NCBI GenBank assembly: GCA_043755815.1
Contig: JAYUSF010000224.1
Span: 8,924-72,923 of the forward strand
Direction: 5' to 3'
Length of the DNA: 64,000 nt
From: Verrucomicrobiota bacterium
GTDB lineage: Bacteria; Verrucomicrobiota; Verrucomicrobiia; Limisphaerales; UBA9464
Below are positions 1 to 64,000 of the stretch, one piece after another. The position numbers and the translations under genes are program-made. Numbering within the stretch: position 1 is the stretch's first letter; the number at the start of each line of letters is the position of its first letter. The notes below the pieces were generated by a model. It made no database searches. It saw nothing but the letters and a program-made list of their open reading frames with translations, and was not told the DNA's origin.

Positions 1-1
1 T

Positions 2-1621
2 TATTCCGCCATCGGTCTGCCGGCGGACGACTCGGACCTGCTCAAGGGGCTCGCGGGTTCGCCCTACGCCGTGCGCGACTGCTTCGACGTGTGTCCGGAC
101 TACGCGACCGAGCCGACGAACCGGCTGGCCGAGTTCCGCGCGCTGGTGAACCGGATTCACCGGAACCGCCTCAAGGTCGTCATTGATCTGGTGCCCAACC
201 ACGTGGCCCGCAGCCATCAGTCGGTGGTGAAGCCGGAGTTGAACTTCGGCGCGCACGACGACCGCACGCGCTTCTTCTCGCCCTCGAACAACTTCTTCTA
301 TCTGCCCGGCCCGCTGCGCCTGCCCACGCTGAAGGACGGCCAGCCCGTGAGTCCGACGTGTCAGGTCACGGGCGGCTGCGACGGGGCGTTCGCCGGGGAA
401 ACGGATCACGCCAAAGTCACGGGGAACAACGTGACCACCAATGCGCCGAACGCCGGTGACTGGTATGAAACGGTGAAGCTGAACTACGGCTTCGACTTCA
501 CGCAGGGCCGGCATGGGCCGAAGGAATTTCCCACCGTGGAGGCGCCGGGCAAACCCATTCCCGACACCTGGCACAAGCTGGACGCCGTGCTCGCCCATTG
601 GCAGGCGCGCGGGGTGGACGGCTTCCGCTGCGACATGGCTCACTGGGTGCCGCAGGAGTTCTGGCGCTGGGCGATCAGCCGGGCGCGCGAACGGCGGCCC
701 GGCGCGCTCTTCGTTGCCGAGGCCTACGACAACGATCCGAACAAGCTGACTGACGGCAATGTGCTGAAGGCGCTGGTCGAATCGGGCTTCGATGCCGTTT
801 ACGACGATCAGAGCTACGACCTCCTGAAGGATCTTTACGACGGTCCGAAATGGGCCAACGACCTCGACGCTGTCCTGGGCGCCATCGCGCCTTTGCACCA
901 GTCGCTGCGCTACGCCGAAAACCACGACGAGGTTCGACTGGCGAATCCGAAGCACTGGGGTGGTCTGGGCGCGAAGGTCGGGCGACCGGTCAGCGCGCTG
1001 CTCTTCGCGTTCGGGCGCGGCCCGCTGCTGGTTTACAACGGCCAGGAAGTCGGCGAACCGGCCCTGGGCGCGGAGGGCTTCGGCGGCGACGACGGACGGA
1101 CGAGCATTTTCGACTATTGGTCCATGCCCGAACTGGCGAAGTGGGTGAATGGCCACCGCTACGACGGCGCGGCGCTGTCCGCCGACCAGCGCGAGCTGCG
1201 GGCGTGGTATGCCCGGCTGCTCAAGGTCACGCAGGGCCCGGGCTTCACGCACGGCGAATTCCTGCCGCTGAACGGCGCCAATCGCGACAACCCGCATTTC
1301 GGCCGGCTGCCTGGCGAAACCGCCAGCGGCCACTGGCTCTACGCCTTTCTGCGGCACGACGCCAGCAGCGGGCAGAGTTTCCTCGTGGTCGCCAACCTGC
1401 ACGGCCGGGAATCGCTGCGTGACCTGCGGATCCGCTTTTCGCCCGAAACTCTGGCGGCCCTGGGCGCCGCGCACGCCGACGCACCCATCGAATTTCGCGA
1501 CCAACTGGCCCCCAAACTCGCCGTGCGCGTCCGCACGCGCACGGCGGCTCTCCGCAGTGAAGGCCTCCGGCTGGCGGAACTGCCCCCCCTGACGGCGTGG
1601 TATTTGGAGGTCCGCAAATGA
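2..1621 (+). CDS. alpha-amylase family (GH13) glycoside hydrolase, 5'-truncated by window edge
   Basis: The frame is open from nt 2 (YSAIGLPADD...GSPYAVRDCFDV precedes the listed Met at 71). GH13 blocks occur in order: VIDLVPNHVA, GFRCDMAHWVP, FVAEAYD, YAENHDE. Confidence 0.85.
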   Translation, partial: YSAIGLPADDSDLLKGLAGSPYAVRDCFDVCPDYATEPTNRLAEFRALVNRIHRNRLKVVIDLVPNHVARSHQSVVKPELNFGAHDDRTRFFSPSNNFFYLPGPLRLPTLKDGQPVSPTCQVTGGCDGAFAGETDHAKVTGNNVTTNAPNAGDWYETVKLNYGFDFTQGRHGPKEFPTVEAPGKPIPDTWHKLDAVLAHWQARGVDGFRCDMAHWVPQEFWRWAISRARERRPGALFVAEAYDNDPNKLTDGNVLKALVESGFDAVYDDQSYDLLKDLYDGPKWANDLDAVLGAIAPLHQSLRYAENHDEVRLANPKHWGGLGAKVGRPVSALLFAFGRGPLLVYNGQEVGEPALGAEGFGGDDGRTSIFDYWSMPELAKWVNGHRYDGAALSADQRELRAWYARLLKVTQGPGFTHGEFLPLNGANRDNPHFGRLPGETASGHWLYAFLRHDASSGQSFLVVANLHGRESLRDLRIRFSPETLAALGAAHADAPIEFRDQLAPKLAVRVRTRTAALRSEGLRLAELPPLTAWYLEVRK

Positions 1622-1760
1622 GGCCCGGCCAGTTCGCCAACAAGACAACCAAAGCAGCCGCTTGACCGGGCTTGCCGGGAAAACCTAGTTTCCCGCTCCT
1701 TTGCCAGCCGCCTCCGGGGCGAACGGCAGGGTCAACAAGCATTCCGAAAGACAAGTTACT

Positions 1761-3095
1761 GTGAACGTTTCCGCCGAAAGTCTGGGTCCGTGCAAGAAGC
1801 TCCTCCGGGTCGAGGTGCCTGTCGAGAAGGTCACCGCCGCCTTCGAGGAAGTGGCCAGCGTCTATCAAAGACAGGTGTCCCTCCCCGGCTTCCGGCCCGG
1901 CAAAGTGCCGCGGCATCTGGTCGTGAAGTCGTTCGACGGCCGGATCCAGGAGGAGACCCGCAAGCGCCTGTTTGACCAATCCTACCGCGAGGCCACGCAG
2001 GAACAGAAGCTGCGCGTGATCGTGACCGTCAACGTCGAGGAGTTGTCCTTCGGCCGCGGCAAGCCCTTCAGCTACACCGTGACACTGGAGCACGCGCCCG
2101 AGTTTCCGCTGCCGACCTACAAGGGCCTCAAGGCGCGCCGCGAGCTGGCCAGCGCGAGCGACGCCGACGTGGACCGCGCGCTGAACATCCTCCGCACCCA
2201 GCATTCGAGCTTCAACGACGTGACGCGCGAAGCCGCGACGGGAGACGCCGTGGTGGTGAACTACACCGGGACCTGCGAGGGCAAGCCGATCACCGACTTC
2301 AACCCGACGGCAATCGGCCTCACGTCCAAGAAGGACACCTGGATGCTCATCGGCGAAGGCCAGTTCATCGCCGGCTTCACGGAACAGCTCCTCGGGACCA
2401 AGGCCGGTGACAAACGCACGGTGACCGTGACCTTCCCGGCCGACTTCGTGATCGGCGAGGTCGCCGGCAAGCAGGGGGTGTTCGAGGTCGAGATCACCGG
2501 CGTGAAGGAGCGGATCCTGCCCGCCGTGACCGACGAGTTCGCCAAGGGTTTCGGGGCCGAAAGCTCCGCCCAACTGCTCGAAGGCATCCGCCGCGACCTG
2601 CAGAACGAGCTGGATTTCCGGGCGAAACGCGCGGTGCGCGACCAGTTGCTGAAGCAGTTGCTCGAGCAGGTGAGCTTTGAGCTGCCCGAGAGCGTGGTCG
2701 CCAGCGAAACGCGCAACCTCGTTTACAACATCGTGAACGAAAACCAGCGCCGCGGCGTCGCCAAGGAGATCATCGAGGGCAAGAAGGACGAGATCTTCCA
2801 GAACGCCAGCACGAGCGCCAAGGACCGCGTCAAGGCGGCCTTCATCCTCAACCAGATCGCCGTCGCCGAGAAGATCTCGGTGGACCAGCAGGAACTGACC
2901 CAGCGGGTGCTCCAGCTCGCCCAGCAGAACAACGTGAAGCCCGAGCAGATGGTGAAGACCCTGCAGGAGCGGAACTCGTTCCCCGAACTGCAGCAGGACA
3001 TCCTCACCGGCAAGGTGCTCGACTGGCTTGAACTCAACGGCCAGATTGACGACGTGGTCGCGGGCATTCCGATTCCGGCCAGCCCGGCGGCCTGA
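1761..3095 (+). CDS. tig: trigger factor
   Basis: N-terminal ribosome-binding signature LPGFRPGKVPRHLV, a central FKBP-like region and a typical ~440-aa length. GTG at 1761 (VNVSAESLGP...) is preferred over the TTG at 1701. Confidence 0.9.
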   Translation: MNVSAESLGPCKKLLRVEVPVEKVTAAFEEVASVYQRQVSLPGFRPGKVPRHLVVKSFDGRIQEETRKRLFDQSYREATQEQKLRVIVTVNVEELSFGRGKPFSYTVTLEHAPEFPLPTYKGLKARRELASASDADVDRALNILRTQHSSFNDVTREAATGDAVVVNYTGTCEGKPITDFNPTAIGLTSKKDTWMLIGEGQFIAGFTEQLLGTKAGDKRTVTVTFPADFVIGEVAGKQGVFEVEITGVKERILPAVTDEFAKGFGAESSAQLLEGIRRDLQNELDFRAKRAVRDQLLKQLLEQVSFELPESVVASETRNLVYNIVNENQRRGVAKEIIEGKKDEIFQNASTSAKDRVKAAFILNQIAVAEKISVDQQELTQRVLQLAQQNNVKPEQMVKTLQERNSFPELQQDILTGKVLDWLELNGQIDDVVAGIPIPASPAA

Positions 3096-3115
3096 ACCCG
3101 GTCCCGGTAGAATTG

Positions 3116-3148
3116 AAACGGCGGCCTGCGGGCCGCCGTTTTGCTTGC
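3116..3148 (+). terminator. rho-independent terminator downstream of tig
   Basis: Stem ACGGCGGCC, loop TGCG, stem GGCCGCCGT, followed by TTTGCTTGC, about 20 nt after the tig stop. Confidence 0.7.
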
Positions 3149-3206
3149 TCCGGCGCAACAACCAGTTCACCCGTCGTCCGGTCTGTGGTTTCCTTCCGGG
3201 GCACCG

Positions 3207-4298
3207 ATGAACATCCCGTTCCTCAATCCAGGCGCGCAGTTCCACACCTTGCGCGCGGAAATCATGGCAGCCGTCGAGGGTGTCCTGGCCAAGGGCCACT
3301 ACATCCTCGGCCCCAACGTCGCCGCCTTCGAACAGGAGGTCGCGGCCCATTGCGGCGCGCGTTTCGGGGTTGGCGTCAATTCCGGTTCCGACGCGCTGAC
3401 GCTCGCCTTGAAGGCGCTCGGTGTCGGTCCGGGCGATGAGGTCATCACCACACCCTTCACCTACATCGCACCGGCGGAGAGCATCCATCAGCTCGGCGCC
3501 AAGATCGTGTTTGCGGACATCCACCCCCGGCGCTTTACGGTGGACCCGGCCGAAGTGGCGAAACGGATCACGGCCCGCACCAAGGCGCTGCTGCCGGTGC
3601 ACCTCTTCGGGCAGGCCGCACCGCTGCGCGAGCTCGAACGCTTCGGCCTGCCGATCGTCGAAGACTGCGCCCAAGCCATCGGGGTGACCTACGACGGCCG
3701 CCCGGTCGCCGGCCAGGGTGCGCTGGGCTGCCTCAGCTTTTATCCAACGAAGAACCTCGGCGCGTGCGGCGACGGCGGCATGGTCGTCACTCAGGACGAG
3801 GCCTTGGCGAAGACGCTCCGCATGATGCGGGTCCATGGAATCGAAAAGCGCTACCATCACGACTTGCACGGCTATAACTCGCGCCTTGATGAGCTTCAGG
3901 CCGCCATCCTGCGCGTTAAGCTGCCGCACTTGGACGCCGGCAACGCACGGAGGATCGCGCTGGCGGCCCGCTACAGCGCCGGGCTGGCGGGTTTGCCCGT
4001 TGAGCTGCCGGACATCCAGCCTGGCAGTTCGCACATCTACCACGTTTACGCGCTGCTCACCGACCGGCGCGACGCCCTGCAAGCCCACCTCGCGGCCAAC
4101 GGCGTGCCCACGCTCATCTACTACCCGCTGCCGCTGCACCTGCAGAAGTGCTACGCCGATCAGGGCTGGAGAGCCGGCGACTTCCCGGTCGCCGAAGCCG
4201 TGTCGGCCCGCATCCTGCCGTTGCCGATGTATCCGGAACTCACCGAGGAACAGGTGGACTACGTGATTGCCCAGGTGCGGGGATTCTTCGCCGCGTGA
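3207..4298 (+). CDS. DegT/DnrJ/EryC1/StrS family PLP-dependent sugar aminotransferase
   Basis: MNIPFLNPGAQF start; GVNSGSDALTLALKALGVGPGDEVITTPFTY; PLP-lysine block SFYPTKNLGACGDGGMVVT. Confidence 0.88.
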   Translation: MNIPFLNPGAQFHTLRAEIMAAVEGVLAKGHYILGPNVAAFEQEVAAHCGARFGVGVNSGSDALTLALKALGVGPGDEVITTPFTYIAPAESIHQLGAKIVFADIHPRRFTVDPAEVAKRITARTKALLPVHLFGQAAPLRELERFGLPIVEDCAQAIGVTYDGRPVAGQGALGCLSFYPTKNLGACGDGGMVVTQDEALAKTLRMMRVHGIEKRYHHDLHGYNSRLDELQAAILRVKLPHLDAGNARRIALAARYSAGLAGLPVELPDIQPGSSHIYHVYALLTDRRDALQAHLAANGVPTLIYYPLPLHLQKCYADQGWRAGDFPVAEAVSARILPLPMYPELTEEQVDYVIAQVRGFFAA

Positions 4299-4311
4299 GC
4301 GCGGTCCGGCG

Positions 4312-5865
4312 TCACTCGGCGTCGCTCTTGCCGGTGAAGGCGGCGAGCAGTTCGATGATTCGGTCCGTTTCGCCCGCGGCCGTCGCCCCGTTCCGGACCG
4401 GCACATAGCCGTTCACCAGGATGCTGAAGGCCACCGTCTCGCCCCCCAGTGTGTCCACGTAACCCGAAAGGCCGGCTACGTGCCGCAACGAACCGGTCTT
4501 GGCGCGGACCCGTCCCTTCAGCTCGGGCGCCGTAAAACGGCGCTGCAGGGTGCCGTCGACCCCGCCGACCGGGAGCGCATCCAGCCACGCGGCGTGGGCC
4601 GGATGACGGTGCATGTGGAGGAGCAACTGCACGACGGCACCGGGCGTCGCCAGGTTCTTGCGTGACAAGCCGGAGCCTTCCTCAAAGACCACTTCGTGCG
4701 CGGCAATGCCAACCTTGGCGAGCAAGGTTCGGAGCGCGCGAAGGCCGGCAGCTTCTGTCGTTTCGGCCAGCGGCAGACCGATCTCCTTGCCGACCGGCGA
4801 CCGTTCGGTCTCGACGCCCGCCAGTTGCCAGAGCGACTGGGCGTAAAAATTCTGCGACGGCTTCATCATGGCGCGAACGACCTCCGCCAGCTTTGGCGAC
4901 GGCACGGCGGCGAGCTGCTGCCACTCGCCCGAAACTCGCGGGTGTTCGGCGCGTTCCCGCCAGTCCACTTCCCGGACGCCGCCGGTCACCGTCACCCCGG
5001 CATGCTGGAGCGCGAGGCGGAGCAGTTCTCCAAAATACCGGGCTGGTGCGGGGACCGTGACCTCCTCGGTTTGCACGCCGCCGCCCAGCGGCACGAGGCC
5101 GCGCACCGTCACCCGCGACTCACCGGGCAGGCGCTCGACCTTCAGGTCGGCCGGGGCGTTGCCCGGTCCGGTGCTGATCTGCCCGGCCAATTCCACCAGC
5201 CGGTTCAGCGGTTCCAGCCTCAACGTCGCCGCCGCTCCCACCGTGGCGCCCGGCGTCACGCGCAGGTGCAAGACGTTGTCATTGGCGGAAAGGGCCGGGG
5301 AGGCCGCTCCGTAGTAGTAGCCAAGGTCGTCCCAATTCCAACCGCTGCCGTAGGGCGGACCGCGAAACAGGCTGGTGTCGCAAACCAGATCGCCACCGAT
5401 GCGGCGGATGCCAGCATTGGTCACGGCGGCGACAAACGGCGCAAAGGCCGCCTCCCAAATGCCGTTGTTCAGCCGGTCCGAGATCGTCGGATCGCCCCCG
5501 CCCACGACCAGAAGGTCACCCATGACGGCCTCGCCCTTCGTTCCGGCCGGCACCCAGAGACCCGTGATCAGCCGCCGATTCGGGTCCAATCGGTCCAAGG
5601 CGAGGGCGGCGGTGAACAGCTTGGCGGTCGATGCCGGCACGAACAGACCTGCGGCGTTCGTCTCAAAAAGGGTGCGGCCGGTCTGCACCGAAACCGCCTT
5701 CACGCCCCACCGGGCACCGGGCGCGGCGGTGGTGGCGAGCACCCGCCGGAGCTGTAGCTGCAAGTCTGCCCGCGAAGCCGGCCTGGTCTTTTCAGCCAAC
5801 CCCTGGCGTGATAGAACCGAGCTCAGCCAGACGAGCAGGAGAAGAAAACTCCGAAGCCATCGCAT
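4312..5865 (-). CDS. dacB: D-alanyl-D-alanine carboxypeptidase/endopeptidase (PBP4, peptidase S13)
   Basis: SxxK (PASTAKLFT), SxN (SGLSRKN) and KTG (AKTGSL) motifs in the correct order. Signal peptide MRWLRSFLLLLVWLSSVLS starts at ATG 5865 (the track start at 5883 is TTG). Confidence 0.88.
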   Translation of the reverse strand: MRWLRSFLLLLVWLSSVLSRQGLAEKTRPASRADLQLQLRRVLATTAAPGARWGVKAVSVQTGRTLFETNAAGLFVPASTAKLFTAALALDRLDPNRRLITGLWVPAGTKGEAVMGDLLVVGGGDPTISDRLNNGIWEAAFAPFVAAVTNAGIRRIGGDLVCDTSLFRGPPYGSGWNWDDLGYYYGAASPALSANDNVLHLRVTPGATVGAAATLRLEPLNRLVELAGQISTGPGNAPADLKVERLPGESRVTVRGLVPLGGGVQTEEVTVPAPARYFGELLRLALQHAGVTVTGGVREVDWRERAEHPRVSGEWQQLAAVPSPKLAEVVRAMMKPSQNFYAQSLWQLAGVETERSPVGKEIGLPLAETTEAAGLRALRTLLAKVGIAAHEVVFEEGSGLSRKNLATPGAVVQLLLHMHRHPAHAAWLDALPVGGVDGTLQRRFTAPELKGRVRAKTGSLRHVAGLSGYVDTLGGETVAFSILVNGYVPVRNGATAAGETDRIIELLAAFTGKSDAE

Positions 5866-5945
5866 GGGGAAACATTTTGCCAAATGCGCCGGAGTGGCTA
5901 CATCGTTTTGGTGTGGAGGGGCTGCATTTTCCTGACCGGCACATT

Positions 5946-6410
5946 GTGCTGGCGGCGGATGGCTGGGTGGATCTGGGCGACGCGGTGGAAGCCGCCCGCG
6001 AACTGAGCCACCTCAGCCTCGCCGGCCGGAGGCATCCCGATGCGCTGGAAGTTCACTGGCGGGTGTTGGCCAAGCTGACCGACTGGCCGGGCGCCCTGAA
6101 GGTCGCCATGGAGATGGTCACCGCCGCCCCGGAACGGGCCACCGCCTGGATTCACCGGAGCTACACGTTGCACGAACTCAAGCGCACGGCCGATGCCCTC
6201 GATGCCTTGTTGCCCGCCGTCGACCGGTTTCCCGACGAACCGATCATTCCCTACAACCTCGCCTGCTACGCCTGCCAGCTTGGCAACGTGCCGATGGCCA
6301 AGGTCTGGCTCCGCAAGGCCGCCAGCCTCCGCGGTCGCGAAGCCATCCGCAAGATGGCCAAGGAAGACACGGACCTGTCGCCCCTGTTGGAATTCCTCGC
6401 CGCCCTCTGA
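5946..6410 (+). CDS. small TPR-like helical repeat protein (hypothetical)
   Basis: C-terminal PDEPIIPYNLACYACQLGNVPMAKVWLRKA...DLSPLLEFL resembles a short conserved TPR-like family. The track ORF start (5631) overlaps dacB and is rejected. The start is uncertain (GTG 5946, GTG 5913 or ATG 6108). Confidence 0.55.
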   Translation: MLAADGWVDLGDAVEAARELSHLSLAGRRHPDALEVHWRVLAKLTDWPGALKVAMEMVTAAPERATAWIHRSYTLHELKRTADALDALLPAVDRFPDEPIIPYNLACYACQLGNVPMAKVWLRKAASLRGREAIRKMAKEDTDLSPLLEFLAAL

Positions 6411-6431
6411 GCCACCGCTACCGTCGCCGAC

Positions 6432-7199
6432 GTGACTGCGGACAAATTCACCGTCGAACGGCTGGCCGCCATGAAGGGCCGACGGCGCATCCCGGCCTTG
6501 ACGGCATATGACTTCCCGATGGCCCGGCTGCTGGATGAAGCCGGCATCCCCCTGCTCTTGGTCGGGGATTCCCTCGGCATGGTCGTGCTGGGCTACCCGG
6601 ATACCACGCACGTCACGATGGCCGAGATGGAGCATCACCTCCGCGCCGTGGCCCGGGCCAAGCCTCGCGCGCTGATCGGCGGCGATCTGCCGTATCGCAG
6701 CTACGACACCCCGGAACAGGCGCTCGACAACGCCCACCGGCTGGTCGCGGCCGGCGCCGACTACGTGAAAGCCGAGGGTGGACAGGAAATCCTGCCGCAG
6801 GCGCAGGCGATCATCCGGGCGGGCATTCCCTTCTGCGCCCATCTTGGCATGTTGCCCCAGCATGTATTGGAGGAAGGCGGCAAATACCGCATCAAGGGCC
6901 GGGATGAGGCCGGTCGCCAGAAGCTGCTCGACGACGCCCTCGCGCTCGAGACGGCGGGCGCCTTTGCCTGCGTGCTGGAACTCGTGACGCCGCCGGTCGC
7001 GAAAGAAGTCACCCAGCTTTGCTCCAGGATGCTGACCATTGGCATCGGCAGCGGGCCGGACTGCGATGGGCAGATTCTCGTGACGCCGGACCTGACGGGC
7101 GCCTTCCCGTGGTTCACGCCGAAATTCGTGACCCCGCGGGCTAAGACCGGTGAAGAATCCCGCCGTGCCGTGACGGAGTGGATGGCCTCGCTGGGCTGA
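6432..7199 (+). CDS. panB: 3-methyl-2-oxobutanoate hydroxymethyltransferase
   Basis: LTAYDFPMARLLDEAGIPLLLVGDSLGMVVLGY and YVKAEGG blocks; length 255 aa. Confidence 0.92.
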   Translation: MTADKFTVERLAAMKGRRRIPALTAYDFPMARLLDEAGIPLLLVGDSLGMVVLGYPDTTHVTMAEMEHHLRAVARAKPRALIGGDLPYRSYDTPEQALDNAHRLVAAGADYVKAEGGQEILPQAQAIIRAGIPFCAHLGMLPQHVLEEGGKYRIKGRDEAGRQKLLDDALALETAGAFACVLELVTPPVAKEVTQLCSRMLTIGIGSGPDCDGQILVTPDLTGAFPWFTPKFVTPRAKTGEESRRAVTEWMASLG

Positions 7200-7257
7200 A
7201 GGCAGGACCGCGCCTGCTACCAACTTCCGTTGAATTGAGGCAGAACCCGGCTTCGAA

Positions 7258-7311
7258 CTGTGGGCGGCTTGCCCTGCAAGCCAGGCGGGTTGCGGGGCAA
7301 CCCGCCCACAG
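7258..7311. repeat. palindromic intergenic repeat, copy A (inverted, variant hairpin)
   Basis: CTGTGGGCGG...CCGCCCACAG termini enclose two GC hairpins (GGCTTGC-CCT-GCAAGCC and GGGTTGC-GGG-GCAACCC). The reverse complement shares its first 27 nt with the copies at 34518 and 50946. Confidence 0.85.
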
Positions 7312-7338
7312 TTTTGCAAAAATCACACCTGCTTGGTA

Positions 7339-7713
7339 TCAATCCTTCAGCCAGGTGACGAACCGGAACGGGTCCGCGTGCCAGAGCGCGAGCACGAGAA
7401 TCCAGCCGGCCGCAAAGAGGGCGAGGTGGACGACGTGAAACCGCCAGCCGCCCCGGGTCGCGCGGAAGCAGAGCAGGCCAAGCCCGATGACCGGCGCCAC
7501 AAAGGTGCTGGTCGCAAACAGCCAGAGCGCGACGAGTTGGTGAGCCTTCAGCGCCACCGTCGAATAGTCCTCCAACATCGGCTTGGGCCAGTGACCGAAT
7601 CCCAGGCGGACGTGCAACATCAAGGTCACGAAGGCGAGCAACAGCGACGGTGACGTCGCGGCGCAGAGCCACGAGGGCCAGGCGATCCGGGGACGCTGGG
7701 CAATGGGATTCAT
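7339..7713 (-). CDS. small polytopic membrane protein (hypothetical, about 4 TM)
   Basis: Hydrophobic spans SLLLAFVTLMLHV, LVALWLFATSTFVAPVIGLGLL and VVHLALFAAGWILVLAL. ATG 7713 overlaps the stop of the upstream gene (ATGA), implying translational coupling. Confidence 0.6.
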   Translation of the reverse strand: MNPIAQRPRIAWPSWLCAATSPSLLLAFVTLMLHVRLGFGHWPKPMLEDYSTVALKAHQLVALWLFATSTFVAPVIGLGLLCFRATRGGWRFHVVHLALFAAGWILVLALWHADPFRFVTWLKD

Positions 7714-10352
7714 TGGCGACGGGAGCCAAGAGATTTTCTCGCCATGATCCAGACGGCAAAGGCACCAACCCCAAACAGCGCCCACGTTTCCGGTTCAGGA
7801 ACGATCGATGGCGTTGTCAGCGGGTCTACTGGCGTAAGGCCGGCCTGCGAGAACTGTGCCTTCGTTTCGAGCACCACGGCACCGCTAACCGGGGTTACGA
7901 GCTGCCACCGGCCGGCCAATTCCACCGCTTCGGCAACCTTTCGCTCGCGTCGGAGCCGCTCGATTTGGTCCAGCGCCCAGAGGCGGACGAGGTGCCGTGA
8001 TGCCTTGGGTGCGGAGCCGGGATCATTCCCAGTGCGCTCACGCTGCCACGCGAGGCGGGGAGCCGTGCCGTTGCGTTCACGCAGCAGCCGGACCAGATCG
8101 TCCGTCAGCGAACCGAGCCGAGGCACGGTGGCGTAACCGGCCACGGTGGCGAATTCCTTGGCCGCGCGGTTCGCTCCGCGGGTGGCCTGAAAATCCAGCA
8201 ACTGCGTGCCGTTGCCGCCGGTCCTTTCCAGACGCTGGGTGATGGCGTGGAAATCGCCCAGCAGCACGGGCTGTGGTCCATGAACCCACAGCACCGTGCC
8301 GCCGGGACGTTCGGCGGCCCAGTTCCACGCCGCCTCCAAGGCCGGCACCGGATCGTGCCCACCGGCGAACGAAGGCGCACGCCGCGCCAATCGATCCGCG
8401 ACGTCGACGAAGGAGCCGTCTTCAATTTTGGCCCCCTCAATCACGCCGTCGTGGGCGATCCAGATTCCTACGTCGCCCTGACCGCCGGCTTGCTTGAACG
8501 CCCCACGAACCGCGTCGAACCAAGCGCGTCCACCGCGGCCGCCGTCCAGCACGAGCGCGAGGCGGCCCGGAGTCTTTTCAGTGGTGGCGCCGAGCTGTTG
8601 GCGAACCCAGGCAGGCGTCGGCGCTCGCTCATCGCGCACCCACGCGCTGGCCGCGGCCGCACTCCGGCGCAGGTGAATCACCGGAAAGGCGTCCGCCACC
8701 TCGCGCTCGTTGACCGCGGCGTGCAGGGCGTTGGACCGGCTGGCGTCGAGGCTCCAGCCTGTGGGAGTGCTTACCGCCGGCTGTGGCGTTTCCAACCACG
8801 CATGATGCCGTAATTCCTCGCGGATGGCGAAGTTGCGTTCCGCGAAACGCAGCCAGACGAAGGCAACTTCATTCATCGCCAACGGCGCGAGCGGCGCGGT
8901 GATGCCAAGGCGGACCTTCATCGTGCCGCCCTGCGCCGGAACCGGGAAACACTGCATCAACACGCGGTCGGGGCCGGACGTGGTGACCAGAATCGGGTCA
9001 CGCCGCTGCACGACGGCGACCTGTTGATACGCGGCCCGCACCTCGCCGCGTCCGGCAAAGGCGGCTTCGCGTTCTTCGCCATCCACCCAGAGCGTGACGC
9101 GCGACACCGCACCGCCGGGCGGCAACTGAATCTCGGCCCGGGCTTCGCGCGGTTGACGTTCGTGATCGTTACGGAACTCGAGTGTCCATTCGGTATAGCT
9201 CCAGCCGTCGTCGGCATTGCCCATTGCGTCTAGCCGCGACGACAGCAGGGAGAGGCCCGAGACATGCCCGGCCACGGATTCACCGCCGACGGCGCTGTCC
9301 CACTCAAAGTCCCGGAGCACTTCGCGGCCGGCGCCCCGCAGCGGGCTGAGCGGCGGGCGCACGGCGTTGAAGGGCTGCCCGGTCACCCGGAAGTAGACTT
9401 CCTGCACCTGGGCCGCGGACAGCCATGGGCGGGAAAAGAATTCGTCCCAGACCTGGCGCGACTGCCCATAACAAGCCCGGAGCAACGCTTGGTCGTTGCC
9501 ATAAGCCCGCAGCCGCTGGATGGCCTGGGTCTTCCCAGCGTCCGAGCCGCTAACAGCCGTGTGGAGCCACTCCCGGGTCAGCGCATCCGGCAATGCAAGG
9601 GCAACCAGCAACAGCAGGCTCCCGGCCCAACCCCACCAGCGCAACCGGGGCGGCGCTGTCCCGGTAGCGGTCGCGCGTTTCCGCAGCGTCGCCCCGAGGA
9701 TCAGACCACAGATCCAGGCTGACAGCGGAGCCAGCGGCAGAAGTCCGATCCCGAAATAGACGATTCCCACAAACGCGAAGGGCGTGAAGGGCAGAAACAG
9801 CAAGGCGTAGGCGCCGGCCACGCCCAAAGCGGCGGATTGCAGCCACCAAAGCCAGCTCGGGGCGGCGCGAGGTGTGCGCCCCAGCCAGAGCAGTCCCACC
9901 GCATGCACCGCCGGCACCAAGGCGATCAGCAGGGCATGAACCGGAGTCGGCACGGGATCCATCAGGCCGGCGGCACACGCTTTGGACATCAGTTCGAAGA
10001 TCAGCGTGCCCACGGGTAGCAACACCCCGAAGAACCAGAGCAGAACCCGCCCCGCCGAGGAGAAGGCGGTCGGACGAGCAGTCGGCAGTTCCGGGATTGG
10101 TCGGACCGATTCGCCGGGCTGCCCTTCGGACGCCGGTTCCGCCAGGAGGTCCGGGTCCACCTTCGCGAGGATGCGGCGCACGTCCGCTTCGGTCACCACG
10201 GGGAGCCCCTGTGCCGCCGCCTCATTCTCCAGGTGCTGCCGCAGGTCGCCGATGACTTCGTCAGCCTCGGCGCCGGCGGCGGCAAAACGGGCCCGGTGGC
10301 GGTTGAGGTGCCCTTCGAGGACGGCACGGGCGCTGGGTGTCCATTCGTTCAT
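7710..10352 (-). CDS. multidomain membrane protein: DUF1700/HAAS-like N-terminal head, polytopic TM region, VIT-like and degenerate vWA-like ectodomain, PEP-CTERM sorting signal
   Basis: The N-terminus MNEWTPSARAVLEGHLNRHRARF...IGDLRQHLENE...VTEADVRRILAKV is followed by about 5 hydrophobic spans. VIT-like EWTLEFRNDHERQPREARAEIQLPPGGAVSRVTLWVDGEEREAAF. C-terminus VPEPETWALFGVGAFAVWIMARKSLGSRRQ. ATGA overlap with PadR upstream. Confidence 0.75.
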   Translation of the reverse strand: MNEWTPSARAVLEGHLNRHRARFAAAGAEADEVIGDLRQHLENEAAAQGLPVVTEADVRRILAKVDPDLLAEPASEGQPGESVRPIPELPTARPTAFSSAGRVLLWFFGVLLPVGTLIFELMSKACAAGLMDPVPTPVHALLIALVPAVHAVGLLWLGRTPRAAPSWLWWLQSAALGVAGAYALLFLPFTPFAFVGIVYFGIGLLPLAPLSAWICGLILGATLRKRATATGTAPPRLRWWGWAGSLLLLVALALPDALTREWLHTAVSGSDAGKTQAIQRLRAYGNDQALLRACYGQSRQVWDEFFSRPWLSAAQVQEVYFRVTGQPFNAVRPPLSPLRGAGREVLRDFEWDSAVGGESVAGHVSGLSLLSSRLDAMGNADDGWSYTEWTLEFRNDHERQPREARAEIQLPPGGAVSRVTLWVDGEEREAAFAGRGEVRAAYQQVAVVQRRDPILVTTSGPDRVLMQCFPVPAQGGTMKVRLGITAPLAPLAMNEVAFVWLRFAERNFAIREELRHHAWLETPQPAVSTPTGWSLDASRSNALHAAVNEREVADAFPVIHLRRSAAAASAWVRDERAPTPAWVRQQLGATTEKTPGRLALVLDGGRGGRAWFDAVRGAFKQAGGQGDVGIWIAHDGVIEGAKIEDGSFVDVADRLARRAPSFAGGHDPVPALEAAWNWAAERPGGTVLWVHGPQPVLLGDFHAITQRLERTGGNGTQLLDFQATRGANRAAKEFATVAGYATVPRLGSLTDDLVRLLRERNGTAPRLAWQRERTGNDPGSAPKASRHLVRLWALDQIERLRRERKVAEAVELAGRWQLVTPVSGAVVLETKAQFSQAGLTPVDPLTTPSIVPEPETWALFGVGAFAVWIMARKSLGSRRQ
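7713..7802 (-). other. PEP-CTERM sorting signal (exosortase recognition) of the 880-aa protein
   Basis: VPEP motif, then hydrophobic helix ETWALFGVGAFAVWIMA, then basic tail RKSLGSRRQ at the extreme C-terminus. Confidence 0.85.
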
Positions 10353-10687
10353 GGTTTGCCTCCGACCTGTGCGGTGCTGCGGTTCAGGGTTTCGAGAAAC
10401 GTGTTCATCGTCTTCAAGGTCCGGCGCCCCTCGGGCGTCAGGCTGTAGTATTTGCGGGCGGGACCGGTGGCGGACTCTTCAAGGCGGGTGTTGACCAGGC
10501 CGGAAAGGCGCAGGCGCGACAGCAGCGGGTAGAGCGTTCCTTCGGTGAGCCCCATGCCAGGGACTTCCGACAGCTCCTTGACCAGCTCATAGCCGTAACG
10601 CTCCCGGGTTGCGAGCGTGCGCAGGATGCACAGTTCGATGACCCCCTTGCGGACCTGCACGACCCAGTTGTCGAAGAAATCTGACAC
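10349..10687 (-). CDS. PadR family transcriptional regulator
   Basis: wHTH core LCILRTLATRERYGYELVKELSEVPGMGLTEGTLYPLLSRLRLSGLV...KYYSLTPEG. GTG at 10687 gives a typical ~112-aa PadR; the longer track ORF has an implausible Pro/Arg-rich extension. Confidence 0.88.
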   Translation of the reverse strand: MSDFFDNWVVQVRKGVIELCILRTLATRERYGYELVKELSEVPGMGLTEGTLYPLLSRLRLSGLVNTRLEESATGPARKYYSLTPEGRRTLKTMNTFLETLNRSTAQVGGKP

Positions 10688-11013
10688 AGGCTTGGGCGTG
10701 GTTGCTAGGCGGCCTCCGGCCGGGCGCGGATGGCCCGGCCGCCGACATTTGGAAACAGGACTGACTTCATGAATGGGCCTGGCTGACGGAACGTTTGGCC
10801 CCGGCGGAGGGCGAACGAACGAAAGGAACCGCCGCGGATTCACCCGCTTCGAACTGACTACTATGTGACACAAGGTAGCTTGTCGTGCAAGCGATCAGTT
10901 GGCCAGACTGCCGTCAGGGCGGCGGGTTCAAATTAACCGCGGTCAAAGTGGGCGATCCAACCCGGCGAGCCGGGGTTGGACTTCGGGGGGCGGGCGGCCA
11001 TACTCCGCGGCCA

Positions 11014-11931
11014 GTGCACTATCCGGTCACCGAGCTGACGCAGGCCCTCTTGGCGTCGTTTCGCCGTCACGGGGGGATCAACCACCTCGACGGCGCGAAT
11101 CTGCCCGCCAAGGCGGCGGTGGCCGAGATCACCCAGGATTTGCTCCGGTTGATCTTCCCCGGCTTTTTCGACGACCGCATCGTCCATTCGTCCGAACTGC
11201 AGGCGGAAACCGCCCTGCGGCTCGACTCGATTGCCGGCCGGCTGGAAGACGAAATCTACAAGAGCCTGCGCTGCGCCGGAGGATGTTCGGACGGCGAACG
11301 CGATCCGCGCCGGATCGCCCACACGGTGACTACCGAGTTCCTGCGCCAGTTGCCGGCCGTGAGGGAGCTGTTGCAGACCGATGTCGAAGCGGCGTTTCAG
11401 GGCGACCCGGCGGCCTTGAGCCGGGACGAGGTGATCGTGGCCTATCCGTTCATCGAGGCGATCTCGGTGCACCGGCTCGCGCACGAACTCTTTCTTCGAA
11501 AGATCCCGCTGCTCCCGCGCATCATGAGCGAGTGGGCCCACGCGCGCACGGGCATGGACATCCATCCGGGAGCCCGGATCGGCACCCATTTCTTCGTGGA
11601 CCACTGCACGGGCACGGTGATCGGCGAGACGGTCATCATCGGGAACCATGTGAAGCTTTACCAAGGCGTCGGCCTGGTGGCGCGCTCGCTGGCCGCCGGC
11701 CAGGCGTTACGGGGACAGAAGCGGCATCCCACCCTGGAGGACGGAGTCACGATCTACGCCAACGCGACGATCGTGGGCGGGGACACCGTGATCGGGGCCG
11801 GCAGCACAATCGGCGCGAGCGTGTTCCTCATGCACGGCGTGCCGCCGCACAGCCTCGTGCTGATGGATGACGTGAAGCTCAAGGTCGTGCCCAAGGCCGA
11901 CCGGAACCAGGTCATCGACTTCCAAATCTGA
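11014..11931 (+). CDS. cysE: serine O-acetyltransferase family protein (hexapeptide-repeat, long form)
   Basis: DPAALSRDEVIVAYPFIEAISVHRLAHEL...TGMDIHPGARIGTHFFVDHCTGTVIGETVIIGNHVKLYQGVGL. The start is uncertain (GTG 11014 preferred, GTG 10885 possible). Confidence 0.8.
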   Translation: MHYPVTELTQALLASFRRHGGINHLDGANLPAKAAVAEITQDLLRLIFPGFFDDRIVHSSELQAETALRLDSIAGRLEDEIYKSLRCAGGCSDGERDPRRIAHTVTTEFLRQLPAVRELLQTDVEAAFQGDPAALSRDEVIVAYPFIEAISVHRLAHELFLRKIPLLPRIMSEWAHARTGMDIHPGARIGTHFFVDHCTGTVIGETVIIGNHVKLYQGVGLVARSLAAGQALRGQKRHPTLEDGVTIYANATIVGGDTVIGAGSTIGASVFLMHGVPPHSLVLMDDVKLKVVPKADRNQVIDFQI

Positions 11932-12449
11932 TGCTGCTGCGCGACGCCAAGCCGGGCGATGCCGAGATCATCGCCGAGTTCAACGCCCGCCTCGCGCAGG
12001 AAACGGAGGGACGCAGTCTGGACCGCACCGTCCTCGTTGCCGGCGTCCGGGCCCTGCTGGCCGACCCGGCCAAGGGCCGCTACTTCGTGGCCGAGCAGGC
12101 CGGCCTCGTCATCGGACAGGTGATGGTCACCTACGAATGGAGTGACTGGCGCAACGGGATGTTCTGGTGGCTGCAAAGCGTCTACGTCGTCGACGACGCC
12201 CGCGGCCAGGGGATTTTCCGCGCCCTGTTTGAGCACGTGGAACGGCTGGCCGGTCAGGAATCCGGCGTGTGCGGAATCCGGCTTTACGTGGAGCGGGAGA
12301 ACGAACGGGCGAAGGGCGCCTACCTGCGGCTGGGCATGATGAACGCCGGCTACGAGGTGTTCGAGTCCGTGTTCGCCGCGCCGGCACCCGGCGCGATGCC
12401 GGACGACGAACGGGAGATTCCTTACCGAAGCGCTGCAATCGGATCATGA
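11931..12449 (+). CDS. GNAT family N-acetyltransferase
   Basis: 172 aa. Acetyl-CoA-binding-type block VYVVDDARGQGIFRALFEHVERLA. The ATG overlaps the cysE-like stop (ATCTGATG). Confidence 0.8.
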   Translation: MLLRDAKPGDAEIIAEFNARLAQETEGRSLDRTVLVAGVRALLADPAKGRYFVAEQAGLVIGQVMVTYEWSDWRNGMFWWLQSVYVVDDARGQGIFRALFEHVERLAGQESGVCGIRLYVERENERAKGAYLRLGMMNAGYEVFESVFAAPAPGAMPDDEREIPYRSAAIGS

Positions 12450-13393
12450 ACAACCTGCGACAATTCATGGGCAGTCTGCCTCACAAGGGCTGGCTGGGAG
12501 TCCTGCTGGTGAGCTGGGTGGCGCTGTTCCATCTGCTCGGCAATTCGAGCTTTGGTTACGTGAACACCGAATCCGCCTTCGTCTGGCTTTACCGTTGGTA
12601 TCAGTTGCCGACGATCGGGGAGTCCGGCGACGAGCTCTGCCCGCTGGTGCCAGCCGTGGTGGGCGTGTTGCTCTACCTCCGCCGGGCACAGATCCAGGCG
12701 GCGGTGAAGCAGCCGTGGTTTCCAGGAGTGTTCCTGCTGACGCTGGGACTGGCCTTGCATGTGTTTGGCTACCTCGCCCAGCAGGTCCGGCTCTCCCTGG
12801 TGGGTTTCATCATCGGCAGCGGCGGACTGATCGCCGGGCTCTGGGGGCGGGAGCTGCTGAAAGTGGTCGCCGGCCCGATCCTCTTCCTGATCTTTGCCAT
12901 CCCGATGGCGGCCTACACGGACGGGCTCACCTTTCACCTGCGGCTGATCGTCACCAAGCTGGCGGTCGGGGTTTGCCAGACCTTGCTGGCCATGCCCATC
13001 GAGCAGGCGGGCACGACGGTCAGCCGGCTGCCGACCGCCCTCTCGGCCGGGTTCAAATTTGACGTCGCACCGGCTTGCAGCGGGATCCGCAGCATGCTGG
13101 CCGTGCTGTTCGTCACCACGGTGTTTGTGCATCTCAACCGGCGGCGGTGGTGGCACAGCCTGCTCCTGCTGGCGGCCGCCACTCCGCTCGCGCTGGTCGG
13201 CAACACGATCCGGTTGGTGTTCGTCTTTTTGATGGGAGACGCGTTGGGCGAGGAGGTGGGCAAGGCGGTGGAGACCAAGTTCGGCTTCATCACCTACGCC
13301 GCGGCCCTGATCGGGATTCTCGTGATTGACCGGCTCATCCTGCGACGGAGACCACCCGCCACCGCCGCCGAAGGAACGCCCGCCACCGCATGA
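12446..13393 (+). CDS. exosortase (EpsH/Xrt family), stand-alone form
   Basis: Polytopic. Catalytic-Cys block FDVAPACSGIRSM and Arg block LVGNTIRLV. Start MNNLRQFMGSL at ATG 12446 overlaps the GNAT stop (ATGA). Confidence 0.88.
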   Translation: MNNLRQFMGSLPHKGWLGVLLVSWVALFHLLGNSSFGYVNTESAFVWLYRWYQLPTIGESGDELCPLVPAVVGVLLYLRRAQIQAAVKQPWFPGVFLLTLGLALHVFGYLAQQVRLSLVGFIIGSGGLIAGLWGRELLKVVAGPILFLIFAIPMAAYTDGLTFHLRLIVTKLAVGVCQTLLAMPIEQAGTTVSRLPTALSAGFKFDVAPACSGIRSMLAVLFVTTVFVHLNRRRWWHSLLLLAAATPLALVGNTIRLVFVFLMGDALGEEVGKAVETKFGFITYAAALIGILVIDRLILRRRPPATAAEGTPATA

Positions 13394-14151
13394 ACCGAAA
13401 CGCCTTACGGGTCGCTGTCCTTTCGTTGGCCCTGATCGGGGCCGGTTTTGCGCTGTTGAACCGGCTTCGCAGCCATCAGGCCCTGGGCCGGCCGGCGGTG
13501 GTTGTGGTGCCAGGAGTGCTGGCGCCAACGACCAACAATGCCGTGCGAACCAACGCAGTGGTGATGCCCGAACGCCTGGCCGGATTCGACAGCGTGCCGG
13601 GTGAAATCACCGCGATGGAACTGGACTTCCTGCCTCCCGACACCTCGTTCGGGCGTCGCATCTACCAGGCCGCCGAAGGCAATCTCTATGTGCAGGCCAA
13701 CGTGGTCCTGATGGGCAGCGACCGCACCAGCATCCACCAGCCGGACTTCTGCCTCACTGGCGTCGGTTGGAACATCCAGCGAAAACGCGCCGCTGAAATC
13801 ACCCTGGAAACAACTCTCCGGCGCAACCTGACGGTGAGCCGCTACGACGCCAGCAAGCTGGTGCGGCTCCCGGACGGGCGCGTGGTCCAGGCCGCCGGCA
13901 TCTATGTCTTCTGGTTCGTCGCCGACGGAGTGGAAACCGCCAACGTCTGGCACCGGACGCTGGCCACGATGCAAAGCGTGCTGCTCAAGAACACGCTCCC
14001 GCGGTGGGGATATCTCTCCTTCTTCGCCCAGTGCCCGCCCGGGCAGGAGGACGTGACCTTCGACCGGATGGCCCGGCTGATCGCCGCCTATGCGCCGCAG
14101 GTGATGCGCCAGCCCGATCCCGCTTCCACCGCGGCCGTCCAGACCCGATAG
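13390..14151 (+). CDS. exosortase-associated EpsI family protein (DUF3485-like)
   Basis: N-terminal anchor LRVAVLSLALIGAGFALL. Signature GSDRTSIHQPDFCLTGVGW. ATGA overlap with the preceding exosortase. Confidence 0.85.
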   Translation: MNRNALRVAVLSLALIGAGFALLNRLRSHQALGRPAVVVVPGVLAPTTNNAVRTNAVVMPERLAGFDSVPGEITAMELDFLPPDTSFGRRIYQAAEGNLYVQANVVLMGSDRTSIHQPDFCLTGVGWNIQRKRAAEITLETTLRRNLTVSRYDASKLVRLPDGRVVQAAGIYVFWFVADGVETANVWHRTLATMQSVLLKNTLPRWGYLSFFAQCPPGQEDVTFDRMARLIAAYAPQVMRQPDPASTAAVQTR

Positions 14152-14152
14152 G

Positions 14153-15823
14153 ATGAACTCCCGCTTCCCCAATTGGCCGGTGCTCGCGGCCCTGCTGACC
14201 GCTTGGACCGCCCTGTTTCATTTCCAGGGAAATTCCTCCTTCGGATACATCGACACGCGGTCGCTGTTCGTCTGGCTGAACGCCCTCTATGGCGCCAACT
14301 CCGACGACGCCCTGGGCTGGGTGGTCGTGCCCCTGATCGCTCTCCTCATCTGGACGCGGCGTGATGAATTCGCGCGCGTGCCCAAGCAGCCGTCACTGCT
14401 CCCGCTGGGCCTGTTCACGCTGGCCGCCATCTTCCATCTCGCCGGCTCCCTGCTGCAACAGGCCCGGCTGTCGGTGGTCGGTTTCGGCCTGGGACTCTAT
14501 GCCCTGACGGGCCTCGTTTGGGGCACCGCCTGGTTGCGTGCCGCCGCCTTTCCGTTTTCCCTGCTGGCATTCTGCATCCCGCTGACCGCCTACACGGACG
14601 GACTGACGCTGCCCCTGCGGCTGATCGCCACCCGGCTCTCCACGGACTTCTGCAATGGCATCCTGGGGCTCCACCTGATCCGGGAGGGCACACTGGTCTT
14701 TGATACGCTGCCCTCCGGCCAGAAGGGATTCGAGTTCGACGTGGCTCCCGCCTGTTCCGGCATCCGCAGCCTGACCGTGGTGCTCCTGCTCACGTTGACC
14801 TTCGGCTACCTGCAGTTGGACCGCTGGTGGCGCCGGGGCGTCTTGCTGCTTTCCGCCATCCCGCTCGCCGTGCTCGGCAACGTGGCGCGTCTGGTCACGG
14901 TCTTCGCGGTCGGTTCCCGTTATGGTCAGGAGGCCGGCGCCCGGATCGAGACGAATCTGGGCTTTGTGACCCTGCTGGTGGCGCTCGGGGGAGTGATGCT
15001 GATCTCCCGGTGGCTGAGCGATCCCATCACGGAGGCGGCGCCACCGGCGCCCGAACCCCTTCGGGTAAAGCCGGCATCCTTGGGCGTCTGTCTCGCTGCG
15101 GTGGCGCTCGTTTTCGGGTTGATTGCCTGGGGCGGCAGCGCGCTCGCCGCCCGGCAACGGTTGGGCGCTCCCGGGGTGCGGCTGAGCCGGATGCCCCTCT
15201 TCGGGGAAGACGGAGGCATCGCCCGGACCAATTCGGTTTACCTGCCGACGATGGTGCCCGGATACACTTTCGAGAGCGGCAAGATCAGTCCGACCGAACT
15301 GCATTCGTTGCCGGCCGACACCACGTTTGGCCGGGCCATCTACACCGGCAGCGATGGGTTCACGGCCCAGGCCACCGCCGTGCTGATGGGGGGCGATCGC
15401 ACCAGCATCCATCGTCCCGAATACTGCCTGACCGGTCAGGGCTGGCGCATCCGTTCCAAGCAGGAGGTTACGCTGGCCAACCCGGACGGTTCCAGCTCTG
15501 GCCGCACCGTTCAGCGTTTCGATGGCGGCATGGTCAGTTCACTGGAAGGTCGGCGCCAGGAGTTGGCGGGCGTTTACGTCTTTTGGTTTGTTGCCGACGG
15601 CCAGCGCTCAGCCAGCCACTGGGAGCGCCAGTGGTGGATGATCCGGGACCTCGTCACCAAAGGGGTGCTCCAGCGTTGGGCTTACATTTCTTTCTTTGCT
15701 CCGTGCCCGCCGGGACGGGAAGACGAAGCCTTCCGCCGGGTCGCCCAACTGATCGGCGAAATCGCTCCGGCCATTGAGGTCTCCAAGGGTGCCCTTGCCG
15801 GCGGTCAGACCTTCCGGCCCTAA
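14153..15823 (+). CDS. exosortase fused to a C-terminal EpsI domain (paralog of 12446-14151)
   Basis: The N-terminal half parallels the first exosortase (FHFQGNSSFGYIDT, FDVAPACSGIRSL, LGNVARLV). The C-terminal half parallels EpsI (GGDRTSIHRPEYCLTGQGW, VYVFWFVADG, WAYISFFAPCPPGREDEAF). Confidence 0.88.
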   Translation: MNSRFPNWPVLAALLTAWTALFHFQGNSSFGYIDTRSLFVWLNALYGANSDDALGWVVVPLIALLIWTRRDEFARVPKQPSLLPLGLFTLAAIFHLAGSLLQQARLSVVGFGLGLYALTGLVWGTAWLRAAAFPFSLLAFCIPLTAYTDGLTLPLRLIATRLSTDFCNGILGLHLIREGTLVFDTLPSGQKGFEFDVAPACSGIRSLTVVLLLTLTFGYLQLDRWWRRGVLLLSAIPLAVLGNVARLVTVFAVGSRYGQEAGARIETNLGFVTLLVALGGVMLISRWLSDPITEAAPPAPEPLRVKPASLGVCLAAVALVFGLIAWGGSALAARQRLGAPGVRLSRMPLFGEDGGIARTNSVYLPTMVPGYTFESGKISPTELHSLPADTTFGRAIYTGSDGFTAQATAVLMGGDRTSIHRPEYCLTGQGWRIRSKQEVTLANPDGSSSGRTVQRFDGGMVSSLEGRRQELAGVYVFWFVADGQRSASHWERQWWMIRDLVTKGVLQRWAYISFFAPCPPGREDEAFRRVAQLIGEIAPAIEVSKGALAGGQTFRP

Positions 15824-16025
15824 CCGCAGTCCTAAACTGAATGTCCATCCAAGCCCGCAAACCCCACCGACCCAACCGAGCGGGGCGACGCGGAAACTTC
15901 AGCCCTTGCAGATGAACTGCACATTCTCGAATTCGGTTCAGGCCGACCGGCCGAGTCTTCACAGCCGGGCTGCGGTTTTCTCGCTTAACAGCTCCCGGCC
16001 AGCCGCCTAAGACTTCCAACACACG

Positions 16026-17435
16026 ATGCTCAGCCGCCAGCGGCAACTCCTGACGAAACTGCACAAGCTGCTCGACGCAGCCTTGTTCGCCGCGGCGTTC
16101 TGGCTGGCCCACGCCATCCGTTCTATCGACTTCCTGGACCCCAACCACCTGATCCGGGAATTCGATGCCTATGCCTGGCTGCTGATCGTCATTGTCGTGC
16201 TCACGCCGCCGGTGCTGGAGCTGAACCGCTTTTACAACCGCTCGGTCTTCTCGTCGCGCCGCGACACGCTGTTCCAGCTGATCCGCTCCGGCATCTGGAT
16301 CTCGCTCATCGTCATCACGGTTCTGTTCTTCCGCAAAGACGAGAGCGCGCGCGGCGTCATGGTGCTTTTCACCCCGCTCGCCGCGACGCTGTGCTTCGCC
16401 AAGGAGGAACTGGTCCGCCGCTGGACCGTGGCCCGCTTCGGCAACAAGGCTTCCCGCCGCCGGGTGATCCTGCTCGGCGCCGGGGGGAACGGCAAACCGG
16501 GTGACGACACCGTCAAGCTTGAGAAGTCCGTTGCCGCCGGCTCCCACGGGGAAGTCGAGATCATCGCCCGGCTCGACATCAACGAACTGTCACCCAACCA
16601 ACTGGCGGAAACGCTTCACGAAACTTCGGCCAATGCCGTCATCATCTCGCCGCGACAGGCGTTGTTCGGCACGATTGAGCAGGCCATCCAGATCTGCGAA
16701 CTTGAGGGTGTTGACGTCTGGCTGCTCGCGGATTTTTTTCAGACCCGCCTCTCCCGGGCGAGCGCCGACGAACTCAACGGCCTCCCGGTGCTCGTCTTTC
16801 GGACCGGCCCCGACGCCTCCTGGCAGGCCCTGGCCAAGTCAGGCATCGACTTCTTCGGGGCTGCGACCCTGCTCCTGGGCGTCGTGCTCCTGGTCCCGAT
16901 CATTCCCATCGCCGCCCTGCTGATCCGGCTGAGCTCGCCCGGCCCCGTGTTCTTCCGGCAACAGCGCGCCGGCCTCAACGGCCAGCCGTTCACCATGCTG
17001 AAGTTCCGGACGATGGTGACCAACGCCGAACAGTTGAAGCAGGAGCTCGCCGCCCTCAACGAGATGTCGGGCCCCGTCTTCAAGGTCACCAACGATCCGC
17101 GCATCACCCCGCTCGGTCGCTTCCTCCGCAAATGGAGCATCGACGAGCTGCCCCAGCTCTTCAACGTGCTCCGCGGCGAGATGAGCCTCGTCGGCCCCCG
17201 CCCGCTGCCCGTGGACGAGGTCCGCCGCTTCGACGACCCCGCGCACCGGCGCCGGCTCAGCGTGAAGCCCGGCCTTACGTGCCTCTGGCAGGTGAGCGGC
17301 CGCAACAACGTCAAGGATTTCAAGGAATGGGTCCGCCTCGACCTCGAATACATCGACAACTGGTCGCTCTGGCTCGACGTAAAGATTTTGGTCCGGACCG
17401 TCCCCGCCGTCTTCGCCGGAACCGGCGCCAAGTGA
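16026..17435 (+). CDS. polyprenyl glycosylphosphotransferase (bacterial sugar transferase, EPS-priming enzyme)
   Basis: N-terminal TM segments, then [25 protein letters not shown] and [21 protein letters not shown]. Confidence 0.9.
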
Positions 17436-17496
17436 CGTCCGGATCAATCCGGTGCCGATCGGCACTCCAGTTTTCGCGCCCTCAACCACCTTCCTT

Positions 17497-18489
17497 ATGC
17501 CCACGAAACCCACCCGTCGCCCCCCCGCCAAACCCATCGTTCAACCCGTCTCCGTCGTCACCGGCGGCGCTGGTTTTCTTGGCTCGCACCTCACGGACCT
17601 GCTCCTGTCGAAAGGGCACAAGGTGGTCATCATCGACAACCTGATCACCGGCTCGACCGACAACCTCGCGCACCTCGCCGGCCACGCGGACCTGAAGTTC
17701 ATCAAGCAGGACGTCACGGAGTTTCTCTACCTTGCCGGGCCGGTGGACTACGTCTGGCACTTCGCCTCGCCGGCCAGCCCGATTGACTACCTCGAACTCC
17801 CGATCCAGACGCTGAAGGTCGGTTCCTTGGGCACGCACAAGGCGCTCGGACTCGCCAAGGCCAAGGGCGCCCGCTTCCTGATCACCTCAACTTCCGAGAT
17901 TTACGGCGACCCGCTCGTGCATCCGCAGCGCGAAGACTACTGGGGCAATGTGAACACCATCGGGCCGCGCGGCTGTTACGATGAGTCCAAGCGGTTCGCC
18001 GAAGCGCTCGTGATGGCTTACCACCGCGAGCATGCCATCCCCACGCGCATGGTCCGCATCTTCAATACCTACGGCCCCCGCATGCGCCTCCATGACGGTC
18101 GCGTGGTCCCTGCCTTCATCAGCCAGGCACTGACAAACAAGCCGATCACGATCTTCGGCGACGGCAAACAGACGCGTTCCTTCTGCTACGTCAGCGACCT
18201 GATCGCCGGCATCTATCGCCTGATGATGAGCGAAGGAAAGGATGCCCACCTGCCGACCAACATCGGCAACCCGCACGAACTGACCATGCTTCAGTTCGCC
18301 CAGGAGATCATCAAGGCCACCGGCTCGAAGTCGAAGATCGTCCACAAGCCCCTGCCCCAGGACGACCCCAAGCAACGCCAACCCGACATCACCCGCGCCC
18401 GCAAGACGCTCGGCTGGGAGCCCAAGGTGCAATTGGCTGAGGGCCTGACCGGGACCATCGATTATTTCCGCGGGCGGTTGGGCCGGTGA
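17497..18489 (+). CDS. UDP-glucuronate decarboxylase (UDP-xylose synthase), SDR family
   Basis: [13 protein letters not shown] Rossmann motif, [11 protein letters not shown] catalytic YxxxK, and [11 protein letters not shown] typical of UXS. ATG 17497 is preferred over the track start. Confidence 0.85.
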
Positions 18490-18513
18490 ACCGTCCCGTT
18501 GGGTAAATCCGTC

Positions 18514-18843
18514 ATGAAGCCAATGGCCAAGCTGTGGGATTTCGCTTTGGGAGTCCTCCTAATCGGCTCATTGCCCATGGTCATGTTCGTATTGGTGATG
18601 GGTTTGGGGACGTTGATTAAGCCGGATCCCAACGGAACTCCCGACCTGATTGGGACTGCGATGGTGTTCGCCGCCGCCTTCACCCTGCCATTGGCCACCC
18701 TGGTTTTCGTATGCCGCTGGCGAAAAACGCATCGGCGGCTCCCAGTCTCGTTTCTATGGATTGAAGTCCTGCTGGGTTTGGTTACAGGAGCCGCTTATTT
18801 CGTCTACCTCGTCGCCATGTGGGGCTTTGCTAGCATCAATTGA
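18514..18843 (+). CDS. small membrane protein (hypothetical)
   Basis: Three hydrophobic spans (LGVLLIGSLPMVMFVLVMGLG, MVFAAAFTLPLATLVFV, VLLGLVTGAAYFVYLVAMW). No recognisable family. By eye more A/T-rich than its neighbours. Confidence 0.5.
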   Translation: MKPMAKLWDFALGVLLIGSLPMVMFVLVMGLGTLIKPDPNGTPDLIGTAMVFAAAFTLPLATLVFVCRWRKTHRRLPVSFLWIEVLLGLVTGAAYFVYLVAMWGFASIN

Positions 18844-18938
18844 CCGACCGGAAGGCCACTCCGTGACGGACGACACCTTCAGCGGTCCAAAACCACCGTG
18901 ACAGGCTTCCCGCACGCTGCTTGGTTCCTCCCGACTCC

Positions 18939-20195
18939 ATGGTCCCCTTGGCCCTCATCGGCGAAAGCATCCTGATCGCCATCGGCATCCTCGGGCTGGC
19001 GTTCTTCTTCCTGTGGCGCATGGCCAAGGGCGGCGGCAATGACGGCGGACTGCTTTCCCTGCCGGCCAAACTCCTCCTGACCGCCGTGCTGCTCGCGACG
19101 CTCGGCTACATGTTCCACCAGGGACGCGGCGGCAACCGGGGCGGGGCGGCGATCGCCCTGTTCACGGTCCTGCTGGTCGCCTTTCCGCTCGTGGTCATGT
19201 GGCTGCCCCAAGTCATCGAAACCGTGCTCAGCCCGTTCTTCGGTTCACTGACCGGCGGCAACGAACAGGTCGAAGCTAGGCCGATGTATTTCCGCGCCGT
19301 CGGCCTGCGTAAGCGGGGCGAATACTCCGCCGCCATCGAGGCCGCCGAGGCCGAACTCGCGCGCTTCCCCGACGATCTCGATGGGCTGCTCCTGATGGCC
19401 GACATTCGCAGCGTTGACCTGCGGGATCCGGCCGGGGCGTTGGGCCTGCTGGAACTTGCCGTGCTTGAGCCCAAACGCGCGCCGGCCAGCGTGGCGCTCC
19501 TGCTCAGCCACATCGCCGACCTGCAGGTGAACAAGCTCAACAACCCCGATGCCGCACGGGGCTCCCTGCGCCGGATTGTAACCGAGTTTCCCGGCACCGA
19601 TGCCGCCGTGTTGGCGCAGCAGCGCCTGGCGCACCTTCCTGGCGAGCAGCAACTGCTCGAACGCTTCGACCGCCCCAAGCTCATCGTCCACCACCACCCG
19701 GGTAACCTCGGCCTCGACTCCACGGCCATTCCCGCGAACTCCGACTCGGAAACCGCCCTGCAACGCGCCGGCGAACTGGTCCGCCATCTCACCGAATTCC
19801 CCGACGACTGGGAACGGCGCGAGGAATTGGCCCGACTCTACGTCGATCCTCTGGGCCGATCCGAGATGGCGACGGCGGAGATGGAACATCTCATCCAGCA
19901 TCCCGACGCGCAGTCCCGCCACATCGCCCGCTGGCTCAACGAAATGGCCGACCTCCAGCTCAAGGCTCCGGACGGAGTCGATGCGGCCAAACTCACCTTG
20001 GAACGCCTCACGACCCGGTTCCCCAACACCCCGTGGGCGGAGCAGGCCGCCGCCCGCATCCGCCTGCTCGGCCTCGACCGTCGCGGCAAGGAGGCGACCC
20101 GCACCCTCCGGTTGGGCACCTACGAGCAGAACATCGGGCTGAAGCGCGGTGACCCGACCATCCCCGATCCGGCCAAGGGAACGAACCCCGAGTAG
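18939..20195 (+). CDS. membrane-anchored TPR repeat protein
   Basis: N-terminal TM spans (LALIGESILIAIGILGLAFFFLW, LLLTAVLLATLGYMF, AIALFTVLLVAFPLVVMW), then TPR-like helices (YFRAVGLRKRGEYSAAIEAAEAELARFPDD...). Confidence 0.65.
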   Translation: MVPLALIGESILIAIGILGLAFFFLWRMAKGGGNDGGLLSLPAKLLLTAVLLATLGYMFHQGRGGNRGGAAIALFTVLLVAFPLVVMWLPQVIETVLSPFFGSLTGGNEQVEARPMYFRAVGLRKRGEYSAAIEAAEAELARFPDDLDGLLLMADIRSVDLRDPAGALGLLELAVLEPKRAPASVALLLSHIADLQVNKLNNPDAARGSLRRIVTEFPGTDAAVLAQQRLAHLPGEQQLLERFDRPKLIVHHHPGNLGLDSTAIPANSDSETALQRAGELVRHLTEFPDDWERREELARLYVDPLGRSEMATAEMEHLIQHPDAQSRHIARWLNEMADLQLKAPDGVDAAKLTLERLTTRFPNTPWAEQAAARIRLLGLDRRGKEATRTLRLGTYEQNIGLKRGDPTIPDPAKGTNPE

Positions 20196-20367
20196 ATGCA
20201 GACACAGCCTTCTCCGTCGTTCGAATCGTAGCGGCCGGCTTGCCGTTAAAACACGCCACGTAGAGTGAAGGTTTGTTGCCGGCACTGGCCGTAACCACAT
20301 CGGCAGGCGACCCGCCACTGGCAACGCAGAGCCCCCGTCCCTCTTCGCCTGAAGTTCCGGGGCAGGC

Positions 20368-21567
20368 TCAGTTTGGGAATTTTTCCTGACCGACCCTTCG
20401 GAGATGGGCAGCGCGCAACAATTCGATCGCACGAACGACGAGCTTTGAATCCATCTCGTGAACTTCCACTCCGATTCCAAGGTCGCGGAGCAGGGTGATC
20501 GTCAACTCGCCTCCCAGATGTTCACGGAATTCTTCGAGTCCGGCCGTGATGATGAGCTGTCCCGCCGCATCTACCCGGACAAGTTCCTCGGCGAACAGGT
20601 CGAAACCAAACCGCTCCAACAGCCGGAGCACCCGCCCGGCCGGGACCGGGGGCAACAATCGGGAGAGTTGCGCGACGTTCACATCGAGGGCTATGCCAAT
20701 GGCGACTGCCTCTCCGTGGCTGATTCGATAAGCGGAGAGCTGCTCGATCTTGTGTGCCGCCCAATGTCCGAAATCAAGCGGGCGAGCGCTCCCCATCTCA
20801 AAGGGATCACCACCGAATGCGATGTGATCAAGGTGCAGTTCGGCACTCCGGAAGATCAGATGTTTCGTCGGCTCCGTCGCGAAGGCCGCCAAGGCTTCCG
20901 CATTCAGCTCAATCCAGTCAAAGAAGGCGCGGTCACGAATGCAGGACACCTTGATGGCCTCCACAAATCCCGCCCGCTTGTCCCGCGGAGAAAGCGTGTC
21001 GAGCAGGGAGAAGTCGTTGATGACGGCAAACGGCGGGGCGAAGGTGCCGACGAAGTTCTTTTTCCCGAAGGCGTTGATGCCGTTTTTTACGCCCACTCCG
21101 GAATCCCCCTGTGCCAGCGTGGTCGTGGGAATCCGGATGAGGCGAACCCCCCGGTGAGCCGTCGCCGCCGCCAGCCCGGTCATGTCGAGCAGCGCGCCCC
21201 CGCCCACCGCAACCAGATAACTGTGTCGGTCAATGCGGTATCGGTTGATCAGCGCATGAACCGCAGTGACCTGGGCAAGGTCATTCTTAACCGCTTCACC
21301 GCCCATGACGAGCACGGGCGGACAGGCCAGTTCCAGGTGGATCGAATGCGCGGAAAAATAGTCGCGGATGGAATCCACCAAGGAGCCATGCGCCTTTGCG
21401 AGCGCCTCATCAACGATCACCAGCACCTTGGCGCGACGGCCCGTCACCGCTCCACCGGATGCGGTTAGCACGTCACGGAGGACACAATTGTCCGAACCGA
21501 AGACGCGGTCAGTGAAGTGGACCTGCTGCCGCCAATGCACACTAATGGTGCGCTCGATCGTCGCCAT
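20368..21567 (-). CDS. 3-dehydroquinate synthase family protein (AroB-like sugar-phosphate cyclase)
   Basis: VAVGGGALLDMTGLAAATAHRG, RIPTTTLAQGDSGVGVKNGIN, FVEAIKV and HGEAVAIG metal-ligand-type blocks. Whether it is a true AroB or another cyclase cannot be decided by eye. Confidence 0.75.
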   Translation of the reverse strand: MATIERTISVHWRQQVHFTDRVFGSDNCVLRDVLTASGGAVTGRRAKVLVIVDEALAKAHGSLVDSIRDYFSAHSIHLELACPPVLVMGGEAVKNDLAQVTAVHALINRYRIDRHSYLVAVGGGALLDMTGLAAATAHRGVRLIRIPTTTLAQGDSGVGVKNGINAFGKKNFVGTFAPPFAVINDFSLLDTLSPRDKRAGFVEAIKVSCIRDRAFFDWIELNAEALAAFATEPTKHLIFRSAELHLDHIAFGGDPFEMGSARPLDFGHWAAHKIEQLSAYRISHGEAVAIGIALDVNVAQLSRLLPPVPAGRVLRLLERFGFDLFAEELVRVDAAGQLIITAGLEEFREHLGGELTITLLRDLGIGVEVHEMDSKLVVRAIELLRAAHLRRVGQEKFPN

Positions 21568-21848
21568 CGGTGTTATGTTAATGTTGGAACTGCGACCGCC
21601 AAACCGGAACCTGCCGAGGTGAGGGGCGATGCTTCCAGATGCCCAATGGATTTCGAAGCGAAACCTCTGAGTTTTTCGCCCAAAATGCGGACCCGGAAAG
21701 TCGGCTTCGCGAGTAACGTGGTCGGAAGCGAGTCGCAGTTCGGTGGCACTCCTGCCGGCGGCGGCCCGGCCGCCTTCGTCGGTTGAACGTAACCGACCGT
21801 TAGCGGACTCCCGGCATTCAGGCCCGCCGCCGGTGAGTTCACCCCGCT

Positions 21849-22496
21849 CTAACCCAGAAATTTCACCAACTCCGCGTAGAGGCTAGCGCGGTCGGCCAGC
21901 GCCGTCAGCGTTCCGTCGCGAAGCAGCAGTCCAAAGCCGCTTCCGTAGGCGGCGCCGTTGACGACACACCCGTCTGTGGCCGCTTCCCTCAGTTGGCGGC
22001 GTCCGGCTTCAACGGCCGCCTCGCGGTCGCCGTCCAATTCGTATTTCCAACCGACGATCCGTCCGTTGGGAAACCAAAGGGGAGTCTGAAGAAGGATTTT
22101 GGGAACGGGTCGCAATTCTACCCACAGGGAACCGGACCGGGTGGAAATCTTTTTGGCGCCAACGGGATGCAACTCGCCGCCGGCATCTCGGACAAAAATG
22201 CCGCCTCCGGTAAAATCGGAAACCGCCGCGGCGTGAAAAACTGCGACGGGATCCGGAGTCGCCAACTGCTCCAACGCCTTGGCCAACGAGCCGGTAGTGG
22301 AAAATCGGCGCACTTCGACCGCGGCCAGCGGACGCTGCCAAACCGCCGTCTCGCTGAGCAACAAAACCACCTCGTGGCCTGCGCCCGCGAAGACATTGGC
22401 CAAGTCCCCGCCGAGCGAACCGGTGGAGAAGTTGGTCAACCGCCGGGCACCATCGAGTGGCTCCCAAGTTGGCCCAGCGGTCACGATGCAGCGCAT
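21849..22496 (-). CDS. phosphopantothenate--cysteine ligase-like protein (CoaB/DFP C-terminal domain only)
   Basis: MRCIVTAGPTWEPLDGARRLTNFSTGSLGGDLA...AAAVSDF matches the CoaB fold signature. No CoaC flavoprotein half is present. Confidence 0.7.
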   Translation of the reverse strand: MRCIVTAGPTWEPLDGARRLTNFSTGSLGGDLANVFAGAGHEVVLLLSETAVWQRPLAAVEVRRFSTTGSLAKALEQLATPDPVAVFHAAAVSDFTGGGIFVRDAGGELHPVGAKKISTRSGSLWVELRPVPKILLQTPLWFPNGRIVGWKYELDGDREAAVEAGRRQLREAATDGCVVNGAAYGSGFGLLLRDGTLTALADRASLYAELVKFLG

Positions 22497-22550
22497 CGGG
22501 AAACGGTAAAGATAACCGCTTCATCCGCCAATCGCTCGTTACCGGCACCG

Positions 22551-22595
22551 CCAACGAGAAAACGGCGGAGTCCGAAGACTCCGCCGTTTTTGGAG
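22551..22595 (-). terminator. rho-independent (bidirectional-looking) terminator downstream of rplS
   Basis: Minus-strand reading: AAAACGGCGGAGTC-TTCG-GACTCCGCCGTTTT-CTCGTT, about 20 nt after the rplS stop. Confidence 0.7.
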
Positions 22596-22611
22596 ACAAA
22601 TCCGGGGCGGA

Positions 22612-22983
22612 CTACTTGCCCGTAAATTCGCGCTCTTGAACCGCCATCGCGCCCTTGCCGAGACGCTTGCGGAGGTAGGTCAGCTTGGCCCGGCGAACTT
22701 TGCCGTGGCGTTCAATTTCGACCCTGTCGACCCGCGGCGAATGGAAGGGGAAAATGCGCTCCACCCCTTCGCCGTAGCTGATCCGGCGAACGGTGAAGGT
22801 CTTGTTCAAGGCATGCCCGCGCATGCCGATCACCAAGCCCGCAAAGACCTGAACCCGTTCCTTGTCCCCTTCGACGACCTTGGTGTGGACCTTCACCGAG
22901 TCACCGACGTTGAACTTGAGCGGCTCCTTCCGGAATTGCTCGCCCTCAATCTTGTCAAACAGTGCACCTTTGTTCAGCTTCAT
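22612..22983 (-). CDS. rplS: 50S ribosomal protein L19
   Basis: [33 protein letters not shown]...[29 protein letters not shown]. Confidence 0.95.
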
Positions 22984-23018
22984 ATTAATTCCTCAGTAAA
23001 TTGTCACTTTTTCGACCG

Positions 23019-23720
23019 TTAAATGTTCCGCTTCCACCGCTTGTCCTCCCACAGGTCCGGACGTTTCTCCGCCGTTCGCCTTACCGCCTGCGCCTGTCTC
23101 CATTCCCGGATCGCCGCATGGTTGCCGGAGGTCAGGATCTCCGGAACCCTCCAGCCCCGGAATTCGACCGGCCGGGTGTAATGCGGATACTCCAGCATCC
23201 CCTGGCCGAACGATTCATCGACACTGCTGGCGTCATCTCCAAGTGTCCCGGGTAACAGCCGGGCCACAACATCAATGATGACCATGGCCGGCAGGTTACC
23301 GTTGGTCAGCACAAAATCCCCGATGCTCAAATCGTCATCCACAAGGTGCTCACGCACCCGCTCGTCGTAACCTTCGTAGCTACCGCACAGGAACAGCAGT
23401 GACTCTTCCTTTACCAGCTCGCGGGCAATCGCCTGGTCAAAACGACGGCCGCTGGGCGAAGTCAGGATCACCTTCATGCGATCACTGCGTTCGGCCTTGA
23501 GGGCTTCGACGGCTTCAAAGAGCGGTTCCGGCTTCAGGACCATTCCGGGCCCGCCGCCGTAGGGACTGTCATCAACCGTCCGGTGACGGTCATGGGTCCA
23601 GTCCCGCAAATCATGGATCCTAAGGTCAAGGATTCCCGCCTTTCGCGCCCGCTTGATGATGCTTTCATCCAACGGCCCCGTAAACATCGCGGGAAACAGG
23701 GTCAATACGTCAATTTTCAT
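23019..23720 (-). CDS. trmD: tRNA (guanine37-N1)-methyltransferase
   Basis: MKIDVLTLFPAMF start and SPYGGGPGMVLKPEP. ATG 23720 is preferred over the TTG at 23726. Confidence 0.93.
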   Translation of the reverse strand: MKIDVLTLFPAMFTGPLDESIIKRARKAGILDLRIHDLRDWTHDRHRTVDDSPYGGGPGMVLKPEPLFEAVEALKAERSDRMKVILTSPSGRRFDQAIARELVKEESLLFLCGSYEGYDERVREHLVDDDLSIGDFVLTNGNLPAMVIIDVVARLLPGTLGDDASSVDESFGQGMLEYPHYTRPVEFRGWRVPEILTSGNHAAIREWRQAQAVRRTAEKRPDLWEDKRWKRNI

Positions 23721-23762
23721 CGGCAAAACACGCGGTCCTGTTCACCCGCGCGGGCCGTCCGT

Positions 23763-23996
23763 TCAGTCGTCGATCAGGTCCACCACGCAGCGAACGCCTT
23801 TTTTCTGGGCACCCAACTGCACCAGCGACCGGAGCGCCTGAATCGTGCTGCCCCGACGACCGATGATCTTTCCCGCATCTGCCGGCGCCACATGGAGCTC
23901 ATAGGCGGTCAGCCCACTTTTCTCCACGGCCTTGACCTGCACGGCGTCAGGCTGATCCACCAACCCTTTCACCACGTATTCGAGGAACGCTTGCAT
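23763..23996 (-). CDS. KH domain RNA-binding protein (UPF0109/YlqC-like)
   Basis: 77 aa with GKIIGRRGSTIQALRSL (a GxxG KH motif), in the conserved position between rpsP and trmD. Confidence 0.88.
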   Translation of the reverse strand: MQAFLEYVVKGLVDQPDAVQVKAVEKSGLTAYELHVAPADAGKIIGRRGSTIQALRSLVQLGAQKKGVRCVVDLIDD

Positions 23997-24021
23997 GGTC
24001 TGTTGGCGCGATGCGCTGAAA

Positions 24022-24288
24022 TCAAGCAGCCGGAGCGGCAGTCGCGGCGGCCTTGCGGGCCTTTTTGATCATGCTGGCCACGGTTTCGGACGGCTGTGCA
24101 CCGACCTTCAGCCAGTATTCCGCCCGTTCCAGCTTGAGGGTGAAATTAATTTCACCGGCCTGAAGCGGATGATAGGTTCCCAGCTCTTCCAGGAACTTGC
24201 CATCCCGCGGACTCCGCTGATCAGCGGCGACCACACGGAAAACCGGTTTGTTTTTTGCGCCAACGCGCTTCAAACGGAGTCTAACCAT
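24022..24288 (-). CDS. rpsP: 30S ribosomal protein S16
   Basis: MVRLRLKRVGAKNKPVFRVVAADQRSPRDGKFLEELGTYHP. ATG at 24288; the upstream extension in the track ORF is rejected. Confidence 0.95.
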   Translation of the reverse strand: MVRLRLKRVGAKNKPVFRVVAADQRSPRDGKFLEELGTYHPLQAGEINFTLKLERAEYWLKVGAQPSETVASMIKKARKAAATAAPAA

Positions 24289-24388
24289 ACAAATTCTATC
24301 GTTCTGCCGGGGTGTATCCCGGCGTTTGCCTTCAAAGGAGGGCGGAAAGTGACGAGCCAGAGCCCGGTGTGCAAGCCATGTTTTCAGT

Positions 24389-24937
24389 TCACTTGAAGAC
24401 GGTGAGCCCCAACACAATCACGAACACCCCCCAAATCAGCCCGCTGGCCGCTGCCAATCTAAGCCTTCCCTCGGAGGCCGTCACCCACGCCAGCCAATCC
24501 CGCAGCCGCCACGGCGACACCGACAGCCACAGGCCGACAAGCACCCAGACGTAGGCCCAGCCGCTGATGGCCCAACGGAAATTGCTGTCGTGCCAGCGTG
24601 CCTTTTCGCACATCAGCCAGGCCAGCATCAGCAGAAAAACCGTCAATCCGCGGACTGAAAGAAAATCCCGGACAAAGACACAGCAGCCCACTCCGACCGC
24701 GCCGAAGCCGATCAGCATGAGGTTCTTGTAGGCCGCGATGTCCTGGAGCTGCTCCTGATACAGGTTCCATTCAAACCAAGCCGTGCCGACCAGCATCAGC
24801 AACACGCCCACGGCATGCCGGCGGTGGAACCCGCGCAGCCACGAGGTGGCCGGTTTCACCTGCAGCAACGTCCATCCGTGCGTCAGGATCATGCCGGCCC
24901 CAAGGGCGAGGCAGAGCTGGGAAAGGGTAACCTTCAT
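24389..24937 (-). CDS. polytopic membrane protein (hypothetical)
   Basis: 182 aa with about 6 hydrophobic spans. No recognisable family motif. Confidence 0.55.
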   Translation of the reverse strand: MKVTLSQLCLALGAGMILTHGWTLLQVKPATSWLRGFHRRHAVGVLLMLVGTAWFEWNLYQEQLQDIAAYKNLMLIGFGAVGVGCCVFVRDFLSVRGLTVFLLMLAWLMCEKARWHDSNFRWAISGWAYVWVLVGLWLSVSPWRLRDWLAWVTASEGRLRLAAASGLIWGVFVIVLGLTVFK

Positions 24938-24944
24938 TCGTGGT

Positions 24945-26357
24945 TCAGGCAGAAAGTGGATTCAAAGACTTCGCGGCCATTTCAGGATCGCCCGCTTCGT
25001 CCCCCAGGCCGATCACCGCGGGATCGCCATAGAGCGTGAACGAGCCGGTCCGTTCGATGCGCAGGTTCATGAGCTGGCCGCGATGCCGCTCGCTGCCCGG
25101 GAAAACCACGATCTTGTTGGAACGGGTCCGGCCCTCGTAGCGGGCGGGATTCCGACGGCTCGGACCTTCGACGAGGATCTCCACGGTCTCGCCGATCAGG
25201 GCGTCGTAGTTCCGGGCCGCGAGCTCGTTCGTCAGCGTCATCAGCCGCTGATGCCGTTCCTCGATGACCGCCTCGGGCAGCTGGTCCGGCATCGCCGCGG
25301 CCGGCGTGTCCTTGCGCGGCGAATACTTGAACACGTAGGCGAGGTCGAACCCGATCTCCCGGCACAGCGACAGCGTCTCCTCGAAGTCCGCCTCGGTCTC
25401 GCCGGGGAAACCCACGATGATGTCCGTGCTGACGCCGATTCCCGGCTTCACCCGGCGCAGCTTCCCGATGATTTCGGCAAACCGTTCCCGCGTGTAGCCG
25501 CGGTGCATGAGCTTGAGCAGCCGGTCGGAACCGCTCTGCAACGGCAGGTGCGCCGACTCCACCAGCTTCGGCAGCCGGCCAAACGCCTCGATCAGGTCGT
25601 CACCGTAGCCCTTGGGATGCGGCGAGGTGAACCGGATGCGTTCCAGCCCTTCGATTTCATGCACCGCCTCGATGAGCTGCACGAAGGCCGACTTGCCCTC
25701 CTTCAGCGGGTAATCGCGCTTGCCGTAGCTCGTAACGATCTGCCCGAGCAAGGTGACTTCCCGGACACCGCGCGCGACCAGTTCGCGGCATTCGCCCACG
25801 ATGTCGGGAATCGTCCGGCTGCGCTCCTCGCCGCGCGTGAAGGGCACGATGCAGAACGTGCAGTGTTGGTTGCAGCCCTGCATGATGCTGACAAACGCCG
25901 TCACCGACTTCTTGTCCGCCGCACCGGTCAGGAGATGCTCGCGAATCGTCGCCTGCGAACCGCTTTCCTCCGCCGTGTCCACGATCTTGTCGCGGCGACC
26001 GGACAGCAAATCGTCCAGATACTCCGCCGCCCGGTGAAACTTCTGCGTGCCGAGCACCAGATCGACGTCCGGCAGCGACTCCACGAGCTGTTTCCCCCGG
26101 CTCTGCGCCATGCAGCCCATGAAGCCCAAGATCGGCTGGCGGCCCTCCTTCCGGGCGATGCCGGCGAGGTTCTCCATCTTCCAGATCGCCTTCTGTTCGG
26201 CGAGATCCCGCACGGAACAGGTGTTGAGCAAGACGACGTCCGCCACGCTCTCGTGCGGCGCGAGGGCATAGCCCTTGGCGACGAGCTGCGCGGCGACGGC
26301 CTCGCTGTCGCGCTCGTTCATCTGGCAACCGTAGGTCTTGATGAAAACACTGGGCAT
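24945..26357 (-). CDS. miaB: tRNA-2-methylthio-N6-dimethylallyladenosine synthase
   Basis: MPSVFIKTYGCQMNERDSE N-terminus, radical-SAM IMQGCNQHCTFCIVPFTRG, and a TRAM-like C-terminus. ATG 26357. Confidence 0.93.
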   Translation of the reverse strand: MPSVFIKTYGCQMNERDSEAVAAQLVAKGYALAPHESVADVVLLNTCSVRDLAEQKAIWKMENLAGIARKEGRQPILGFMGCMAQSRGKQLVESLPDVDLVLGTQKFHRAAEYLDDLLSGRRDKIVDTAEESGSQATIREHLLTGAADKKSVTAFVSIMQGCNQHCTFCIVPFTRGEERSRTIPDIVGECRELVARGVREVTLLGQIVTSYGKRDYPLKEGKSAFVQLIEAVHEIEGLERIRFTSPHPKGYGDDLIEAFGRLPKLVESAHLPLQSGSDRLLKLMHRGYTRERFAEIIGKLRRVKPGIGVSTDIIVGFPGETEADFEETLSLCREIGFDLAYVFKYSPRKDTPAAAMPDQLPEAVIEERHQRLMTLTNELAARNYDALIGETVEILVEGPSRRNPARYEGRTRSNKIVVFPGSERHRGQLMNLRIERTGSFTLYGDPAVIGLGDEAGDPEMAAKSLNPLSA

Positions 26358-26481
26358 CCCTGCGAAAGTGCCGCGGACCGTAGGGAAACACCCCCGGCCG
26401 CGCCACCGGGTTTTTTCCGGAGTGCAAGGAAGAGTCGTCAGGGAAGCCCAAACCAAGGAAGTCCGCACACCGCTCGGTCCC

Positions 26482-29400
26482 TCACTGGACTTTCAAACGG
26501 AAGAACTGACGAGCCGGAGAAATTACCGGGGTCAGCAATTCAAATGAACCGCTTGATGCGGTGGTGACCGACACCAGATCCCACGTGGCCATATCCATGG
26601 ACTGTTCCAACCGATAAGTGCGGCCCGCATCGCCGGTAACCTGCAAGCGCAGTTGTTCACCCTGGCGGACAACGCCCGCAATCAGTGCTGTCTCAGGATC
26701 CCGCACGCGCACGATGATTGACTGGGAGGCGGTTTGACGGCCGTCAACGTCCACGGCAAGCGCGGTCAATTCATGGGAGCCGATCTCCGCCAACCTGACC
26801 GAAAACCGCCCCTCAGGTGAGTTCGTTAGCGCGATGGTCTGCAGCCGATTCTCGCGGAGCTCAATCCGTCGGATCACGCTATCAGAGTCCATGGCACGCG
26901 CCACAAGCGTGACGAGTTCACCGGGAGCGAATTCCGTTTTGTCGCTTATCAGCTGCAAGTCCACTGCCGTCGGTTTCGGCCCTGGCAGCGCGATGCGCAA
27001 CACCTTCCTCGCTGGCGAAAGCCCGTTGAACTGCCCTCCCACCAGCAGATCTCCTCCCGGCCGCCAGGCCAGCGCGGAAACCTGGGGGAAGTCCGTGGGG
27101 AGAACTGGGCTGAAGTGCGGATCCAGCCGCCCATTGGGCAGGAACCGAGCAAGCAACCAAAACCCGTCATCATCGCGTCGCACGTAACCGCCACCCACAT
27201 AGATCATACCGTCCGGAGCTACCGCGACATGGTAGATCTGGGATCCGTCGACGGCCCGGGAATCAAACCCGGAATCCACGGTTCCGTCTGGCCAGAGTCG
27301 GGCCAAAGAAGGACAGGCGACTCCGTTCACCTTCGAAAACTGTCCGGCAACGATCACCCTGCCGTCCGACTGCACCGCCATGGCGCTGACCCATTGCCCG
27401 GCTCCAATGACGCCAACGGTGGCAAGCGGCGGCACTTCCAGAGCGCCGTATTCCCTCAACCGCCAAACTCCCGCGATGCTGGTCCCGTCCCTTCCTTGGG
27501 TGCCGGAAACCAAAATTCGCCCGTCGGGAGCTTTCGCCCAGCAGTAGGATTGCAGGAGCGGGCATCGGAAGTCTGCGTCCGCCGACCCGTCACGCTCAAG
27601 GCGGGTAATCAATTGCCCCGCAACCAACAGGCGCCCGTCTGCGAGCGCCAACACCCTCAGATCAGCTCCATCCTGGATTCCTGCGCAACGAAACGTCGGA
27701 TCAATCCGGCCATCCGGAAACAGCCGGACCAAGTTGGTGGTTCCTCCGCCGGGAAGGGGAATCACGAATTTACCTTGCGCGCCGGCGATGAGTTTTCCAT
27801 CGGGTAAGGCAGCCAACACCTGGACATCCGCGTGGCCTGCGGAGAAGGCGAACTCAAGATCGACGTCCCCGTCAGACTTGATCCGGATCAACTGCCCGGC
27901 ATTGGTTCCCCGGGTTACAAATGAGCCATCTGGCAGCGTGACCAGACTGGCGCGGGGTAGGCCCGTCACCGCGGGTTGGTCCAATGCCAATACTCCGACC
28001 GCTTCATCCTCGATCAAGATTTGCGACTGGGACAGTTCACCTAACACCGCAGCCGGGTTTTCCGTGGAAAGTTGAAGTCCAAGGGCACGTATCCCGGTGT
28101 GGGCGGGATTGCCTAACATCGGGACACGCACCACCTGATCGCGCCAACCTGAGTCCGGGAACTCCAACACCTGATCAATCGGCACATAGTCAGTCCCCGG
28201 TTGGGCGGAGCCGCCTTGTGTCCTGACGCGCACCCGCATGGTCCCCGAGCCGCCACCAACGCGCCGAATCTTCACCAAAGCCTCCGCATCCCCTTCCCGA
28301 GCAAAGGCGGTCGACTCGGCAAACTCGATCCGCCCAGGGTCCTCGCTGCCTCGCAGTCGAACCAGGCCGGAGAGGCGGAGGCCATCGACCAAGTCGAATT
28401 GTCCGCCGACCAACAGGCCTCCATGAGGCAGCAACCCCAGTGCCCGAACCGAACCGATGATCCCTTCCCCGAGGTCCCAACTCGTGTCCAGGCTCAGGTC
28501 GGCGTTGAGCCGGGCCAGTCCGGGACGTTTCACGCCGTGGACCTCGGAAAAGCTTCCCCCAATCCAATACTTCCCATCGGGAGCCGGCAGTAGGGCATGA
28601 ACGTGCCCATCGGTCGGAACACTTCCGCCCTCCCACCAATTTCCGCTGAGGGTGATCCACGCCACGCCAAACCGGCCTTGGCCGGTGGGCAGAGCGTCAA
28701 GCCAACCACCCACCAGCATGCTGCCGTCGGAATGACGGGCGAAACACCGCACCTCGCCGAACACATGTGGTTGGAAACTTTTGTCGAGGTTCCCGCCCGG
28801 GCGCAGCCGGAAAATTGGCCAGAGCCCATCCCAAGCGTTGAAACTCGGAATGTATGCGCCGCCATAGAGCATCCCGTCTCCTTGCAGGGACAGGGCATCG
28901 GTGACTGGCGGTAGCCAGTAAGGATAACCAGAAAACGGGTCAGGGAAACTGTCATCGGGCGATCCACTGGCCAAGCGGCGTGCCAATCGGGTGGAACCAC
29001 TGCCCGCAACATAAAACCGCCCATTGGGCAGAACCGCCATCGATCTGACAGATCCATTGAAATTATCCAGAAATCGCCCGCGGAATGATTGGTCAACCTG
29101 ACCATCTGCCAGGAGGCGAATGACCGGGAAGGTCGTGTTATGGTTCCAAACGCTCAGCCCACCCACCAAGGTCTTCCCTCCGGGCAGGGCCGCCAAGGCT
29201 CCGACCTGGTTGGTGGGGTAGTATGGATCAGGCCGTTCCACCCGCCACTCCCGGTCCAGTGAGCCATCAGGAAATAGTCGCAGGACTTCCCACGGCATCG
29301 ATTTTGTCCGGCCCACCGCCAACCAGCTTCCGTCCTCCCGCGGCACGAGTTGCCGCACTTCGTAGAATTCATTGGGTGCCCAGTTCGGCGTCGGCTCCAG

Positions 29401-32400
29401 CGTGGCGGCCCCTTCGCCGTAGATCTGCAGCACCGCGCGCTGTTTTCCCCCGGAGTCGATAGCGTCGGGATCGGAAAGCTCGACGCTGGCGGTCCGTTTG
29501 CCGAAATACGGCGGCGTCATGGCCAGCGGGATGGTGACCGTGGCCGTGGTTTCGCCCGCCGCGAAGGACACTTCCAAGTCACCCGCCGGGAAATCAACTC
29601 CCGACCGGGCTGTGCCATCCAAAATCCGAAGCCGAACCGTGGTCGCCTTGGCGGGATTTGCCCGACGAATCAATGGAACTACCAGCCGTCCCGACAATTT
29701 GGCCGCCGCCAACACTTGCCGTTCGAACTCAATTCCCGGGCTTCGCGGCCTGAAGCGCGCGAGGTTGTAAAGCGGCACTCCGTTCACCGATGAAAACGGT
29801 CCCGTCATCGCCACATCACCATCGGGCAGTGCAAACAACTTCTCCACCGTCCGGTCGGCGCCAGGCCAAACCGAGAAATTGGGATCTAACTGACCGTCGG
29901 ACCGCAGCACGGCATAGTTCCCGCATGCTTGCCCGTTGAAGTTCGTGAACGTGCCGGCGACCAAAATGCGTTCCCCAGGCAAAGCCACCCACGCTTGGAT
30001 CTTGTCTTGGTTCGTCTGAAATTGACCGTATTCGCCCACAACTTGGAACGGCCGAGGCTGGACAAACCCACTCGGTGCGAAATCCGTATCAAGCGTCCCG
30101 TTCGAGAGCAACCGGGCTAATCCCCGCCGTGGCTGTCCATCAAACCGCTCAAAGGCGCCGGCAAGGAGAATCTTCCCGTCGGCTTGGACCTTTACCATGG
30201 AAACCTCTCCATCCGGACCACCTCCAACTGCAAACGAAGAATCGAGCGTGCCGTCCGGAAGAAAGCGAGCCACCGAGGCTGCGGGCAGTGTTCCGACTCT
30301 GGCAAAAGATCCCGCGATCACGATCTTCCCGTCGGCCTGCTGTTGCACAGCCCCTGACGTTCCACGAAGAGTCCGGGTTCTGACTGAACTGGTTGGTTCC
30401 AAATTCTTGTTGAACGAGCTAAGGAGATAGCCAAACGCCCAAATCCGCAAACCGCCTTCCGCCCCCAGGAAGGCGGTGCCCCAGGCTCCCCCTTGGTGTT
30501 TCGTTTCTTCGGACCTCAAATAGTCGGAGACAGTGAACGTTACGCGTGAACCATCGAACCGCCACGAACTCCAACCATTGTCCTGCAACACATACGCTCC
30601 ACCATCCGGTCGCATGACAATTTGCTTGGCCGCGCCACCCGTCAGTGACCACCGCCAGTCCCGTTCTCCGTCGGGCAAAAAGCGCAACCCATTCCCGTAG
30701 AGGTTTCCCGCGGCATCTACGCCGTCCAGTCGGAAGCTTTCAAAGCTGTTGGTCGCCTGAGTCGGCATCAACTGGGTCACCAACCCAGGACCGTCGTCAT
30801 CGCATGCTTGAAGATGAAACTCCGACGTCACCCCGGGTCGCAACGGACCCAAGGTTTCCAGGGCCAGAACCAGATCCCGAGGCACATTGGCAACCCGGTC
30901 ATTGCGAAGGGCAAGATCAACCGTGAACGTCTGCCCCAGTTCCAAAGCGATTTCCATCGGCAAAAGCGAGGGCTCAGCGAGCACCGATGCATCCCCCCCC
31001 GCTATTTTGAGTCTGCCCCTGAGGGTATTGGTGCCCGGCCCGAAACGCCGCACCTCCACCCGGACGCTCCCATTTCCCTCGTTTACAGTTTGAGTTCGAC
31101 TCGTCCCGTTTGTTGCCCAATTGGCCCCGGCAAAAACCAGCCCAGTCTCATCATCTGCCAAGCTGAACCTCAATCTTTGCGACCCATCAAACGCTGGCCC
31201 TCCAACCGGATAAAAAAGTTCGACGGTCAGAGTTTTTGACGGGTCAAACAGCGCGTCATCCCGCAGTTGAATTTGAAACCCTGCCTCCCGCTGACCGATA
31301 TCGAAATGGAGCTCCCCAACCGCTGGCGCATAATCCTGTCCCGGCACCGCAGTTCCACTGAATCTGTAGCGGACGGACGCTTCGCTGTTGGTCACCCCGG
31401 TTCGAACCACCGATAGGGATATGGTGGCATTGGTTTCGGACAATGGATCATAGGATTGGAACCGAGAACTCTGCGCGAACTGAAACATCCCGAAAGGCTT
31501 GTCATCGTTGATCCGAACCGTGACCTCGGATGGGAAAGCCAGGACGCCGCCCTGGGCCGGCAATAGCCTGAGGCCAAAGTGATTGTTTAGCTCCTGCCGT
31601 TGGTTACGCACCGCAATCGACGTCTCGGCATAACTTTGACCGTTGGTAAAATGCAAGGTCCCCGATTTCGGCACGGTCAAACTCGAATCCACCAGGGGGA
31701 ACGTCTCGAACTCGACCGTCGCTTCACCCAGCAGGCTGTTGCGACGGACCACCCCAAATCTGAACAGTCCATTCGTTGCCATGGTTATCCACCTGCTTGG
31801 GGCGGCCGGCCCAAAGATTTTGCCCAGCCCGAACGAACTTCCCACCTTATCCGGTTTGAGCAACACCGGCACAATGCCCGGACTCAGGATTCCGTTTACG
31901 CTAACTCCTTCGCCGGCGCCGATCCACGCGTGCTCACCGTTTGCCGCGAACATTCCTTCCTCCAGCGCCCGAGACGAATAGTCCAGTTGGGCCACGGAAA
32001 ACGAAGGGTCGGGCAGGCCATCGGCATTCAAGCGACGAAAAACCACCGGGCCATCGGCTGTGAAAGGGGCTGCAATTTTGTGGCTCAGCAATACCCCTCC
32101 GTCAAAAAGTCTAAAGGCCGAAACAATCCGGGACGATCCGGGCCATGCATTGGTTACGGCAAGCGTTCCAGGCCGGATGCGTAGATCCAAATCCAGCTTG
32201 GTGATGGTCATGGTGAGGTTGGTCGGGCGCGCTTCACTCCACCAACTGTTGAGCATCAGAAAGCCGACTTCGCCATCAGCCAAAAGTCGCGGATTATTAA
32301 GAGTATCCGGCAGATGGAACCCCGGCTGATAATGACCATCAGGACCAAGAAGGATCGCCTGCAAGTTGGTTTTCACTCCGTTCACAAAACGCCCTAAGAG

Positions 32401-33081
32401 AAGCAGCGACCCGTTGGGGAGGGGTTGTAGGCGATCGATTTCTGATGAACGGAAGAATTGGTGCAAATCCGGCATGAACGTGCGGTCAAGGCGACCATCT
32501 TCCTGCCAGCGGCTTACCCATCGTGGAATTGAGTTGGTTTGAGGAACTGAGCCGCCAACAATTCGATAGATCCTATGCCGTCGATCCACCCGCTGCTCGC
32601 TATTGAGACCATCCTGCGTGAAAATGTAGGGGTTCCCGGTCCAAATGCTTTCAAATTCGAATCCTGGGTCTACTTGACCGTCCGCAAGCATACGCACAGC
32701 GAGAGTTCGTTTCCCACGCGCAGGCAGATTCGGCTCAAAAATCAGCATCCTGCCGTCGGGAAGCGGCACTAGTTGTCTTGCTCCTTTGGCAATTTCGTTG
32801 GGTGCGACAAAACTGGCATCCACGGTTCCATCCTGATTCAGCCGGACCAGACCGTGCCGTTCAAACCCATTCCATAGGTCGAAGTAGCCGGCGATTAGCA
32901 ACTTTCCCTCAAGCGTGCCAACAGCCGCCGTCGGGTGTTGGTAGAAGGAATCGCTCAACAACTTTGGGAAGATGCCCTCCCTCAGATCAACTGCGCCCTG
33001 TTGGGCGGAAACCCGCAGCACGCTGGCGATCAAAACGCCGAGCAGTAGCCGGATCATCCAGCAATGCCCCGGATGATTCAT
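26482..33081 (-). CDS. giant secreted repeat protein (delta-60-type beta-propeller repeats plus about 4 Calx-beta-like domains, C-terminal ...QFFRLKV module)
   Basis: Signal peptide MNHPGHCWMIRLLLGVLIASVLRVSAQQ. Dozens of PDG(S/T)LD..F repeats. Calx-beta-like segments such as VRYRFSGTAVPGQDYAPAVGELHFDIGQ and VRTQGGSAQPGTDYVPIDQVLEF. The start could also be 33105 or 33057. Confidence 0.8.
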   Translation of the reverse strand: MNHPGHCWMIRLLLGVLIASVLRVSAQQGAVDLREGIFPKLLSDSFYQHPTAAVGTLEGKLLIAGYFDLWNGFERHGLVRLNQDGTVDASFVAPNEIAKGARQLVPLPDGRMLIFEPNLPARGKRTLAVRMLADGQVDPGFEFESIWTGNPYIFTQDGLNSEQRVDRRHRIYRIVGGSVPQTNSIPRWVSRWQEDGRLDRTFMPDLHQFFRSSEIDRLQPLPNGSLLLLGRFVNGVKTNLQAILLGPDGHYQPGFHLPDTLNNPRLLADGEVGFLMLNSWWSEARPTNLTMTITKLDLDLRIRPGTLAVTNAWPGSSRIVSAFRLFDGGVLLSHKIAAPFTADGPVVFRRLNADGLPDPSFSVAQLDYSSRALEEGMFAANGEHAWIGAGEGVSVNGILSPGIVPVLLKPDKVGSSFGLGKIFGPAAPSRWITMATNGLFRFGVVRRNSLLGEATVEFETFPLVDSSLTVPKSGTLHFTNGQSYAETSIAVRNQRQELNNHFGLRLLPAQGGVLAFPSEVTVRINDDKPFGMFQFAQSSRFQSYDPLSETNATISLSVVRTGVTNSEASVRYRFSGTAVPGQDYAPAVGELHFDIGQREAGFQIQLRDDALFDPSKTLTVELFYPVGGPAFDGSQRLRFSLADDETGLVFAGANWATNGTSRTQTVNEGNGSVRVEVRRFGPGTNTLRGRLKIAGGDASVLAEPSLLPMEIALELGQTFTVDLALRNDRVANVPRDLVLALETLGPLRPGVTSEFHLQACDDDGPGLVTQLMPTQATNSFESFRLDGVDAAGNLYGNGLRFLPDGERDWRWSLTGGAAKQIVMRPDGGAYVLQDNGWSSWRFDGSRVTFTVSDYLRSEETKHQGGAWGTAFLGAEGGLRIWAFGYLLSSFNKNLEPTSSVRTRTLRGTSGAVQQQADGKIVIAGSFARVGTLPAASVARFLPDGTLDSSFAVGGGPDGEVSMVKVQADGKILLAGAFERFDGQPRRGLARLLSNGTLDTDFAPSGFVQPRPFQVVGEYGQFQTNQDKIQAWVALPGERILVAGTFTNFNGQACGNYAVLRSDGQLDPNFSVWPGADRTVEKLFALPDGDVAMTGPFSSVNGVPLYNLARFRPRSPGIEFERQVLAAAKLSGRLVVPLIRRANPAKATTVRLRILDGTARSGVDFPAGDLEVSFAAGETTATVTIPLAMTPPYFGKRTASVELSDPDAIDSGGKQRAVLQIYGEGAATLEPTPNWAPNEFYEVRQLVPREDGSWLAVGRTKSMPWEVLRLFPDGSLDREWRVERPDPYYPTNQVGALAALPGGKTLVGGLSVWNHNTTFPVIRLLADGQVDQSFRGRFLDNFNGSVRSMAVLPNGRFYVAGSGSTRLARRLASGSPDDSFPDPFSGYPYWLPPVTDALSLQGDGMLYGGAYIPSFNAWDGLWPIFRLRPGGNLDKSFQPHVFGEVRCFARHSDGSMLVGGWLDALPTGQGRFGVAWITLSGNWWEGGSVPTDGHVHALLPAPDGKYWIGGSFSEVHGVKRPGLARLNADLSLDTSWDLGEGIIGSVRALGLLPHGGLLVGGQFDLVDGLRLSGLVRLRGSEDPGRIEFAESTAFAREGDAEALVKIRRVGGGSGTMRVRVRTQGGSAQPGTDYVPIDQVLEFPDSGWRDQVVRVPMLGNPAHTGIRALGLQLSTENPAAVLGELSQSQILIEDEAVGVLALDQPAVTGLPRASLVTLPDGSFVTRGTNAGQLIRIKSDGDVDLEFAFSAGHADVQVLAALPDGKLIAGAQGKFVIPLPGGGTTNLVRLFPDGRIDPTFRCAGIQDGADLRVLALADGRLLVAGQLITRLERDGSADADFRCPLLQSYCWAKAPDGRILVSGTQGRDGTSIAGVWRLREYGALEVPPLATVGVIGAGQWVSAMAVQSDGRVIVAGQFSKVNGVACPSLARLWPDGTVDSGFDSRAVDGSQIYHVAVAPDGMIYVGGGYVRRDDDGFWLLARFLPNGRLDPHFSPVLPTDFPQVSALAWRPGGDLLVGGQFNGLSPARKVLRIALPGPKPTAVDLQLISDKTEFAPGELVTLVARAMDSDSVIRRIELRENRLQTIALTNSPEGRFSVRLAEIGSHELTALAVDVDGRQTASQSIIVRVRDPETALIAGVVRQGEQLRLQVTGDAGRTYRLEQSMDMATWDLVSVTTASSGSFELLTPVISPARQFFRLKVQ

Positions 33082-33271
33082 GGGGCGTGAACGGTTTGGG
33101 TCCATAATCGTTGGATGGGTTGTAGCTGACGACTCGACCAAGCCGAGATTGCAGTTGGGCAAACGGGGAACTGGACGAGTTGACAATTGTTCCCTCAGAC
33201 GAGTCAAGGCGCTTGCCGCTTCGCCCTTCCCCGATCCCACCCGCTCCCCTACGGTCCGCGCCGCTTTTCGT

Positions 33272-34486
33272 ATGGCCACCATCAAACCGTTTGCCGCCCT
33301 CCGTCCGCAGCCCCAGCTCGCCGCGCAGATCTGTGAGCTACCTTACGACGTAATGTCGTCCGAAGAGGCCCGCGAGATCGCCCGGGGCAATCCGCTCAGC
33401 TTCCTGCACGTCAGCAAGCCGGAGATCGACCTGCCGCCCGGCACCGACCTCTATTCGGCGCCCGTTTACGCCAAGGGTGCCGAGAACTTCGCCGCGCTCA
33501 TCGCCCAAGGCGCCCTGAAGCAGGATGCCCAGCCCGCCATTTATCTCTACCGCCAGATCATGGGCGGCCATGCCCAGACCGGCCTCGTCGCGGCGGCGAG
33601 CTGCCAGGAATATCTCGACGGCAGCATCAAAAAGCATGAATTCACCCGGCCCGACAAGGAGGACGACCGCGTCCGCCACATCGAGACGCTGAATTCGCAG
33701 ACCGGACCGGTGTTCCTCACCTACCGGGCCGAGGCCGCGCTCGACACCTTCGTCGCCCAACGCACCGCGCAGGCGCCCGCCGTGGATTTCACCGCGAAGG
33801 ATGGCGTCCGCCACACTGCCTGGGTGGTGGCCGACGCCGAAGGACTGGCCTTCATCGAGGGCGCCTTCGCGAAGATTTCCTGCCTCTACATCGCCGATGG
33901 GCATCATCGCAGCGCGGCGGCAGGACGCGTCTTTCAGTCGCGGAAGGGCGCCGGCCACAGCGCGCGGTTTCTCACGGTCATCTTTCCGCACAACCAGATG
34001 CAGATCCTGCCCTACAACCGCGTGTTGAAGGATCTGAACGGCCATTCGCCCGAACAGTTGCGGCAGAAGCTCGCCGAAGTCTTCGAGATCGTGGTGCCGG
34101 GTTCCGCCAAGCCCGCCAGCAAACATGAACTCGGGTTCTACTTCGGCGGCCAGTGGAGCACGCTGCGGTTCAAGGCGGCGTTGACCGGCGTGAGCGACCC
34201 CATCGAACGCCTCGACGTGACGTTGCTCCAAAAGCACGTCCTCGCCCCGCTCTTCGGCATCGACGATCCGCGCACGAGCAAGCGCATCAACTTTGTCGGC
34301 GGCATTCGCGGCACCGCGGAGCTGGAGAAGCTCGTGGACGGCGGCGAATACGCCTGCGCGTTCTCGATGTTTCCGACGAGCATCGTGGACCTGATGACCA
34401 TCGCCGACGCCGGGGGCATCATGCCGCCCAAGAGCACCTGGTTTGAGCCCAAGCTCCGCGACGCAATGTTCTGCCACCAGATTTGA
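33272..34486 (+). CDS. DUF1015 family protein
   Basis: MATIKPFAALRPQP...ELPYDVMSSEEAR...KKHEFTRPDKEDDRVRHIE...YIADGHHRSAAA, typical of DUF1015. ATG 33272. Confidence 0.85.
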   Translation: MATIKPFAALRPQPQLAAQICELPYDVMSSEEAREIARGNPLSFLHVSKPEIDLPPGTDLYSAPVYAKGAENFAALIAQGALKQDAQPAIYLYRQIMGGHAQTGLVAAASCQEYLDGSIKKHEFTRPDKEDDRVRHIETLNSQTGPVFLTYRAEAALDTFVAQRTAQAPAVDFTAKDGVRHTAWVVADAEGLAFIEGAFAKISCLYIADGHHRSAAAGRVFQSRKGAGHSARFLTVIFPHNQMQILPYNRVLKDLNGHSPEQLRQKLAEVFEIVVPGSAKPASKHELGFYFGGQWSTLRFKAALTGVSDPIERLDVTLLQKHVLAPLFGIDDPRTSKRINFVGGIRGTAELEKLVDGGEYACAFSMFPTSIVDLMTIADAGGIMPPKSTWFEPKLRDAMFCHQI

Positions 34487-34517
34487 GGCGGCCACGAATT
34501 CGCGGCCGGCCATGAAA

Positions 34518-34572
34518 CTGTGGGCGGGTTGCCCCGCAACCCGCAGCGGTCTCCGGGGGAAACCGCCCACAG
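34518..34572. repeat. palindromic intergenic repeat, copy B
   Basis: CTGTGGGCGGGTTGCCCCGCAACCCGCAGCGGTCTCCGGGGGAAACCGCCCACAG. Near-identical to 50946-51000. Lies between convergent genes. Confidence 0.9.
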
Positions 34573-34608
34573 CTTCAGACCAGGCGGCGCGTCCGCGAGC
34601 ACTGCCGG

Positions 34609-35385
34609 TTAGGGAACAACCACGGCGTTCCGTAGCCGGCCGATCGTTTCGCCGGGAAGGCGCGCGTCGAGCGAACCGGCTTCCGCCCGCTCCGGTCCGA
34701 CGTGGCCATCGGCGAACCACACCTGCGCCGCCTGCCGATGACGAAAGTGAACCGTCGCGCCGAGCGGGTTGGTGTCGAAGAAGTAGAACTCCTCCAACAT
34801 CGGCTGCTCGGGCGAGGCGGGCGGCTGGAAGTCGTTCACCTGACCGCCATCCGTGAAGCCAGCGAGTTCGCTGGGCCGGCGAAAGGCGGCGGGAGCGAGC
34901 CCGGCTTGGCCGCGCGGCCCCAGCAGCAGGTTGTAGGCATAACCATAGGCCGCGCCCCGGGCCTTCGCCTTGAACCGGGCGGAGCAGCGATTGAGCGACG
35001 GGCAGGTTTCCACGCCCTTCCCCTGCAGATACGGCCAGAGAGCGCCCTGCGTCAGGTCGAACTCACGCTGACCTTCCGCGCCGTCGGCGAGCCAACCGAA
35101 CCAGTAGCGCCAACCGCCGTTCGTGCGGCCCGTCCGTTCGCTGAAGGCGCGTCCGTGATCGTCCCAATACATCTGCGTGGCGAGGCCGAGTTGCCGCAGG
35201 TTGGAAACGCAGCGGGAGGAGTGGGCCGACTCGCGCGCCCGGGCGAGGGCGGGCAGGAGCAGGCCGGCAAGCAGCGCAAGGATGGCCACGACCACGAGCA
35301 GTTCGACGAGCGTGAAACCGCGGCAAAGTGCCCCCAAGGGCAACGCCGTTTTCCACGCCGGGCCGCTGTTCGCGCTCGCTTTCAT
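34609..35385 (-). CDS. DUF1559 / H-X9-DG protein with prepilin-type N-terminal cleavage/methylation domain
   Basis: [25 protein letters not shown] pilin-like N-terminus and the [19 protein letters not shown]9-DG motif near the C-terminus. ATG 35385 overlaps the upstream stop (ATGA). Confidence 0.88.
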
Positions 35386-36839
35386 TCGCGCCCGGCCTTC
35401 ACCCGGTAGAATTGCTGGCGGAACAAGGCCTCGCGCAGATCGGGCAACACCAGCACCCCGCCGGTCCCGAGTTCGCTCGCGATCGCCGACCATCCTTGCA
35501 GGTCGCCGCTGGCTTCGAGCGTGTAACGCCAGCCCTTGAGGCTCGCACACCTCACCTCACCCTGGCCCGCCAGCGTCACCCGGCCAATCGGCGTGGGCGG
35601 CAGTTCCAATACGACTTTGTCCAGGGAACCGCGCGCCAGGAGCGAGTCGCTCAGCGACGTGGCCTCGTTCCACACCATCACCGCAAAGGCGTCCAGTTCG
35701 AAGCTGCCAAACGTGTCCGGCAGGCGAAGCGGATACAGCGCCACCGCTTCCCCGCCCGTCGATAGCGTCGGCGTGACCGTGCGGGTGGAGGCACGGTATT
35801 CGAGGCGGATCCGGAACGTGGTGTTGGTGGCCGGTTCCACCGGAAAGGTGAAGCTGGCCGCCACCTTGCCGGCGGAATCCCAAGTGATCACCGAGATCGT
35901 CGGGTCCACGACTCCGAAGCCGGGAATTTCGCCGGTCGGAAACCAGGTGAACTCCAACGTGTCCTTCGCGCGACCGGCGCCACGGAGGTAGCTGTTGGTA
36001 AGCGCCCGTTGCAGGTTCAGGAAACCGAGCGACAACGGCATCGCGCCCGGACGGTTCGCCCGGACGCCGCCGAGCACTTCGGCCATCGTGAGGTCAAACG
36101 AGACCGCGAAATCGTCGGCCGCGGTAAGGCTGGCGGGCAGCGGCAGCGCGAAGAAGCTGTGGGGATTGGCGGTGTCCCACGTCACGTCGAGGCGTTGGCT
36201 GGTCGCATCCCAGCGGAAGAGATTGGTGTTCCCGTGGGCCTCCCAACCGCGCTGCGCGGGATCGGTGGCGAAGTCCTCGGTCAGCGTCTCAGCGGCACCG
36301 GGCTGGGCGAACCAGAGCAGGAAAAGCAAAAGGCTCAATTGGCCGAGAAGCGCGCCAGAATTTACCAGCCTGGAACCGGCGCCATTTGGCTCCGCAGATA
36401 CGATCACCGACGGCTGCGGGGCATCCGCCACCGTTTTTGAGTTTCCCGTTTTGATTTCCGGCTTAGCCCACGGGCAATGCCGGCAGCCGGAGTCGCAGCA
36501 ATACCCGCGACGGCGATGATAGGCCTCGGTAAAGACCACGAAGCCGGTGGCGGCGTCGAAATAGAAATCGCCCGCGCCGGGTTTGGGCGGCCGACGACGG
36601 CGGAGGGCGGCTTCCACGCAACTGCGGCAGATGCAGGCGCGGTTGCGCGCCCCTTCCGGCACCTGCGCCAGGAGCTCATCCGGAAAGGTCATGGCTTCGC
36701 ACCAGCAGGGCCCCTTGTAGGCCGCGCTGGTGCAAAGCTGGCAGTCATTCGGGGCGCCGCACAGCTGACAGCACGAAGCCGGGCACGCGCCACCACAACC
36801 CAAGGGAGCCGGGGCGGAAATCGAGGGAACCGGGTTCAT
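35382..36839 (-). CDS. fusion protein: cysteine-rich CWC domain, DUF5522-like domain, one TM helix and an extracytoplasmic beta-rich domain ending ...[11 protein letters not shown]
   Basis: [27 protein letters not shown]...ACICRSCV (CWC-type). [34 protein letters not shown] (DUF5522-type). TM helix [18 protein letters not shown]-terminus [14 protein letters not shown]...QQFYRV. Confidence 0.75.
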
Positions 36840-36860
36840 GGAGTCACGCGCGCGGGCGGT

Positions 36861-37727
36861 TCAACGAGGCTGGCCCTTGGATCGGCGGGGGCCGGCGCCG
36901 AGCAACACGCCAAGGCCGGCGCTGAACAGGGCCCAGGTGGCCGGTTCCGGCACGGCGGTCACGGCCGAGAAGCCATCCATCTCCGCCTTACCAGACAGCA
37001 CGTCGATTCGGACGTAGCTGATCTCCGGAAGCGTGACGCCCAGTCCACCGCCATCCCGGGCCCAGGCGAGGTCGTAGCCGATGCCACCGCCACTGCCCGC
37101 ATAGAGGGCGCGGATTTCGGTCAGCGATTTGCCCGCAAAGCTGGGTCCGGTCAGCGCCGGATTGACCGGCAGGCCGAAGCTGCCCTGGCCATCGACGGGA
37201 TAAAGCCCCTCCACCTTGGGCGCGAGCCCGGGGTCGAGGGTGAAGTAGGTAAGGCCGTCCGCACTCACGGAAACGCGCGTGGCGCCCGTCTGGGCGCCGA
37301 ACAGCGAGCCATCCGTGGCGGGGGTCCCGATGAAATTGAAGTTCGCGTCAAAGTCGTTCGTGACGATGAAACCGGCGCCGCCAAAGATCTGGAAATCGAG
37401 CCCGAACGGATTCGCCGCCTCGTTCCGGATCGGCGTGGAAAAGCTGACCGTCAGCGAGCCGCCGGTGCCGAGGGAGAGCAACTGGTCACGGGTGTAAGGC
37501 GGCGCCAACGGGTCCACCGGGCCGCCGAACTGGCCGGGGGTGACGCGGCTGGGTTCGCCGAGCACGGCGGCCGTCTGGTTGTAAGGCAGGCCGCTGCCGA
37601 ACTCGGTCGCAAAGCCGGTGCCTGGCGTGTAGCTGACAACCCCGGTGGCGTATTGGGCGTGCGCCGCAAGGGCGGACGCAAGCAGCGCGACGCCCAAGAC
37701 AAGGCGGCGCAAGGATGACTGATTCAT
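36861..37727 (-). CDS. PEP-CTERM sorting domain-containing secreted protein
   Basis: Signal peptide MNQSSLRRLVLGVALLASALAAHAQ. C-terminus AVPEPATWALFSAGLGVLLGAGPRRSKGQPR. Confidence 0.85.
   Translation of the reverse strand: MNQSSLRRLVLGVALLASALAAHAQYATGVVSYTPGTGFATEFGSGLPYNQTAAVLGEPSRVTPGQFGGPVDPLAPPYTRDQLLSLGTGGSLTVSFSTPIRNEAANPFGLDFQIFGGAGFIVTNDFDANFNFIGTPATDGSLFGAQTGATRVSVSADGLTYFTLDPGLAPKVEGLYPVDGQGSFGLPVNPALTGPSFAGKSLTEIRALYAGSGGGIGYDLAWARDGGGLGVTLPEISYVRIDVLSGKAEMDGFSAVTAVPEPATWALFSAGLGVLLGAGPRRSKGQPR
36864..36953 (-). other. PEP-CTERM sorting signal of the 288-aa protein
   Basis: VPEP, then a hydrophobic helix, then an RR/K-rich tail at the extreme C-terminus. Confidence 0.85.
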
Positions 37728-38254
37728 GACTGATCTGTGGTTCCGAACCACGCGCGTTCCACACGCGTGGCGGTTGGGTGTCCAGGAGACCAGTGCAGGG
37801 GGATGGAGTTTGCAGGCGGCGGACGCGACGCCTCGGCCGAAAAGCAAAACGCCTTCCTCCCCGCGAAACTGAGAATGAAGGCGTGTGACAATCACATTTC
37901 CGGCGCGCAGACAGGCGCACCGGCTGGCCTCATCCTTCGCTTGGCGGCGAAGCAGAAGCGGACAAGCCGGCCAACCGGCCGATGCCCACTTCCTGACGAG
38001 CACTGCCGGCGCGATGTCCGGACTCCGGGCTTAAACCTCGCTCCCGCCTTCCCAGTCTTGCGACCAGTGGCTGTCTTCACCGACCAGGGAGTCTGTAACC
38101 CGATACCGTGGCGCAACCGTCCCCGAATCTCACGGGGTTCCCGCACCTCCGACAGTGTTTGAAACATTGCCAGCCTCTCGCGAAGCCGGCGCTTCAAGGA
38201 ACGGCGGTGATATGAGGGTGCGCGGGTGGGATTTCAAATTCCAAATTGGGAATC

Positions 38255-40144
38255 TTAAATCTCCACCTGCATCCCGAGTTCCACCACGCGGTTGGGCGGC
38301 AGCCGGAAGAACGCGGTGGCCGAGTGGGCGTTGCGGGACATGAGCGCAAACAGCCGTTCCCGCCAGATCGCCATGCCGCTCTTCTTGGACGGAATGATCG
38401 TCTCGCGGCTCACAAAAAATGAGGTCTCGTGCTCGCGACACTTGAGGCCAAGTTCGCCGCAGCGACGCAGGATGTCGGGAATGTCCGGCTCCTCCATGAA
38501 ACCATAGCGGGCCCGCACCCGCCAAAAGGCTTCCCCGAGGTCCTCGACGGACATCCGGGTCTCGTCCTCCACATGGGGCGATTCGTCGACCGAAACCGTC
38601 ATGAAGACGACACGTTCATGGAGCACCTTGTTGTGTTTCAGGTTGTGCAGCAGCGCGATGGGCACGCCATCAGGGTTCCCGGCGAGGTAGATGCCGGTGC
38701 CCTTCACGCGCGGAATCTCGCGGCGACCGAGGCTGGACAGGAATTGGTCCACGGGCAGGGCCGACTGGCGCATGCGTTCCCACAGCAGCGTCCGCCCCTT
38801 GCGCCAGGTGGTCATGAGCGTGAACAGGATCGCCCCCACCACCAGCGGGAACCAGCCGCCGTGGGCGATTTTCAGCGAGTTGGCGCTGAAGAAGGAGACC
38901 TCGACGACGAGGAAGACCAGGGTCAATCCGCCGGCGGCCGCGAACGACCAGTTCCACAGGCGGCGGGCGGCAAAATAGAACAGGACCGTGTCGATGATCA
39001 TCGTGAGCGTGACCCCCACACCGTAGGCGGCGGTCAGGTTGGACGAAGAGCGGAAGGCCAGCACCAAGGCGAGACACGACACCATGAGCGCCCAATTGAC
39101 GTGGGGAATGTAGATCTGCCCGCGCTCCCTTTCGCTCGTGTGTTCGATGGCGAGGCGAGGCAGGAAGCCAAGCTGGATGGCCTGCATCGTCAGCGAATAG
39201 ACCCCGCTGATGAGCGCCTGTGACGCAATGACCGCCGCCGCCGTCGCGAGCCCAACCAGGGGCAGGAGTGCCCATTTGGGGGCCAGATTGTAAAAGGGAT
39301 TTACGGCGGTCTCAGGATGCTCAATGAGCAGCGCGCCCTGACCAAAGTAGTTCAAAAGGAGTGCGGGCAGGACCAGGCCGAACCAAGCCCGGCGGATCGG
39401 GCGGGCGCCGAAATGTCCCATGTCCGCATAGAGCGCCTCGCCGCCCGTCGCCACGAGGAACACCGCGCCCAAGACCACGAACCCCTCCCCGCGGTTTTCC
39501 AGGAAAAACTGCACCGCATGATGCGGACTGACCGCCCCCAGCACGGTGGGATGCTGGATGATCCCCTTGATCCCGAGCAGCCCAATGGTCACAAACCACA
39601 CGATCATCACCGGACCGAACACGTTGCCGATGGCGCCGGTGCCGGCCCGCTGCACGCTGAACAGGCCGATCAGGACCGCGAGCGCGAGCGGAACCACGAA
39701 CGGCTTCAGCTTCAAGGTCACCACCTCCAACCCTTCGACGGCGCCGAGCACCGTGACCGGCGGCGTAATCATGCCATCGCCGTAAAGCAGCGCGGCGCCG
39801 AAAACTCCCAGCAGGGTCATCACCATCGCCCGGCGCCCCCGCCCGGCCGCGGTCTTCCGGTCAGGAAAAGCCAACGCCAGCAACGATAGGATTCCGCCTT
39901 CGCCCTTGTTGTCCGCCCGAAGCACGAAGACCAGGTATTTGACCGAAACCACCAGGATCAGGGACCAGATGATCAGGGACAGCACCCCGTAAACGTTGTC
40001 CGGAGTCGGGGCGACCCCATGGACCCCGTTGAAGCATTCGCGCATCGCGTAAAGCGGGCTGGTGCCGATATCGCCGTAAACCACGCCCAACGCGGCCAGC
40101 GTCAGGGCCGCCGTCCGGCTCGGTTTGGAAGATTCCGTGTGCAT
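38255..40144 (-). CDS. kup: potassium transporter Kup (KUP/HAK/KT family)
   Basis: N-terminal signature LAALGVVYGDIGTSPLYA, about 12 TM segments and a C-terminal cytoplasmic domain; 629 aa. Confidence 0.93.
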   Translation of the reverse strand: MHTESSKPSRTAALTLAALGVVYGDIGTSPLYAMRECFNGVHGVAPTPDNVYGVLSLIIWSLILVVSVKYLVFVLRADNKGEGGILSLLALAFPDRKTAAGRGRRAMVMTLLGVFGAALLYGDGMITPPVTVLGAVEGLEVVTLKLKPFVVPLALAVLIGLFSVQRAGTGAIGNVFGPVMIVWFVTIGLLGIKGIIQHPTVLGAVSPHHAVQFFLENRGEGFVVLGAVFLVATGGEALYADMGHFGARPIRRAWFGLVLPALLLNYFGQGALLIEHPETAVNPFYNLAPKWALLPLVGLATAAAVIASQALISGVYSLTMQAIQLGFLPRLAIEHTSERERGQIYIPHVNWALMVSCLALVLAFRSSSNLTAAYGVGVTLTMIIDTVLFYFAARRLWNWSFAAAGGLTLVFLVVEVSFFSANSLKIAHGGWFPLVVGAILFTLMTTWRKGRTLLWERMRQSALPVDQFLSSLGRREIPRVKGTGIYLAGNPDGVPIALLHNLKHNKVLHERVVFMTVSVDESPHVEDETRMSVEDLGEAFWRVRARYGFMEEPDIPDILRRCGELGLKCREHETSFFVSRETIIPSKKSGMAIWRERLFALMSRNAHSATAFFRLPPNRVVELGMQVEI

Positions 40145-40155
40145 GGAAAAAACGG

Positions 40156-40590
40156 TCAGGTGGCCACCAAACCCAGTTTCAGGGCGGCAATGAGGTTCTG
40201 CGGTTCGTCCGTGCCCACGGCCAGCTTCTTGCCGTCCTTCAGCGTGAACGCCACGGCCTCAAAGCCGGCGACGTTGTAGAGCCAGCCAAACTTCGTGTAG
40301 TGAATGCCCCAGCCTTCCAGCCAGGTGGTGCGGACGGGGCGGGCTTCGGCAATGTGAGCCACGGGAATGCTTCGGCGGATCAGGCCGGGACCAAAGCGCC
40401 AGTGCAGTTGCCGGTCGGCGACCTCAACTGAAATCGAGCCGAACAGCCAAGCCACCGCGACCAGCACCGGAATGCCGGAAAGTGCACCCCAGACGCGCGT
40501 CGAGGCGGCAAACCCCGCCAACAGGACTGCCATCACCGCGGGAAACAATAGCCAGCGGCCCGCCCGCTGTGTGTGCGAGTAAGTCTTCAT
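40156..40590 (-). CDS. small membrane protein with a C-terminal soluble (possibly bacterial PH-like) domain, hypothetical
   Basis: MKTYSHTQRAGRWLLFPAVMAVLLAGFAA and IPVLVAVAWLFGSI spans, then a ~90-aa domain. Sits 11 nt upstream of kup, so probably the same operon. Confidence 0.55.
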   Translation of the reverse strand: MKTYSHTQRAGRWLLFPAVMAVLLAGFAASTRVWGALSGIPVLVAVAWLFGSISVEVADRQLHWRFGPGLIRRSIPVAHIAEARPVRTTWLEGWGIHYTKFGWLYNVAGFEAVAFTLKDGKKLAVGTDEPQNLIAALKLGLVAT

Positions 40591-40660
40591 CGCGAATACC
40601 GTCCCGGACGCACCAAGGTTGGGGCGTCGTCCTGCCGCGTCCGAATGGAGGCGGGACGGC

Positions 40661-40797
40661 CCTTCCAAATGCCTGCGGAGTTAGCTGACGGACTGGAGCC
40701 TGGAAGTGCCCCCGGACCACCGGTTACCCGGTGCCGCACGCCCCGGCCGTGGCATTTCCGCCCCGGCTGATGGGTCCCCCGCGCCCGGATCTTGGAA
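40661..40797 (-). promoter_or_regulatory. c-di-AMP riboswitch candidate (ydaO-yuaA class) in the leader of the 40590/kup operon
   Basis: The minus-strand RNA has closing helix UUCCAA...UUGGAA. It also has class-conserved blocks GCGCGGGGGACCCA, GGGGCGGAAAUGCC and CCGUCAGCUAACUCCGCAGGC (compare B. subtilis ydaO GAGCGGGGGACCCA ... GGGGUGAAUCC ... CCGUCAGCUAACCUCGUAAGCG). Ends about 70 nt before the ATG. Confidence 0.7.
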
Positions 40798-40967
40798 TCG
40801 GCCGGGCTTCGGCTGCGGGCGCGAGTAGTGCAAAAACCGGCCGCCCTGTCAAACGACCGGTCCGCCGGCCGAGTTCCCGCAACCTTCACGGGGAGCCTCC
40901 TGAGGCACATCGACGCGCACACTGCAAATGCTGGCCGGAGTCGCCACTGCCCGGGAATTGACGGCCG

Positions 40968-41183
40968 TCACTTGGTCAGGAACCAGTGGATGAACCCGCA
41001 GCCGTTGCACACCAGGCAGTAGGCCTGCCGGTCCACCCAGTCGGGATTCATCGTGGTGGTCAGGGCCGTGTCCAAATGGGACCGGCGCTGGTGAAACGAT
41101 TCGTGCTGGCACATCAGGCACTTGAGCCGGTGACCGGCGACTTCTACGGGGGCGGCTTCGGTCTTGATGCTGTTCAGGGGCAT
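40968..41183 (-). CDS. small zinc-ribbon-like protein (hypothetical)
   Basis: 71 aa with paired CxxC motifs (CLMC ... CLVCNGC). ATG at 41183; the rest of the track ORF is rejected. Confidence 0.45.
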   Translation of the reverse strand: MPLNSIKTEAAPVEVAGHRLKCLMCQHESFHQRRSHLDTALTTTMNPDWVDRQAYCLVCNGCGFIHWFLTK

Positions 41184-41382
41184 AGGTGGGCAGGGATTGG
41201 GGCAAGGGTGACGGGGAAGCTGAGACGCTGTCCGAAGTGATCGGAAGACAGACGAACCCAGCGGTGCGCGCTCGCTTTCATGGGGAACGACCCCATCCAG
41301 CCACGCCGGGCGGTGAAATGAAAAGCCTTTCGTCGCCGGCTTGCTGCCGTCCATGCGCTTTGCCACGGTAACCGCACCCGAA

Positions 41383-42228
41383 ATGAAGCTCCGCAAAGCC
41401 GTCATCACCGCCGCCGGGAAGAACCAGCGCACGCTGCCGCTCCAGTCCCTCGTGGACCGGGACGGCGCCACCAAGACCGCCCTGGCGATCATCATCGAGG
41501 AGGCGCTGGCCGCCGGGGTGGAGGAAATCGGGGTCGTCATCTGTCCAGGCGACCAGGCGGCCTACACCTCGGCGGCGGGCCGGCACGCGCCCCGGCTTCG
41601 ATTCATTGAGCAGGCGGAACCCCTCGGCTACGGCCACGCCGTGTGGTGCGCGCGGGAATTTGTCGGCGACGCCCCGTTCCTGCTGCTGGTGGGCGACCAT
41701 CTTTATGTCAGCACGCAGGCGAATGGCTGCGCGAAACAACTGGTGGAGGTCGCCTGCGCGGCTGACTGCGCCGTATCGGCCGTGCAGGCCACGCACGAGA
41801 GCAAGCTGCCCTTTTATGGTGCGGTCGGCGGAAAGCTGGTCCCCGGCCAAACCGGCCTGCACGAGCTTAGCGACGTGCTGGAAAAGCCGACCCCTACGGA
41901 AGCGGAACAGCGGCTCGTCGTGCCGGGACTCCGGGCCGGGCACTACCTGTGTTTCTTCGGCATGCACGTGCTCACTCCGGCGGTGATGAACCTGCTGGGC
42001 TCCCTGGTGGCGGCCAACGCCGGCCGCGGCGGAGTCCACCTGTCGACAGCCCTGGCCCAACTGGCCCGCCGGGAGCGTTACCTCGCCTTTGAAGCCAACG
42101 GTCGCCGCTACGATCTGGGGGCAAAATACGGCCTGTTGACCGCCCAGCTGGCGTTGGCTTTGGAGGGTGGTGACCGGGACGAAGTGCTCGCCGGACTCGT
42201 CGAACTGCTGGCCCAACGGGCGCGCTAG
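41383..42228 (+). CDS. sugar-phosphate nucleotidyltransferase (UTP--glucose-1-phosphate uridylyltransferase-like)
   Basis: [20 protein letters not shown]-terminal nucleotide-binding loop (a degenerate GxGTRxLP), [12 protein letters not shown] and LLLVGDHLY blocks. An alternative ATG lies at 41353. Confidence 0.7.
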
Positions 42229-42234
42229 CCGGAG

Positions 42235-43269
42235 CTACTTCCGCTTTCCAGTGTCGGCCTTGATCCGGGCCCGCTCGGCTTCGAGCGTTTGCCGACGGGA
42301 TTGGAGCTCGCCGAGCGCGTCCTTGATCGCCGACTCCAGGCGGCGTTTCAGCCCCGCGGAGTAGAACGGGCTGGTTCGATTCGCCTCAAGCTCAGCCTGC
42401 CGGGCGGAGATTTCCGCCTGCACCAACCCGATCTCCCGCTCCACCTGTGCCGGCCGGGAAACCGGTTCGGCGCCAGACTTGGGTTCCTTGGTTTTTCCCT
42501 GAAGCAGCTCTTGGACTGTCCGCGGACGAAACTCCGCTTCGAGTTTCTTCAGAAAGTCGGCGGCTTCGCGATTGGCCTGCACGTAGCCCAGCAGTTCACG
42601 GAACCGGGCGCCGCCTTCCGGCCGCTTGGCCGCCCAATGGCCCAGCATCACGTCCACCCGCGCCCAAAAGGTGTTGCGATCCTCCTCGTCCCATTCTTTC
42701 AGGGTGACCTCGTCGCCCGGCTTCGGTTCCCGTGCATGCAACCGCCCGAAGAGCGCCATCTCTTCGGGAGTGCCCGCCCACAGTTGCTGCGGCAACTCCG
42801 CCGCCTTCCTGGCGATGAGCTCAGCTTCGCCCTTGGCTTCGCCTTCGGCCCACTTCACCCAAGTGTCCGCTTCACTCAGAGCTCCCAGCAGTTCGCCGTC
42901 ATGGAGGGCGGCGCGCGCCCGGATCTGGTAGGCCAACGCGTGCACCCGCCGCTCCGCGGCAGGGACCTTTTCGGGCGTCGCTTCCGGTCCCACCACCGTC
43001 CACCGGCGCAGGATCACGGTGGACGCCAGTTCCCGAAGCTTGGTCCAGCCCCCATCGGGTGCCGTCGCGTTGCGTTGTTTCAACGCCTCTTCCAGGACGC
43101 GCGTTGTCTTTTCCAACTCCGGATCAGGCGCCGCCACCTTCAGCGGAATGGCCCGGGCATTGCCCAGGGCAGCGACCGGAATCCGGTTGGTGGCCTTCTG
43201 CGTCTGCGCGGCAGCCGGGGAAAGCAGACCGGCCACCAGACCGGTCAAGGCGAGACAGGAAATGCGCAC
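42235..43269 (-). CDS. secreted hypothetical protein with C-terminal coiled coil
   Basis: GTG 43269 gives signal peptide VRISCLALTGLVAGLLSPAAAQ. The C-terminal ~60 aa are heptad-like and charged (EISARQAELEAN...LQSRRQTLEAERARIKA). No family recognised. Confidence 0.5.
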   Translation of the reverse strand: MRISCLALTGLVAGLLSPAAAQTQKATNRIPVAALGNARAIPLKVAAPDPELEKTTRVLEEALKQRNATAPDGGWTKLRELASTVILRRWTVVGPEATPEKVPAAERRVHALAYQIRARAALHDGELLGALSEADTWVKWAEGEAKGEAELIARKAAELPQQLWAGTPEEMALFGRLHAREPKPGDEVTLKEWDEEDRNTFWARVDVMLGHWAAKRPEGGARFRELLGYVQANREAADFLKKLEAEFRPRTVQELLQGKTKEPKSGAEPVSRPAQVEREIGLVQAEISARQAELEANRTSPFYSAGLKRRLESAIKDALGELQSRRQTLEAERARIKADTGKRK

Positions 43270-43306
43270 GGCGTCGAATAGCAGGCGGGCAAGGCTGACG
43301 ACGGGC

Positions 43307-43867
43307 TCAGCGCGCGTAGATTCCGCAGGGAGCAAACACCGCGGCCGGGCCACCGGAAATGCCCACGGGCGGCACCATGATCGACACCGGCGCGCCGTTG
43401 ACGGTGAGTTCGGCGGTCGTGGCGACGGCTTCGATTCCCTGTTGGAAGAACGGCGGCATGGCCGAAGGGACGCGACTGATGAGTTCCGCCTCCCTGAGGC
43501 CGCTGAGCCGGGTCTTGAAGACGTGTCCGGCGACCGTGATGGTGGCGCTGACTTCGGCCGGCGCGCTCAGGCTGATCTCGATCTGCGCGGACAAAACCGG
43601 GGCGTTTTCAAACGGTGTGCCGGCAAAAATCTTGGGCCCGAAATACGCGCCCACCTTCGAGTCCGGCGAAACGAAACCCATGACGGACGGCGGTTGGGCG
43701 GGATCCGGCTGGAAGAAGATCATGCCGGCGGGGGCCGAGCCGACCGGGGTGTGGACCATCCGCGCGACGTGGACGATGACGTTGGGCATCGCCAAACCCG
43801 GCTGCGTGACAGCGACGAGATCGACTCCACCTTCCCAGGACATCCAGTTGTTAATGAGCGTAGCCAT
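43307..43867 (-). CDS. hypothetical protein (186 aa)
   Basis: Clean ORF from ATG 43867 (MATLINNWMSWEGG...) with coding-like composition. No recognisable motifs. Confidence 0.45.
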   Translation of the reverse strand: MATLINNWMSWEGGVDLVAVTQPGLAMPNVIVHVARMVHTPVGSAPAGMIFFQPDPAQPPSVMGFVSPDSKVGAYFGPKIFAGTPFENAPVLSAQIEISLSAPAEVSATITVAGHVFKTRLSGLREAELISRVPSAMPPFFQQGIEAVATTAELTVNGAPVSIMVPPVGISGGPAAVFAPCGIYAR

Positions 43868-44017
43868 AAAATTGAACCGTGATTGTGGTTGCGCGGGCAT
43901 TCTTCGTCGAACTCGCGCCGTCGACAATACGTGTTTCTACGTAAGCGCGGCTCCGGCGGGCGGAATCCCGATGCCCGGCGCTTTGACAAAGGACCGCACC
44001 GTGGCCCAGAAAACGCC

Positions 44018-45310
44018 GTGACCTACGCGGACGCGCTCGCCTACCTGCACTCGCTGCGGATGTTTGGTTTCCAGCCCGGCCTGGAAACCACCCGGCGGCT
44101 GGCCGAAGCGGCGGGCAATCCGCACGAGCGGCTGCGGTTCATCCACGTCGCCGGCACCAACGGTAAGGGCTCCGTCTGCGCCCTGCTCGAAAGCGTTTAC
44201 CGGACGACTGGCTTTCGCACCGGCCTCTACACGTCGCCCCACCTCGTGCGGTTTGGCGAACGGATGCAGATCAACCGCGTGCCGATTCCCGACGCCGATC
44301 TCGCCCGACACGTCGCCGCCTTGAAGGCCGTGGCCGAGACCTTGCCCGGACTTGATCCCACGTTTTTCGAATTCACGACCGTGCTGGCGCTTCGCTATTT
44401 CGCCGAGGCGCACGTGGACGTGGTGCTCTGGGAAACCGGACTCGGCGGCCGGCTCGACGCCACGAACATCGTCACGCCCCTCGCCAGTGTGATCACGCAG
44501 ATCGGCTGGGATCACCAGAAGGTGCTGGGGAATACCATTGCCGCCATCGCGGCGGAAAAGGCGGGCATCATCAAGCCGGGCGTGCCCGCGCTGACCGCCG
44601 CCACGGACCCGGAGGCCAGGGCCATCATCGAATGGAAGGCGCGGGAACTCGATTCCCTCCTGCTCATCATCGGGCCGGGCGAACTCGCCAACTTCCGCCT
44701 CGAAGTCGGCCTGCTCGGCGAACATCAGCGCAGCAATGGTGCGCTCGCCGCGGCCACTGTCCGGCTGCTGCGCGTGTTCCTGCCCGTCAGCGACGCGCAA
44801 CTGGCCGAAGGATTCAGGAACGTGAACTGGCCGGGCCGACTTCAGGTCGTGAAACGTGGCGGCCAGACGCTGCTGCTCGACGGCGCGCACAACCGGGACG
44901 GCGTGGCCTCGCTCACGGCGGCGCTCCGGCAGAATTTCGCGGGAAAGCGACCGACGCTGATCCTCGGGATGCTCGCGGACAAAGACTGGTCCGACATGGT
45001 TCGGGCCTTGGTCCCGCTGGCTGCCCGCGTCATCACCGCACCGGTTGCCAGCGGGCGGACCGTCACTGCGGAGGACCTTCGCGCCGCCTGTGTGGCCACG
45101 GGCGCCGGACGACCGGTGAAGGCGGCGCAATCCGTCGCCGAAGCCTTGAAGCTGTCCGCCGTCGACCCCTTCGTGGTCATCACGGGTTCGCTCTATTTCA
45201 TCGGGGAAGCCTTGGAACGGCTCGGCCTGAGCGCCGCCCCGATCGGCGAGGAGCGCGCCTTGAACGAGTGGTCGCCACCCGGACCGAACCTTTCCCCGGC
45301 CAAGCGCTAA
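44018..45310 (+). CDS. folC: bifunctional folylpolyglutamate synthase / dihydrofolate synthase
   Basis: P-loop HVAGTNGKGSV and Mur-ligase family blocks (ETGLGGRLDATN, LLLDGAHN). GTG 44018 is preferred. Confidence 0.9.
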   Translation: MTYADALAYLHSLRMFGFQPGLETTRRLAEAAGNPHERLRFIHVAGTNGKGSVCALLESVYRTTGFRTGLYTSPHLVRFGERMQINRVPIPDADLARHVAALKAVAETLPGLDPTFFEFTTVLALRYFAEAHVDVVLWETGLGGRLDATNIVTPLASVITQIGWDHQKVLGNTIAAIAAEKAGIIKPGVPALTAATDPEARAIIEWKARELDSLLLIIGPGELANFRLEVGLLGEHQRSNGALAAATVRLLRVFLPVSDAQLAEGFRNVNWPGRLQVVKRGGQTLLLDGAHNRDGVASLTAALRQNFAGKRPTLILGMLADKDWSDMVRALVPLAARVITAPVASGRTVTAEDLRAACVATGAGRPVKAAQSVAEALKLSAVDPFVVITGSLYFIGEALERLGLSAAPIGEERALNEWSPPGPNLSPAKR

Positions 45311-47055
45311 CGGCTCCGCTTCTTCGCCAGTTCGCGGCGCAGGTCGGCGAGTGGCAGCGTGTTGATGACGTCGCCTTTCGTCAGCCAGCCCTTGCGGGCG
45401 AGGCCGGTGCCAAGCCGCAACCAGTTGGCGTGTTCGAGTTTGTGGGCGTCACAGTTCAGCACGCATTTCACGCCCTTGGACTTGGCGTATTGCCAGAGCC
45501 GCCAGTCGAGGTCGAAGCGGTAGGGCGACGCATTGAGCTCGATCCAGGTGCCGGTGGCGGCGCAGGCGTCGATGACGGCCTGCTGGTTGAGCTTGTAGGC
45601 GTCACGTTCCAGCAGCAGGCGGCCGCTCAGGTGACCGAGCATGTGGACGAACGGATTCTCGGCGGCCCGGATGAACCGTTTGGTGTTCTCCGCTTCGTCG
45701 CTGGAAGGCACATGCAGGCTGGCGACGACCACATCGAGTTCCGCGAGCAGGTCGTCGTCGAAGTCGAGGCCGTCCTTGAGGATGTCCACTTCGGAACCGG
45801 TCAGCAGACGGAAGTCAGTGCCGGCATCGGCCAACGTCCGGTTGACCTCGGCGACCGCCTGCAACTGCTGACGGACCCGCTGGGGGGTGAGCCCGTTCGC
45901 CTGGAAGCTGGCCCGCGAATGGTCGGTGATCGCCCAGTAGGCAAGCCCGAGTTCGTTCATGTGCGCCGCGATGTCGGCGAGCGGATTGCGGCCGTCGGAC
46001 CAGTCGGAATGGTTGTGGAGCGAGCCCTTCAGGTCGGTCCATTCGAGCAGGCGCGGCAGCGTGTGGTTTTCGCCGGCCTGAAATTCGCCGCGGTCTTCGC
46101 GGAGTTCGGGCGGCACGTAGTCGAGCCCGAGTTCGCGGAAAATGTCCGCCTCGTCGTTGCACGGCAACCGGAGGGCGGGATCTCGGGTTTCCTCGGAGCT
46201 GCGGTAGAGTCCGTATTCGTTCAGGCGCAGGCCCCGCGCGATGGCGCGCTGGCGCATGACGATGTTGTGTTCCTTCGAACCCGTGAAGTAGGCCAGCGCG
46301 TAGGGATACTCGGCATCGCTCACCACGCGCAGGTCAGCCTGAATGCCGTCGCCGAGGATGACGCTGGCCTTGGTGTCGCCCTGGGCGAGCACGCTCTTCA
46401 CGCCGGGCTGCTGGACGAAGTAGGCGATGACTTCCGCGGGCTGCTTCGACGAAACCAGGAAATCAATGTCCCCGATCACTTCCTTCCAACGCCGCAGGCT
46501 GCCGGCGGTGGAACAGCGGATGACGTCGGGATGCTCGCGCAACGAATCCAGAATCGGCTCGGCGACGACCAGCGCCTCGACCAGCCGGTGCCGCGAGGCG
46601 AACTGCCGTCGGAAGGCGATGGCTTCAAGAATCTTGGCCTGTGACTTTTCACCGAAGCCGTCGAGGGCCGCGACCTGATCGGCCTTGCAGGCGGCTTCCA
46701 GCTTTTCAATCGAGTCCACGCCCAGCTCGTCGTAGAGCTTCTTCACCTTCTTGGGGCCAACACCCTGAAGCCCCAGCATCTCGACCAGTCCCGGCGGCAA
46801 CGACGCCTTGAGTTCCTCGTAGTAAGGCAGCCGGCCGGTGGTGACGAGCGTGGTGACCTTGTCCTGGAGCGCCTCGCCGAAGCCTTTCAACTCTCCCAGG
46901 CGTTTCTCCGCAACGAGCGTGCCCAGCGGTTCGGTGAGCCCTTCGAGCACGCGCGCCGCGTTCGTGTAGGCGCGCGTCTTGAACGGGTTTTCGCCCTTCA
47001 GCTCGAGCAGTGTGCCGATCTCGGCGAGAATGGCGGCGACCTGATCCTTGTCCAT
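45307..47055 (-). CDS. polX: DNA polymerase X family protein with C-terminal PHP domain
   Basis: N-terminal HhH ENPFKTRAYTNAARVL, pol-beta-like core (GSLRRWKEVIGDIDFLV) and PHP motif GSLHNHSDWSDG. The 3' end overlaps the folC stop by 4 nt (convergent). Confidence 0.9.
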   Translation of the reverse strand: MDKDQVAAILAEIGTLLELKGENPFKTRAYTNAARVLEGLTEPLGTLVAEKRLGELKGFGEALQDKVTTLVTTGRLPYYEELKASLPPGLVEMLGLQGVGPKKVKKLYDELGVDSIEKLEAACKADQVAALDGFGEKSQAKILEAIAFRRQFASRHRLVEALVVAEPILDSLREHPDVIRCSTAGSLRRWKEVIGDIDFLVSSKQPAEVIAYFVQQPGVKSVLAQGDTKASVILGDGIQADLRVVSDAEYPYALAYFTGSKEHNIVMRQRAIARGLRLNEYGLYRSSEETRDPALRLPCNDEADIFRELGLDYVPPELREDRGEFQAGENHTLPRLLEWTDLKGSLHNHSDWSDGRNPLADIAAHMNELGLAYWAITDHSRASFQANGLTPQRVRQQLQAVAEVNRTLADAGTDFRLLTGSEVDILKDGLDFDDDLLAELDVVVASLHVPSSDEAENTKRFIRAAENPFVHMLGHLSGRLLLERDAYKLNQQAVIDACAATGTWIELNASPYRFDLDWRLWQYAKSKGVKCVLNCDAHKLEHANWLRLGTGLARKGWLTKGDVINTLPLADLRRELAKKRSR

Positions 47056-47086
47056 GGGCGGCAGACTACGGAATCCGCGGGCCGAC

Positions 47087-48031
47087 TCAAAACTTCTCGG
47101 GCACACCTTCCTCGAGCACGCGCAGGTGGCGGCCGAGGCGTTCGGCCTCGGTCAGTTCGCGGAGCCAGCGTTCGGGTTCGTCCATTTCCTCAAAGCTCAG
47201 CTTGAACGTGCCGTAGTGCATCGGCACCAGCCAGTCGGCACGGAGATCGCGGAACGCCTTCACCGCTTCGTCGGGGCCCATGTGGACGTTACGGAACGAG
47301 TCGGGAAAATAGGCGCCGATGGGCAGCAGCGCGATCTCGGGCCGAAGCCGCTCGCCGATCTCGGCGAAGCCTTCGAAGTAAGCCGAGTCGCCGGCGTGAT
47401 AGATCCGGCGCCCCTGATGTTCGATCACGAAGCCGCCCCAGCCGCGGTGCGCGTCGCGAAGCGTGCGGGCGCCCCAGTGCTTGGCCGGAACCAGGGTCAC
47501 CCGCCAGTCGCCCGCGCCGAAGCTTTCCCACCAGCGAAGTTCCACGACGCGTTCGAAGCCGAGCCGTTTCGCCAGCGAACCGCAGCCCCACGGGAGGACG
47601 GCGATCTTGGGCGACGGCGGCAGCTTGCGGAGCGACGGCTTGTGAAAGTGGTCAAAGTGCGCGTGCGTCAGCAGCACGACATCGATCGGCGGCAGGTCCT
47701 GCGGCCGGATTCCGGGACGCTTGAGGCGCTTGAGCAGGAAGAGCCAGTTCGCAAAGTTCGGATCAATGATCAGGTTGAGGTCCGAGAACTGCATCAGGAA
47801 CGAGGCGTGCCCGATCCAAGTCAGGGCGAGCTCCCCCGGGTTCAGCTTCGGAAACGCCGGCACCTTCGTGGTGCCGCTTCGCCGCGTGACAAACGCCTTC
47901 CAGACCATCTCGCGGAAAAAGGTCCGGGGATTGAAATGGTTCGCGGGCGTGAGCTCCTTGAATGAGCGTGGCAATCCGCGGCGGCGTTGCCGGGCGTCCA
48001 CCGGCTGCGGGCGATTGGCCTCGGCGCTCAT
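47087..48031 (-). CDS. MBL-fold metallo-hydrolase (NAPE-PLD-like)
   Basis: VVLLTHAHFDHF (HxHxDH) plus downstream His/Asp ligand blocks (YHAGDS, VPMHYGTF). Confidence 0.85.
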   Translation of the reverse strand: MSAEANRPQPVDARQRRRGLPRSFKELTPANHFNPRTFFREMVWKAFVTRRSGTTKVPAFPKLNPGELALTWIGHASFLMQFSDLNLIIDPNFANWLFLLKRLKRPGIRPQDLPPIDVVLLTHAHFDHFHKPSLRKLPPSPKIAVLPWGCGSLAKRLGFERVVELRWWESFGAGDWRVTLVPAKHWGARTLRDAHRGWGGFVIEHQGRRIYHAGDSAYFEGFAEIGERLRPEIALLPIGAYFPDSFRNVHMGPDEAVKAFRDLRADWLVPMHYGTFKLSFEEMDEPERWLRELTEAERLGRHLRVLEEGVPEKF

Positions 48032-48100
48032 TTCTCCGGGAATATGGCGGATGCCGGGCGGCGGGGAAAGGCGACTTTCCCGTCACCGGCCGGAGCGGTC

Positions 48101-50818
48101 TCAGCGAAGTTCAACAAAGAGTCCCTGACTGAGGTTGGTAAATGAACCGGAGCCGGTCACCTGAAGCCGGGCGGCGCGGATCTGGTAGAGGGCCTTTGAA
48201 GCTCCCGGCGTGTCCTCAAAGGAGGTCTGAGCCGTCGGAACGGGATTTACCGGCACCGCAAAGCCGGCGAGCCCGTTCGTGCTGCGATAGACGTAGTAGC
48301 CGCAATCCGGATCGGGCGACGGTTCCCACTCCAGCCGCACCCCCGCCCCCGTGCGGGTGACCCGCGGGCGGGTGGGCGGCGAAACGCGGTGAAGCCGCAG
48401 CGTGGGATCGCCGAGGATGCTTTCGAAGCGCGGCACCCATGGCTGTCCCTCCCAACCATGGGTCATGGTGGCGGCCAGCGGCGCTCCGCTGCCCAGCGGC
48501 GCAAAGTCCCACATGGGTCCGCCAAAGGTGGCGAGCCCGTAGTTGGGCCAACCCAGCGAGGCCCGGAGCCAGTTGTCGTTTTCCTGGCACCGATCCGAGG
48601 CGTCCAGGCAGGCCCAGTCGCAGCCGTAGGAAAACCAGACCTGCCGGAAGGTGACCGGCACCTCCCGGGCCGGATCGGCGAAGCTGGCGGCATGGTGCGG
48701 CTTGTCGGTCAGGCCATCGGCAACGCTCTGTCCCGATTTGCCACCCGAATACTGGAAGTGCACCCCCAGGTCGGCCGGGACCGCGTCGATCAGGTTGAAG
48801 CCGCTGAACACGGTGGCGGGTTCGACCCCGAAGGCGGCGCCGGCGAAACCCTGGGCGGCGTTGGCTCCATAGAATTCCGCCGGATTGCCCAGGTGGGCCG
48901 ACACGCGGCCGGCCGTGCGAATGCCATTGGTTCGATACCGGAAGTCTTTCGCCAAGTAGCGCCGGATCAGGTCCACCTCGGATAGCGTGCCAAACGCCGG
49001 CAACCGAGCGAAGTCCACCCGGCCCACCGCAAAGTCCGGCACCCGCCCGACGGTGGTATCCTTCGCGCTCAGTTTCCCCACCAGGTAGTCTTGGTCGAAC
49101 TTGCCGTCGCCCGGCAAATTGGCGCCGCTGCCCTGCGGCGAGCGAAACGTATCGGTATCGGTGAAGAGCGACCGGTTCGTGTAGCCGTAGTAGGCGTCAC
49201 AGACCCAGGCCCCGCTGTGTTCGGCATGATGTCCGTCGGTCGCCTGCGTGCCGCTGTAGGGAATCGTCACGTGCCCGATCAGGAACACGACGTTGGTGGT
49301 GTCAGGCCGCGCGGCTTTGGCAATGTCGTCCGCCAGCCGGGGCAGGTTCCGACGATTGACGCTCCATTTGGAATCATCGTGGCGCGGGGCCGAGATCTGG
49401 CTCACCGACCAGCCGTCGCCGACGAGGTTGGTCCGCAGTTGGGCCAGCTCCTGGCTCAGCCTCGAAGCCAGCGTCGTGTCGACCGCCAGGATGACATGGC
49501 CGCGCCGGTGTTGCGGCGGCAGGGCGACCCCGGCAAAGAAATGGCGGAACACCGGGATCGGGACGCTGCCAATCGCCCCGGCGTAGTCGAGTTGCGCCTT
49601 GTATTCATAGACCGTGCCCGTCTCGGTTTCCGGGTCCGTCCAGAGTTCCTCAATGGACTGGCTGAGCACCGGCGCCCCCCAGTCCGGGCGGCCCGGGGAC
49701 CGCCGCCACAGCGACAGCGGCCACGGCCGCGCGATGCCGGAACCCGTCGTAAGATCGGCCCCACCATAGGCCCGGGCGAACCGCAGCCGGGCGACGCCGG
49801 CGTTGGTGACGATTTGCACCGTGAGCTGCTGACGCGTGTAGAGTTCGGCCTGGCCCAGCGGGTAATTGAAGGTTTCGAGGCTGTCGATGGCACCCTGGAG
49901 CCGGCCGTATTTGCCGGTCGAATCCGAGCCCAGGACGAACCCTTCCTCCGTAAGCGTGCGGGCCGGCGGCAGATTCCCGAGGTCAATGCCGTAGCCGGAA
50001 TACGCCATGCCCGTCCCCAGCCGGGACGAGTGGGTCGCGCCGTTGTGCTGCAGGGAGGTGAAGGCGGGATGATAGGCCAACGTGAGTTCATGCCAGTAGA
50101 TGGACGACCATTCGTGAGCGCGCAGCGGAAGCCAGTAGCGGGCGGACACAAAGGCGCCGCTGTTTTGGGCCAGTTCCAGCCGCCACAGGTCGGCCGGATC
50201 GCCGTCGTGCTGGCGGAACAGCCAGGACCACCAGCCCGTTTCGGTGTTGCCGTAGTTACCGACCTCAAACAGCCGCGGCGACGTGTCGGGACGCCGATCC
50301 CAGGTCCAGTCGGGCCGCAACCAGAGGCGGATCGAGCCCTGGTCCAGCCGCACGTTGAGCCGGCCGTTTGCCTCCCGCACGGCGTAGCGAAGCGGACCGC
50401 TGGCCGGATCTGGAAAATGGATGGCTCCGCCCCGGACGCCGTTCGTCCGCGAACCGTTGGCCGAAAAACCGGTCAGCGGTCCCTGCCCCCGGTCGCCGAG
50501 TTTCCAGGTTTGATCCGGGCCGTCCCACCACCAGGCGGCCAGACGTGTCGGGATCCAGCTCCGCGCACTCAGCGGATCGGTGCCGGCGGCAATCTCCTCG
50601 CCGTCCAAGGCGCCATCCTGATCAGTGTCGGCGTTTCGCCAGTCAGTCTCGCCATCGTCACGGCGACCGTTCTGGTTGCGGTCTTCCACGACATCGGGCA
50701 GCCCGTCGCCATCGGTGTCGAGAAGGGGTGGCACCTCGGCCGACTGGATCCGGAGGGCAAAGAGCACCAGACCGGTGAACCAAGTAAGGCGGCGGAAGAG
50801 CGAGTCGATGGAGCGCAT
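48101..50818 (-). CDS. large secreted multidomain protein (Asp-rich thrombospondin-type-3-like repeats, LamG-like domain, possible caspase-fold/C25-like region, C-terminal FN3)
   Basis: Signal/anchor MRSIDSLFRRLTWFTGLVLFALRIQSA. DTDGDGLPDVVEDRNQNGRRDDGETDWRNADTDQDGALDGEE. LamG-like GGAIHF...GSIRLWLRPDW. FN3-like GVRLEWEPSPDPDCGYYVYRS. The C25-like call is weak. Confidence 0.7.
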   Translation of the reverse strand: MRSIDSLFRRLTWFTGLVLFALRIQSAEVPPLLDTDGDGLPDVVEDRNQNGRRDDGETDWRNADTDQDGALDGEEIAAGTDPLSARSWIPTRLAAWWWDGPDQTWKLGDRGQGPLTGFSANGSRTNGVRGGAIHFPDPASGPLRYAVREANGRLNVRLDQGSIRLWLRPDWTWDRRPDTSPRLFEVGNYGNTETGWWSWLFRQHDGDPADLWRLELAQNSGAFVSARYWLPLRAHEWSSIYWHELTLAYHPAFTSLQHNGATHSSRLGTGMAYSGYGIDLGNLPPARTLTEEGFVLGSDSTGKYGRLQGAIDSLETFNYPLGQAELYTRQQLTVQIVTNAGVARLRFARAYGGADLTTGSGIARPWPLSLWRRSPGRPDWGAPVLSQSIEELWTDPETETGTVYEYKAQLDYAGAIGSVPIPVFRHFFAGVALPPQHRRGHVILAVDTTLASRLSQELAQLRTNLVGDGWSVSQISAPRHDDSKWSVNRRNLPRLADDIAKAARPDTTNVVFLIGHVTIPYSGTQATDGHHAEHSGAWVCDAYYGYTNRSLFTDTDTFRSPQGSGANLPGDGKFDQDYLVGKLSAKDTTVGRVPDFAVGRVDFARLPAFGTLSEVDLIRRYLAKDFRYRTNGIRTAGRVSAHLGNPAEFYGANAAQGFAGAAFGVEPATVFSGFNLIDAVPADLGVHFQYSGGKSGQSVADGLTDKPHHAASFADPAREVPVTFRQVWFSYGCDWACLDASDRCQENDNWLRASLGWPNYGLATFGGPMWDFAPLGSGAPLAATMTHGWEGQPWVPRFESILGDPTLRLHRVSPPTRPRVTRTGAGVRLEWEPSPDPDCGYYVYRSTNGLAGFAVPVNPVPTAQTSFEDTPGASKALYQIRAARLQVTGSGSFTNLSQGLFVELR

Positions 50819-50945
50819 GAGAACCCGGCCGAACCGGCCGGCCGATTGAACCCAAGCGAAGCCGATTTGGCTTGGGCCAGCAAGCTGCCCGGAGCCCCCT
50901 GTTCGCCGGCAACTCATACCATTTCCCGAAAACATCCGGCCTAGA

Positions 50946-51000
50946 CCGTGGGCGGGTTGCCCCGCAACCCGCAGCGGTTTCCGGGGGAAACCGCCCACAG
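50946..51000. repeat. palindromic intergenic repeat, copy C
   Basis: CCGTGGGCGGGTTGCCCCGCAACCCGCAGCGGTTTCCGGGGGAAACCGCCCACAG. Differs from copy B at two positions (T/C at the second base, C/T in the second hairpin). Confidence 0.9.
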
Positions 51001-51029
51001 TTGTTACCGACTGGCTCAGGGAAATGGTA

Positions 51030-52022
51030 TCAGAACAGCTTGCCGATGACCGAGCCCAGCACCTGAAGCGGACCGGTGTCTTCCAGGCCCTCGGTCGCCT
51101 TGTCCACCTTCTGCAGCGTGAGCTTCACGTTCTTCAGGAACGTCGGATCGTTGACGAGCTGACCGATGGAACCCTGGCCGCCGTTGATCTTCTGCATGAT
51201 TTCCTTGAGCTGGGTCATCGCGGTCGCGGTTTCGGTGTAAAGCTTCTCGTCCGTCATCAGCCGGCCGAGCGTGCCTTTGCCCTCGCTCATGCCGACGACC
51301 AGCTTCTTCGCCTCGGCCACGGCCGTGCGCGCATCGGTCGCCAGGGGTTCAAACTGCACGGCGGCCTTGTTGAGATTGGTCATCATGCTGACGCCCGACA
51401 GGTAGAGGGTGTCGTCTTTGAGCAGCTTGCCCATCGTGCCCTGGCCCTCGGCCATCATGGTGGTGACGTTCTGCAGGTTGCCGAGAATCGCGGTGAGCCG
51501 GGGCTGGTTCTGCTTGAGAAAATCGGTGAAAGGCCCGAGCAGCTTGCTGAACTCCTCGCCGCTGAAGCTCTTGGTCATGTTCTGCACGCCGTCGGCCACG
51601 CCATCCAGCTTCGCCATGATCTGCGACAGGTCCGGCTGGTCCTTGGATTCCAGCACCGTGTCCGCCGTGGCCAGCGGGGCCGTTTCGGTGCCGAAGGACA
51701 GCGAGACGAAGTTCTGCCCGAGGAGCCCCGCAAACTGGATCGTCGCCACGCTGTCGGTGCGGACTTCGGCCGCGGGTTCCAGGACCATGTCCACTTCAAC
51801 GCGGCCGCCGCGGAGCCTGATCACCTTCACGCGGCCCACCTGCACGCCGGCCAGCTTCACGGGATCGCCCACCTTGAGGTCCTTGGCGTTGGCAAACTGG
51901 GCCTTCACCAGCTTGCCGCGGCTGAACACCGCGCCGCCGCCGATGAGTTCAAACAGCAGGAAGGCACCGATCACAATCAGGGCGAAGAACACACCAAGCC
52001 GGGTTTCGAGCGAGTTTTTCAT
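51030..52022 (-). CDS. mlaD: MlaD/MCE family protein (ABC lipid-transport periplasmic component)
   Basis: N-terminal anchor LGVFFALIVIGAFLLF, then the MCE core AQFANAKDLKVGDPVKLAGVQVGRVKVI. ATG 52022. Confidence 0.85.
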   Translation of the reverse strand: MKNSLETRLGVFFALIVIGAFLLFELIGGGAVFSRGKLVKAQFANAKDLKVGDPVKLAGVQVGRVKVIRLRGGRVEVDMVLEPAAEVRTDSVATIQFAGLLGQNFVSLSFGTETAPLATADTVLESKDQPDLSQIMAKLDGVADGVQNMTKSFSGEEFSKLLGPFTDFLKQNQPRLTAILGNLQNVTTMMAEGQGTMGKLLKDDTLYLSGVSMMTNLNKAAVQFEPLATDARTAVAEAKKLVVGMSEGKGTLGRLMTDEKLYTETATAMTQLKEIMQKINGGQGSIGQLVNDPTFLKNVKLTLQKVDKATEGLEDTGPLQVLGSVIGKLF

Positions 52023-52074
52023 GGGCAACTCAATTCAAGGGATACAAACGGTGACGGCACAAAGACGGGGGAAA

Positions 52075-52165
52075 GGAATCTGGAAAACAGGAAGCCAGGA
52101 AAGAAGCCTTTGAGAAGGGCCTGGTTTCCCGACCGGCCATTCCTGTTTTCCTGCTTTCCAAATTC
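52075..52165. repeat. imperfect inverted repeat (purine-rich GGAA-type arms) in the mlaF-mlaD spacer
   Basis: GGAATCTGGAAAACAGGAAGCCAGGAAAG versus the reverse complement of CATTCCTGTTTTCCTGCTTTCCAAATTC (23 of 28 positions match), with a ~34-nt spacer. Confidence 0.65.
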
Positions 52166-52175
52166 ATCGGCTTCC

Positions 52176-52925
52176 TCATCGGAACTCCGCCTTCAGGAAC
52201 CGCTGCAGCAGCGGATGGGGGTGGATGCGGATTTCGTCAGGCGTGCCAAGCGCGATGATTTCGCCGTCCAGCAGGAAGCCGATGCGGTCGGCGATGCCGA
52301 AGGCCAGGTCCCGGTCGTGGGTCACCAGCACGGTCGTGGCGCCGATGCGCTGGTTGAGGTGCAGGATCTCGCGGCCGATCGTCAGCGCCACCAGCGGGTC
52401 AAGCTCGCTGGTGGGTTCGTCGAACAGGATGAGCTGCGGCTCAATCACGAGCGCCCGGGCGATGGCCACGCGCTTCTTCATGCCGCCGGAAAGTTCGGAC
52501 GGATACTTCGCGGCATCCTCCCGCCCGAGTTCGACCAGGGCCAGCTTCTCCACCACGATCCGCTCAATCTCGGCGGCCGGCTTGAGCCGGTGTTCGCTGA
52601 GGTAGAGGCCGACGTTTTCGGCGACGGTCAGCGAGTTCAGCAGACCACCGCTCTGGAAGACCATCGCCATGCGGATGCGGTCCCCGACGCCTTCGGCGGA
52701 AACGGGCTCGTCACCCACGTGGATTTCGCCCTCGTCAGGCTTTTCCAGCCCGATGAGGTGACGCAGGAAGACGGACTTGCCGGAACCGCTTGGGCCCATC
52801 AGCGCAAAGATCTCGCCGGCCCGCACGTCGAGGTCGAGTCCCTTGAGCACGGGTTCGCCGCCGAAGGACTTGCGGAGCCCGCGGACGGTGACCGGTATGC
52901 CGGAATTGGAGACGGAGGCAGCCAT
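52176..52925 (-). CDS. mlaF: ABC transporter ATP-binding protein (MlaF-like)
   Basis: Walker A GPSGSGKSV, signature LSGGMKKRVAIARAL, Walker B LILFDEPTSELD. Confidence 0.9.
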   Translation of the reverse strand: MAASVSNSGIPVTVRGLRKSFGGEPVLKGLDLDVRAGEIFALMGPSGSGKSVFLRHLIGLEKPDEGEIHVGDEPVSAEGVGDRIRMAMVFQSGGLLNSLTVAENVGLYLSEHRLKPAAEIERIVVEKLALVELGREDAAKYPSELSGGMKKRVAIARALVIEPQLILFDEPTSELDPLVALTIGREILHLNQRIGATTVLVTHDRDLAFGIADRIGFLLDGEIIALGTPDEIRIHPHPLLQRFLKAEFR

Positions 52926-52932
52926 GGGATCT

Positions 52933-53691
52933 TCAGATGGCCCAGCCGTTGTCGAACGGCAGCAGCAGGCGGGTGAGCACGTAGTCCATGATCAGAATCA
53001 GGATGAAGGAGTTCACCACCGCCTTGGTGACACTCCGGCCGATGCCGCGCGGACCGCCGGCCGTGGCCAGACCCTGCTGGCAGGAAACCACGCCGACCAT
53101 GACGGCGAAGACAAAGGCCTTGATGAGGCCGTTGAGGATGTCGCCCACCTGCACCTCCTGCTGGAGGTTGGAGAAAAAGGCCGTCAGCGAAACGTCGATC
53201 CGGGCGTTATGCGCGGCGACCAGCGCCCCGCCAAGCCAGCCGACGAGGTTGGAAAAGATCACCAGGCAGGGCAGCGCGATGCTGATGGCCACGACCCGCG
53301 GCAGCACCAGATAGGTGATGGGGTTGATGTTCAAGGTGCGCAGCGCGTCGAGTTCCTGATAGACGCGCATGGAGCCCAGTTCCGCCGCCATGGCCGACCC
53401 GACCCGCCCTGCAATCAGCACCGCCATCATCACCGGCGCCAGTTCCTTGCACATCGAGAGCGCCACCAACCCGCCCAGGGCCGACCCGAGGCCGCGTTCG
53501 ACCAGCACCGGCCCCGTCTGCAACGACAGCACGCCACCGATGAAGAGGGACAGCAGGCACGCCATGAAGAGGCTGGCGTTGCCAATGTCAAAGAGCTGCT
53601 CGGCCACCCTGTGCCGCTCCCGCCACACGCGCGGCAATGCCCGCACCGTGGCGGTGAAGAGCAGGACCAGTTCTCCGATGTTGCGAAACAT
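52933..53691 (-). CDS. mlaE: ABC transporter permease (MlaE-like)
   Basis: 252-aa polytopic protein with a conserved MlaE-type core (ELAPVMMAVLIAGRVGSAMAAELGSMRVYQELDAL). Confidence 0.88.
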   Translation of the reverse strand: MFRNIGELVLLFTATVRALPRVWRERHRVAEQLFDIGNASLFMACLLSLFIGGVLSLQTGPVLVERGLGSALGGLVALSMCKELAPVMMAVLIAGRVGSAMAAELGSMRVYQELDALRTLNINPITYLVLPRVVAISIALPCLVIFSNLVGWLGGALVAAHNARIDVSLTAFFSNLQQEVQVGDILNGLIKAFVFAVMVGVVSCQQGLATAGGPRGIGRSVTKAVVNSFILILIMDYVLTRLLLPFDNGWAI

Positions 53692-53723
53692 GCTTCAGGG
53701 CGCGACCCGCGCGGACACGAGTG

Positions 53724-54338
53724 TCACTTAAAGCGGAGTTTGGACAAGTTCCAGAAACCAAACCCACCGATCAGGGCGCCGGAAAACCGGTTCAGCCACT
53801 TCATCTGCCGGGGGCCGAACCGCGAGCCCAGCCGGCGTGAACCGAGGCTGAGCACCAGCCACCAAGTGGCCGATCCGGCAAACACGCCGGCGACCAGTTG
53901 GGTCACCGTCGGCCACGAATTGCCGCCGCGCCCGAGCCCCATGCCGGCGAACAGGACGCCGAACTGCAGGATGGTCATCGGGTTGGTGAGTGTGAGCAGC
54001 AGGGTCGTGCCAAAGGCACCCGCGAGACTGGCCGCTTCATTCTTCGCCGCAGCCGTGGCGGGCTGACTCCGCCACGTCTTCACGCCGAGGTAGCAGAGGA
54101 ACAGCCCGCCGAGCAGGGCGAACCAGACCTGTTGCTTCACCAGCAGATCCGACACGATGGTCAGGCCCGTCGCCCCAATCGCGCCGTAGATCGCGTCGGC
54201 CGTGGCGGCGCCAAGACCGCAGAGGAAGCCGACTAGCGCGCCTTCCGCGATGGAGCGGCGGATACACAGCACACCGATGGGACCAACCGGCACGGCAATG
54301 GAAAAGCCCAGCGCAACGCCCTGGAGAAAAGCGCTCAT
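53724..54338 (-). CDS. LysE family amino-acid exporter
   Basis: [30 protein letters not shown]-terminal LysE signature; about 6 TM. The ATG overlaps the sugE stop (ATGA). Confidence 0.85.
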
Positions 54339-54658
54339 GCGGTCTTGGAGACGATTTTCAGCCCAACCACGCCGGCCACGATCAACGCAAGGCAACCGAC
54401 GCGGGCCAGTTCACGGGGTTCGCCCAAGAATAGCATCCCAACGATGGCCGTGCCGGCCGCGCCGATGCCCGTCCAAACGGCGTAGGCCGTGCCGATGGGC
54501 AGTGTCTTCAGCGAGAGCGACAGCAGGGCAAAGCTGGCCACCATGCAGAGCGCGGTGCCGAGGCTGGGCCAAAGCCGCGAAAACCCGTCCGTGTATTTCA
54601 GCCCAACCGCCCAGCCGATTTCGAGCAAGCCCGCGAGCACCAACCAAAACCATGCCAT
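54335..54658 (-). CDS. sugE: SMR family transporter SugE/Gdx (guanidinium/quaternary ammonium exporter)
   Basis: [26 protein letters not shown] with the essential Glu; 4 TM; 107 aa. Confidence 0.9.
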
Positions 54659-54736
54659 GGCGGCATCCTAGCCGTCGTTCGCCCGGAAGGGAATCCGCGC
54701 CCTTCGGCTGCCGGAAGGATTTTTTATCGGACCGAG

Positions 54737-56311
54737 TCAATCGAGGTCCGAGACCCCCGCCAATGGTCCCGCGGGCGCGGGCCGTGGCTTTCGCTCCGGC
54801 AAGAAGTCACAGCGCTTGGGCCAAGCTACCGCCTCAGGATCGCCGCGGCCGAATTTGGCGGTCGGCGAAGCTTTTGCCGCCTCGTCCGGAAACCCCCGCC
54901 AGAAAAACCGCCATTGCCGACCGTCGGCATTTCGCCGCGTGCGGATCACCCCGAACAGGCTCGACGTCTTGGAGGCATTCGTCGAGACGTCGCGCCGCCA
55001 CAGATTCCAGAGCAGGGACTGGCTGGCCATCCCGCGCACCGGGTTCTTCTCGCTGCGATACACCGACCACAGCGGGCTGTAGATCCGGTCGACCGACTCG
55101 TTGTTCTTGATCAGCGTTTCCAGCGGCGCAATGGCCTGAAACCGTTCGCGCCCCTCAAAGTCACGCTTCCAATAGAACAGCGGCCAAAGGTCACGCCGCT
55201 CGTTCCGGGCCCCGGACGGCCGGCTCACATCCCGCGAATGGTCATAGAGGAAAAAAAGGCTCCGCCAGCGGTCGCTCGCGAGCGCGGGTTTGTTGATTTC
55301 GCGATGATCGTAGAATGGCCACACGACGAAATTCCGGGCGCGCGTGGGCGTCCGCTCGGTGCCCCAGAGCGGCCAGAAGCGCCGGGCGGTTTTGCCCTCG
55401 CCGTTGGCCCAGCCGAGGAACGGCCACGGCGTGCCCCATTCTTCAAAACGATTCTTCCGATCCTGGGTGTGGTTGAAGAACGGCCAGAGGACCGTCGTGC
55501 TGTCGAGCGCGGGTGACCGCACGGCCGAGAACAGCGGGAGCACCGTCCGCTGCGTCACCGGGTTGGTGGTGCCCAGGGCGGTCTTTTCAAAAAAAGCCAG
55601 CGGCCAGGCGAAGAAGGATTTTTCATGGCCCGGAATGAGTTCCAACTCGTCGATGAGGTTGGTCTTCCAAGTCACCTCCCGGATCTCGTGGCCGGCCAGC
55701 GGCCAAAGTTGCCAGCCGCTCACGCCGGCGCCCCGGCGGACATGGAAGAACGGCGCCGGCACGTTGAAGGTTTCCACGCCCGCCTTTTTGGTGACGACCC
55801 AGAGTGGCAGGGCGACGAACCGGACTTCGTCGCGGAAGAAATGGTTTTCCATCCGCCCGTAGAACGGCACGACGGCAAGGTAGTCGTTGGTGCCCGAGGC
55901 GGACTTCTGCCAGAAGACGAAGGGGAAGAGGTTCCGCCGGGTCTTGGTGTCACTGTTGGTCGCGTCGGCGATCGTCTGGCTGCCCGCCACGTTCAGCCAC
56001 TGCAGGAGCTGCCAGCGGTATTCCGTCTCGAACCGGTCGTAGGTCAGGAGCGGGTAGATGAGATCAAAATGAACCCGGCCCAGGGCGGGATCCCGGAAGC
56101 TTCGCAGCAGCGGAGAAAACGCCCACCAGTGCTGGGTGCCGGAGGTTTCCGCGGAGAAGAACGGCCCCGCCGCCTCGTGCCGTTCGCCGGGCTGCATCAC
56201 CGCCGGAGCGGTGGCCGTGAGCGGACCCAGCTCCGCCGCCCCCGCGACACCGGTCGCGGCGACGGCCAGCAGGCGCAGCCAGCCGAACACTTTGCCCCAA
56301 GGAACCCTCAT
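54737..56311 (-). CDS. secreted repeat protein with about 17 WP(L/F)(F/W)-type aromatic motifs (hypothetical, possibly outer-membrane)
   Basis: Signal peptide MRVPWGKVFGWLRLLAVAATGVAGAAE. Recurrent motifs LFPFVFW, VVPFYG, ALPLWV, LWPLAG, AWPLAFF, LWPFFN, PWPFLGW, FWPLWG, VWPFYD, LWPLFYW, YSPLWSV. Confidence 0.6.
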   Translation of the reverse strand: MRVPWGKVFGWLRLLAVAATGVAGAAELGPLTATAPAVMQPGERHEAAGPFFSAETSGTQHWWAFSPLLRSFRDPALGRVHFDLIYPLLTYDRFETEYRWQLLQWLNVAGSQTIADATNSDTKTRRNLFPFVFWQKSASGTNDYLAVVPFYGRMENHFFRDEVRFVALPLWVVTKKAGVETFNVPAPFFHVRRGAGVSGWQLWPLAGHEIREVTWKTNLIDELELIPGHEKSFFAWPLAFFEKTALGTTNPVTQRTVLPLFSAVRSPALDSTTVLWPFFNHTQDRKNRFEEWGTPWPFLGWANGEGKTARRFWPLWGTERTPTRARNFVVWPFYDHREINKPALASDRWRSLFFLYDHSRDVSRPSGARNERRDLWPLFYWKRDFEGRERFQAIAPLETLIKNNESVDRIYSPLWSVYRSEKNPVRGMASQSLLWNLWRRDVSTNASKTSSLFGVIRTRRNADGRQWRFFWRGFPDEAAKASPTAKFGRGDPEAVAWPKRCDFLPERKPRPAPAGPLAGVSDLD

Positions 56312-56553
56312 CAGACGGGCGGGAGAATTCGGGGATAACGGCGACGGGCGCAAGTTTCCGGGTGGCACAATCGGGTCTGGCGCGTCAGCCGAGGGTTAGG
56401 CCCCATCCGGGCCACGGCTTGGGTTGACGCATCCGGAGCGACCGTCCAGAAGTGTTCCGTTTGCTGGCCGTTCGAACGCCATTCCTCGGTTTGGTATTTG
56501 TCCGGAGCTGTGCAACCGTTCGTGAGCTGCGGGTTGGGACGGGCACTGTCGGC

Positions 56554-57465
56554 ATGAAGATCAGCCATGAACCGGGTCAGACCACGTCGGGGCGTTCCAG
56601 CCTCTACGAGTGCCGCGTCATGCACCACCGGCTTTCGCCGAAGCGGCACAAGTTTGAATACGGCATCTTCATGGCCCTGCTCGACCTGGACGAACTGGAT
56701 TCGCTCACGTCGAAACTGCGGCTCTTCGGCCGCAATCGGTCCCGGCCCTACAATTTCCGGGATGATGACCACCTGCAAAGTCGGAAACCGGAAGGCGGAG
56801 ATCGGGCCGGAGTGGCGGACCTCAAATCAGGGATCCGCGTCTGGCTGGCGGACCAGGGCGTGGCCACGGCAGCGGATTGCCGGATCAGCCTGCTCACGTT
56901 GCCCCGGGTCTTCGGCTATGTGTTCAACCCGGTGAGCTTCTACTTCGTCGAGACCGCCACGGGTGAATCCATCTGCGCCATCGCCGAAGTGGGGAACACC
57001 TTCGGCGAACTGAAGCCATACCTGGTTCCCCTCGCTGAAACGGATCGGGGTGGCGGGGCGGAATCCGCGTTCCGCCTAGTGGCCCCCAAGCACTTCTACG
57101 TTTCCCCGTTCAGCGATCTCGAACTCAGTTTCGACTTCCGGCTGCACACTCCGGGCGAACAGCTCCAGATCAGCGTGAACGACGTGGCGGCCGACGGCCA
57201 GCCGGTGCTCCTCAGCACGCTCACCGGCCAACGCCGGCCGCTGACCGACCGCCAACTGCTCCGCCTCACTGTCCGCTACCCCTTGGTCACGCTGCACGTC
57301 ATCGCCCTCATCCACTGGCACGCGCTCAAGCTCTGGTGGAAACGGCTTCCGCTGTATCGCAAGGCGGAGAAGACCGAACTCCAGCGCGGGGTGTTCCGGC
57401 CCCATTCGAGCCTTCAGCCGGCGGCTCCCGCTTTGCCGATACCCCCCACCTTGCCAGCAGCATGA
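56554..57465 (+). CDS. DUF1365 family protein
   Basis: SSLYECRVMHHRLSPKRHKFEYGIFMALLDLDELD and YNFRDDDHL, a typical DUF1365 N-terminus; usual partner of cfa-type genes. Confidence 0.85.
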   Translation: MKISHEPGQTTSGRSSLYECRVMHHRLSPKRHKFEYGIFMALLDLDELDSLTSKLRLFGRNRSRPYNFRDDDHLQSRKPEGGDRAGVADLKSGIRVWLADQGVATAADCRISLLTLPRVFGYVFNPVSFYFVETATGESICAIAEVGNTFGELKPYLVPLAETDRGGGAESAFRLVAPKHFYVSPFSDLELSFDFRLHTPGEQLQISVNDVAADGQPVLLSTLTGQRRPLTDRQLLRLTVRYPLVTLHVIALIHWHALKLWWKRLPLYRKAEKTELQRGVFRPHSSLQPAAPALPIPPTLPAA

Positions 57466-58697
57466 AGTTCCCCCTGCCCTCCGCCTGCGCCTTCCTCCTC
57501 ACCGTAACGGCGTTCGCCACCGACTGGCCCTCCTGGCGCGGCGTCGATCGCAATGGCATCACCCCGGAGACCGCCTGGTCGCACGACTGGCCGGCCGACG
57601 GTCCGAAGCGGCTTTGGAAAGCCAGCGTCGGCACCGGCTTCTCGTCGCTGGTCGTCGCCGACGGACGCCTCTTCACGCTGGGATGGGCCGCGGATCAGGA
57701 CACGGTGATCAGCCTCGACGCGGCCACCGGGAAGACGAACTGGACGTTCACCTACCCCGAAAAGCTGGCGGACAAGATGTATGAGGGCGGACCCAACTCG
57801 ACGCCGCTGGTGAATGGCCAGCGTGTCTTCACCGCCAGCAAGACGGGCAACCTCCACTGCCTCGAGGCCGCCACCGGCAAGCTGCTCTGGAACCGCAACC
57901 TCAAGCAGGACATCGACGCGAAAATCGCGGATTGGGGTGTTTCCGGCGCGCCCGTGCTCGCGGATGCCCAGACGCTGCTCATTAACTACGGCCCCCACGG
58001 CGTCGCGATCGATCCCGCGACCGGCCAGGTGCTCTGGAAATCCGGCACCAAGAAGGACATGAGCTTCACCGCGCCGGTGGTGACGCAGCTCGGCGCGGAA
58101 CCCGCCGCCCTCTTCCACATGTCCGAGGCCCTGGTTGCCGTGAATCCGCGCACCGGCGCCACGCTGTGGGAATCCAAGTTTGGCCAGGGCTACCGCACGC
58201 ACTGCTCCGACCCGGTCGTCAGCGGCGACCTCGTCTTCATCAGCTCCGGCGACGACGGCGGCGAACTCCTCCGCGTCACCGACAAGTCCGCGGAACGCGT
58301 CTGGAAGAACAAGAACCTGTCCACCTTCACCGGCACGGCGGTGCTGCTCGGCGGTAATCTCTACGGTCACGAAACCGGCGGCTACAAGGCGGCGAACCAG
58401 CAACTGCGCTGCGTGGACTTCGCGACCGGCGAGGTAAAGTGGGGCGAAGGCGGCTTCGGCCAGGGCTCCATCATCGCGGCCGGCGACCGGCTCATCGTGC
58501 TGAGCGAAAAGGGCGAGCTCAGCGTCGTGAAGGCGAACCCGGCGAAGTTTGAGCTGCTCGCCCGCACCCAGGCCATCGGCGGCAAATGCTGGACCGCGCC
58601 GGTCCTCGCCAACGGCCGGATCTACGTCCGCAACGCCAGGGGCGAACTCGCGTGCTTCGACGTCGGCGCGAAGCAGACGGCTTCCCTCGCCCAGTAA
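57462..58697 (+). CDS. PQQ-like beta-propeller repeat protein (BamB-like fold), secreted
   Basis: Signal peptide MKFPLPSACAFLLTVTAFA, then TDWPSWRG and repeated blades (GRLFTLG, GQRVFTAS, GKLLW, GQVLW, GDLVFISS, GNLYG, GEVKW, GRIYVRN). The ATG overlaps the DUF1365 stop. Confidence 0.8.
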   Translation: MKFPLPSACAFLLTVTAFATDWPSWRGVDRNGITPETAWSHDWPADGPKRLWKASVGTGFSSLVVADGRLFTLGWAADQDTVISLDAATGKTNWTFTYPEKLADKMYEGGPNSTPLVNGQRVFTASKTGNLHCLEAATGKLLWNRNLKQDIDAKIADWGVSGAPVLADAQTLLINYGPHGVAIDPATGQVLWKSGTKKDMSFTAPVVTQLGAEPAALFHMSEALVAVNPRTGATLWESKFGQGYRTHCSDPVVSGDLVFISSGDDGGELLRVTDKSAERVWKNKNLSTFTGTAVLLGGNLYGHETGGYKAANQQLRCVDFATGEVKWGEGGFGQGSIIAAGDRLIVLSEKGELSVVKANPAKFELLARTQAIGGKCWTAPVLANGRIYVRNARGELACFDVGAKQTASLAQ

Positions 58698-58702
58698 AGG
58701 CC

Positions 58703-59080
58703 ATGCATCCGAACTGGAAGATTAGCGAAGATCGGTTGGTGGAACCCCTGTTCGAGCGGGAGCCGGACAATGTGCCGGGGCCTTTCTACGTCATCAAAGA
58801 CCGTTGTATCATCTGTGCGCTGCCGGTCGAAACTGCCCCCGCCAACATCACTTGGAGAATGTGCGATGGTTGTCCCGACCGTTGCCGGGTTGAACGCCAA
58901 CCCGAATCGGCTCCAGAACTGGAGGCGATGATCGAAGTGGTCCGCGGCTCCTGCGTGGACGCCTACCGCTACTGCGGCACTGATGATTACGTGCTCAACA
59001 GACTTACTGAACTGGGGCAGGCCCATTCTTGCGATGCGCTGGTCCATGCCAATCCCGTCTTACGCGATCAAATCAAGTGA
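58703..59080 (+). CDS. small cysteine-rich ferredoxin-like protein (hypothetical)
   Basis: GPFYVIKDRCIICALPVETAP resembles the start of a 4Fe-4S ferredoxin, but the remaining Cys spacing (CDGCPDRC) is atypical. By eye more A/T-rich than its neighbours. Confidence 0.55.
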   Translation: MHPNWKISEDRLVEPLFEREPDNVPGPFYVIKDRCIICALPVETAPANITWRMCDGCPDRCRVERQPESAPELEAMIEVVRGSCVDAYRYCGTDDYVLNRLTELGQAHSCDALVHANPVLRDQIK

Positions 59081-60381
59081 ACGAACTCGAATCCAATCCC
59101 CTCGCCTTCGCGACCTCCACCGTTCAGGAGACCGTGGAAACGTCCTCGCCACCCCAGGCTTCGCTGACCGACCGGGCTTGTCAGGCGTTGATCTTCCGCG
59201 CGTTCGCCCCGATGCGGCGCGGCCGGCTGACCTTGCGCTTGCCCGATGGCTCTCTACGTGAGTTCGGCACGGGCGAAGACGGTCCCGTGGCGGAAGTGCA
59301 TGTGCGCTCGCCACGCTTCTTCCGGCGCTGCGTCTTGGATGGCGACATCGGCTTCGGCGAGTCGTATCAGGCCGGCGAGTGGGATTCGCCCGATCTCTGC
59401 GCGGTCATCGCCTGGTTCTGCGCCAACGTGGAGCAGGCGCCCACGCTCAGCGGCTCGCAGAACCGCGGCTGGTTTGCCGCGCTTGGTGGGCTCGCCAACC
59501 GCCTGCGCCACGCGTTGAACCGCAATTCGCTCGCCGGTTCCAAGGCGAACATCCACGCCCACTACGACCTCGGGAACGCCTTCTACTCCCTCTGGCTCGA
59601 CCCGACGATGACCTACTCGGCCGCGCTGTTTGAGTTCCCGGACCAGAACCTCGCCGCCGCGCAGACAGCCAAATACGACCGCTTGTGCCGCGAGTTGCGG
59701 CTGCAACCGACCGACCATGTCCTCGAGGTCGGTTCCGGCTGGGGCGGTTTCACCGAACACGCCGTGCGGAACTACGGCTGCCGGGTCACCACGGTGACGA
59801 TCAGCGAGGAGCAGCGGAAGTTCGCCGGCGAACGGTTCGCCCGCGCTGGCATCGCGGACCGCGCGGAGGTGAAGTTGCAGGACTACCGGCTGCTCACGGG
59901 GCAGTTCGACAAAATCGTCAGCATCGAAATGCTGGAGGCAGTGGGTGACCAATACCTGGAGACCTACTTCGGCAAGGTGCAGTCGCTGCTCGCGCCACAC
60001 GGCCTGTTCGCCGCGCAGTTCATCACGTGTCCCGATGCGCGCTACGCGGAGTTCCGCCGTGGCGTGGACTGGATCCAAAAGCATGTCTTCCCCGGCTCGC
60101 TGCTGCTCTCGCTGAACCGGGTGAACGAGGCCATCCAGAAGACGGGCCGCCTGTCGCTCCATAACCTTCACGATCTCGGACTCGACTACGCCCAGACGCT
60201 CCGGCTCTGGCGCGGACGGTTCAATGCCCAGCTCGAAGCCGTGCGGGCGCTGGGCTTCGACGAGCGCTTCCTCCGCACTTGGAACTACTACCTCGCCTAC
60301 TGCGAGGCGGCCTTTGCCTGGCGCAACATCAGCGTGATGCAGGCGACGTGGACCGGGCCGAACAACCGTTCGCTGATGTGA
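59077..60381 (+). CDS. cfa: cyclopropane-fatty-acyl-phospholipid synthase family SAM methyltransferase
   Basis: VLEVGSGWGGFTEHAV (SAM motif I), FDKIVSIEMLEAVG, YAQTLRLWR. GTG 59077 overlaps the upstream stop (GTGA). Confidence 0.88.
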   Translation: MNELESNPLAFATSTVQETVETSSPPQASLTDRACQALIFRAFAPMRRGRLTLRLPDGSLREFGTGEDGPVAEVHVRSPRFFRRCVLDGDIGFGESYQAGEWDSPDLCAVIAWFCANVEQAPTLSGSQNRGWFAALGGLANRLRHALNRNSLAGSKANIHAHYDLGNAFYSLWLDPTMTYSAALFEFPDQNLAAAQTAKYDRLCRELRLQPTDHVLEVGSGWGGFTEHAVRNYGCRVTTVTISEEQRKFAGERFARAGIADRAEVKLQDYRLLTGQFDKIVSIEMLEAVGDQYLETYFGKVQSLLAPHGLFAAQFITCPDARYAEFRRGVDWIQKHVFPGSLLLSLNRVNEAIQKTGRLSLHNLHDLGLDYAQTLRLWRGRFNAQLEAVRALGFDERFLRTWNYYLAYCEAAFAWRNISVMQATWTGPNNRSLM

Positions 60382-60385
60382 GCCG

Positions 60386-60721
60386 ATGATCGTCTTCCTG
60401 CGCCTCGCGTTCTCGTTCGTCCTGGTGGCGATGCTGGTGGTAACCTCGTGGGCGAGTTCGGTCGTCGCGCTGTGGAACACTCCGCGCGAAGTGGCCACGC
60501 ACCCGTGGTTCATCGCGACGTTGTTCGACACCTATTTCGCGTTCCTCACGTTCTGGCTGTGGCTCGCGTGGAAGGAACGCACCTGGCCGCGGCGAATCGG
60601 CTGGCTCGTGGCGATCCTGCTGCTCGGCAACATCGCCATGGCGATTTACCTGCTGATCCAGCTCTTCCGCCTGCCGAAGACCGCGTCCTTGGAGGAACTG
60701 CTGACCCGGAGGAACCCATGA
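60386..60721 (+). CDS. DUF1475 family membrane protein
   Basis: 111 aa, 4 TM, with HPWFIATLFDTYFAFLTFWLWLAWKE typical of DUF1475; commonly found in cfa clusters. Confidence 0.8.
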   Translation: MIVFLRLAFSFVLVAMLVVTSWASSVVALWNTPREVATHPWFIATLFDTYFAFLTFWLWLAWKERTWPRRIGWLVAILLLGNIAMAIYLLIQLFRLPKTASLEELLTRRNP

Positions 60722-60797
60722 CCCATCCCCCCGCTCGAACGTTCCTTGGTGGCATCGAAGCGCGAAACGTCGTTCTGCGAGTGGCGTCGTTGCCTTC

Positions 60798-60916
60798 CCC
60801 CTCTCCTGGGGGAGAGGGCCGGGGTGAGGGCGGGCGGGCCTCCATCATCGTTCAATCGTTTTCGCAGAGTGAGTTAACGCCCGCCCTCACCCTAACCCTC
60901 TCCCCCAGGAGAGGGG
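60798..60916. repeat. 119-bp palindromic (MITE/REP-like) element
   Basis: 39-nt arms CCCCTCTCCTGGGGGAGAGGGCCGGGGTGAGGGCGGGCG and CGCCCGCCCTCACCCTAACCCTCTCCCCCAGGAGAGGGG (36 of 39 complementary) around a 41-nt A/T-richer loop. Each arm contains its own sub-palindrome CCCTCTCC-N-GGAGAGGG. Confidence 0.85.
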
Positions 60917-61010
60917 ATTTTCCGATTCGCCACCGGCATGTCACTCGCACACACCGATGCCGGTTCCAGTCTCCGGAGCTTCGCTCCGGTTGCATCCGAA
61001 ACCGCTAGCC

Positions 61011-61853
61011 ATGCCCTTCTCCCTTCTGCTCGTCCTGGCTGCGCTCGCCTTCGTCATCGTTGAGATGACCGCGACCTTCCTGGCCGCCCGGCGACTGCGA
61101 AACTTCGGGATCGTGGACGTCGTCTGGTCCTTTGGCTTCACGCCCCTCGTCTGGCTTTACGTCGGCCTGGCGGCGAGGCGGACCTATGACGCCAAGCTCG
61201 ACGCGCATCCCGAGTGGAACTGGCCCGCCGCCCTGACCATCGCCGGGCTGGTAACCGCGTGGAGCCTGCGCCTCGGCGCGCATCTGCTCGTGCGCGTGAA
61301 GTCGCATCACCCGGTCGAGGACGTGCGTTATGCCAAACTGCGCCAGGAGTGGGGCGCACAAACTGACCGGAAGATGTTCGGCTTCTTCCTGGTCCAAGGC
61401 GCGCTTCAGGTCGTGCTCTCGCTGCCGTGGCTGCTCGTCATCCTCGATACCGAACCGGCGCGCCAGTTTACGCTGAGTCCGCTCGCTTGGTTGGGCACCG
61501 CAATCTGGCTGGCCGGACTGGTGGGCGAAGCGATCGCCGACCGGCAACTCGCGGCGTTCCGGGCGAACCCGGCGAACAAGGGCAAAGTGTGCCAGCTCGG
61601 CCTGTGGAACTATTCGCGGCATCCGAACTACTTCTTCGAATGGCTGGTCTGGGTTGGCTACGCGGTGTTCGCGCTCAGCGCGCCGTGGGGCTGGCTGGGC
61701 CTGCTTGCACCCGCGCTGATGTGGCACTTCCTGGTCAACGTGACCGGCATCCCGATGACCGAGGAGCTGTCCGTGAAATCCAAAGGCGACGCCTACCGCG
61801 ACTACCAGCGCTCGACGAGTGCGTTTGTGCCGTGGTTTAAGCAACAGCTTTGA
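61011..61853 (+). CDS. DUF1295 family membrane protein (steroid 5-alpha-reductase/ICMT-like fold)
   Basis: Polytopic, with C-terminal NYSRHPNYFFEWLVWVGYA. ATG 61011. Confidence 0.85.
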   Translation: MPFSLLLVLAALAFVIVEMTATFLAARRLRNFGIVDVVWSFGFTPLVWLYVGLAARRTYDAKLDAHPEWNWPAALTIAGLVTAWSLRLGAHLLVRVKSHHPVEDVRYAKLRQEWGAQTDRKMFGFFLVQGALQVVLSLPWLLVILDTEPARQFTLSPLAWLGTAIWLAGLVGEAIADRQLAAFRANPANKGKVCQLGLWNYSRHPNYFFEWLVWVGYAVFALSAPWGWLGLLAPALMWHFLVNVTGIPMTEELSVKSKGDAYRDYQRSTSAFVPWFKQQL

Positions 61854-61929
61854 AACCGCGGATGGATATGGCCACACACGATTCGACAAACGCCGCCGTC
61901 TTCAGCGCTGAAAGCGCGACCGAGGACAG

Positions 61930-62102
61930 CCTGGGGTGGAGCGAACGGAGTGAGCGAAGCCCCAGGAGGAACACCCAATCGCCGCAAGGGCTGAAGGCCC
62001 GTGATATCGGCACTCCTTCCGCCCCCGTCTCGCGCTTACAGCGCTCCACCAATTTGCCACTACAACCTGGGGCTTCGCTCGCACGGCTCGCTTCACCCCA
62101 GG
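61930..62102. repeat. 173-bp inverted-repeat (MITE-like) element
   Basis: The 37-nt arms CCTGGGGTGGAGCGAACGGAGTGAGCGAAGCCCCAGG (61930-61966) and CCTGGGGCTTCGCTCGCACGGCTCGCTTCACCCCAGG (62066-62102) are 32 of 37 complementary. Each arm is itself closed by CCTGGGG/CCCCAGG. Confidence 0.8.
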
Positions 62103-62204
62103 CTATCATCTTGCTGGCTTTCAGCCTTCAGCAGGTGCCGTTGATTGTCCCACGCCGGGGCCCGCGTCCGCCCGCGTCTATTCGCTACTAAACCGCTCTT
62201 GCAG

Positions 62205-63365
62205 ATGCTCGACTCCCTTCTCACCCGCGACGTCTTCCCCGACTTCCTGCTCCGCATTGGCATCCGCCGGTTGCTGCGCCAGCGGCTGCGCGAGGAAGAC
62301 CAGGGCGGACTCGAACCCAACCGCGCCCATCTGCTCGCGCTTGTCGAGGAGCTGCGCCGTTCGCCCATCGCCATCGAGACCGCGGCGGCCAACGAGCAGC
62401 ACTACGAGGTGCCCACGCGCTTCTATCAGCTCTGCCTCGGGCCGCGCCTGAAATACTCGTCCGGCTATTACCCGACCGGCCGCGAGACGCTGGCCCAGGC
62501 CGAGGAGATCATGCTGGCACTCACCTGCGAACGCGCGCAGCTCGCCGACGGACAGGAAATCCTCGAGCTCGGCTGCGGCTGGGGTTCGCTCACGCTCTGG
62601 ATGGCCGAGAAGTATCCGCACGCCCGCATCACCGGCGTCTCCAACTCCGCGACCCAGAAGCTGCACATCGACGCCGAATGCGCCCGGCGCGGGCTGAAGA
62701 ACGTCACGATCATCACGTGCGACATGAACCGCTTTGAACCGCCAACTGCCGCTCGTAGCAGCCGAGGTGACGAGGCTCATTCTTTAGCCAGCAGCCAGCA
62801 TCCGACATCCAGCAGTGGAAAGGATCAGAGCCTCCTCACGTCGGCTCCTACGAAGGAACTTTGCGTCGGACGCTTCGACCGCGTGGTCTCGGTCGAGATG
62901 TTCGAGCACATGAAGAACTACGAGCGGCTGCTCGGAAACATCGCCCGCTGGCTCAAGCCCGACGGCCGCCTCTTTGTCCACATCTTCACGCACAAGCACT
63001 TCGCCTATCACTTCGTCGCCCGCGACGAGACCGACTGGATGAGCCGCTATTTCTTCACCGGCGGCATCATGCCCAGCGACGACCTGCTGCTCTACTTCCA
63101 GCGCGATGTCGAGCTGGTGAACCATTGGAACGTCAGCGGCCGTCACTACGGCCAGACGGCCGAACACTGGCTCCAGAACATGGACACCCACGAGCCGGAG
63201 ATCCGCGCCATCTTCCGCGACACCTACGGGGTGGGGAACGAAACGCAGTGGTGGGTTTACTGGCGCGTGTTTTACCTCGCCTGCGCCGAGCTGTGGAACT
63301 TCCGCGGCGGCGACGAGTGGCTGGTGAGCCACTATCTGTTCCGTCCACGACCGCAGGCAAACTGA
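62205..63365 (+). CDS. cyclopropane-fatty-acyl-phospholipid synthase-like SAM methyltransferase carrying an in-frame ~35-40-aa insertion
   Basis: [20 protein letters not shown] (motif I) and [13 protein letters not shown] (post-II). Between them lies the low-complexity insert [44 protein letters not shown]. Confidence 0.85.
62755..62851. repeat. 97-bp palindromic element lying in frame inside the methyltransferase CDS
   Basis: Arms GTAGCAGCCGAGGTGACGAGGCTC (62755-62778) and GAGCCTCCTCACGTCGGCTCCTAC (62828-62851), 21 of 24 complementary, flank an A/T-richer core. Confidence 0.8.
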
Positions 63366-63423
63366 CGGGCGGGGGCGCCGCGGCAGGCTTCCCAAACTCG
63401 CTGCCCGTCGGCAGGCTTCACCC

Positions 63424-64000
63424 ATGAACCGTTCCCGCCTGCTTCCTGCGTCCATCTTCGCCGTCGCCTGCCTCTCCTTCGCCACCCACGCCGAAGTGGG
63501 AAAACCCCAGGAGGTCGCCCCTGGCGTCTGGTTCCATGAGGGCGACATCGCGCGCCGCGGCCATTGCAACAACGGCTGGATCGTCTTCCGCGACCAGGTG
63601 CTCGTCGTGGACGCAAACTTTCCTTCGGGCGCGCAGGACGTGTTGCCCAAGCTCCGCGCGCTCACCGACAAGCCGGTCCGTTTCGTCTTCGACACCCATC
63701 ACCACGGCGACCATGCCTATGGCAACCAGGTCTGGGCCGACGCCGGCGCCACCGTCGTCGCCCATGAGGGCGTGCTCGCCGAAATGAAGCGGTTCGAAAC
63801 CGGCTACTTCGGCGGTGCGCCGGGTTCCTGGGAAGACCTCGCCAAGAACCGGGAAGACGTCGCGAAGTCCAAGCTCCATCCGCCCACCCTCCTGTTCCTG
63901 CGCCAGCTCGTGATCGACGACGGCAACCTGCGCGTCGAGCTCCATCACTTCGGGGTGGCACACACGCGCGGCGACGGTTTCGCCTGGCTGCCGAACGAAC
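63424..64000 (+). CDS. MBL-fold metallo-hydrolase, secreted, 3'-truncated by window edge
   Basis: Not in the ORF track (no stop before the window end). My translation from ATG 63424 gives MNRSRLLPASIFAVACLSFATHAEVGKP...VLVVDANFP...RFVFDTHHHGDHAYGN (HxHxDH motif). Confidence 0.85.
   Translation, partial: MNRSRLLPASIFAVACLSFATHAEVGKPQEVAPGVWFHEGDIARRGHCNNGWIVFRDQVLVVDANFPSGAQDVLPKLRALTDKPVRFVFDTHHHGDHAYGNQVWADAGATVVAHEGVLAEMKRFETGYFGGAPGSWEDLAKNREDVAKSKLHPPTLLFLRQLVIDDGNLRVELHHFGVAHTRGDGFAWLPNE

Follow-up and report, generated by a model that had tools for sequence, protein, structure and literature searches.

The PadR locus of the window, the whole 64,000-nucleotide (64-kb) stretch of Verrucomicrobiota DNA that we analyzed, probably encodes a two-gene (here three-gene) transmembrane signaling cassette built on a dedicated-exosortase substrate. 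The proposal that this cargo serves as a sensor tethering a transcription factor is well supported by comparison of related loci. Three open reading frames lie on the minus strand: a PadR-family winged-helix repressor of 112 aa with a GTG start (10349..10687; Pfam PadR, 5.1e-21), an 880-aa putative sensor/cargo protein (7710..10352), and a 124-aa membrane protein (7339..7713). The same gene calls were repeated in an independent assembly. The preliminary description had these genes chained by two 4-nt ATGA stop/start overlaps, and both can be read in the sequence, at 10349-10352, where the PadR stop codon overlaps the start of the 880-aa gene, and at 7710-7713, between the 880-aa and 124-aa genes. 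Since the identical 4-nt overlap recurs between the PadR and sensor genes in 52 of 72 genome loci, the pairing is not a matter of chance. The protein to which the PadR repressor is translationally coupled is a polytopic one of the inner membrane. From the N terminus it comprises a HAAS head, five transmembrane helices, juxtamembrane helices, a VIT domain, a vWA-like domain, a C-terminal helical region, and a PEP-CTERM signal.

Residues 1 to 70 (10143..10352, minus strand) had been likened to the DUF1700/HAAS module, a likeness that held at the family level. This predicted cytoplasmic head has three helices (residues 6-26, 30-47, and 55-65) followed by a break at Asp66-Pro67, the site of a GxP motif in many relatives; among 43 sequences, position 66 was occupied by Gly in 20 and by Asp in 19, and Pro67 was present in 38. 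Three helices and then a break where GxP lies agree with the published definition of HAAS (PMC11237479). The window head, with Asp at the position of the GxP glycine, scored 16 to 17.4 bits against Pfam HAAS, under the 27-bit cutoff. Nineteen of 27 family heads matched the profile (best E value, 3.3e-8), two family members passed its cutoff, and alignment of the window head with a family head above the cutoff using hhalign gave a probability of 88% (E value, 3e-6). Foldseek of the isolated head returned no significant PDB match, the best being a PCP_red domain (E value, 0.11); the PCP_red Pfam family was also weakly matched by 11 of the 27 heads. In about 70 of 72 genome loci, PadR directly preceded the sensor gene, and in metagenome loci it lay 5' of 33 of 33 HAAS-headed members, compared with an adjacent regulator in 0 of 27 headless members. 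At the family level, the N-terminal head is therefore best assigned as a HAAS domain, a module known to partner stand-alone PadR regulators.

The remainder of the protein appears to be a polytopic anchor with a large outer part. About five hydrophobic spans had been counted previously; the AF2 model (mean pLDDT, 88.3; pTM, 0.78), from which we took the secondary structure, has five transmembrane helices between residues 99 and 268 (9549..10058, minus strand; residues 99-123, 137-159, 166-200, 204-230, and 239-268), with the N terminus inside. Mean K+R content per loop across 43 homologues was 1.2 and 4.0 for loops 2 and 4 and 0.5 and 0.0 for loops 1 and 3. With five helices, the positive-inside rule puts the two termini on the cytoplasmic side and the VIT/vWA part outside, so that the VIT domain is predicted not to be cytoplasmic; model and homologues together show a VIT/vWA-like part that is predicted to be periplasmic. 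The transmembrane region also matches the TIGR04286 and TIGR04477 profiles.

A VIT-like domain, as originally proposed, was found above the Pfam VIT cutoff at residues 382 to 482 (1.2e-8; 35.5 bits versus 26.5), within a predicted periplasmic beta-sandwich spanning residues 367 to 521 (8790..9254, minus strand) whose beta strands are seen in the AF2 model; TIGR04477 matched the VIT segment at 1.4e-19. The degenerate vWA-like region was borne out as a fold but not as a profile match: residues 598 to 775 (8028..8561, minus strand) form an alternating strand/helix domain in the structure model, while the Pfam search of the 880-aa protein gave no VWA match. Foldseek with the 880-aa model returned ITIH1 (PDB 6FPY) as the top match (E value, 7.6e-17), and the vWA-like domain also matched the vWA protein PTMP1 (1.4e-4). 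The metal site is noncanonical. Asp603 is retained, Gly occupies both serine positions of DxSxS in the window protein, and column counts gave His/Gln666 and Asp667 at the Thr position and an invariant His691 in place of Asp.

The protein ends in a PEP-CTERM sorting signal (residues 851 to 880; 7713..7802, minus strand) with VPEP, a transmembrane helix at residues 854 to 878, and the basic tail RKSLGSRRQ. The signal had been called canonical. Pfam PEP-CTERM (PF07589) matched residues 851 to 873 at 20.4 bits in the full protein, against a cutoff of 20.7, and at 23.2 bits in the C-terminal fragment, and TIGR02595 scored 16.9 against a cutoff of 16. Across 43 sequences with 41 to 79% identity to the window protein, V-P-E-P was invariant or nearly so (P852, E853, and P854 in 43 of 43), and Gly863 and the basic tail, averaging 3.4 K+R, were conserved.

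The core of five transmembrane helices, VIT, vWA, and PEP-CTERM belongs to a very large family, which at 50% identity forms at least 1684 clusters. Headless core members in the metagenome sample had an XrtQ-like exosortase (171 bits versus a cutoff of 270) directly 3' in 22 of 24 loci, and an EpsI-like gene followed in 21 loci. The gene neighborhoods thus show the headless core to be a putative dedicated exosortase target, normally encoded beside an XrtQ-like exosortase and an EpsI-like protein. The dedicated exosortase was found 3' of 4 of 28 HAAS-headed members in the same sample and was not nearby in most HAAS-type loci, the window included (24 of 28 metagenome and 79 of 80 genome loci). 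The sorting link may therefore have loosened in the HAAS branch. Operons with the operator described below, PadR, the HAAS-VIT-PEP gene, and then an exosortase gene do occur (L095, L058, L103, and L171/L173). A variant of the core in locus L094 bears a zf-HC2 anti-sigma head (39.2 bits; cutoff, 22.2) and lies between an ECF sigma gene and an exosortase; an ECF sigma gene also adjoins P0163. From these comparisons, the core appears to have gained two kinds of head independently: HAAS, which always comes with PadR, and zf-HC2, which comes with an ECF sigma factor.

The 124-aa protein belongs to no known family. It had been described as having four transmembrane helices, but it has three hydrophobic spans instead, and conserved motifs HxRLxLGxWP and, C terminally, DPxxFxxWxxD. 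Of 80 genome loci, 19 had a same-strand homologue, 3' of the sensor gene or 5' of PadR, and in the metagenome sample homologues were restricted to HAAS-type loci.

Upstream of PadR lies a putative PadR operator, the 21-bp palindrome CTACCTTGTGTCACATAGTAG (10858..10878), which has 2 mismatches to the consensus CTACCTTG-N5-CAAGGTAG and is adjoined by a −35-like TTGCAC at 10885-10890. Allowing up to 3 mismatches, we found 2 sites in the 64-kb window, compared with 0.07 expected. In 1.39 Mb of loci there were 52 sites, compared with 3 in shuffled sequence. Almost all of these lay within 1 kb 5' of PadR, and many loci have a TTGACA-N17-TACTAT promoter overlapping the palindrome; no canonical sigma-70 promoter was found in the spacer between PadR and the acetyltransferase gene in the window. 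The palindrome marks the putative promoter of the PadR operon in the window and in most related loci. The 170-nt 5' leader from operator to PadR start (10688..10857, minus strand) is lineage specific, being ~23 nt in an alignment of the closest relatives; its predicted minimum free energy is −59 kcal/mol, a value without a shuffled control, and no repeats of it were found elsewhere.

On the other side of the spacer, a divergent plus-strand xrt/EPS operon (10885..18489) lies outside the conserved module. Its gene content was as previously described, with two exosortases and EPS enzymes: a serine acetyltransferase/EpsC-like gene (ending at 11931), GNAT (11931-12449), an exosortase (about 12446-13393), EpsI (13390-14151), an exosortase-EpsI fusion (14153-15823), a priming sugar transferase (16026-17435), and an NAD-dependent epimerase/dehydratase (17452-18489). 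The 326-bp length given for the spacer stands if the acetyltransferase starts at GTG 11014, but GTG 10885 and 10948 are also in frame, giving a range of 197 to 326 bp. Relatives without the acetyltransferase gene share an invariant TTTGAAC box, located at 10926-10932 in the window, and this speaks for a start of the gene at 10948 or later. The expectation of conserved synteny was borne out for the PadR pairing but not for the xrt/EPS neighbors: the cassette adjoins this XrtA-like/EPS operon only in the window genome and in L002 (72% identical). The adjacency is lineage specific and appears to be recent and local.

We propose that PadR dimers would act through the palindrome to repress their own operon and that the HAAS head would bind PadR at the membrane. 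The five-helix bundle would relay the state of the outer part, altering the amount of free PadR. That state might reflect a ligand or matrix bound in the VIT/vWA-like domains; the most attractive possibility is removal of the C-terminal anchor helix and attachment of the protein by an exosortase. The 124-aa membrane protein would be an accessory partner exclusive to the HAAS branch. In about 50 loci searched out to 10 kb, the operator was found only at the cassette's own promoter, and the known output is therefore autoregulation only; because the operator lies in the spacer shared with the xrt/EPS operon, PadR may also act on that operon in the window genome.

It is possible, if rather unlikely, that the 880-aa protein is mainly an envelope or matrix VIT/vWA adhesin or tether, fixed in the inner membrane and C-terminally attached, and that PadR and HAAS only tune its dosage, more protein titrating more repressor. 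Exosortase processing would then mean localization, with no signal to PadR, and the xrt/EPS operon would not be under PadR control. The confinement of the operator to the cassette's own promoter (in the local DNA searched) favors such a homeostatic loop, as do the otherwise unrelated neighboring genes, the headless relatives that function without any regulator, and Listeria LltR, which chiefly controls its own operon (PMC6624303). Against it, the same core has been joined to two different heads that bind transcription factors, which is the hallmark of a sensor rather than a passive effector, and anti-sigma factors normally report an extracytoplasmic event.

The model offered in the preliminary description, in which the neighboring XrtA-like exosortases cleave the C-terminal anchor, release or capture PadR, and thereby feed back on the divergent operon (about 11014-18489), strikes us as improbable. 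It is consistent with the single strong operator of the 64 kb lying in the shared spacer (with 171 nt to the start of PadR and 7 to 136 nt to that of the acetyltransferase), the invariant VPEP motif, the exosortase gene within PadR-controlled operons elsewhere, and the same arrangement in L002. However, the adjacency is absent from the close relatives L001, L003, and L014 (66 to 73% identity) and about 77 further loci, and the two neighboring exosortases are not of the dedicated XrtQ-like type found with the family elsewhere. The promoter/operator block is also conserved in relatives without xrt/EPS genes and therefore belongs to the PadR side. We consider it very improbable that the PEP-CTERM-like tail is a mere sixth membrane anchor, never processed, on a sensor of the usual HAAS type whose large periplasmic domain binds a ligand. 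The full-protein Pfam score just under the cutoff and the lack of a nearby exosortase in most HAAS-type loci point that way, but a plain anchor would not need the conserved V-P-E-P, Gly863, and basic tail, headless relatives with the same tail have a dedicated exosortase 3' in 22 of 24 loci, and polytopic PEP-CTERM families exist in NCBIfam (TIGR02921, TIGR04477, and TIGR04286).

The reading of the cassette as a sensor built on sorting cargo can be set beside several known systems. As in HAAS/PadR-like wHTH dyads (Ravi et al. 2024, mSystems; PMC11237479), a short stand-alone PadR lies directly 5' of a membrane protein with a cytoplasmic three-helix HAAS followed by several transmembrane helices; such operons are autoregulated, with the Listeria LltR-Lmo0600 (DUF1700) operon as a precedent (PMC6624303), and have been proposed as an alternative to two-component signaling. 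Published HAAS fusion partners are PspC, LiaI-LiaF-TM, Toastrack, FtsX/MacB, FtsW/RodA, VanZ, and unnamed 2-6-TM modules, with no VIT, vWA, or PEP-CTERM partner in the text or supplement (PMC11237479). Unlike these dyads, the sensor module of the window would itself be a protein-sorting substrate.

The XrtN-system VIT protein (TIGR04477) and the MSEP-CTERM protein (TIGR04286, an XrtK target) share a homologous transmembrane region, VIT, and C-terminal region, and likewise combine a polytopic N terminus with a C-terminal exosortase signal; the headless relatives similarly pair one to one with an adjacent exosortase. The window protein nevertheless scores far under both cutoffs (111 versus 250 and 44 versus 150), its family's partner exosortase elsewhere is XrtQ-like rather than XrtN or XrtK, its motif is VPEP rather than MSEP, and its HAAS head has no counterpart in either profile. 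The marine proteobacterial sortase target TIGR03788 was not among the ten family matches listed for the window protein. More broadly, bacterial VIT/vWA ("vault/ITI-like") proteins carry GlyGly-CTERM, LPXTG, or PEP-CTERM tails, with a PEP-CTERM example in Verrucomicrobium spinosum (Haft and Varghese 2011; PMC3237569), so a VIT and vWA ectodomain is repeatedly joined to a C-terminal tripartite sorting signal.

The ITIH1 match covers about 600 columns (VIT, vWA, and the C-terminal helical part) at 10 to 11% sequence identity, and the MIDAS motif is not conserved in the window protein. Eukaryotic ITIH proteins, unlike the window protein, are secreted, without a membrane domain or regulator. The C-terminal propeptide of ITI heavy chains is removed, and the new C terminus becomes ester linked to a glycosaminoglycan, a suggestive parallel, by analogy, to sorting-signal cleavage and attachment.

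ECF sigma/zf-HC2 (ZAS-type) pairs likewise cotranscribe a transcription factor with a membrane protein whose cytoplasmic N-terminal domain binds the factor and whose outer part senses the signal, and a true sister variant of the same core bears zf-HC2 beside an ECF sigma gene. In the window, by contrast, the head is HAAS and the partner is a repressor rather than a sigma factor; the anchor consists of five helices and a putatively removable sixth, compared with the single-pass anti-sigma factors handled by regulated intramembrane proteolysis. The literature that we searched contained no case of such cargo fused to a PadR-partner head, as had been suspected, and the combination of HAAS, VIT/vWA, and PEP-CTERM is apparently undescribed. 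The zf-HC2/ECF sister variant and the PadR/HAAS-VIT-PEP/exosortase operons provide independent support for a sorting substrate wired to a transcription factor. With the core paired either with its own exosortase or with an anti-sigma head, it seems that a sorting substrate has become a regulatory sensor more than once.

Three minus-strand ORFs encode a PadR regulator (10349-10687; 112 aa, GTG start; Pfam E = 5e-21), an 880-aa protein (7710-10352), and a 124-aa protein (7339-7713). These lie where the preliminary description had placed them, with an ATGA stop/start overlap at both junctions, so that the PadR and 880-aa genes overlap by 4 nt. A second, independent assembly of this organism gave identical gene calls for all three ORFs. 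The 124-aa protein had been credited with four TM segments, but this count was wrong; it has three hydrophobic spans. A tblastn search against plasmids gave zero matches.

We modeled the 880-aa protein with AlphaFold2 on the basis of an alignment of 43 homologues that are 41 to 79% identical to it. Conservation spans the full length of the protein; the head (E32, D36, H40, E44, T54, and D57) and the tail (P852-E853-P854) are among the regions with invariant residues. In the model (mean pLDDT, 88.3; pTM, 0.78), a head of three helices (residues 1-70; helices 6-26, 30-47, and 55-65, with a break at 66-67, as found in two AlphaFold2 models) is joined by a disordered linker (76-98) to five TM helices (99-123, 137-159, 166-200, 204-230, and 239-268). 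A helical juxtamembrane part follows, then a VIT beta sandwich (367-521), an alpha/beta, vWA-like domain (598-775), a helical C-terminal part, and a final TM helix (854-878). Family-wide, loops 2 and 4 and the C-terminal tail are rich in K and R and loops 1 and 3 are poor in them, a pattern that predicts a cytoplasmic N terminus, an external ectodomain, and a cytoplasmic C terminus. The model and this positive-inside pattern agree with the earlier count of about five hydrophobic spans, and they would place the VIT domain outside and the head at the cytoplasmic N terminus, ahead of the five TM helices.

The VIT domain was recognized by Pfam (PF08487, residues 382-482; 35.5 bits against a cut-off of 26.5). 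Foldseek returned inter-alpha-inhibitor heavy chain 1 as the best PDB match of the 880-aa model (6FPY; E = 7.6e-17; about 600 aligned columns), with vWA proteins lower in the list. The degenerate vWA region described alongside the VIT domain holds up as a predicted fold, but Pfam VWA found no match in the 880-aa protein. Its MIDAS motif (DxSxS...T...D) is noncanonical: D603 is kept, both serines are Gly in the window's clade, and the site reads D603-G-G-R-G, H666-D667, H691, with H/Q666-D667 and the invariant H691 filling the other MIDAS positions. To judge from these residues, the domain may carry a different metal or ligand site. The near-invariant set in this domain consists of D603, G664-G665, H/Q666, D667, W689, and H691 (encoded at about 8280-8545).

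The head had been likened to a DUF1700/HAAS module. Pfam DUF1700 (PF08006) did not match it, and the HAAS half of the comparison is the one that stands, PF22564 being the only model of the two to match. The window head alone scored 16.0 to 17.4 bits against HAAS (E = 0.006 to 0.016), below the gathering score of 27. Among 27 heads of the family, however, 19 matched HAAS at E <= 1 (best E, 3.3e-8), and two more divergent proteins sharing the 5TM-VIT-vWA-PEP-CTERM core were above the cut-off (P0189, 28.8 bits; P0250, 27.8 bits). A profile of window-type heads aligned to one above-cut-off head over 60 columns in hhalign (probability, 88%; E = 3e-6). HAAS has been defined as three helices, the third kinked at a GxP motif, lying N-terminal to TM segments and having an obligatory stand-alone PadR neighbor (Ravi et al. 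2024, PMC11237479). By prediction, the window head fits this definition save for Asp in place of the Gly of GxP (V-D-P); of the 43 sequences, 20 have Gly and 19 have Asp at position 66, and 38 have Pro67. When the isolated head was searched against the PDB with Foldseek, no match was significant (PCP_red ranked first, at E = 0.11, and DUF1048/2O3L was not among the top 50), and a small three-helix fold is not diagnostic. As judged from sequence, the head is probably a HAAS domain, the evidence from the family as a whole being stronger than the window head's own score.

At the other end of the protein, the PEP-CTERM signal noted previously is indeed present. VPEP (851-854), a helix (854-878), and the terminal RKSLGSRRQ form a tripartite signal at the very C terminus, and PEP is invariant in all 43 sequences. 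TIGR02595 scored above its cut-off (16.9 against 16), and PF07589 (851-873) was borderline on the full protein (20.4 bits against a cut-off of 20.7) and reached 23.2 bits on a C-terminal fragment. An N-terminal signal peptide has been given as a trait of PEP-CTERM substrates (PMC3237569). The 880-aa protein is without one, its 70-residue soluble helical head being followed directly by TM helices; polytopic PEP-CTERM families are present in NCBIfam (TIGR02921, TIGR04477, and TIGR04286). The sole other ORF in the 64-kb window to match a C-terminal PEP-motif pattern encodes 389 aa on the minus strand (36861-38030; PF07589, 21.2 bits, above cut-off; tail VPEPATWALF...RRSKGQPR).

We looked across the local DNA around homologues of the 880-aa gene (the sensor gene) in 80 genome loci, nearly all from Verrucomicrobiota MAGs, some of whose taxonomy labels look unreliable; 72 of these loci included upstream DNA. 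Synteny with PadR is conserved. Of the 72 loci, about 70 have a PadR gene directly 5' of the sensor gene, the exceptions being L051 and L067; the 4-nt overlap is identical in 52, and almost all of the others have a gap of 15 nt or less. PadR is the only gene broadly conserved around the sensor gene.

Upstream of PadR we found a 21-bp palindrome, CTACCTTG-N5-CAAGGTAG, with a spacer of 5 nt throughout. It occurred 52 times in 1.39 Mb of loci, compared with 3 times in shuffled DNA, typically once per locus and within about 1 kb 5' of PadR, and it was placed likewise in metagenome loci. In many loci it overlaps a TTGACA-N17-TACTAT promoter, the layout expected of an autorepressor. The window copy (10858-10878) has two mismatches. 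A search allowing up to three mismatches gave two sites in the 64-kb window against 0.07 expected; the second (4710-4730; three mismatches) lies inside a minus-strand Peptidase_S13 (D-Ala-D-Ala carboxypeptidase) ORF (4312-5883), is probably there by chance, and was rejected as an operator. A sigma-70 promoter scan of the window spacer found none, and a promoter is presumed there because in relatives the TTGACA-N17-TACTAT element overlaps the palindrome.

Between the operator and the PadR start, the window has a GC-rich 5' leader of 170 nt (10688-10857, minus strand) that is unique within the window and the loci. It is about 145 nt longer than the leader of the closest relatives (L001, L002, L003, and L014; about 23 nt), has a predicted MFE of -59 kcal/mol, its predicted fold including a long hairpin at about 10700-10745, and could be either a lineage-specific regulatory element or a mere insertion. 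About 45 nt 5' of the operator, a TTTGAAC box (10926-10932) is invariant in the window and in four relatives, some of which lack the acetyltransferase gene, and could act as an additional control element at the PadR promoter. In one clade (L006-L010, L023, L026, and L085), the operon begins with an extra gene, placed between the operator and PadR, for a small lipoprotein-like product; in the L085 gene call this product has 117 aa, a signal peptide, and a ..VCGC motif.

The operon divergent from PadR encodes a serine-acetyltransferase/EpsC-like protein, a GNAT acetyltransferase, an exosortase, EpsI, an exosortase-EpsI fusion, a priming sugar transferase, and an NAD-dependent epimerase/dehydratase, and Pfam and NCBIfam thus confirmed the exosortase/EPS content ascribed to it. 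Its two Exosortase_EpsH genes lie at about 12446-13393 (E = 6e-35) and 14153-15823 (E = 2e-35). The spacer between the two operons had been put at 326 bp, which is one option within a range of 197 to 326 bp, since the acetyltransferase gene could begin at 10885, 10948, or 11014; conservation of the TTTGAAC box favors 10948 or 11014 over 10885. Among the genome loci, synteny with the exosortase operon holds in one: the xrt/EPS operon adjoins the cassette in the window and in L002 (72% identity) and is absent from that position in L001, L003, and L014 (66 to 73% identity) and in all remaining loci. The preliminary description had proposed that the sensor, through PadR, feeds back on this XrtA-like exosortase/EPS operon. 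The sole argument for such a putative loop is the position of the operator in the shared spacer, and its comparative support is limited to one close relative. Elsewhere in the window, the stretch from 20000 to 34000 has a G+C content of 0.58 to 0.62, compared with about 0.65 in the remainder, and few ORFs were called there by a crude codon-position G+C filter that also missed the PadR and sensor genes; it may be of foreign origin or simply differ in composition.

When 1.84 billion representative proteins were searched with a profile (E <= 1e-30), the core proved to belong to a family of at least 1684 clusters at 50% identity. Three groups are present among the best 150: proteins with a HAAS head (about 880 aa), proteins that have no head and start at TM1 (780 to 830 aa), and proteins with other heads. 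The last group includes P0186, which has a zf-HC2 anti-sigma head (39.2 bits; cut-off, 22.2), and P0252, which has a SHOCT-like head that is below cut-off (23 bits). The heads of P0163, P0175, and P0180 matched no Pfam family; P0163 (locus L089) has an unclassified 60-aa head and an ECF sigma gene upstream, an adjacency that suggests a tie between the two. In the zf-HC2 variant (L094, P0186), the gene order is ECF sigma, zf-HC2-VIT-PEP, exosortase. Different regulator-binding heads have thus been exchanged on one core.

The core is also generally paired with an exosortase of its own. Headless genes are followed by an exosortase gene, often with a 4-nt overlap. The exosortases of headless loci L088 and L093 and of the ECF sigma-linked L089 are 40 to 43% identical to one another and all unlike those of the window; that of L093 has XrtQ as its nearest family (171 bits; cut-off, 270). 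The XrtQ-like enzymes (L088, L093, L094, L095, L097, and about 20 further metagenome loci) form a distinct subfamily. They are followed by an EpsI-like protein of about 170 aa, fused to the exosortase in L088, which with the VIT-PEP-CTERM gene makes a three-gene dedicated cassette. The window exosortases were rejected as enzymes of this type, the best matches to the XrtQ-like subfamily in the 64 kb being the two XrtA-like genes (E = 4e-4). The 64-kb window thus has no XrtQ-like exosortase, and the sensor gene is without such an exosortase and EpsI-like gene directly downstream.

We then compared 75 nonredundant loci from an independent metagenome sample, with head classes assigned by custom-built HMMs and a regular expression. 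PadR was directly upstream in 33 of 33 loci with a HAAS head and in 0 of 27 headless loci, all 27 of which had no regulator directly upstream; the single zf-HC2 locus had an ECF sigma gene in that position (1 of 1). A dedicated exosortase lay downstream in 22 of 24 headless loci and in 4 of 28 HAAS loci; the zf-HC2 locus, whose downstream DNA was too short, does not enter this count. The order PadR, HAAS-VIT-PEP, exosortase occurs in one HAAS variant and, within the genome set, in L058, and the palindrome lies 5' of PadR in operons that include the dedicated exosortase (L103, L171/L173, and L058).

The 124-aa protein belongs to an unnamed family with the motif HxRLxLGxWP and a C-terminal DPxxFxxWxxD. 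Homologues occur in 19 of the 80 genome loci (L029, L030, L047, L050, L073, and others), their position shifting between the 3' end of the operon, after the sensor gene, and upstream of PadR. We rejected it as a component of the dedicated exosortase cassette, since it is found in HAAS-type loci only and the gene that follows the dedicated exosortase is EpsI-like.

Two curated families of dedicated exosortase targets come close to the window protein in its TM region, VIT domain, and C-terminal region, but its head matches neither. It scored 111.4 bits against TIGR04477, the VIT protein of the XrtN system (cut-off, 250), and 43.7 bits against TIGR04286, MSEP-CTERM (cut-off, 150), its motif being VPEP and not MSEP; the window exosortases scored 28.9 and 23.4 against XrtN (cut-off, 200). 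HAAS-PadR dyads with many fusion partners have been described, and the core seen here is not among them (PMC11237479); the window protein shares with these dyads the adjacent PadR and, ahead of several TM helices, a cytoplasmic N-terminal domain that is probably HAAS. VIT/vWA proteins that end in an LPXTG, GlyGly-CTERM, or PEP-CTERM tail are likewise on record, one of them from Verrucomicrobium spinosum (PMC3237569). Literature searches that paired PEP-CTERM with PadR, or exosortase with either VIT or anti-sigma, returned nothing relevant, and among the homologues listed in the sources the only names were "hypothetical," "VIT domain," or "PEP-CTERM" protein. The window protein falls below the curated cut-offs of TIGR04477 and TIGR04286. 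It is most aptly described as belonging to a new branch of the dedicated-exosortase-target superfamily, one that is very large and coupled to regulators.

Anti-sigma heads sit on modules that report extracytoplasmic events. What speaks most strongly for a sensor role of the core is head swapping, and the repeated capture of different regulator-binding heads is strong comparative evidence that it reports on some aspect of the cell envelope. PadR would autorepress at the palindrome, the HAAS head would hold PadR at the membrane, and the state of the ectodomain or of the C-terminal anchor would set HAAS-PadR binding. A more specific version makes exosortases signaling proteases whose single dedicated substrate in this family is a tethered anti-regulator (HAAS/PadR or zf-HC2/ECF sigma), such that removal of the PEP-CTERM helix and attachment of the VIT/vWA part to an acceptor in the envelope or exopolysaccharide would free or capture the transcription factor. 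Some operons do place an exosortase and its only substrate under the regulator, but most HAAS-type loci, that of the window included, have no adjacent dedicated exosortase. We regard this version, with exosortase cleavage as the signal, as rather unlikely.

Exosortase/PEP-CTERM systems are widespread in environmental bacteria, and papers on them call exosortase the "proposed" sorting enzyme. If cleavage did prove to be the signal, this would be a new transmembrane signaling route reporting protein sorting or matrix state, and exosortase activity could for the first time be read out by simple genetics. With a substrate that is physically bound to a transcription factor, a promoter fusion would suffice to measure what the exosortase does. 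HAAS-PadR dyads gain a new type of sensor module, and the cassettes of a dedicated sorting enzyme plus a VIT/vWA target captured by NCBIfam models also occur coupled to regulators, either PadR/HAAS or ECF sigma/zf-HC2. The system also suggests a mode of transmembrane signaling linked to exosortases.

Follow-up and report, generated by a model that had tools for sequence, protein, structure and literature searches.

Positions 62205 to 63365 of the window (the whole 64-kb stretch of DNA that was analysed) encode on the plus strand a SAM-dependent methyltransferase of 386 aa. The protein belongs to the CMAS family, with a PF02353 score of 136 bits (cutoff 27) in a match that an insert splits into two stretches. 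The gene ends a conserved cluster, DUF1365-(PQQ)-CMAS-DUF1475-DUF1295-MT, whose synteny is kept at orthologous loci, and every listed homolog for which a source is named belongs by its label to Verrucomicrobiota or one of its subgroups. A look-up of the exact protein sequence gave no record. Just upstream of the gene there is a large inverted repeat at 61907-62125, of which no second copy was found among the DNA compared in the analysis.

The methyltransferase and its variable linker

An earlier note on this DNA called the gene cfa-like. The family assignment stands, but in structure the host enzyme is closer to the CNMT-type N-methyltransferases of plants than to Cfa. Among solved folds CNMT, PavNMT and TNMT are the nearest, at E = 1e-37 with TM 0.82/0.93 and 27-36% identity, compared with E = 1e-20, TM 0.57 and 22-24% identity for CFA synthases. 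The host shares the CMAS-family class I fold with the plant coclaurine, pavine and tetrahydroprotoberberine N-methyltransferases and with the bacterial CFA synthases, and its insert of 33-40 aa is absent from all of these solved relatives. The SAM motif and the EMFEH motif are invariant in the aligned orthologs.

The insert is located in a linker (62718..62891, plus strand) that was delimited by alignment, by a loop census of 111 orthologs and by model secondary structure. It runs from CDMN, at the end of one beta-strand, to FDRVVS in the next strand, the one that carries E231..E234-H235. The linker has 48 aa here. The paralog at 59077-60381 has only a few residues at the equivalent place, the shortest orthologs have 8 aa (RFDIEAGA), and close orthologs that are free of the insert have 16-24 aa; the extra residues claimed by comparison with the paralog are thus real. 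Across the 111 orthologs the length is hypervariable, from 7 to 57 aa. At positional orthologs the linker is either empty (8-24 aa) or filled by a repeat, and at least four, probably five, repeat families are represented. Several unrelated spacers are found at ortholog linkers within the family of the window's own element, and the remaining long linkers have matches in different dispersed repeat families. No ortholog compared has a homologous loop of equal length that is not palindromic, so the alignment that the earlier note proposed as a check came out in its favor, with the insert either absent or replaced by other palindromes at the spot. A neighbor-joining tree of the 111 orthologs interleaves insert-bearing and insert-free members, with branches too short for their order to be trusted. 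Comparison with the insert-free loci L124 and L126 gave neither exact insertion boundaries nor a target duplication, because the linker residues on either side also vary too much. L124 has a possible 9-nt remnant of a REP end (GCCGCAGAC), too short to count.

The predicted model of the host protein has a mean pLDDT of 82, and its sole long low-confidence coil is at residues 186-215, with pLDDT below 50 and no secondary structure. This coil sits between two beta-strands and coincides with the 33 residues encoded by the element, codons 184-216 (62754..62852, plus strand), at a site 8 residues upstream of the invariant E..EH motif (E231..E234-H235). The insert is hence predicted to be a disordered loop, with neither the Rossmann-like core nor the E..EH motif disrupted. 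A surface loop entered without a break in the frame had been suggested; the frame is intact and the structure model agrees with a loop, which would probably be exposed at the protein surface. Peptide segments encoded by Rickettsia palindromic elements (RPEs) are likewise reported to lie in surface loops. The insert-bearing protein is presumably active, and the insert itself may well be selectively neutral. Metatranscriptome contigs of a close ortholog retain an 85-nt insert at the same site in RNA, and one of these contigs ends in the REP arm of that ortholog's copy.

The palindrome as a dimer of GTAG-headed REP units

Inverted-repeat analysis places a 97-bp palindrome at 62755-62851, inside the methyltransferase gene. 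Its 24-nt arms, 62755-62778 on the plus strand and 62828-62851 on the minus strand, pair at 21 of 24 positions and differ at 3. A longer version of the arms has 26 nt (62753-62778 and 62828-62853), with 23 of 26 paired (88% complementarity) around a spacer of 49 nt (62779..62827). The spacer has 51% GC, the arms have 67%, and the 64-kb window as a whole has 64.5%. The dimensions and the A/T-richer core given in the earlier note are therefore accurate. The fold of a 116-nt stretch containing the palindrome beats 200 of 200 shuffles (z = -3.4 for DNA, -4.9 for RNA). Inverted repeats with at least 21 of 24 positions paired within 100 nt occur 4 times in the real window and not at all in 25 of 25 first-order Markov simulations of it. 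The palindromy is far above chance level and highly significant.

The palindrome is a REPIN, a tail-to-tail dimer of a 24-nt REP with a GTAG head and the consensus GTAGCAGCCGACGTGAGGAGGCTC. The left unit (62753..62778, plus strand) has its GTAG head at 62755-62758, and its sequence, GTAGCAGCCGAGGTGACGAGGCTC, is identical to a family variant, 'B'. The right unit (62828..62853) is inverted, with its GTAG head at 62851-62848 of the minus strand, and corresponds to variant 'A' bearing a G at position 5, GTAGGAGCCGACGTGAGGAGGCTC. All three positions at which the arms disagree are variant positions of the family. The arm pattern GTAGSAGCCGASGTGASGAGGCTC matches at least 120 stretches elsewhere, most of them labelled Verrucomicrobiota; labels on the matching contigs include Limisphaerales, Pedosphaera, 'subdivision 3' and others. 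Nine of these stretches, spread over eight contigs, come from a single MAG. The fetched loci contain 87 inverted pairs within 200 nt, with spacers mostly of 14-50 nt that differ from copy to copy. Neither spacer nor flank sequences are conserved across the family, and the unit also occurs singly. No target-site duplication or direct repeat flanks the window copy, and none is seen by eye around the listed copies. An Rfam search of 60000-64000 with E up to 1 has no match at the element. Hence the proposal of a small mobile or REP-like element is supported, in that the arms belong to a widely dispersed family with several copies in each of the related genomes.

Within the REP unit a stem AGCC/GGCT is predicted. 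Positions 12 and 17 covary, with C..G in 123 cases, G..C in 23, G..G in 2 and C..C in 2 (Fisher p = 1e-22), and compensatory types are also seen at pairs 8-21 and 6-23. Because the fold energy of a lone REP is weak (-2 to -5 kcal/mol) and no better than that of shuffles, it is the covariation by itself that argues for a hairpin in the single unit, and this signal could partly reflect subfamily descent.

RAYT-like genes flanked by copies of the same REPs are found at 4 loci (L009, L074, L131 and L136). The L009 protein matches the NCBIfam REP_Tyr_transpos model at E = 7e-12, with 45 bits, which is under the curated cutoff of 80, and Pfam gives no match to it. Its best PDB match is the TnpA-REP structure 4ER8 (E = 8.5e-5), in an alignment where the HUH and Tyr motifs fall into register. 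It has 1362 homologs, many of them named 'REP element-mobilizing transposase RayT' by JGI. The 64-kb window contains the one copy of the element and no RAYT gene, so that we infer multiple copies and a RAYT in the source genome from its relatives and from metagenome depth. In source-like metagenomes, which sample a mixed community, the arms have a depth of 245-2350 against about 6-13 over the gene (20-200 times), and contigs there link the two arms via other spacers as well.

REPs and REPINs are characteristically extragenic, but the window copy and at least 28 of 85 sampled copies are intragenic; intragenic GTAG REPs are documented exceptions (PMC3733652). These 28 copies, about a third of the sample, lie in frame within Pfam-supported genes, for example those of UvrA, UvrB, MutS, DnaE and ClpB; repair and replication genes seem to be in excess among the hosts. 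The same peptide signatures (SSRxxEA...SLLTSAxT) are encoded by copies in other genes, and two of the three reading frames are open through the REP unit. A full-text literature search for the unit or its peptides found no papers.

Origin of the insert

The reading we favor, and consider very probable, is that the palindrome is a REPIN of a Verrucomicrobiota-wide family, mobilized by a RAYT, that landed in frame in the methyltransferase linker and was tolerated there as a disordered loop. REPINs are non-autonomous. Their mobilization, thought to take place in trans and in the form of a single-stranded hairpin, is ascribed to a RAYT, which is a HUH/Y1 tyrosine transposase with a single domain. 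That a RAYT transposed this element is suggested by related genomes, in which RAYT genes have these REPs at their flanks. A single copy, or a later replacement by conversion from other copies, would have come to lie between two beta-strands of the CNMT-like CMAS-family enzyme. We propose three reasons for the survival of the insert: the unit is open in two of its three frames, the total added length does not shift the reading frame, and the 33 residues are disordered with the core intact.

One alternative is an assembly artefact, in which the true gene has a short linker and the repeat led to a mis-join or to a REPIN collapsed into the gene. Logan contigs from two source-like sediment runs (X1 and X2) cover 62611-62854 with zero differences, and a contig from an unrelated freshwater study crosses both junctions (62687-62903) with 11 differences. 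In X1 and X2, 62860-62871 is unbridged by any contig at 97% identity or above. The contigs of these runs break at the right arm, ending at 62858 and resuming at 62874, and for this reason the right junction is backed only by 7 unique bases there and by the contig of the other study. One 333-nt contig is identical over 62874-63072 and upstream runs into an insert-free '...DMNDFEAPGE|FDR'. This is likelier to be a graph chimera with a distant ortholog, because its upstream part is unlike all 111 orthologs in the census. The element is flanked in frame by both halves of one conserved gene, and REP inserts are present at the same spot in many independently assembled orthologs, making an artefact very unlikely.

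Another alternative is that the insert is a native, fast-evolving linker whose palindromy is local to the loop of this gene, as the hypervariable linker lengths and the single copy in the window might lead one to think. Against this, both arms are equal, base for base, to variants of the 24-nt unit in the other stretches, and these are in intergenic DNA and unrelated genes and are not copies of the methyltransferase gene; the other long linkers, too, match dispersed repeats. We regard a native origin as scarcely credible. A classical MITE, derived by deletion from a DDE-transposase insertion sequence and bounded by terminal inverted repeats, would also be small and dispersed, with inverted termini and no coding capacity of its own. 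The missing target-site duplications do not suit a MITE, nor do arms that are each a GTAG-headed unit also found alone, nor spacers that are unrelated between copies, unlike MITE interiors. Furthermore, no protein gene other than that of the RAYT-like HUH/Y1 enzyme, at the 4 loci above, was found between such arms, and a MITE is extremely improbable.

A different kind of alternative accepts the REPIN but supposes that it is kept for a function, either as an mRNA hairpin affecting stability or translation or as a flexible peptide lid by the SAM/substrate site through which the enzyme is tuned, with the linker actively targeted. The nearness of the site to the E..EH motif would suit such a role, as would the presence of the ortholog's insert in RNA and the number of repeat families and unrelated spacers found in this linker across orthologs. 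The arm variants of the window copy also run in the opposite order to those of its 90%-identical orthologs, and REPs in repair genes have been speculated to modify protein activity (PMC3733652). However, many close orthologs work with a linker of 8-24 aa, the insert sequence beyond the REP arms is not conserved and is decaying in some lineages (e.g. P0009-P0011), dozens of unrelated proteins carry the same family, and there is no Rfam family for the insert. Exaptation is therefore, in our judgement, unlikely.

A related idea, which is doubtful, is that the linker is a true integration hotspot and not just permissive, drawing in successive REP families and successive copies of one family in either orientation. 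A hairpin or REP already resident there is perhaps the target. More widely, REPINs of these Verrucomicrobiota lineages may regularly supply proteins, core enzymes of repair and replication among them, with new disordered loops, to an extent that matches the RPEs of Rickettsia.

Relation to known elements

The closest known systems are the GTAG REPs and REPINs associated with RAYT (Nunvar 2010; Bertels & Rainey 2011, PMC3116915; PMC3733652). The element shares with them a 24-nt unit headed by GTAG at its 5' end and with a stem inside it, the tail-to-tail inverted dimers with variable spacers, the many dispersed copies (here in related genomes), the lack of a target duplication, and the RAYT genes flanked by units ('REPtrons'). 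Di Nocera et al. 2013 (PMC3733652) had described GTAG REPs, tail-to-tail dimers, variable spacers, REP-flanked RAYT genes, and intragenic copies in Opitutus terrae. The O. terrae REPs (GTAG-17 to GTAG-20) likewise have in-frame intragenic copies, many of them in uvrA, uvrB and dnaE. The unit sequence is different here, peptides such as SSRREEA/SLLTSAAT are absent from the O. terrae table of that paper, and the hosts are labelled Limisphaerales, Pedosphaera and similar, not Opitutus. A high intragenic share, at least 28 of the 85 dimers sampled, also sets the family apart. Thus the in-frame REP event is real, but it is of a kind already described, Verrucomicrobia included, and its value is incremental because the basic phenomenon has been published.

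The RPEs (RPE-1 to RPE-8; Ogata et al. 2000, cited in PMC3733652), which the earlier note offered as precedent, are also in-frame palindromes that add a peptide to functional protein genes. The analogy holds for the added loop and fails for the identity of the element, which is a RAYT-associated dimer of GTAG-type REPs. RPE-4 and RPE-6 carry a CGTC tag in the account of PMC3733652 and the element here has a GTAG head; set against that description, the two have no sequence relation. The RPE host is a reduced obligate intracellular alphaproteobacterium, and the element described here has a candidate transposase and resides in environmental Verrucomicrobiota, from metagenomes of sediment and freshwater. 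The bacterial MITEs (Correia/NEMIS, ERIC, Nezha, RUP) are small non-autonomous palindromic repeats as well, with some copies transcribed or fused to ORFs, but their terminal inverted repeats derive from an IS, their interiors are conserved and they have target-site duplications, none of which applies to this element.

REP/RAYT systems are usually discussed as extragenic and in Proteobacteria, and here one often gets into coding DNA in another phylum. What looks like a split, low-complexity methyltransferase is, on the REPIN reading, a normal enzyme with a selfish passenger. The same passenger is marked in many Verrucomicrobiota proteins by the peptide signatures SSRREEA...SLLTSAAT and VAADVRRL...EPPHVGSY, which can be masked for annotation as well as for searches by homology or structure. 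The modestly new part is the reuse of one loop by so many repeat families, since PMC3733652 reports only two different REPs at about the same site, in recB of Xanthomonas. The orthologs form a natural series that includes empty linkers, linkers filled by one or another of several repeat families, copies in decay and possible footprints of excision, and it could be used to follow the insertion, conversion and loss of REPINs and the tolerance of proteins for inserted loops.

A GTAG-headed REP dimer in a methyltransferase gene

The palindrome at 62755-62851 lies in frame within the methyltransferase ORF 62205-63365 (+), which stays open through it, as the earlier note had stated; the product matches Pfam CMAS (PF02353) as two stretches with the insert between them. 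The left arm, 24 nt at 62755-62778 on the plus strand, is GTAGCAGCCGAGGTGACGAGGCTC, and the right arm, 24 nt at 62828-62851 read on the minus strand, is GTAGGAGCCGACGTGAGGAGGCTC. They differ at three positions, which confirms the 21 of 24 complementary positions already counted, and ungapped pairing reaches 26 nt (62753-62778 with 62828-62853, 88%) around a 49-nt spacer. The core had been called A/T-richer, and it is, with 51% GC in the spacer against 67% in the arms. Folded as DNA (z = −3.4) or as RNA (z = −4.9), the stretch outdoes all 200 of its dinucleotide shuffles. Inverted repeats of this quality, no more than 100 nt apart, number four in the real window, and first-order Markov simulation of the whole window produced none in 25 runs.

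A scan for further copies, taking one genome per GTDB species and an arm pattern with S at the three variable positions, found a dispersed family of at least 120 matching stretches. Among the matches listed, most are in contigs labelled Verrucomicrobiota or its subgroups (Limisphaerales, Pedosphaera, "subdivision 3"), with several stretches per related genome and, in one metagenome-assembled genome, nine stretches on eight contigs. Every arm of this REP begins with GTAG, and single units also occur, but the listed loci contain 87 inverted pairs within 200 nt, or REPINs, with nearly invariant arms around spacers that are mostly 14-50 nt, share no sequence, and often consist of short tandem motifs. 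Across these loci the flanks have nothing in common and no target duplication was seen, as the chemistry of RAYT/HUH transposases predicts. Identity as a MITE was rejected on the absent target duplication and the unconserved interior.

The unit has 2 main variants, ...CCGACGTGAGGAGG... and ...CCGAGGTGACGAGG..., and the three mismatches between the window arms are exactly the variant positions of the family. The left arm matches variant B exactly, and the right arm likewise matches the form of variant A that has G at position 5. Of 150 arms retrieved by a pattern permitting all four combinations at positions 12 and 17, 123 have C..G, 23 have G..C, and 4 have an unpaired combination (Fisher p = 1 × 10−22); compensatory types are present for pairs 8-21 and 6-23 too. 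This fits a hairpin within each unit, in which the stem AGCC/GGCT is followed by a tandem G-A/A-G and by a C-G that closes a GTGA loop. For one REP by itself the nearest-neighbour energy is weak and no better than that of shuffles, and therefore the inner pair rests on the covariation, which descent within subfamilies could inflate.

A GTAG-tagged REP superfamily was defined by Di Nocera, De Gregorio, and Rocco (2013, PMC3733652), who describe tail-to-tail dimers with variable spacers, and REPs flanking RAYT genes, and who report it from the PVC superphylum, with Opitutus terrae among the hosts. The units of O. terrae translate to different peptides (VGPALAAG, VAGVADPG, GTGVPPV), and a full-text literature search did not find the window unit or its peptides. 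Hence the element adds a new member to a known kind; the finding is real, and the interpretation first given, a small mobile or REP-like element, is correct in that it is a GTAG REP dimer of a dispersed and presumably mobile family. The precedent cited for it, the Rickettsia palindromic elements, holds for the similar effect on proteins but not for identity, since the tag here is GTAG and not CGTC, the host phylum differs, and there is a transposase candidate. The novelty is modest; the points worth pursuing are that many repeat families have used a single linker and that so large a share of the copies is intragenic.

A candidate transposase and the intragenic habit

Between REP copies at locus L009 there is a 208-aa ORF that scores E = 7 × 10−12 against the NCBIfam "REP-associated tyrosine transposase", at 45 bits, below the curated 80, and has no Pfam match. 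Among PDB entries it matches E. coli TnpA-REP best (4ER8, E = 8.5 × 10−5), and the alignment pairs both the HUH motif (PDHIHLV) and the tyrosine motif (YVLMNPVKDGL). Its homologs at E up to 10−5 number 1362, many named "REP element-mobilizing transposase RayT" by JGI; few have NCBI names, labelled Verrucomicrobiota. At L074, L131, and L136, RAYT homologs are bounded by inverted units of the window element's family, at distances of 14-81 nt wherever the sequence includes both ends of the gene. A RAYT-like gene between REP units, as at these three loci and L009, is the "REPtron" arrangement. No RAYT was found in the 64-kb window. From the literature on REPINs and on IS200/IS605-type HUH enzymes, the element would have been mobilized by a RAYT. 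The comparative evidence gives good support to a RAYT-mobilized REPIN that the protein accommodates as a disordered loop, with mobility and protein function as presumed steps.

In the scanned loci, 33 of 85 dimers have 240 nt or more of open frame to either side, and 28 of those 33 ORFs have Pfam families at E up to 10−5, usually flanking or spanning the insert. The hosts include UvrA (three loci), UvrB, MutS, DnaE, AddB, the exonuclease VII large subunit (XseA), and an HrpB-like helicase in DNA repair and replication; ClpB, a Glu/Gln-tRNA synthetase domain protein, and class-III aminotransferases among other housekeeping proteins; AcrB-type pumps and a P-type ATPase in transport; and a C5 DNA methyltransferase. 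In the forward direction, two of the three frames pass through the unit without a stop (VAADVRRL or xSSRREEA), the G|TAG frame being the only closed one, and its reverse complement is open in three (EPPHVGCY, ASSRRLL, SLLTSAAT), hence the recurring peptide signatures. Judged from these sequences, intragenic copies are a habit of the family. In PMC3733652, O. terrae has the most in-frame intragenic REPs, many of which lie within uvrA, uvrB, dnaE, and recBCD, and about the same recB site holds two different REPs in two Xanthomonas species. The repair and replication hosts here (L006, L015, L041, L054, L080, L085, L098, L105, L120) are prominent by plain count, which echoes that enrichment.

One linker, several repeat families

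The listed methyltransferase homologs, all labelled Verrucomicrobiota or its subgroups where a source is named, range from 342 to 391 aa, with the entire length variation in one linker, bounded by ...IITCDMN and FDRVVS.... The gene order is DUF1365, sometimes a PQQ-repeat protein, CMAS, DUF1475, DUF1295, and the methyltransferase last; given this conserved synteny, they are positional orthologs. An AlphaFold model from the alignment (pLDDT 82, pTM 0.83) has a single long low-confidence stretch, residues 186-215, predicted as coil between strands 167-171 and 224-230. The element encodes residues 184-216, so the predicted coil coincides with the insert, and the strand downstream carries E231, E234, and H235, invariant across the aligned orthologs. 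The label "cfa-like" stands at the Pfam level only, since among solved structures the plant coclaurine, pavine, and tetrahydroprotoberberine N-methyltransferases come closest (TM 0.82/0.93, 27-36% identity), and CFA synthases are much more distant (TM 0.57). The cluster at L129 additionally holds a fatty-acid desaturase and an amine oxidase.

Aligned orthologs have this linker either short or filled by REPs or other repeats. The window element's family occupies it in L121 (P0001, 90% identical), as a copy of subfamily GTAGCCGCC...GGCGG, its arm variants in reverse order relative to the window copy and its 23-nt spacer unrelated, in L125 (P0020), and in L128 (P0037, 927-1127), where one left and two right units, one degenerate and one perfect, with outer arms 26/26, add 57 aa, so grouped units are also carried in frame. 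A different GTAG unit, GTAGGACGGGCGGCCCGCC, is found in L123 (P0005), inverted GTCCGTGG-type heptamer repeats in L127 (P0024), and inverted GGTTGAAG octamer repeats in L129 (P0038). These other three arm types are dispersed among the unrelated loci compared: with the query loci counted, they match 16, 8, and 25 times, in 13, 4, and 6 loci. A census of 111 orthologs adds a fifth linker type, ...ECWSD...LQHS..., judged from peptide only, and at least six unrelated spacers for the window element's family. Four repeat families at least, and probably five, have used the linker, which is either a permissive site or a targeted one. Because its contents differ among orthologs, the window copy is a separate insertion from those of its closest relatives, or a conversion product of other copies.

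Linkers in L124, L126, and L130 are short and without a palindrome. The P0088 linker EPPSTGE matches the flanks of the P0028-type insert, P0097 retains a spacer-like LETQNSKPE and no arms, P0012 (L126:1975-2070) has heptamer motifs resembling some REPIN spacers, and P0014 (L124:4728-4805) has GCCGCAGAC, similar to a REP end. These look like footprints of lost elements, although the matches are too short to prove it.

Reads, transcripts, and neighboring palindromes

Two sediment-metagenome runs, X1 and X2, contain 89% of the gene's sampled words, and contigs of both span 62611-62854, the left junction and the entire element, with zero differences. Short contigs extend 7 bases beyond the right arm into the unique flank, and at an identity of 97% or above neither run has a contig over 62860-62871. 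Both junctions are crossed, with 11 differences, by a 217-nt contig of an unrelated freshwater study. A 333-nt contig in X1 and X2 is identical to 62874-63072, and upstream of that its linker lacks the insert and reads ...GACATGAACGACTTCGAGGCGCCGGGCGAA (DMNDFEAPGE). Either an allele free of the insert co-occurs, or the assembly graph has joined this contig to a distant ortholog as a chimera. We take the window arrangement as real because both flanks are halves of one conserved gene and independent ortholog assemblies have inserts at the same place. In the source-like runs the arms have a depth of 245-2350 against about 6-13 for the gene, and contigs also connect the two arms via quite different spacers, the signature of many further copies in the community.

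Lake and freshwater metatranscriptome contigs (runs X22, X24, X26; window 62559-62921) belong to a close ortholog, about 93% identical, with both linker sides, and so concern its copy and not the window's own. There, 85 nt replaces the window's 118 nt, the size of the P0001-type copy, and one contig end reads the P0001-type right arm, CGCCTCGTTACCTCGGCGGTTACGGATCAG. The ortholog's gene appears to be expressed in lakes with the insert kept in the transcript, with DNA carry-over possible in such libraries.

Just upstream of the methyltransferase start there is a large inverted repeat (61907-61966 and 62066-62125; 60-nt arms, 80% complementary, 99 nt apart) whose arms reach 35.6 and 25.5 bits with the Rfam Acido-Lenti-1 RNA motif, a little below the gathering score of 37; no further copy was found in roughly 1 Mb of related DNA. 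A palindrome in the gap from DUF1475 to DUF1295 (60798-60836 and 60878-60916; 39-nt arms, 92% complementary, CCCCTCTCCTGGGGGAGAGGG...) belongs to a repeat family found in 13 of the compared sequences. Its Rfam matches were dismissed as spurious miRNA-hairpin hits. An in-frame peptide (..LSPSGGER..) adjoining the REPIN in the uvrB of L006 resembles its translation. A third palindromic repeat family, AACTGTGGGCGGGTTGCCCCGCAACCCGC..., has three window copies, at 7256-7313, 34516-34572, and 50945-51002.
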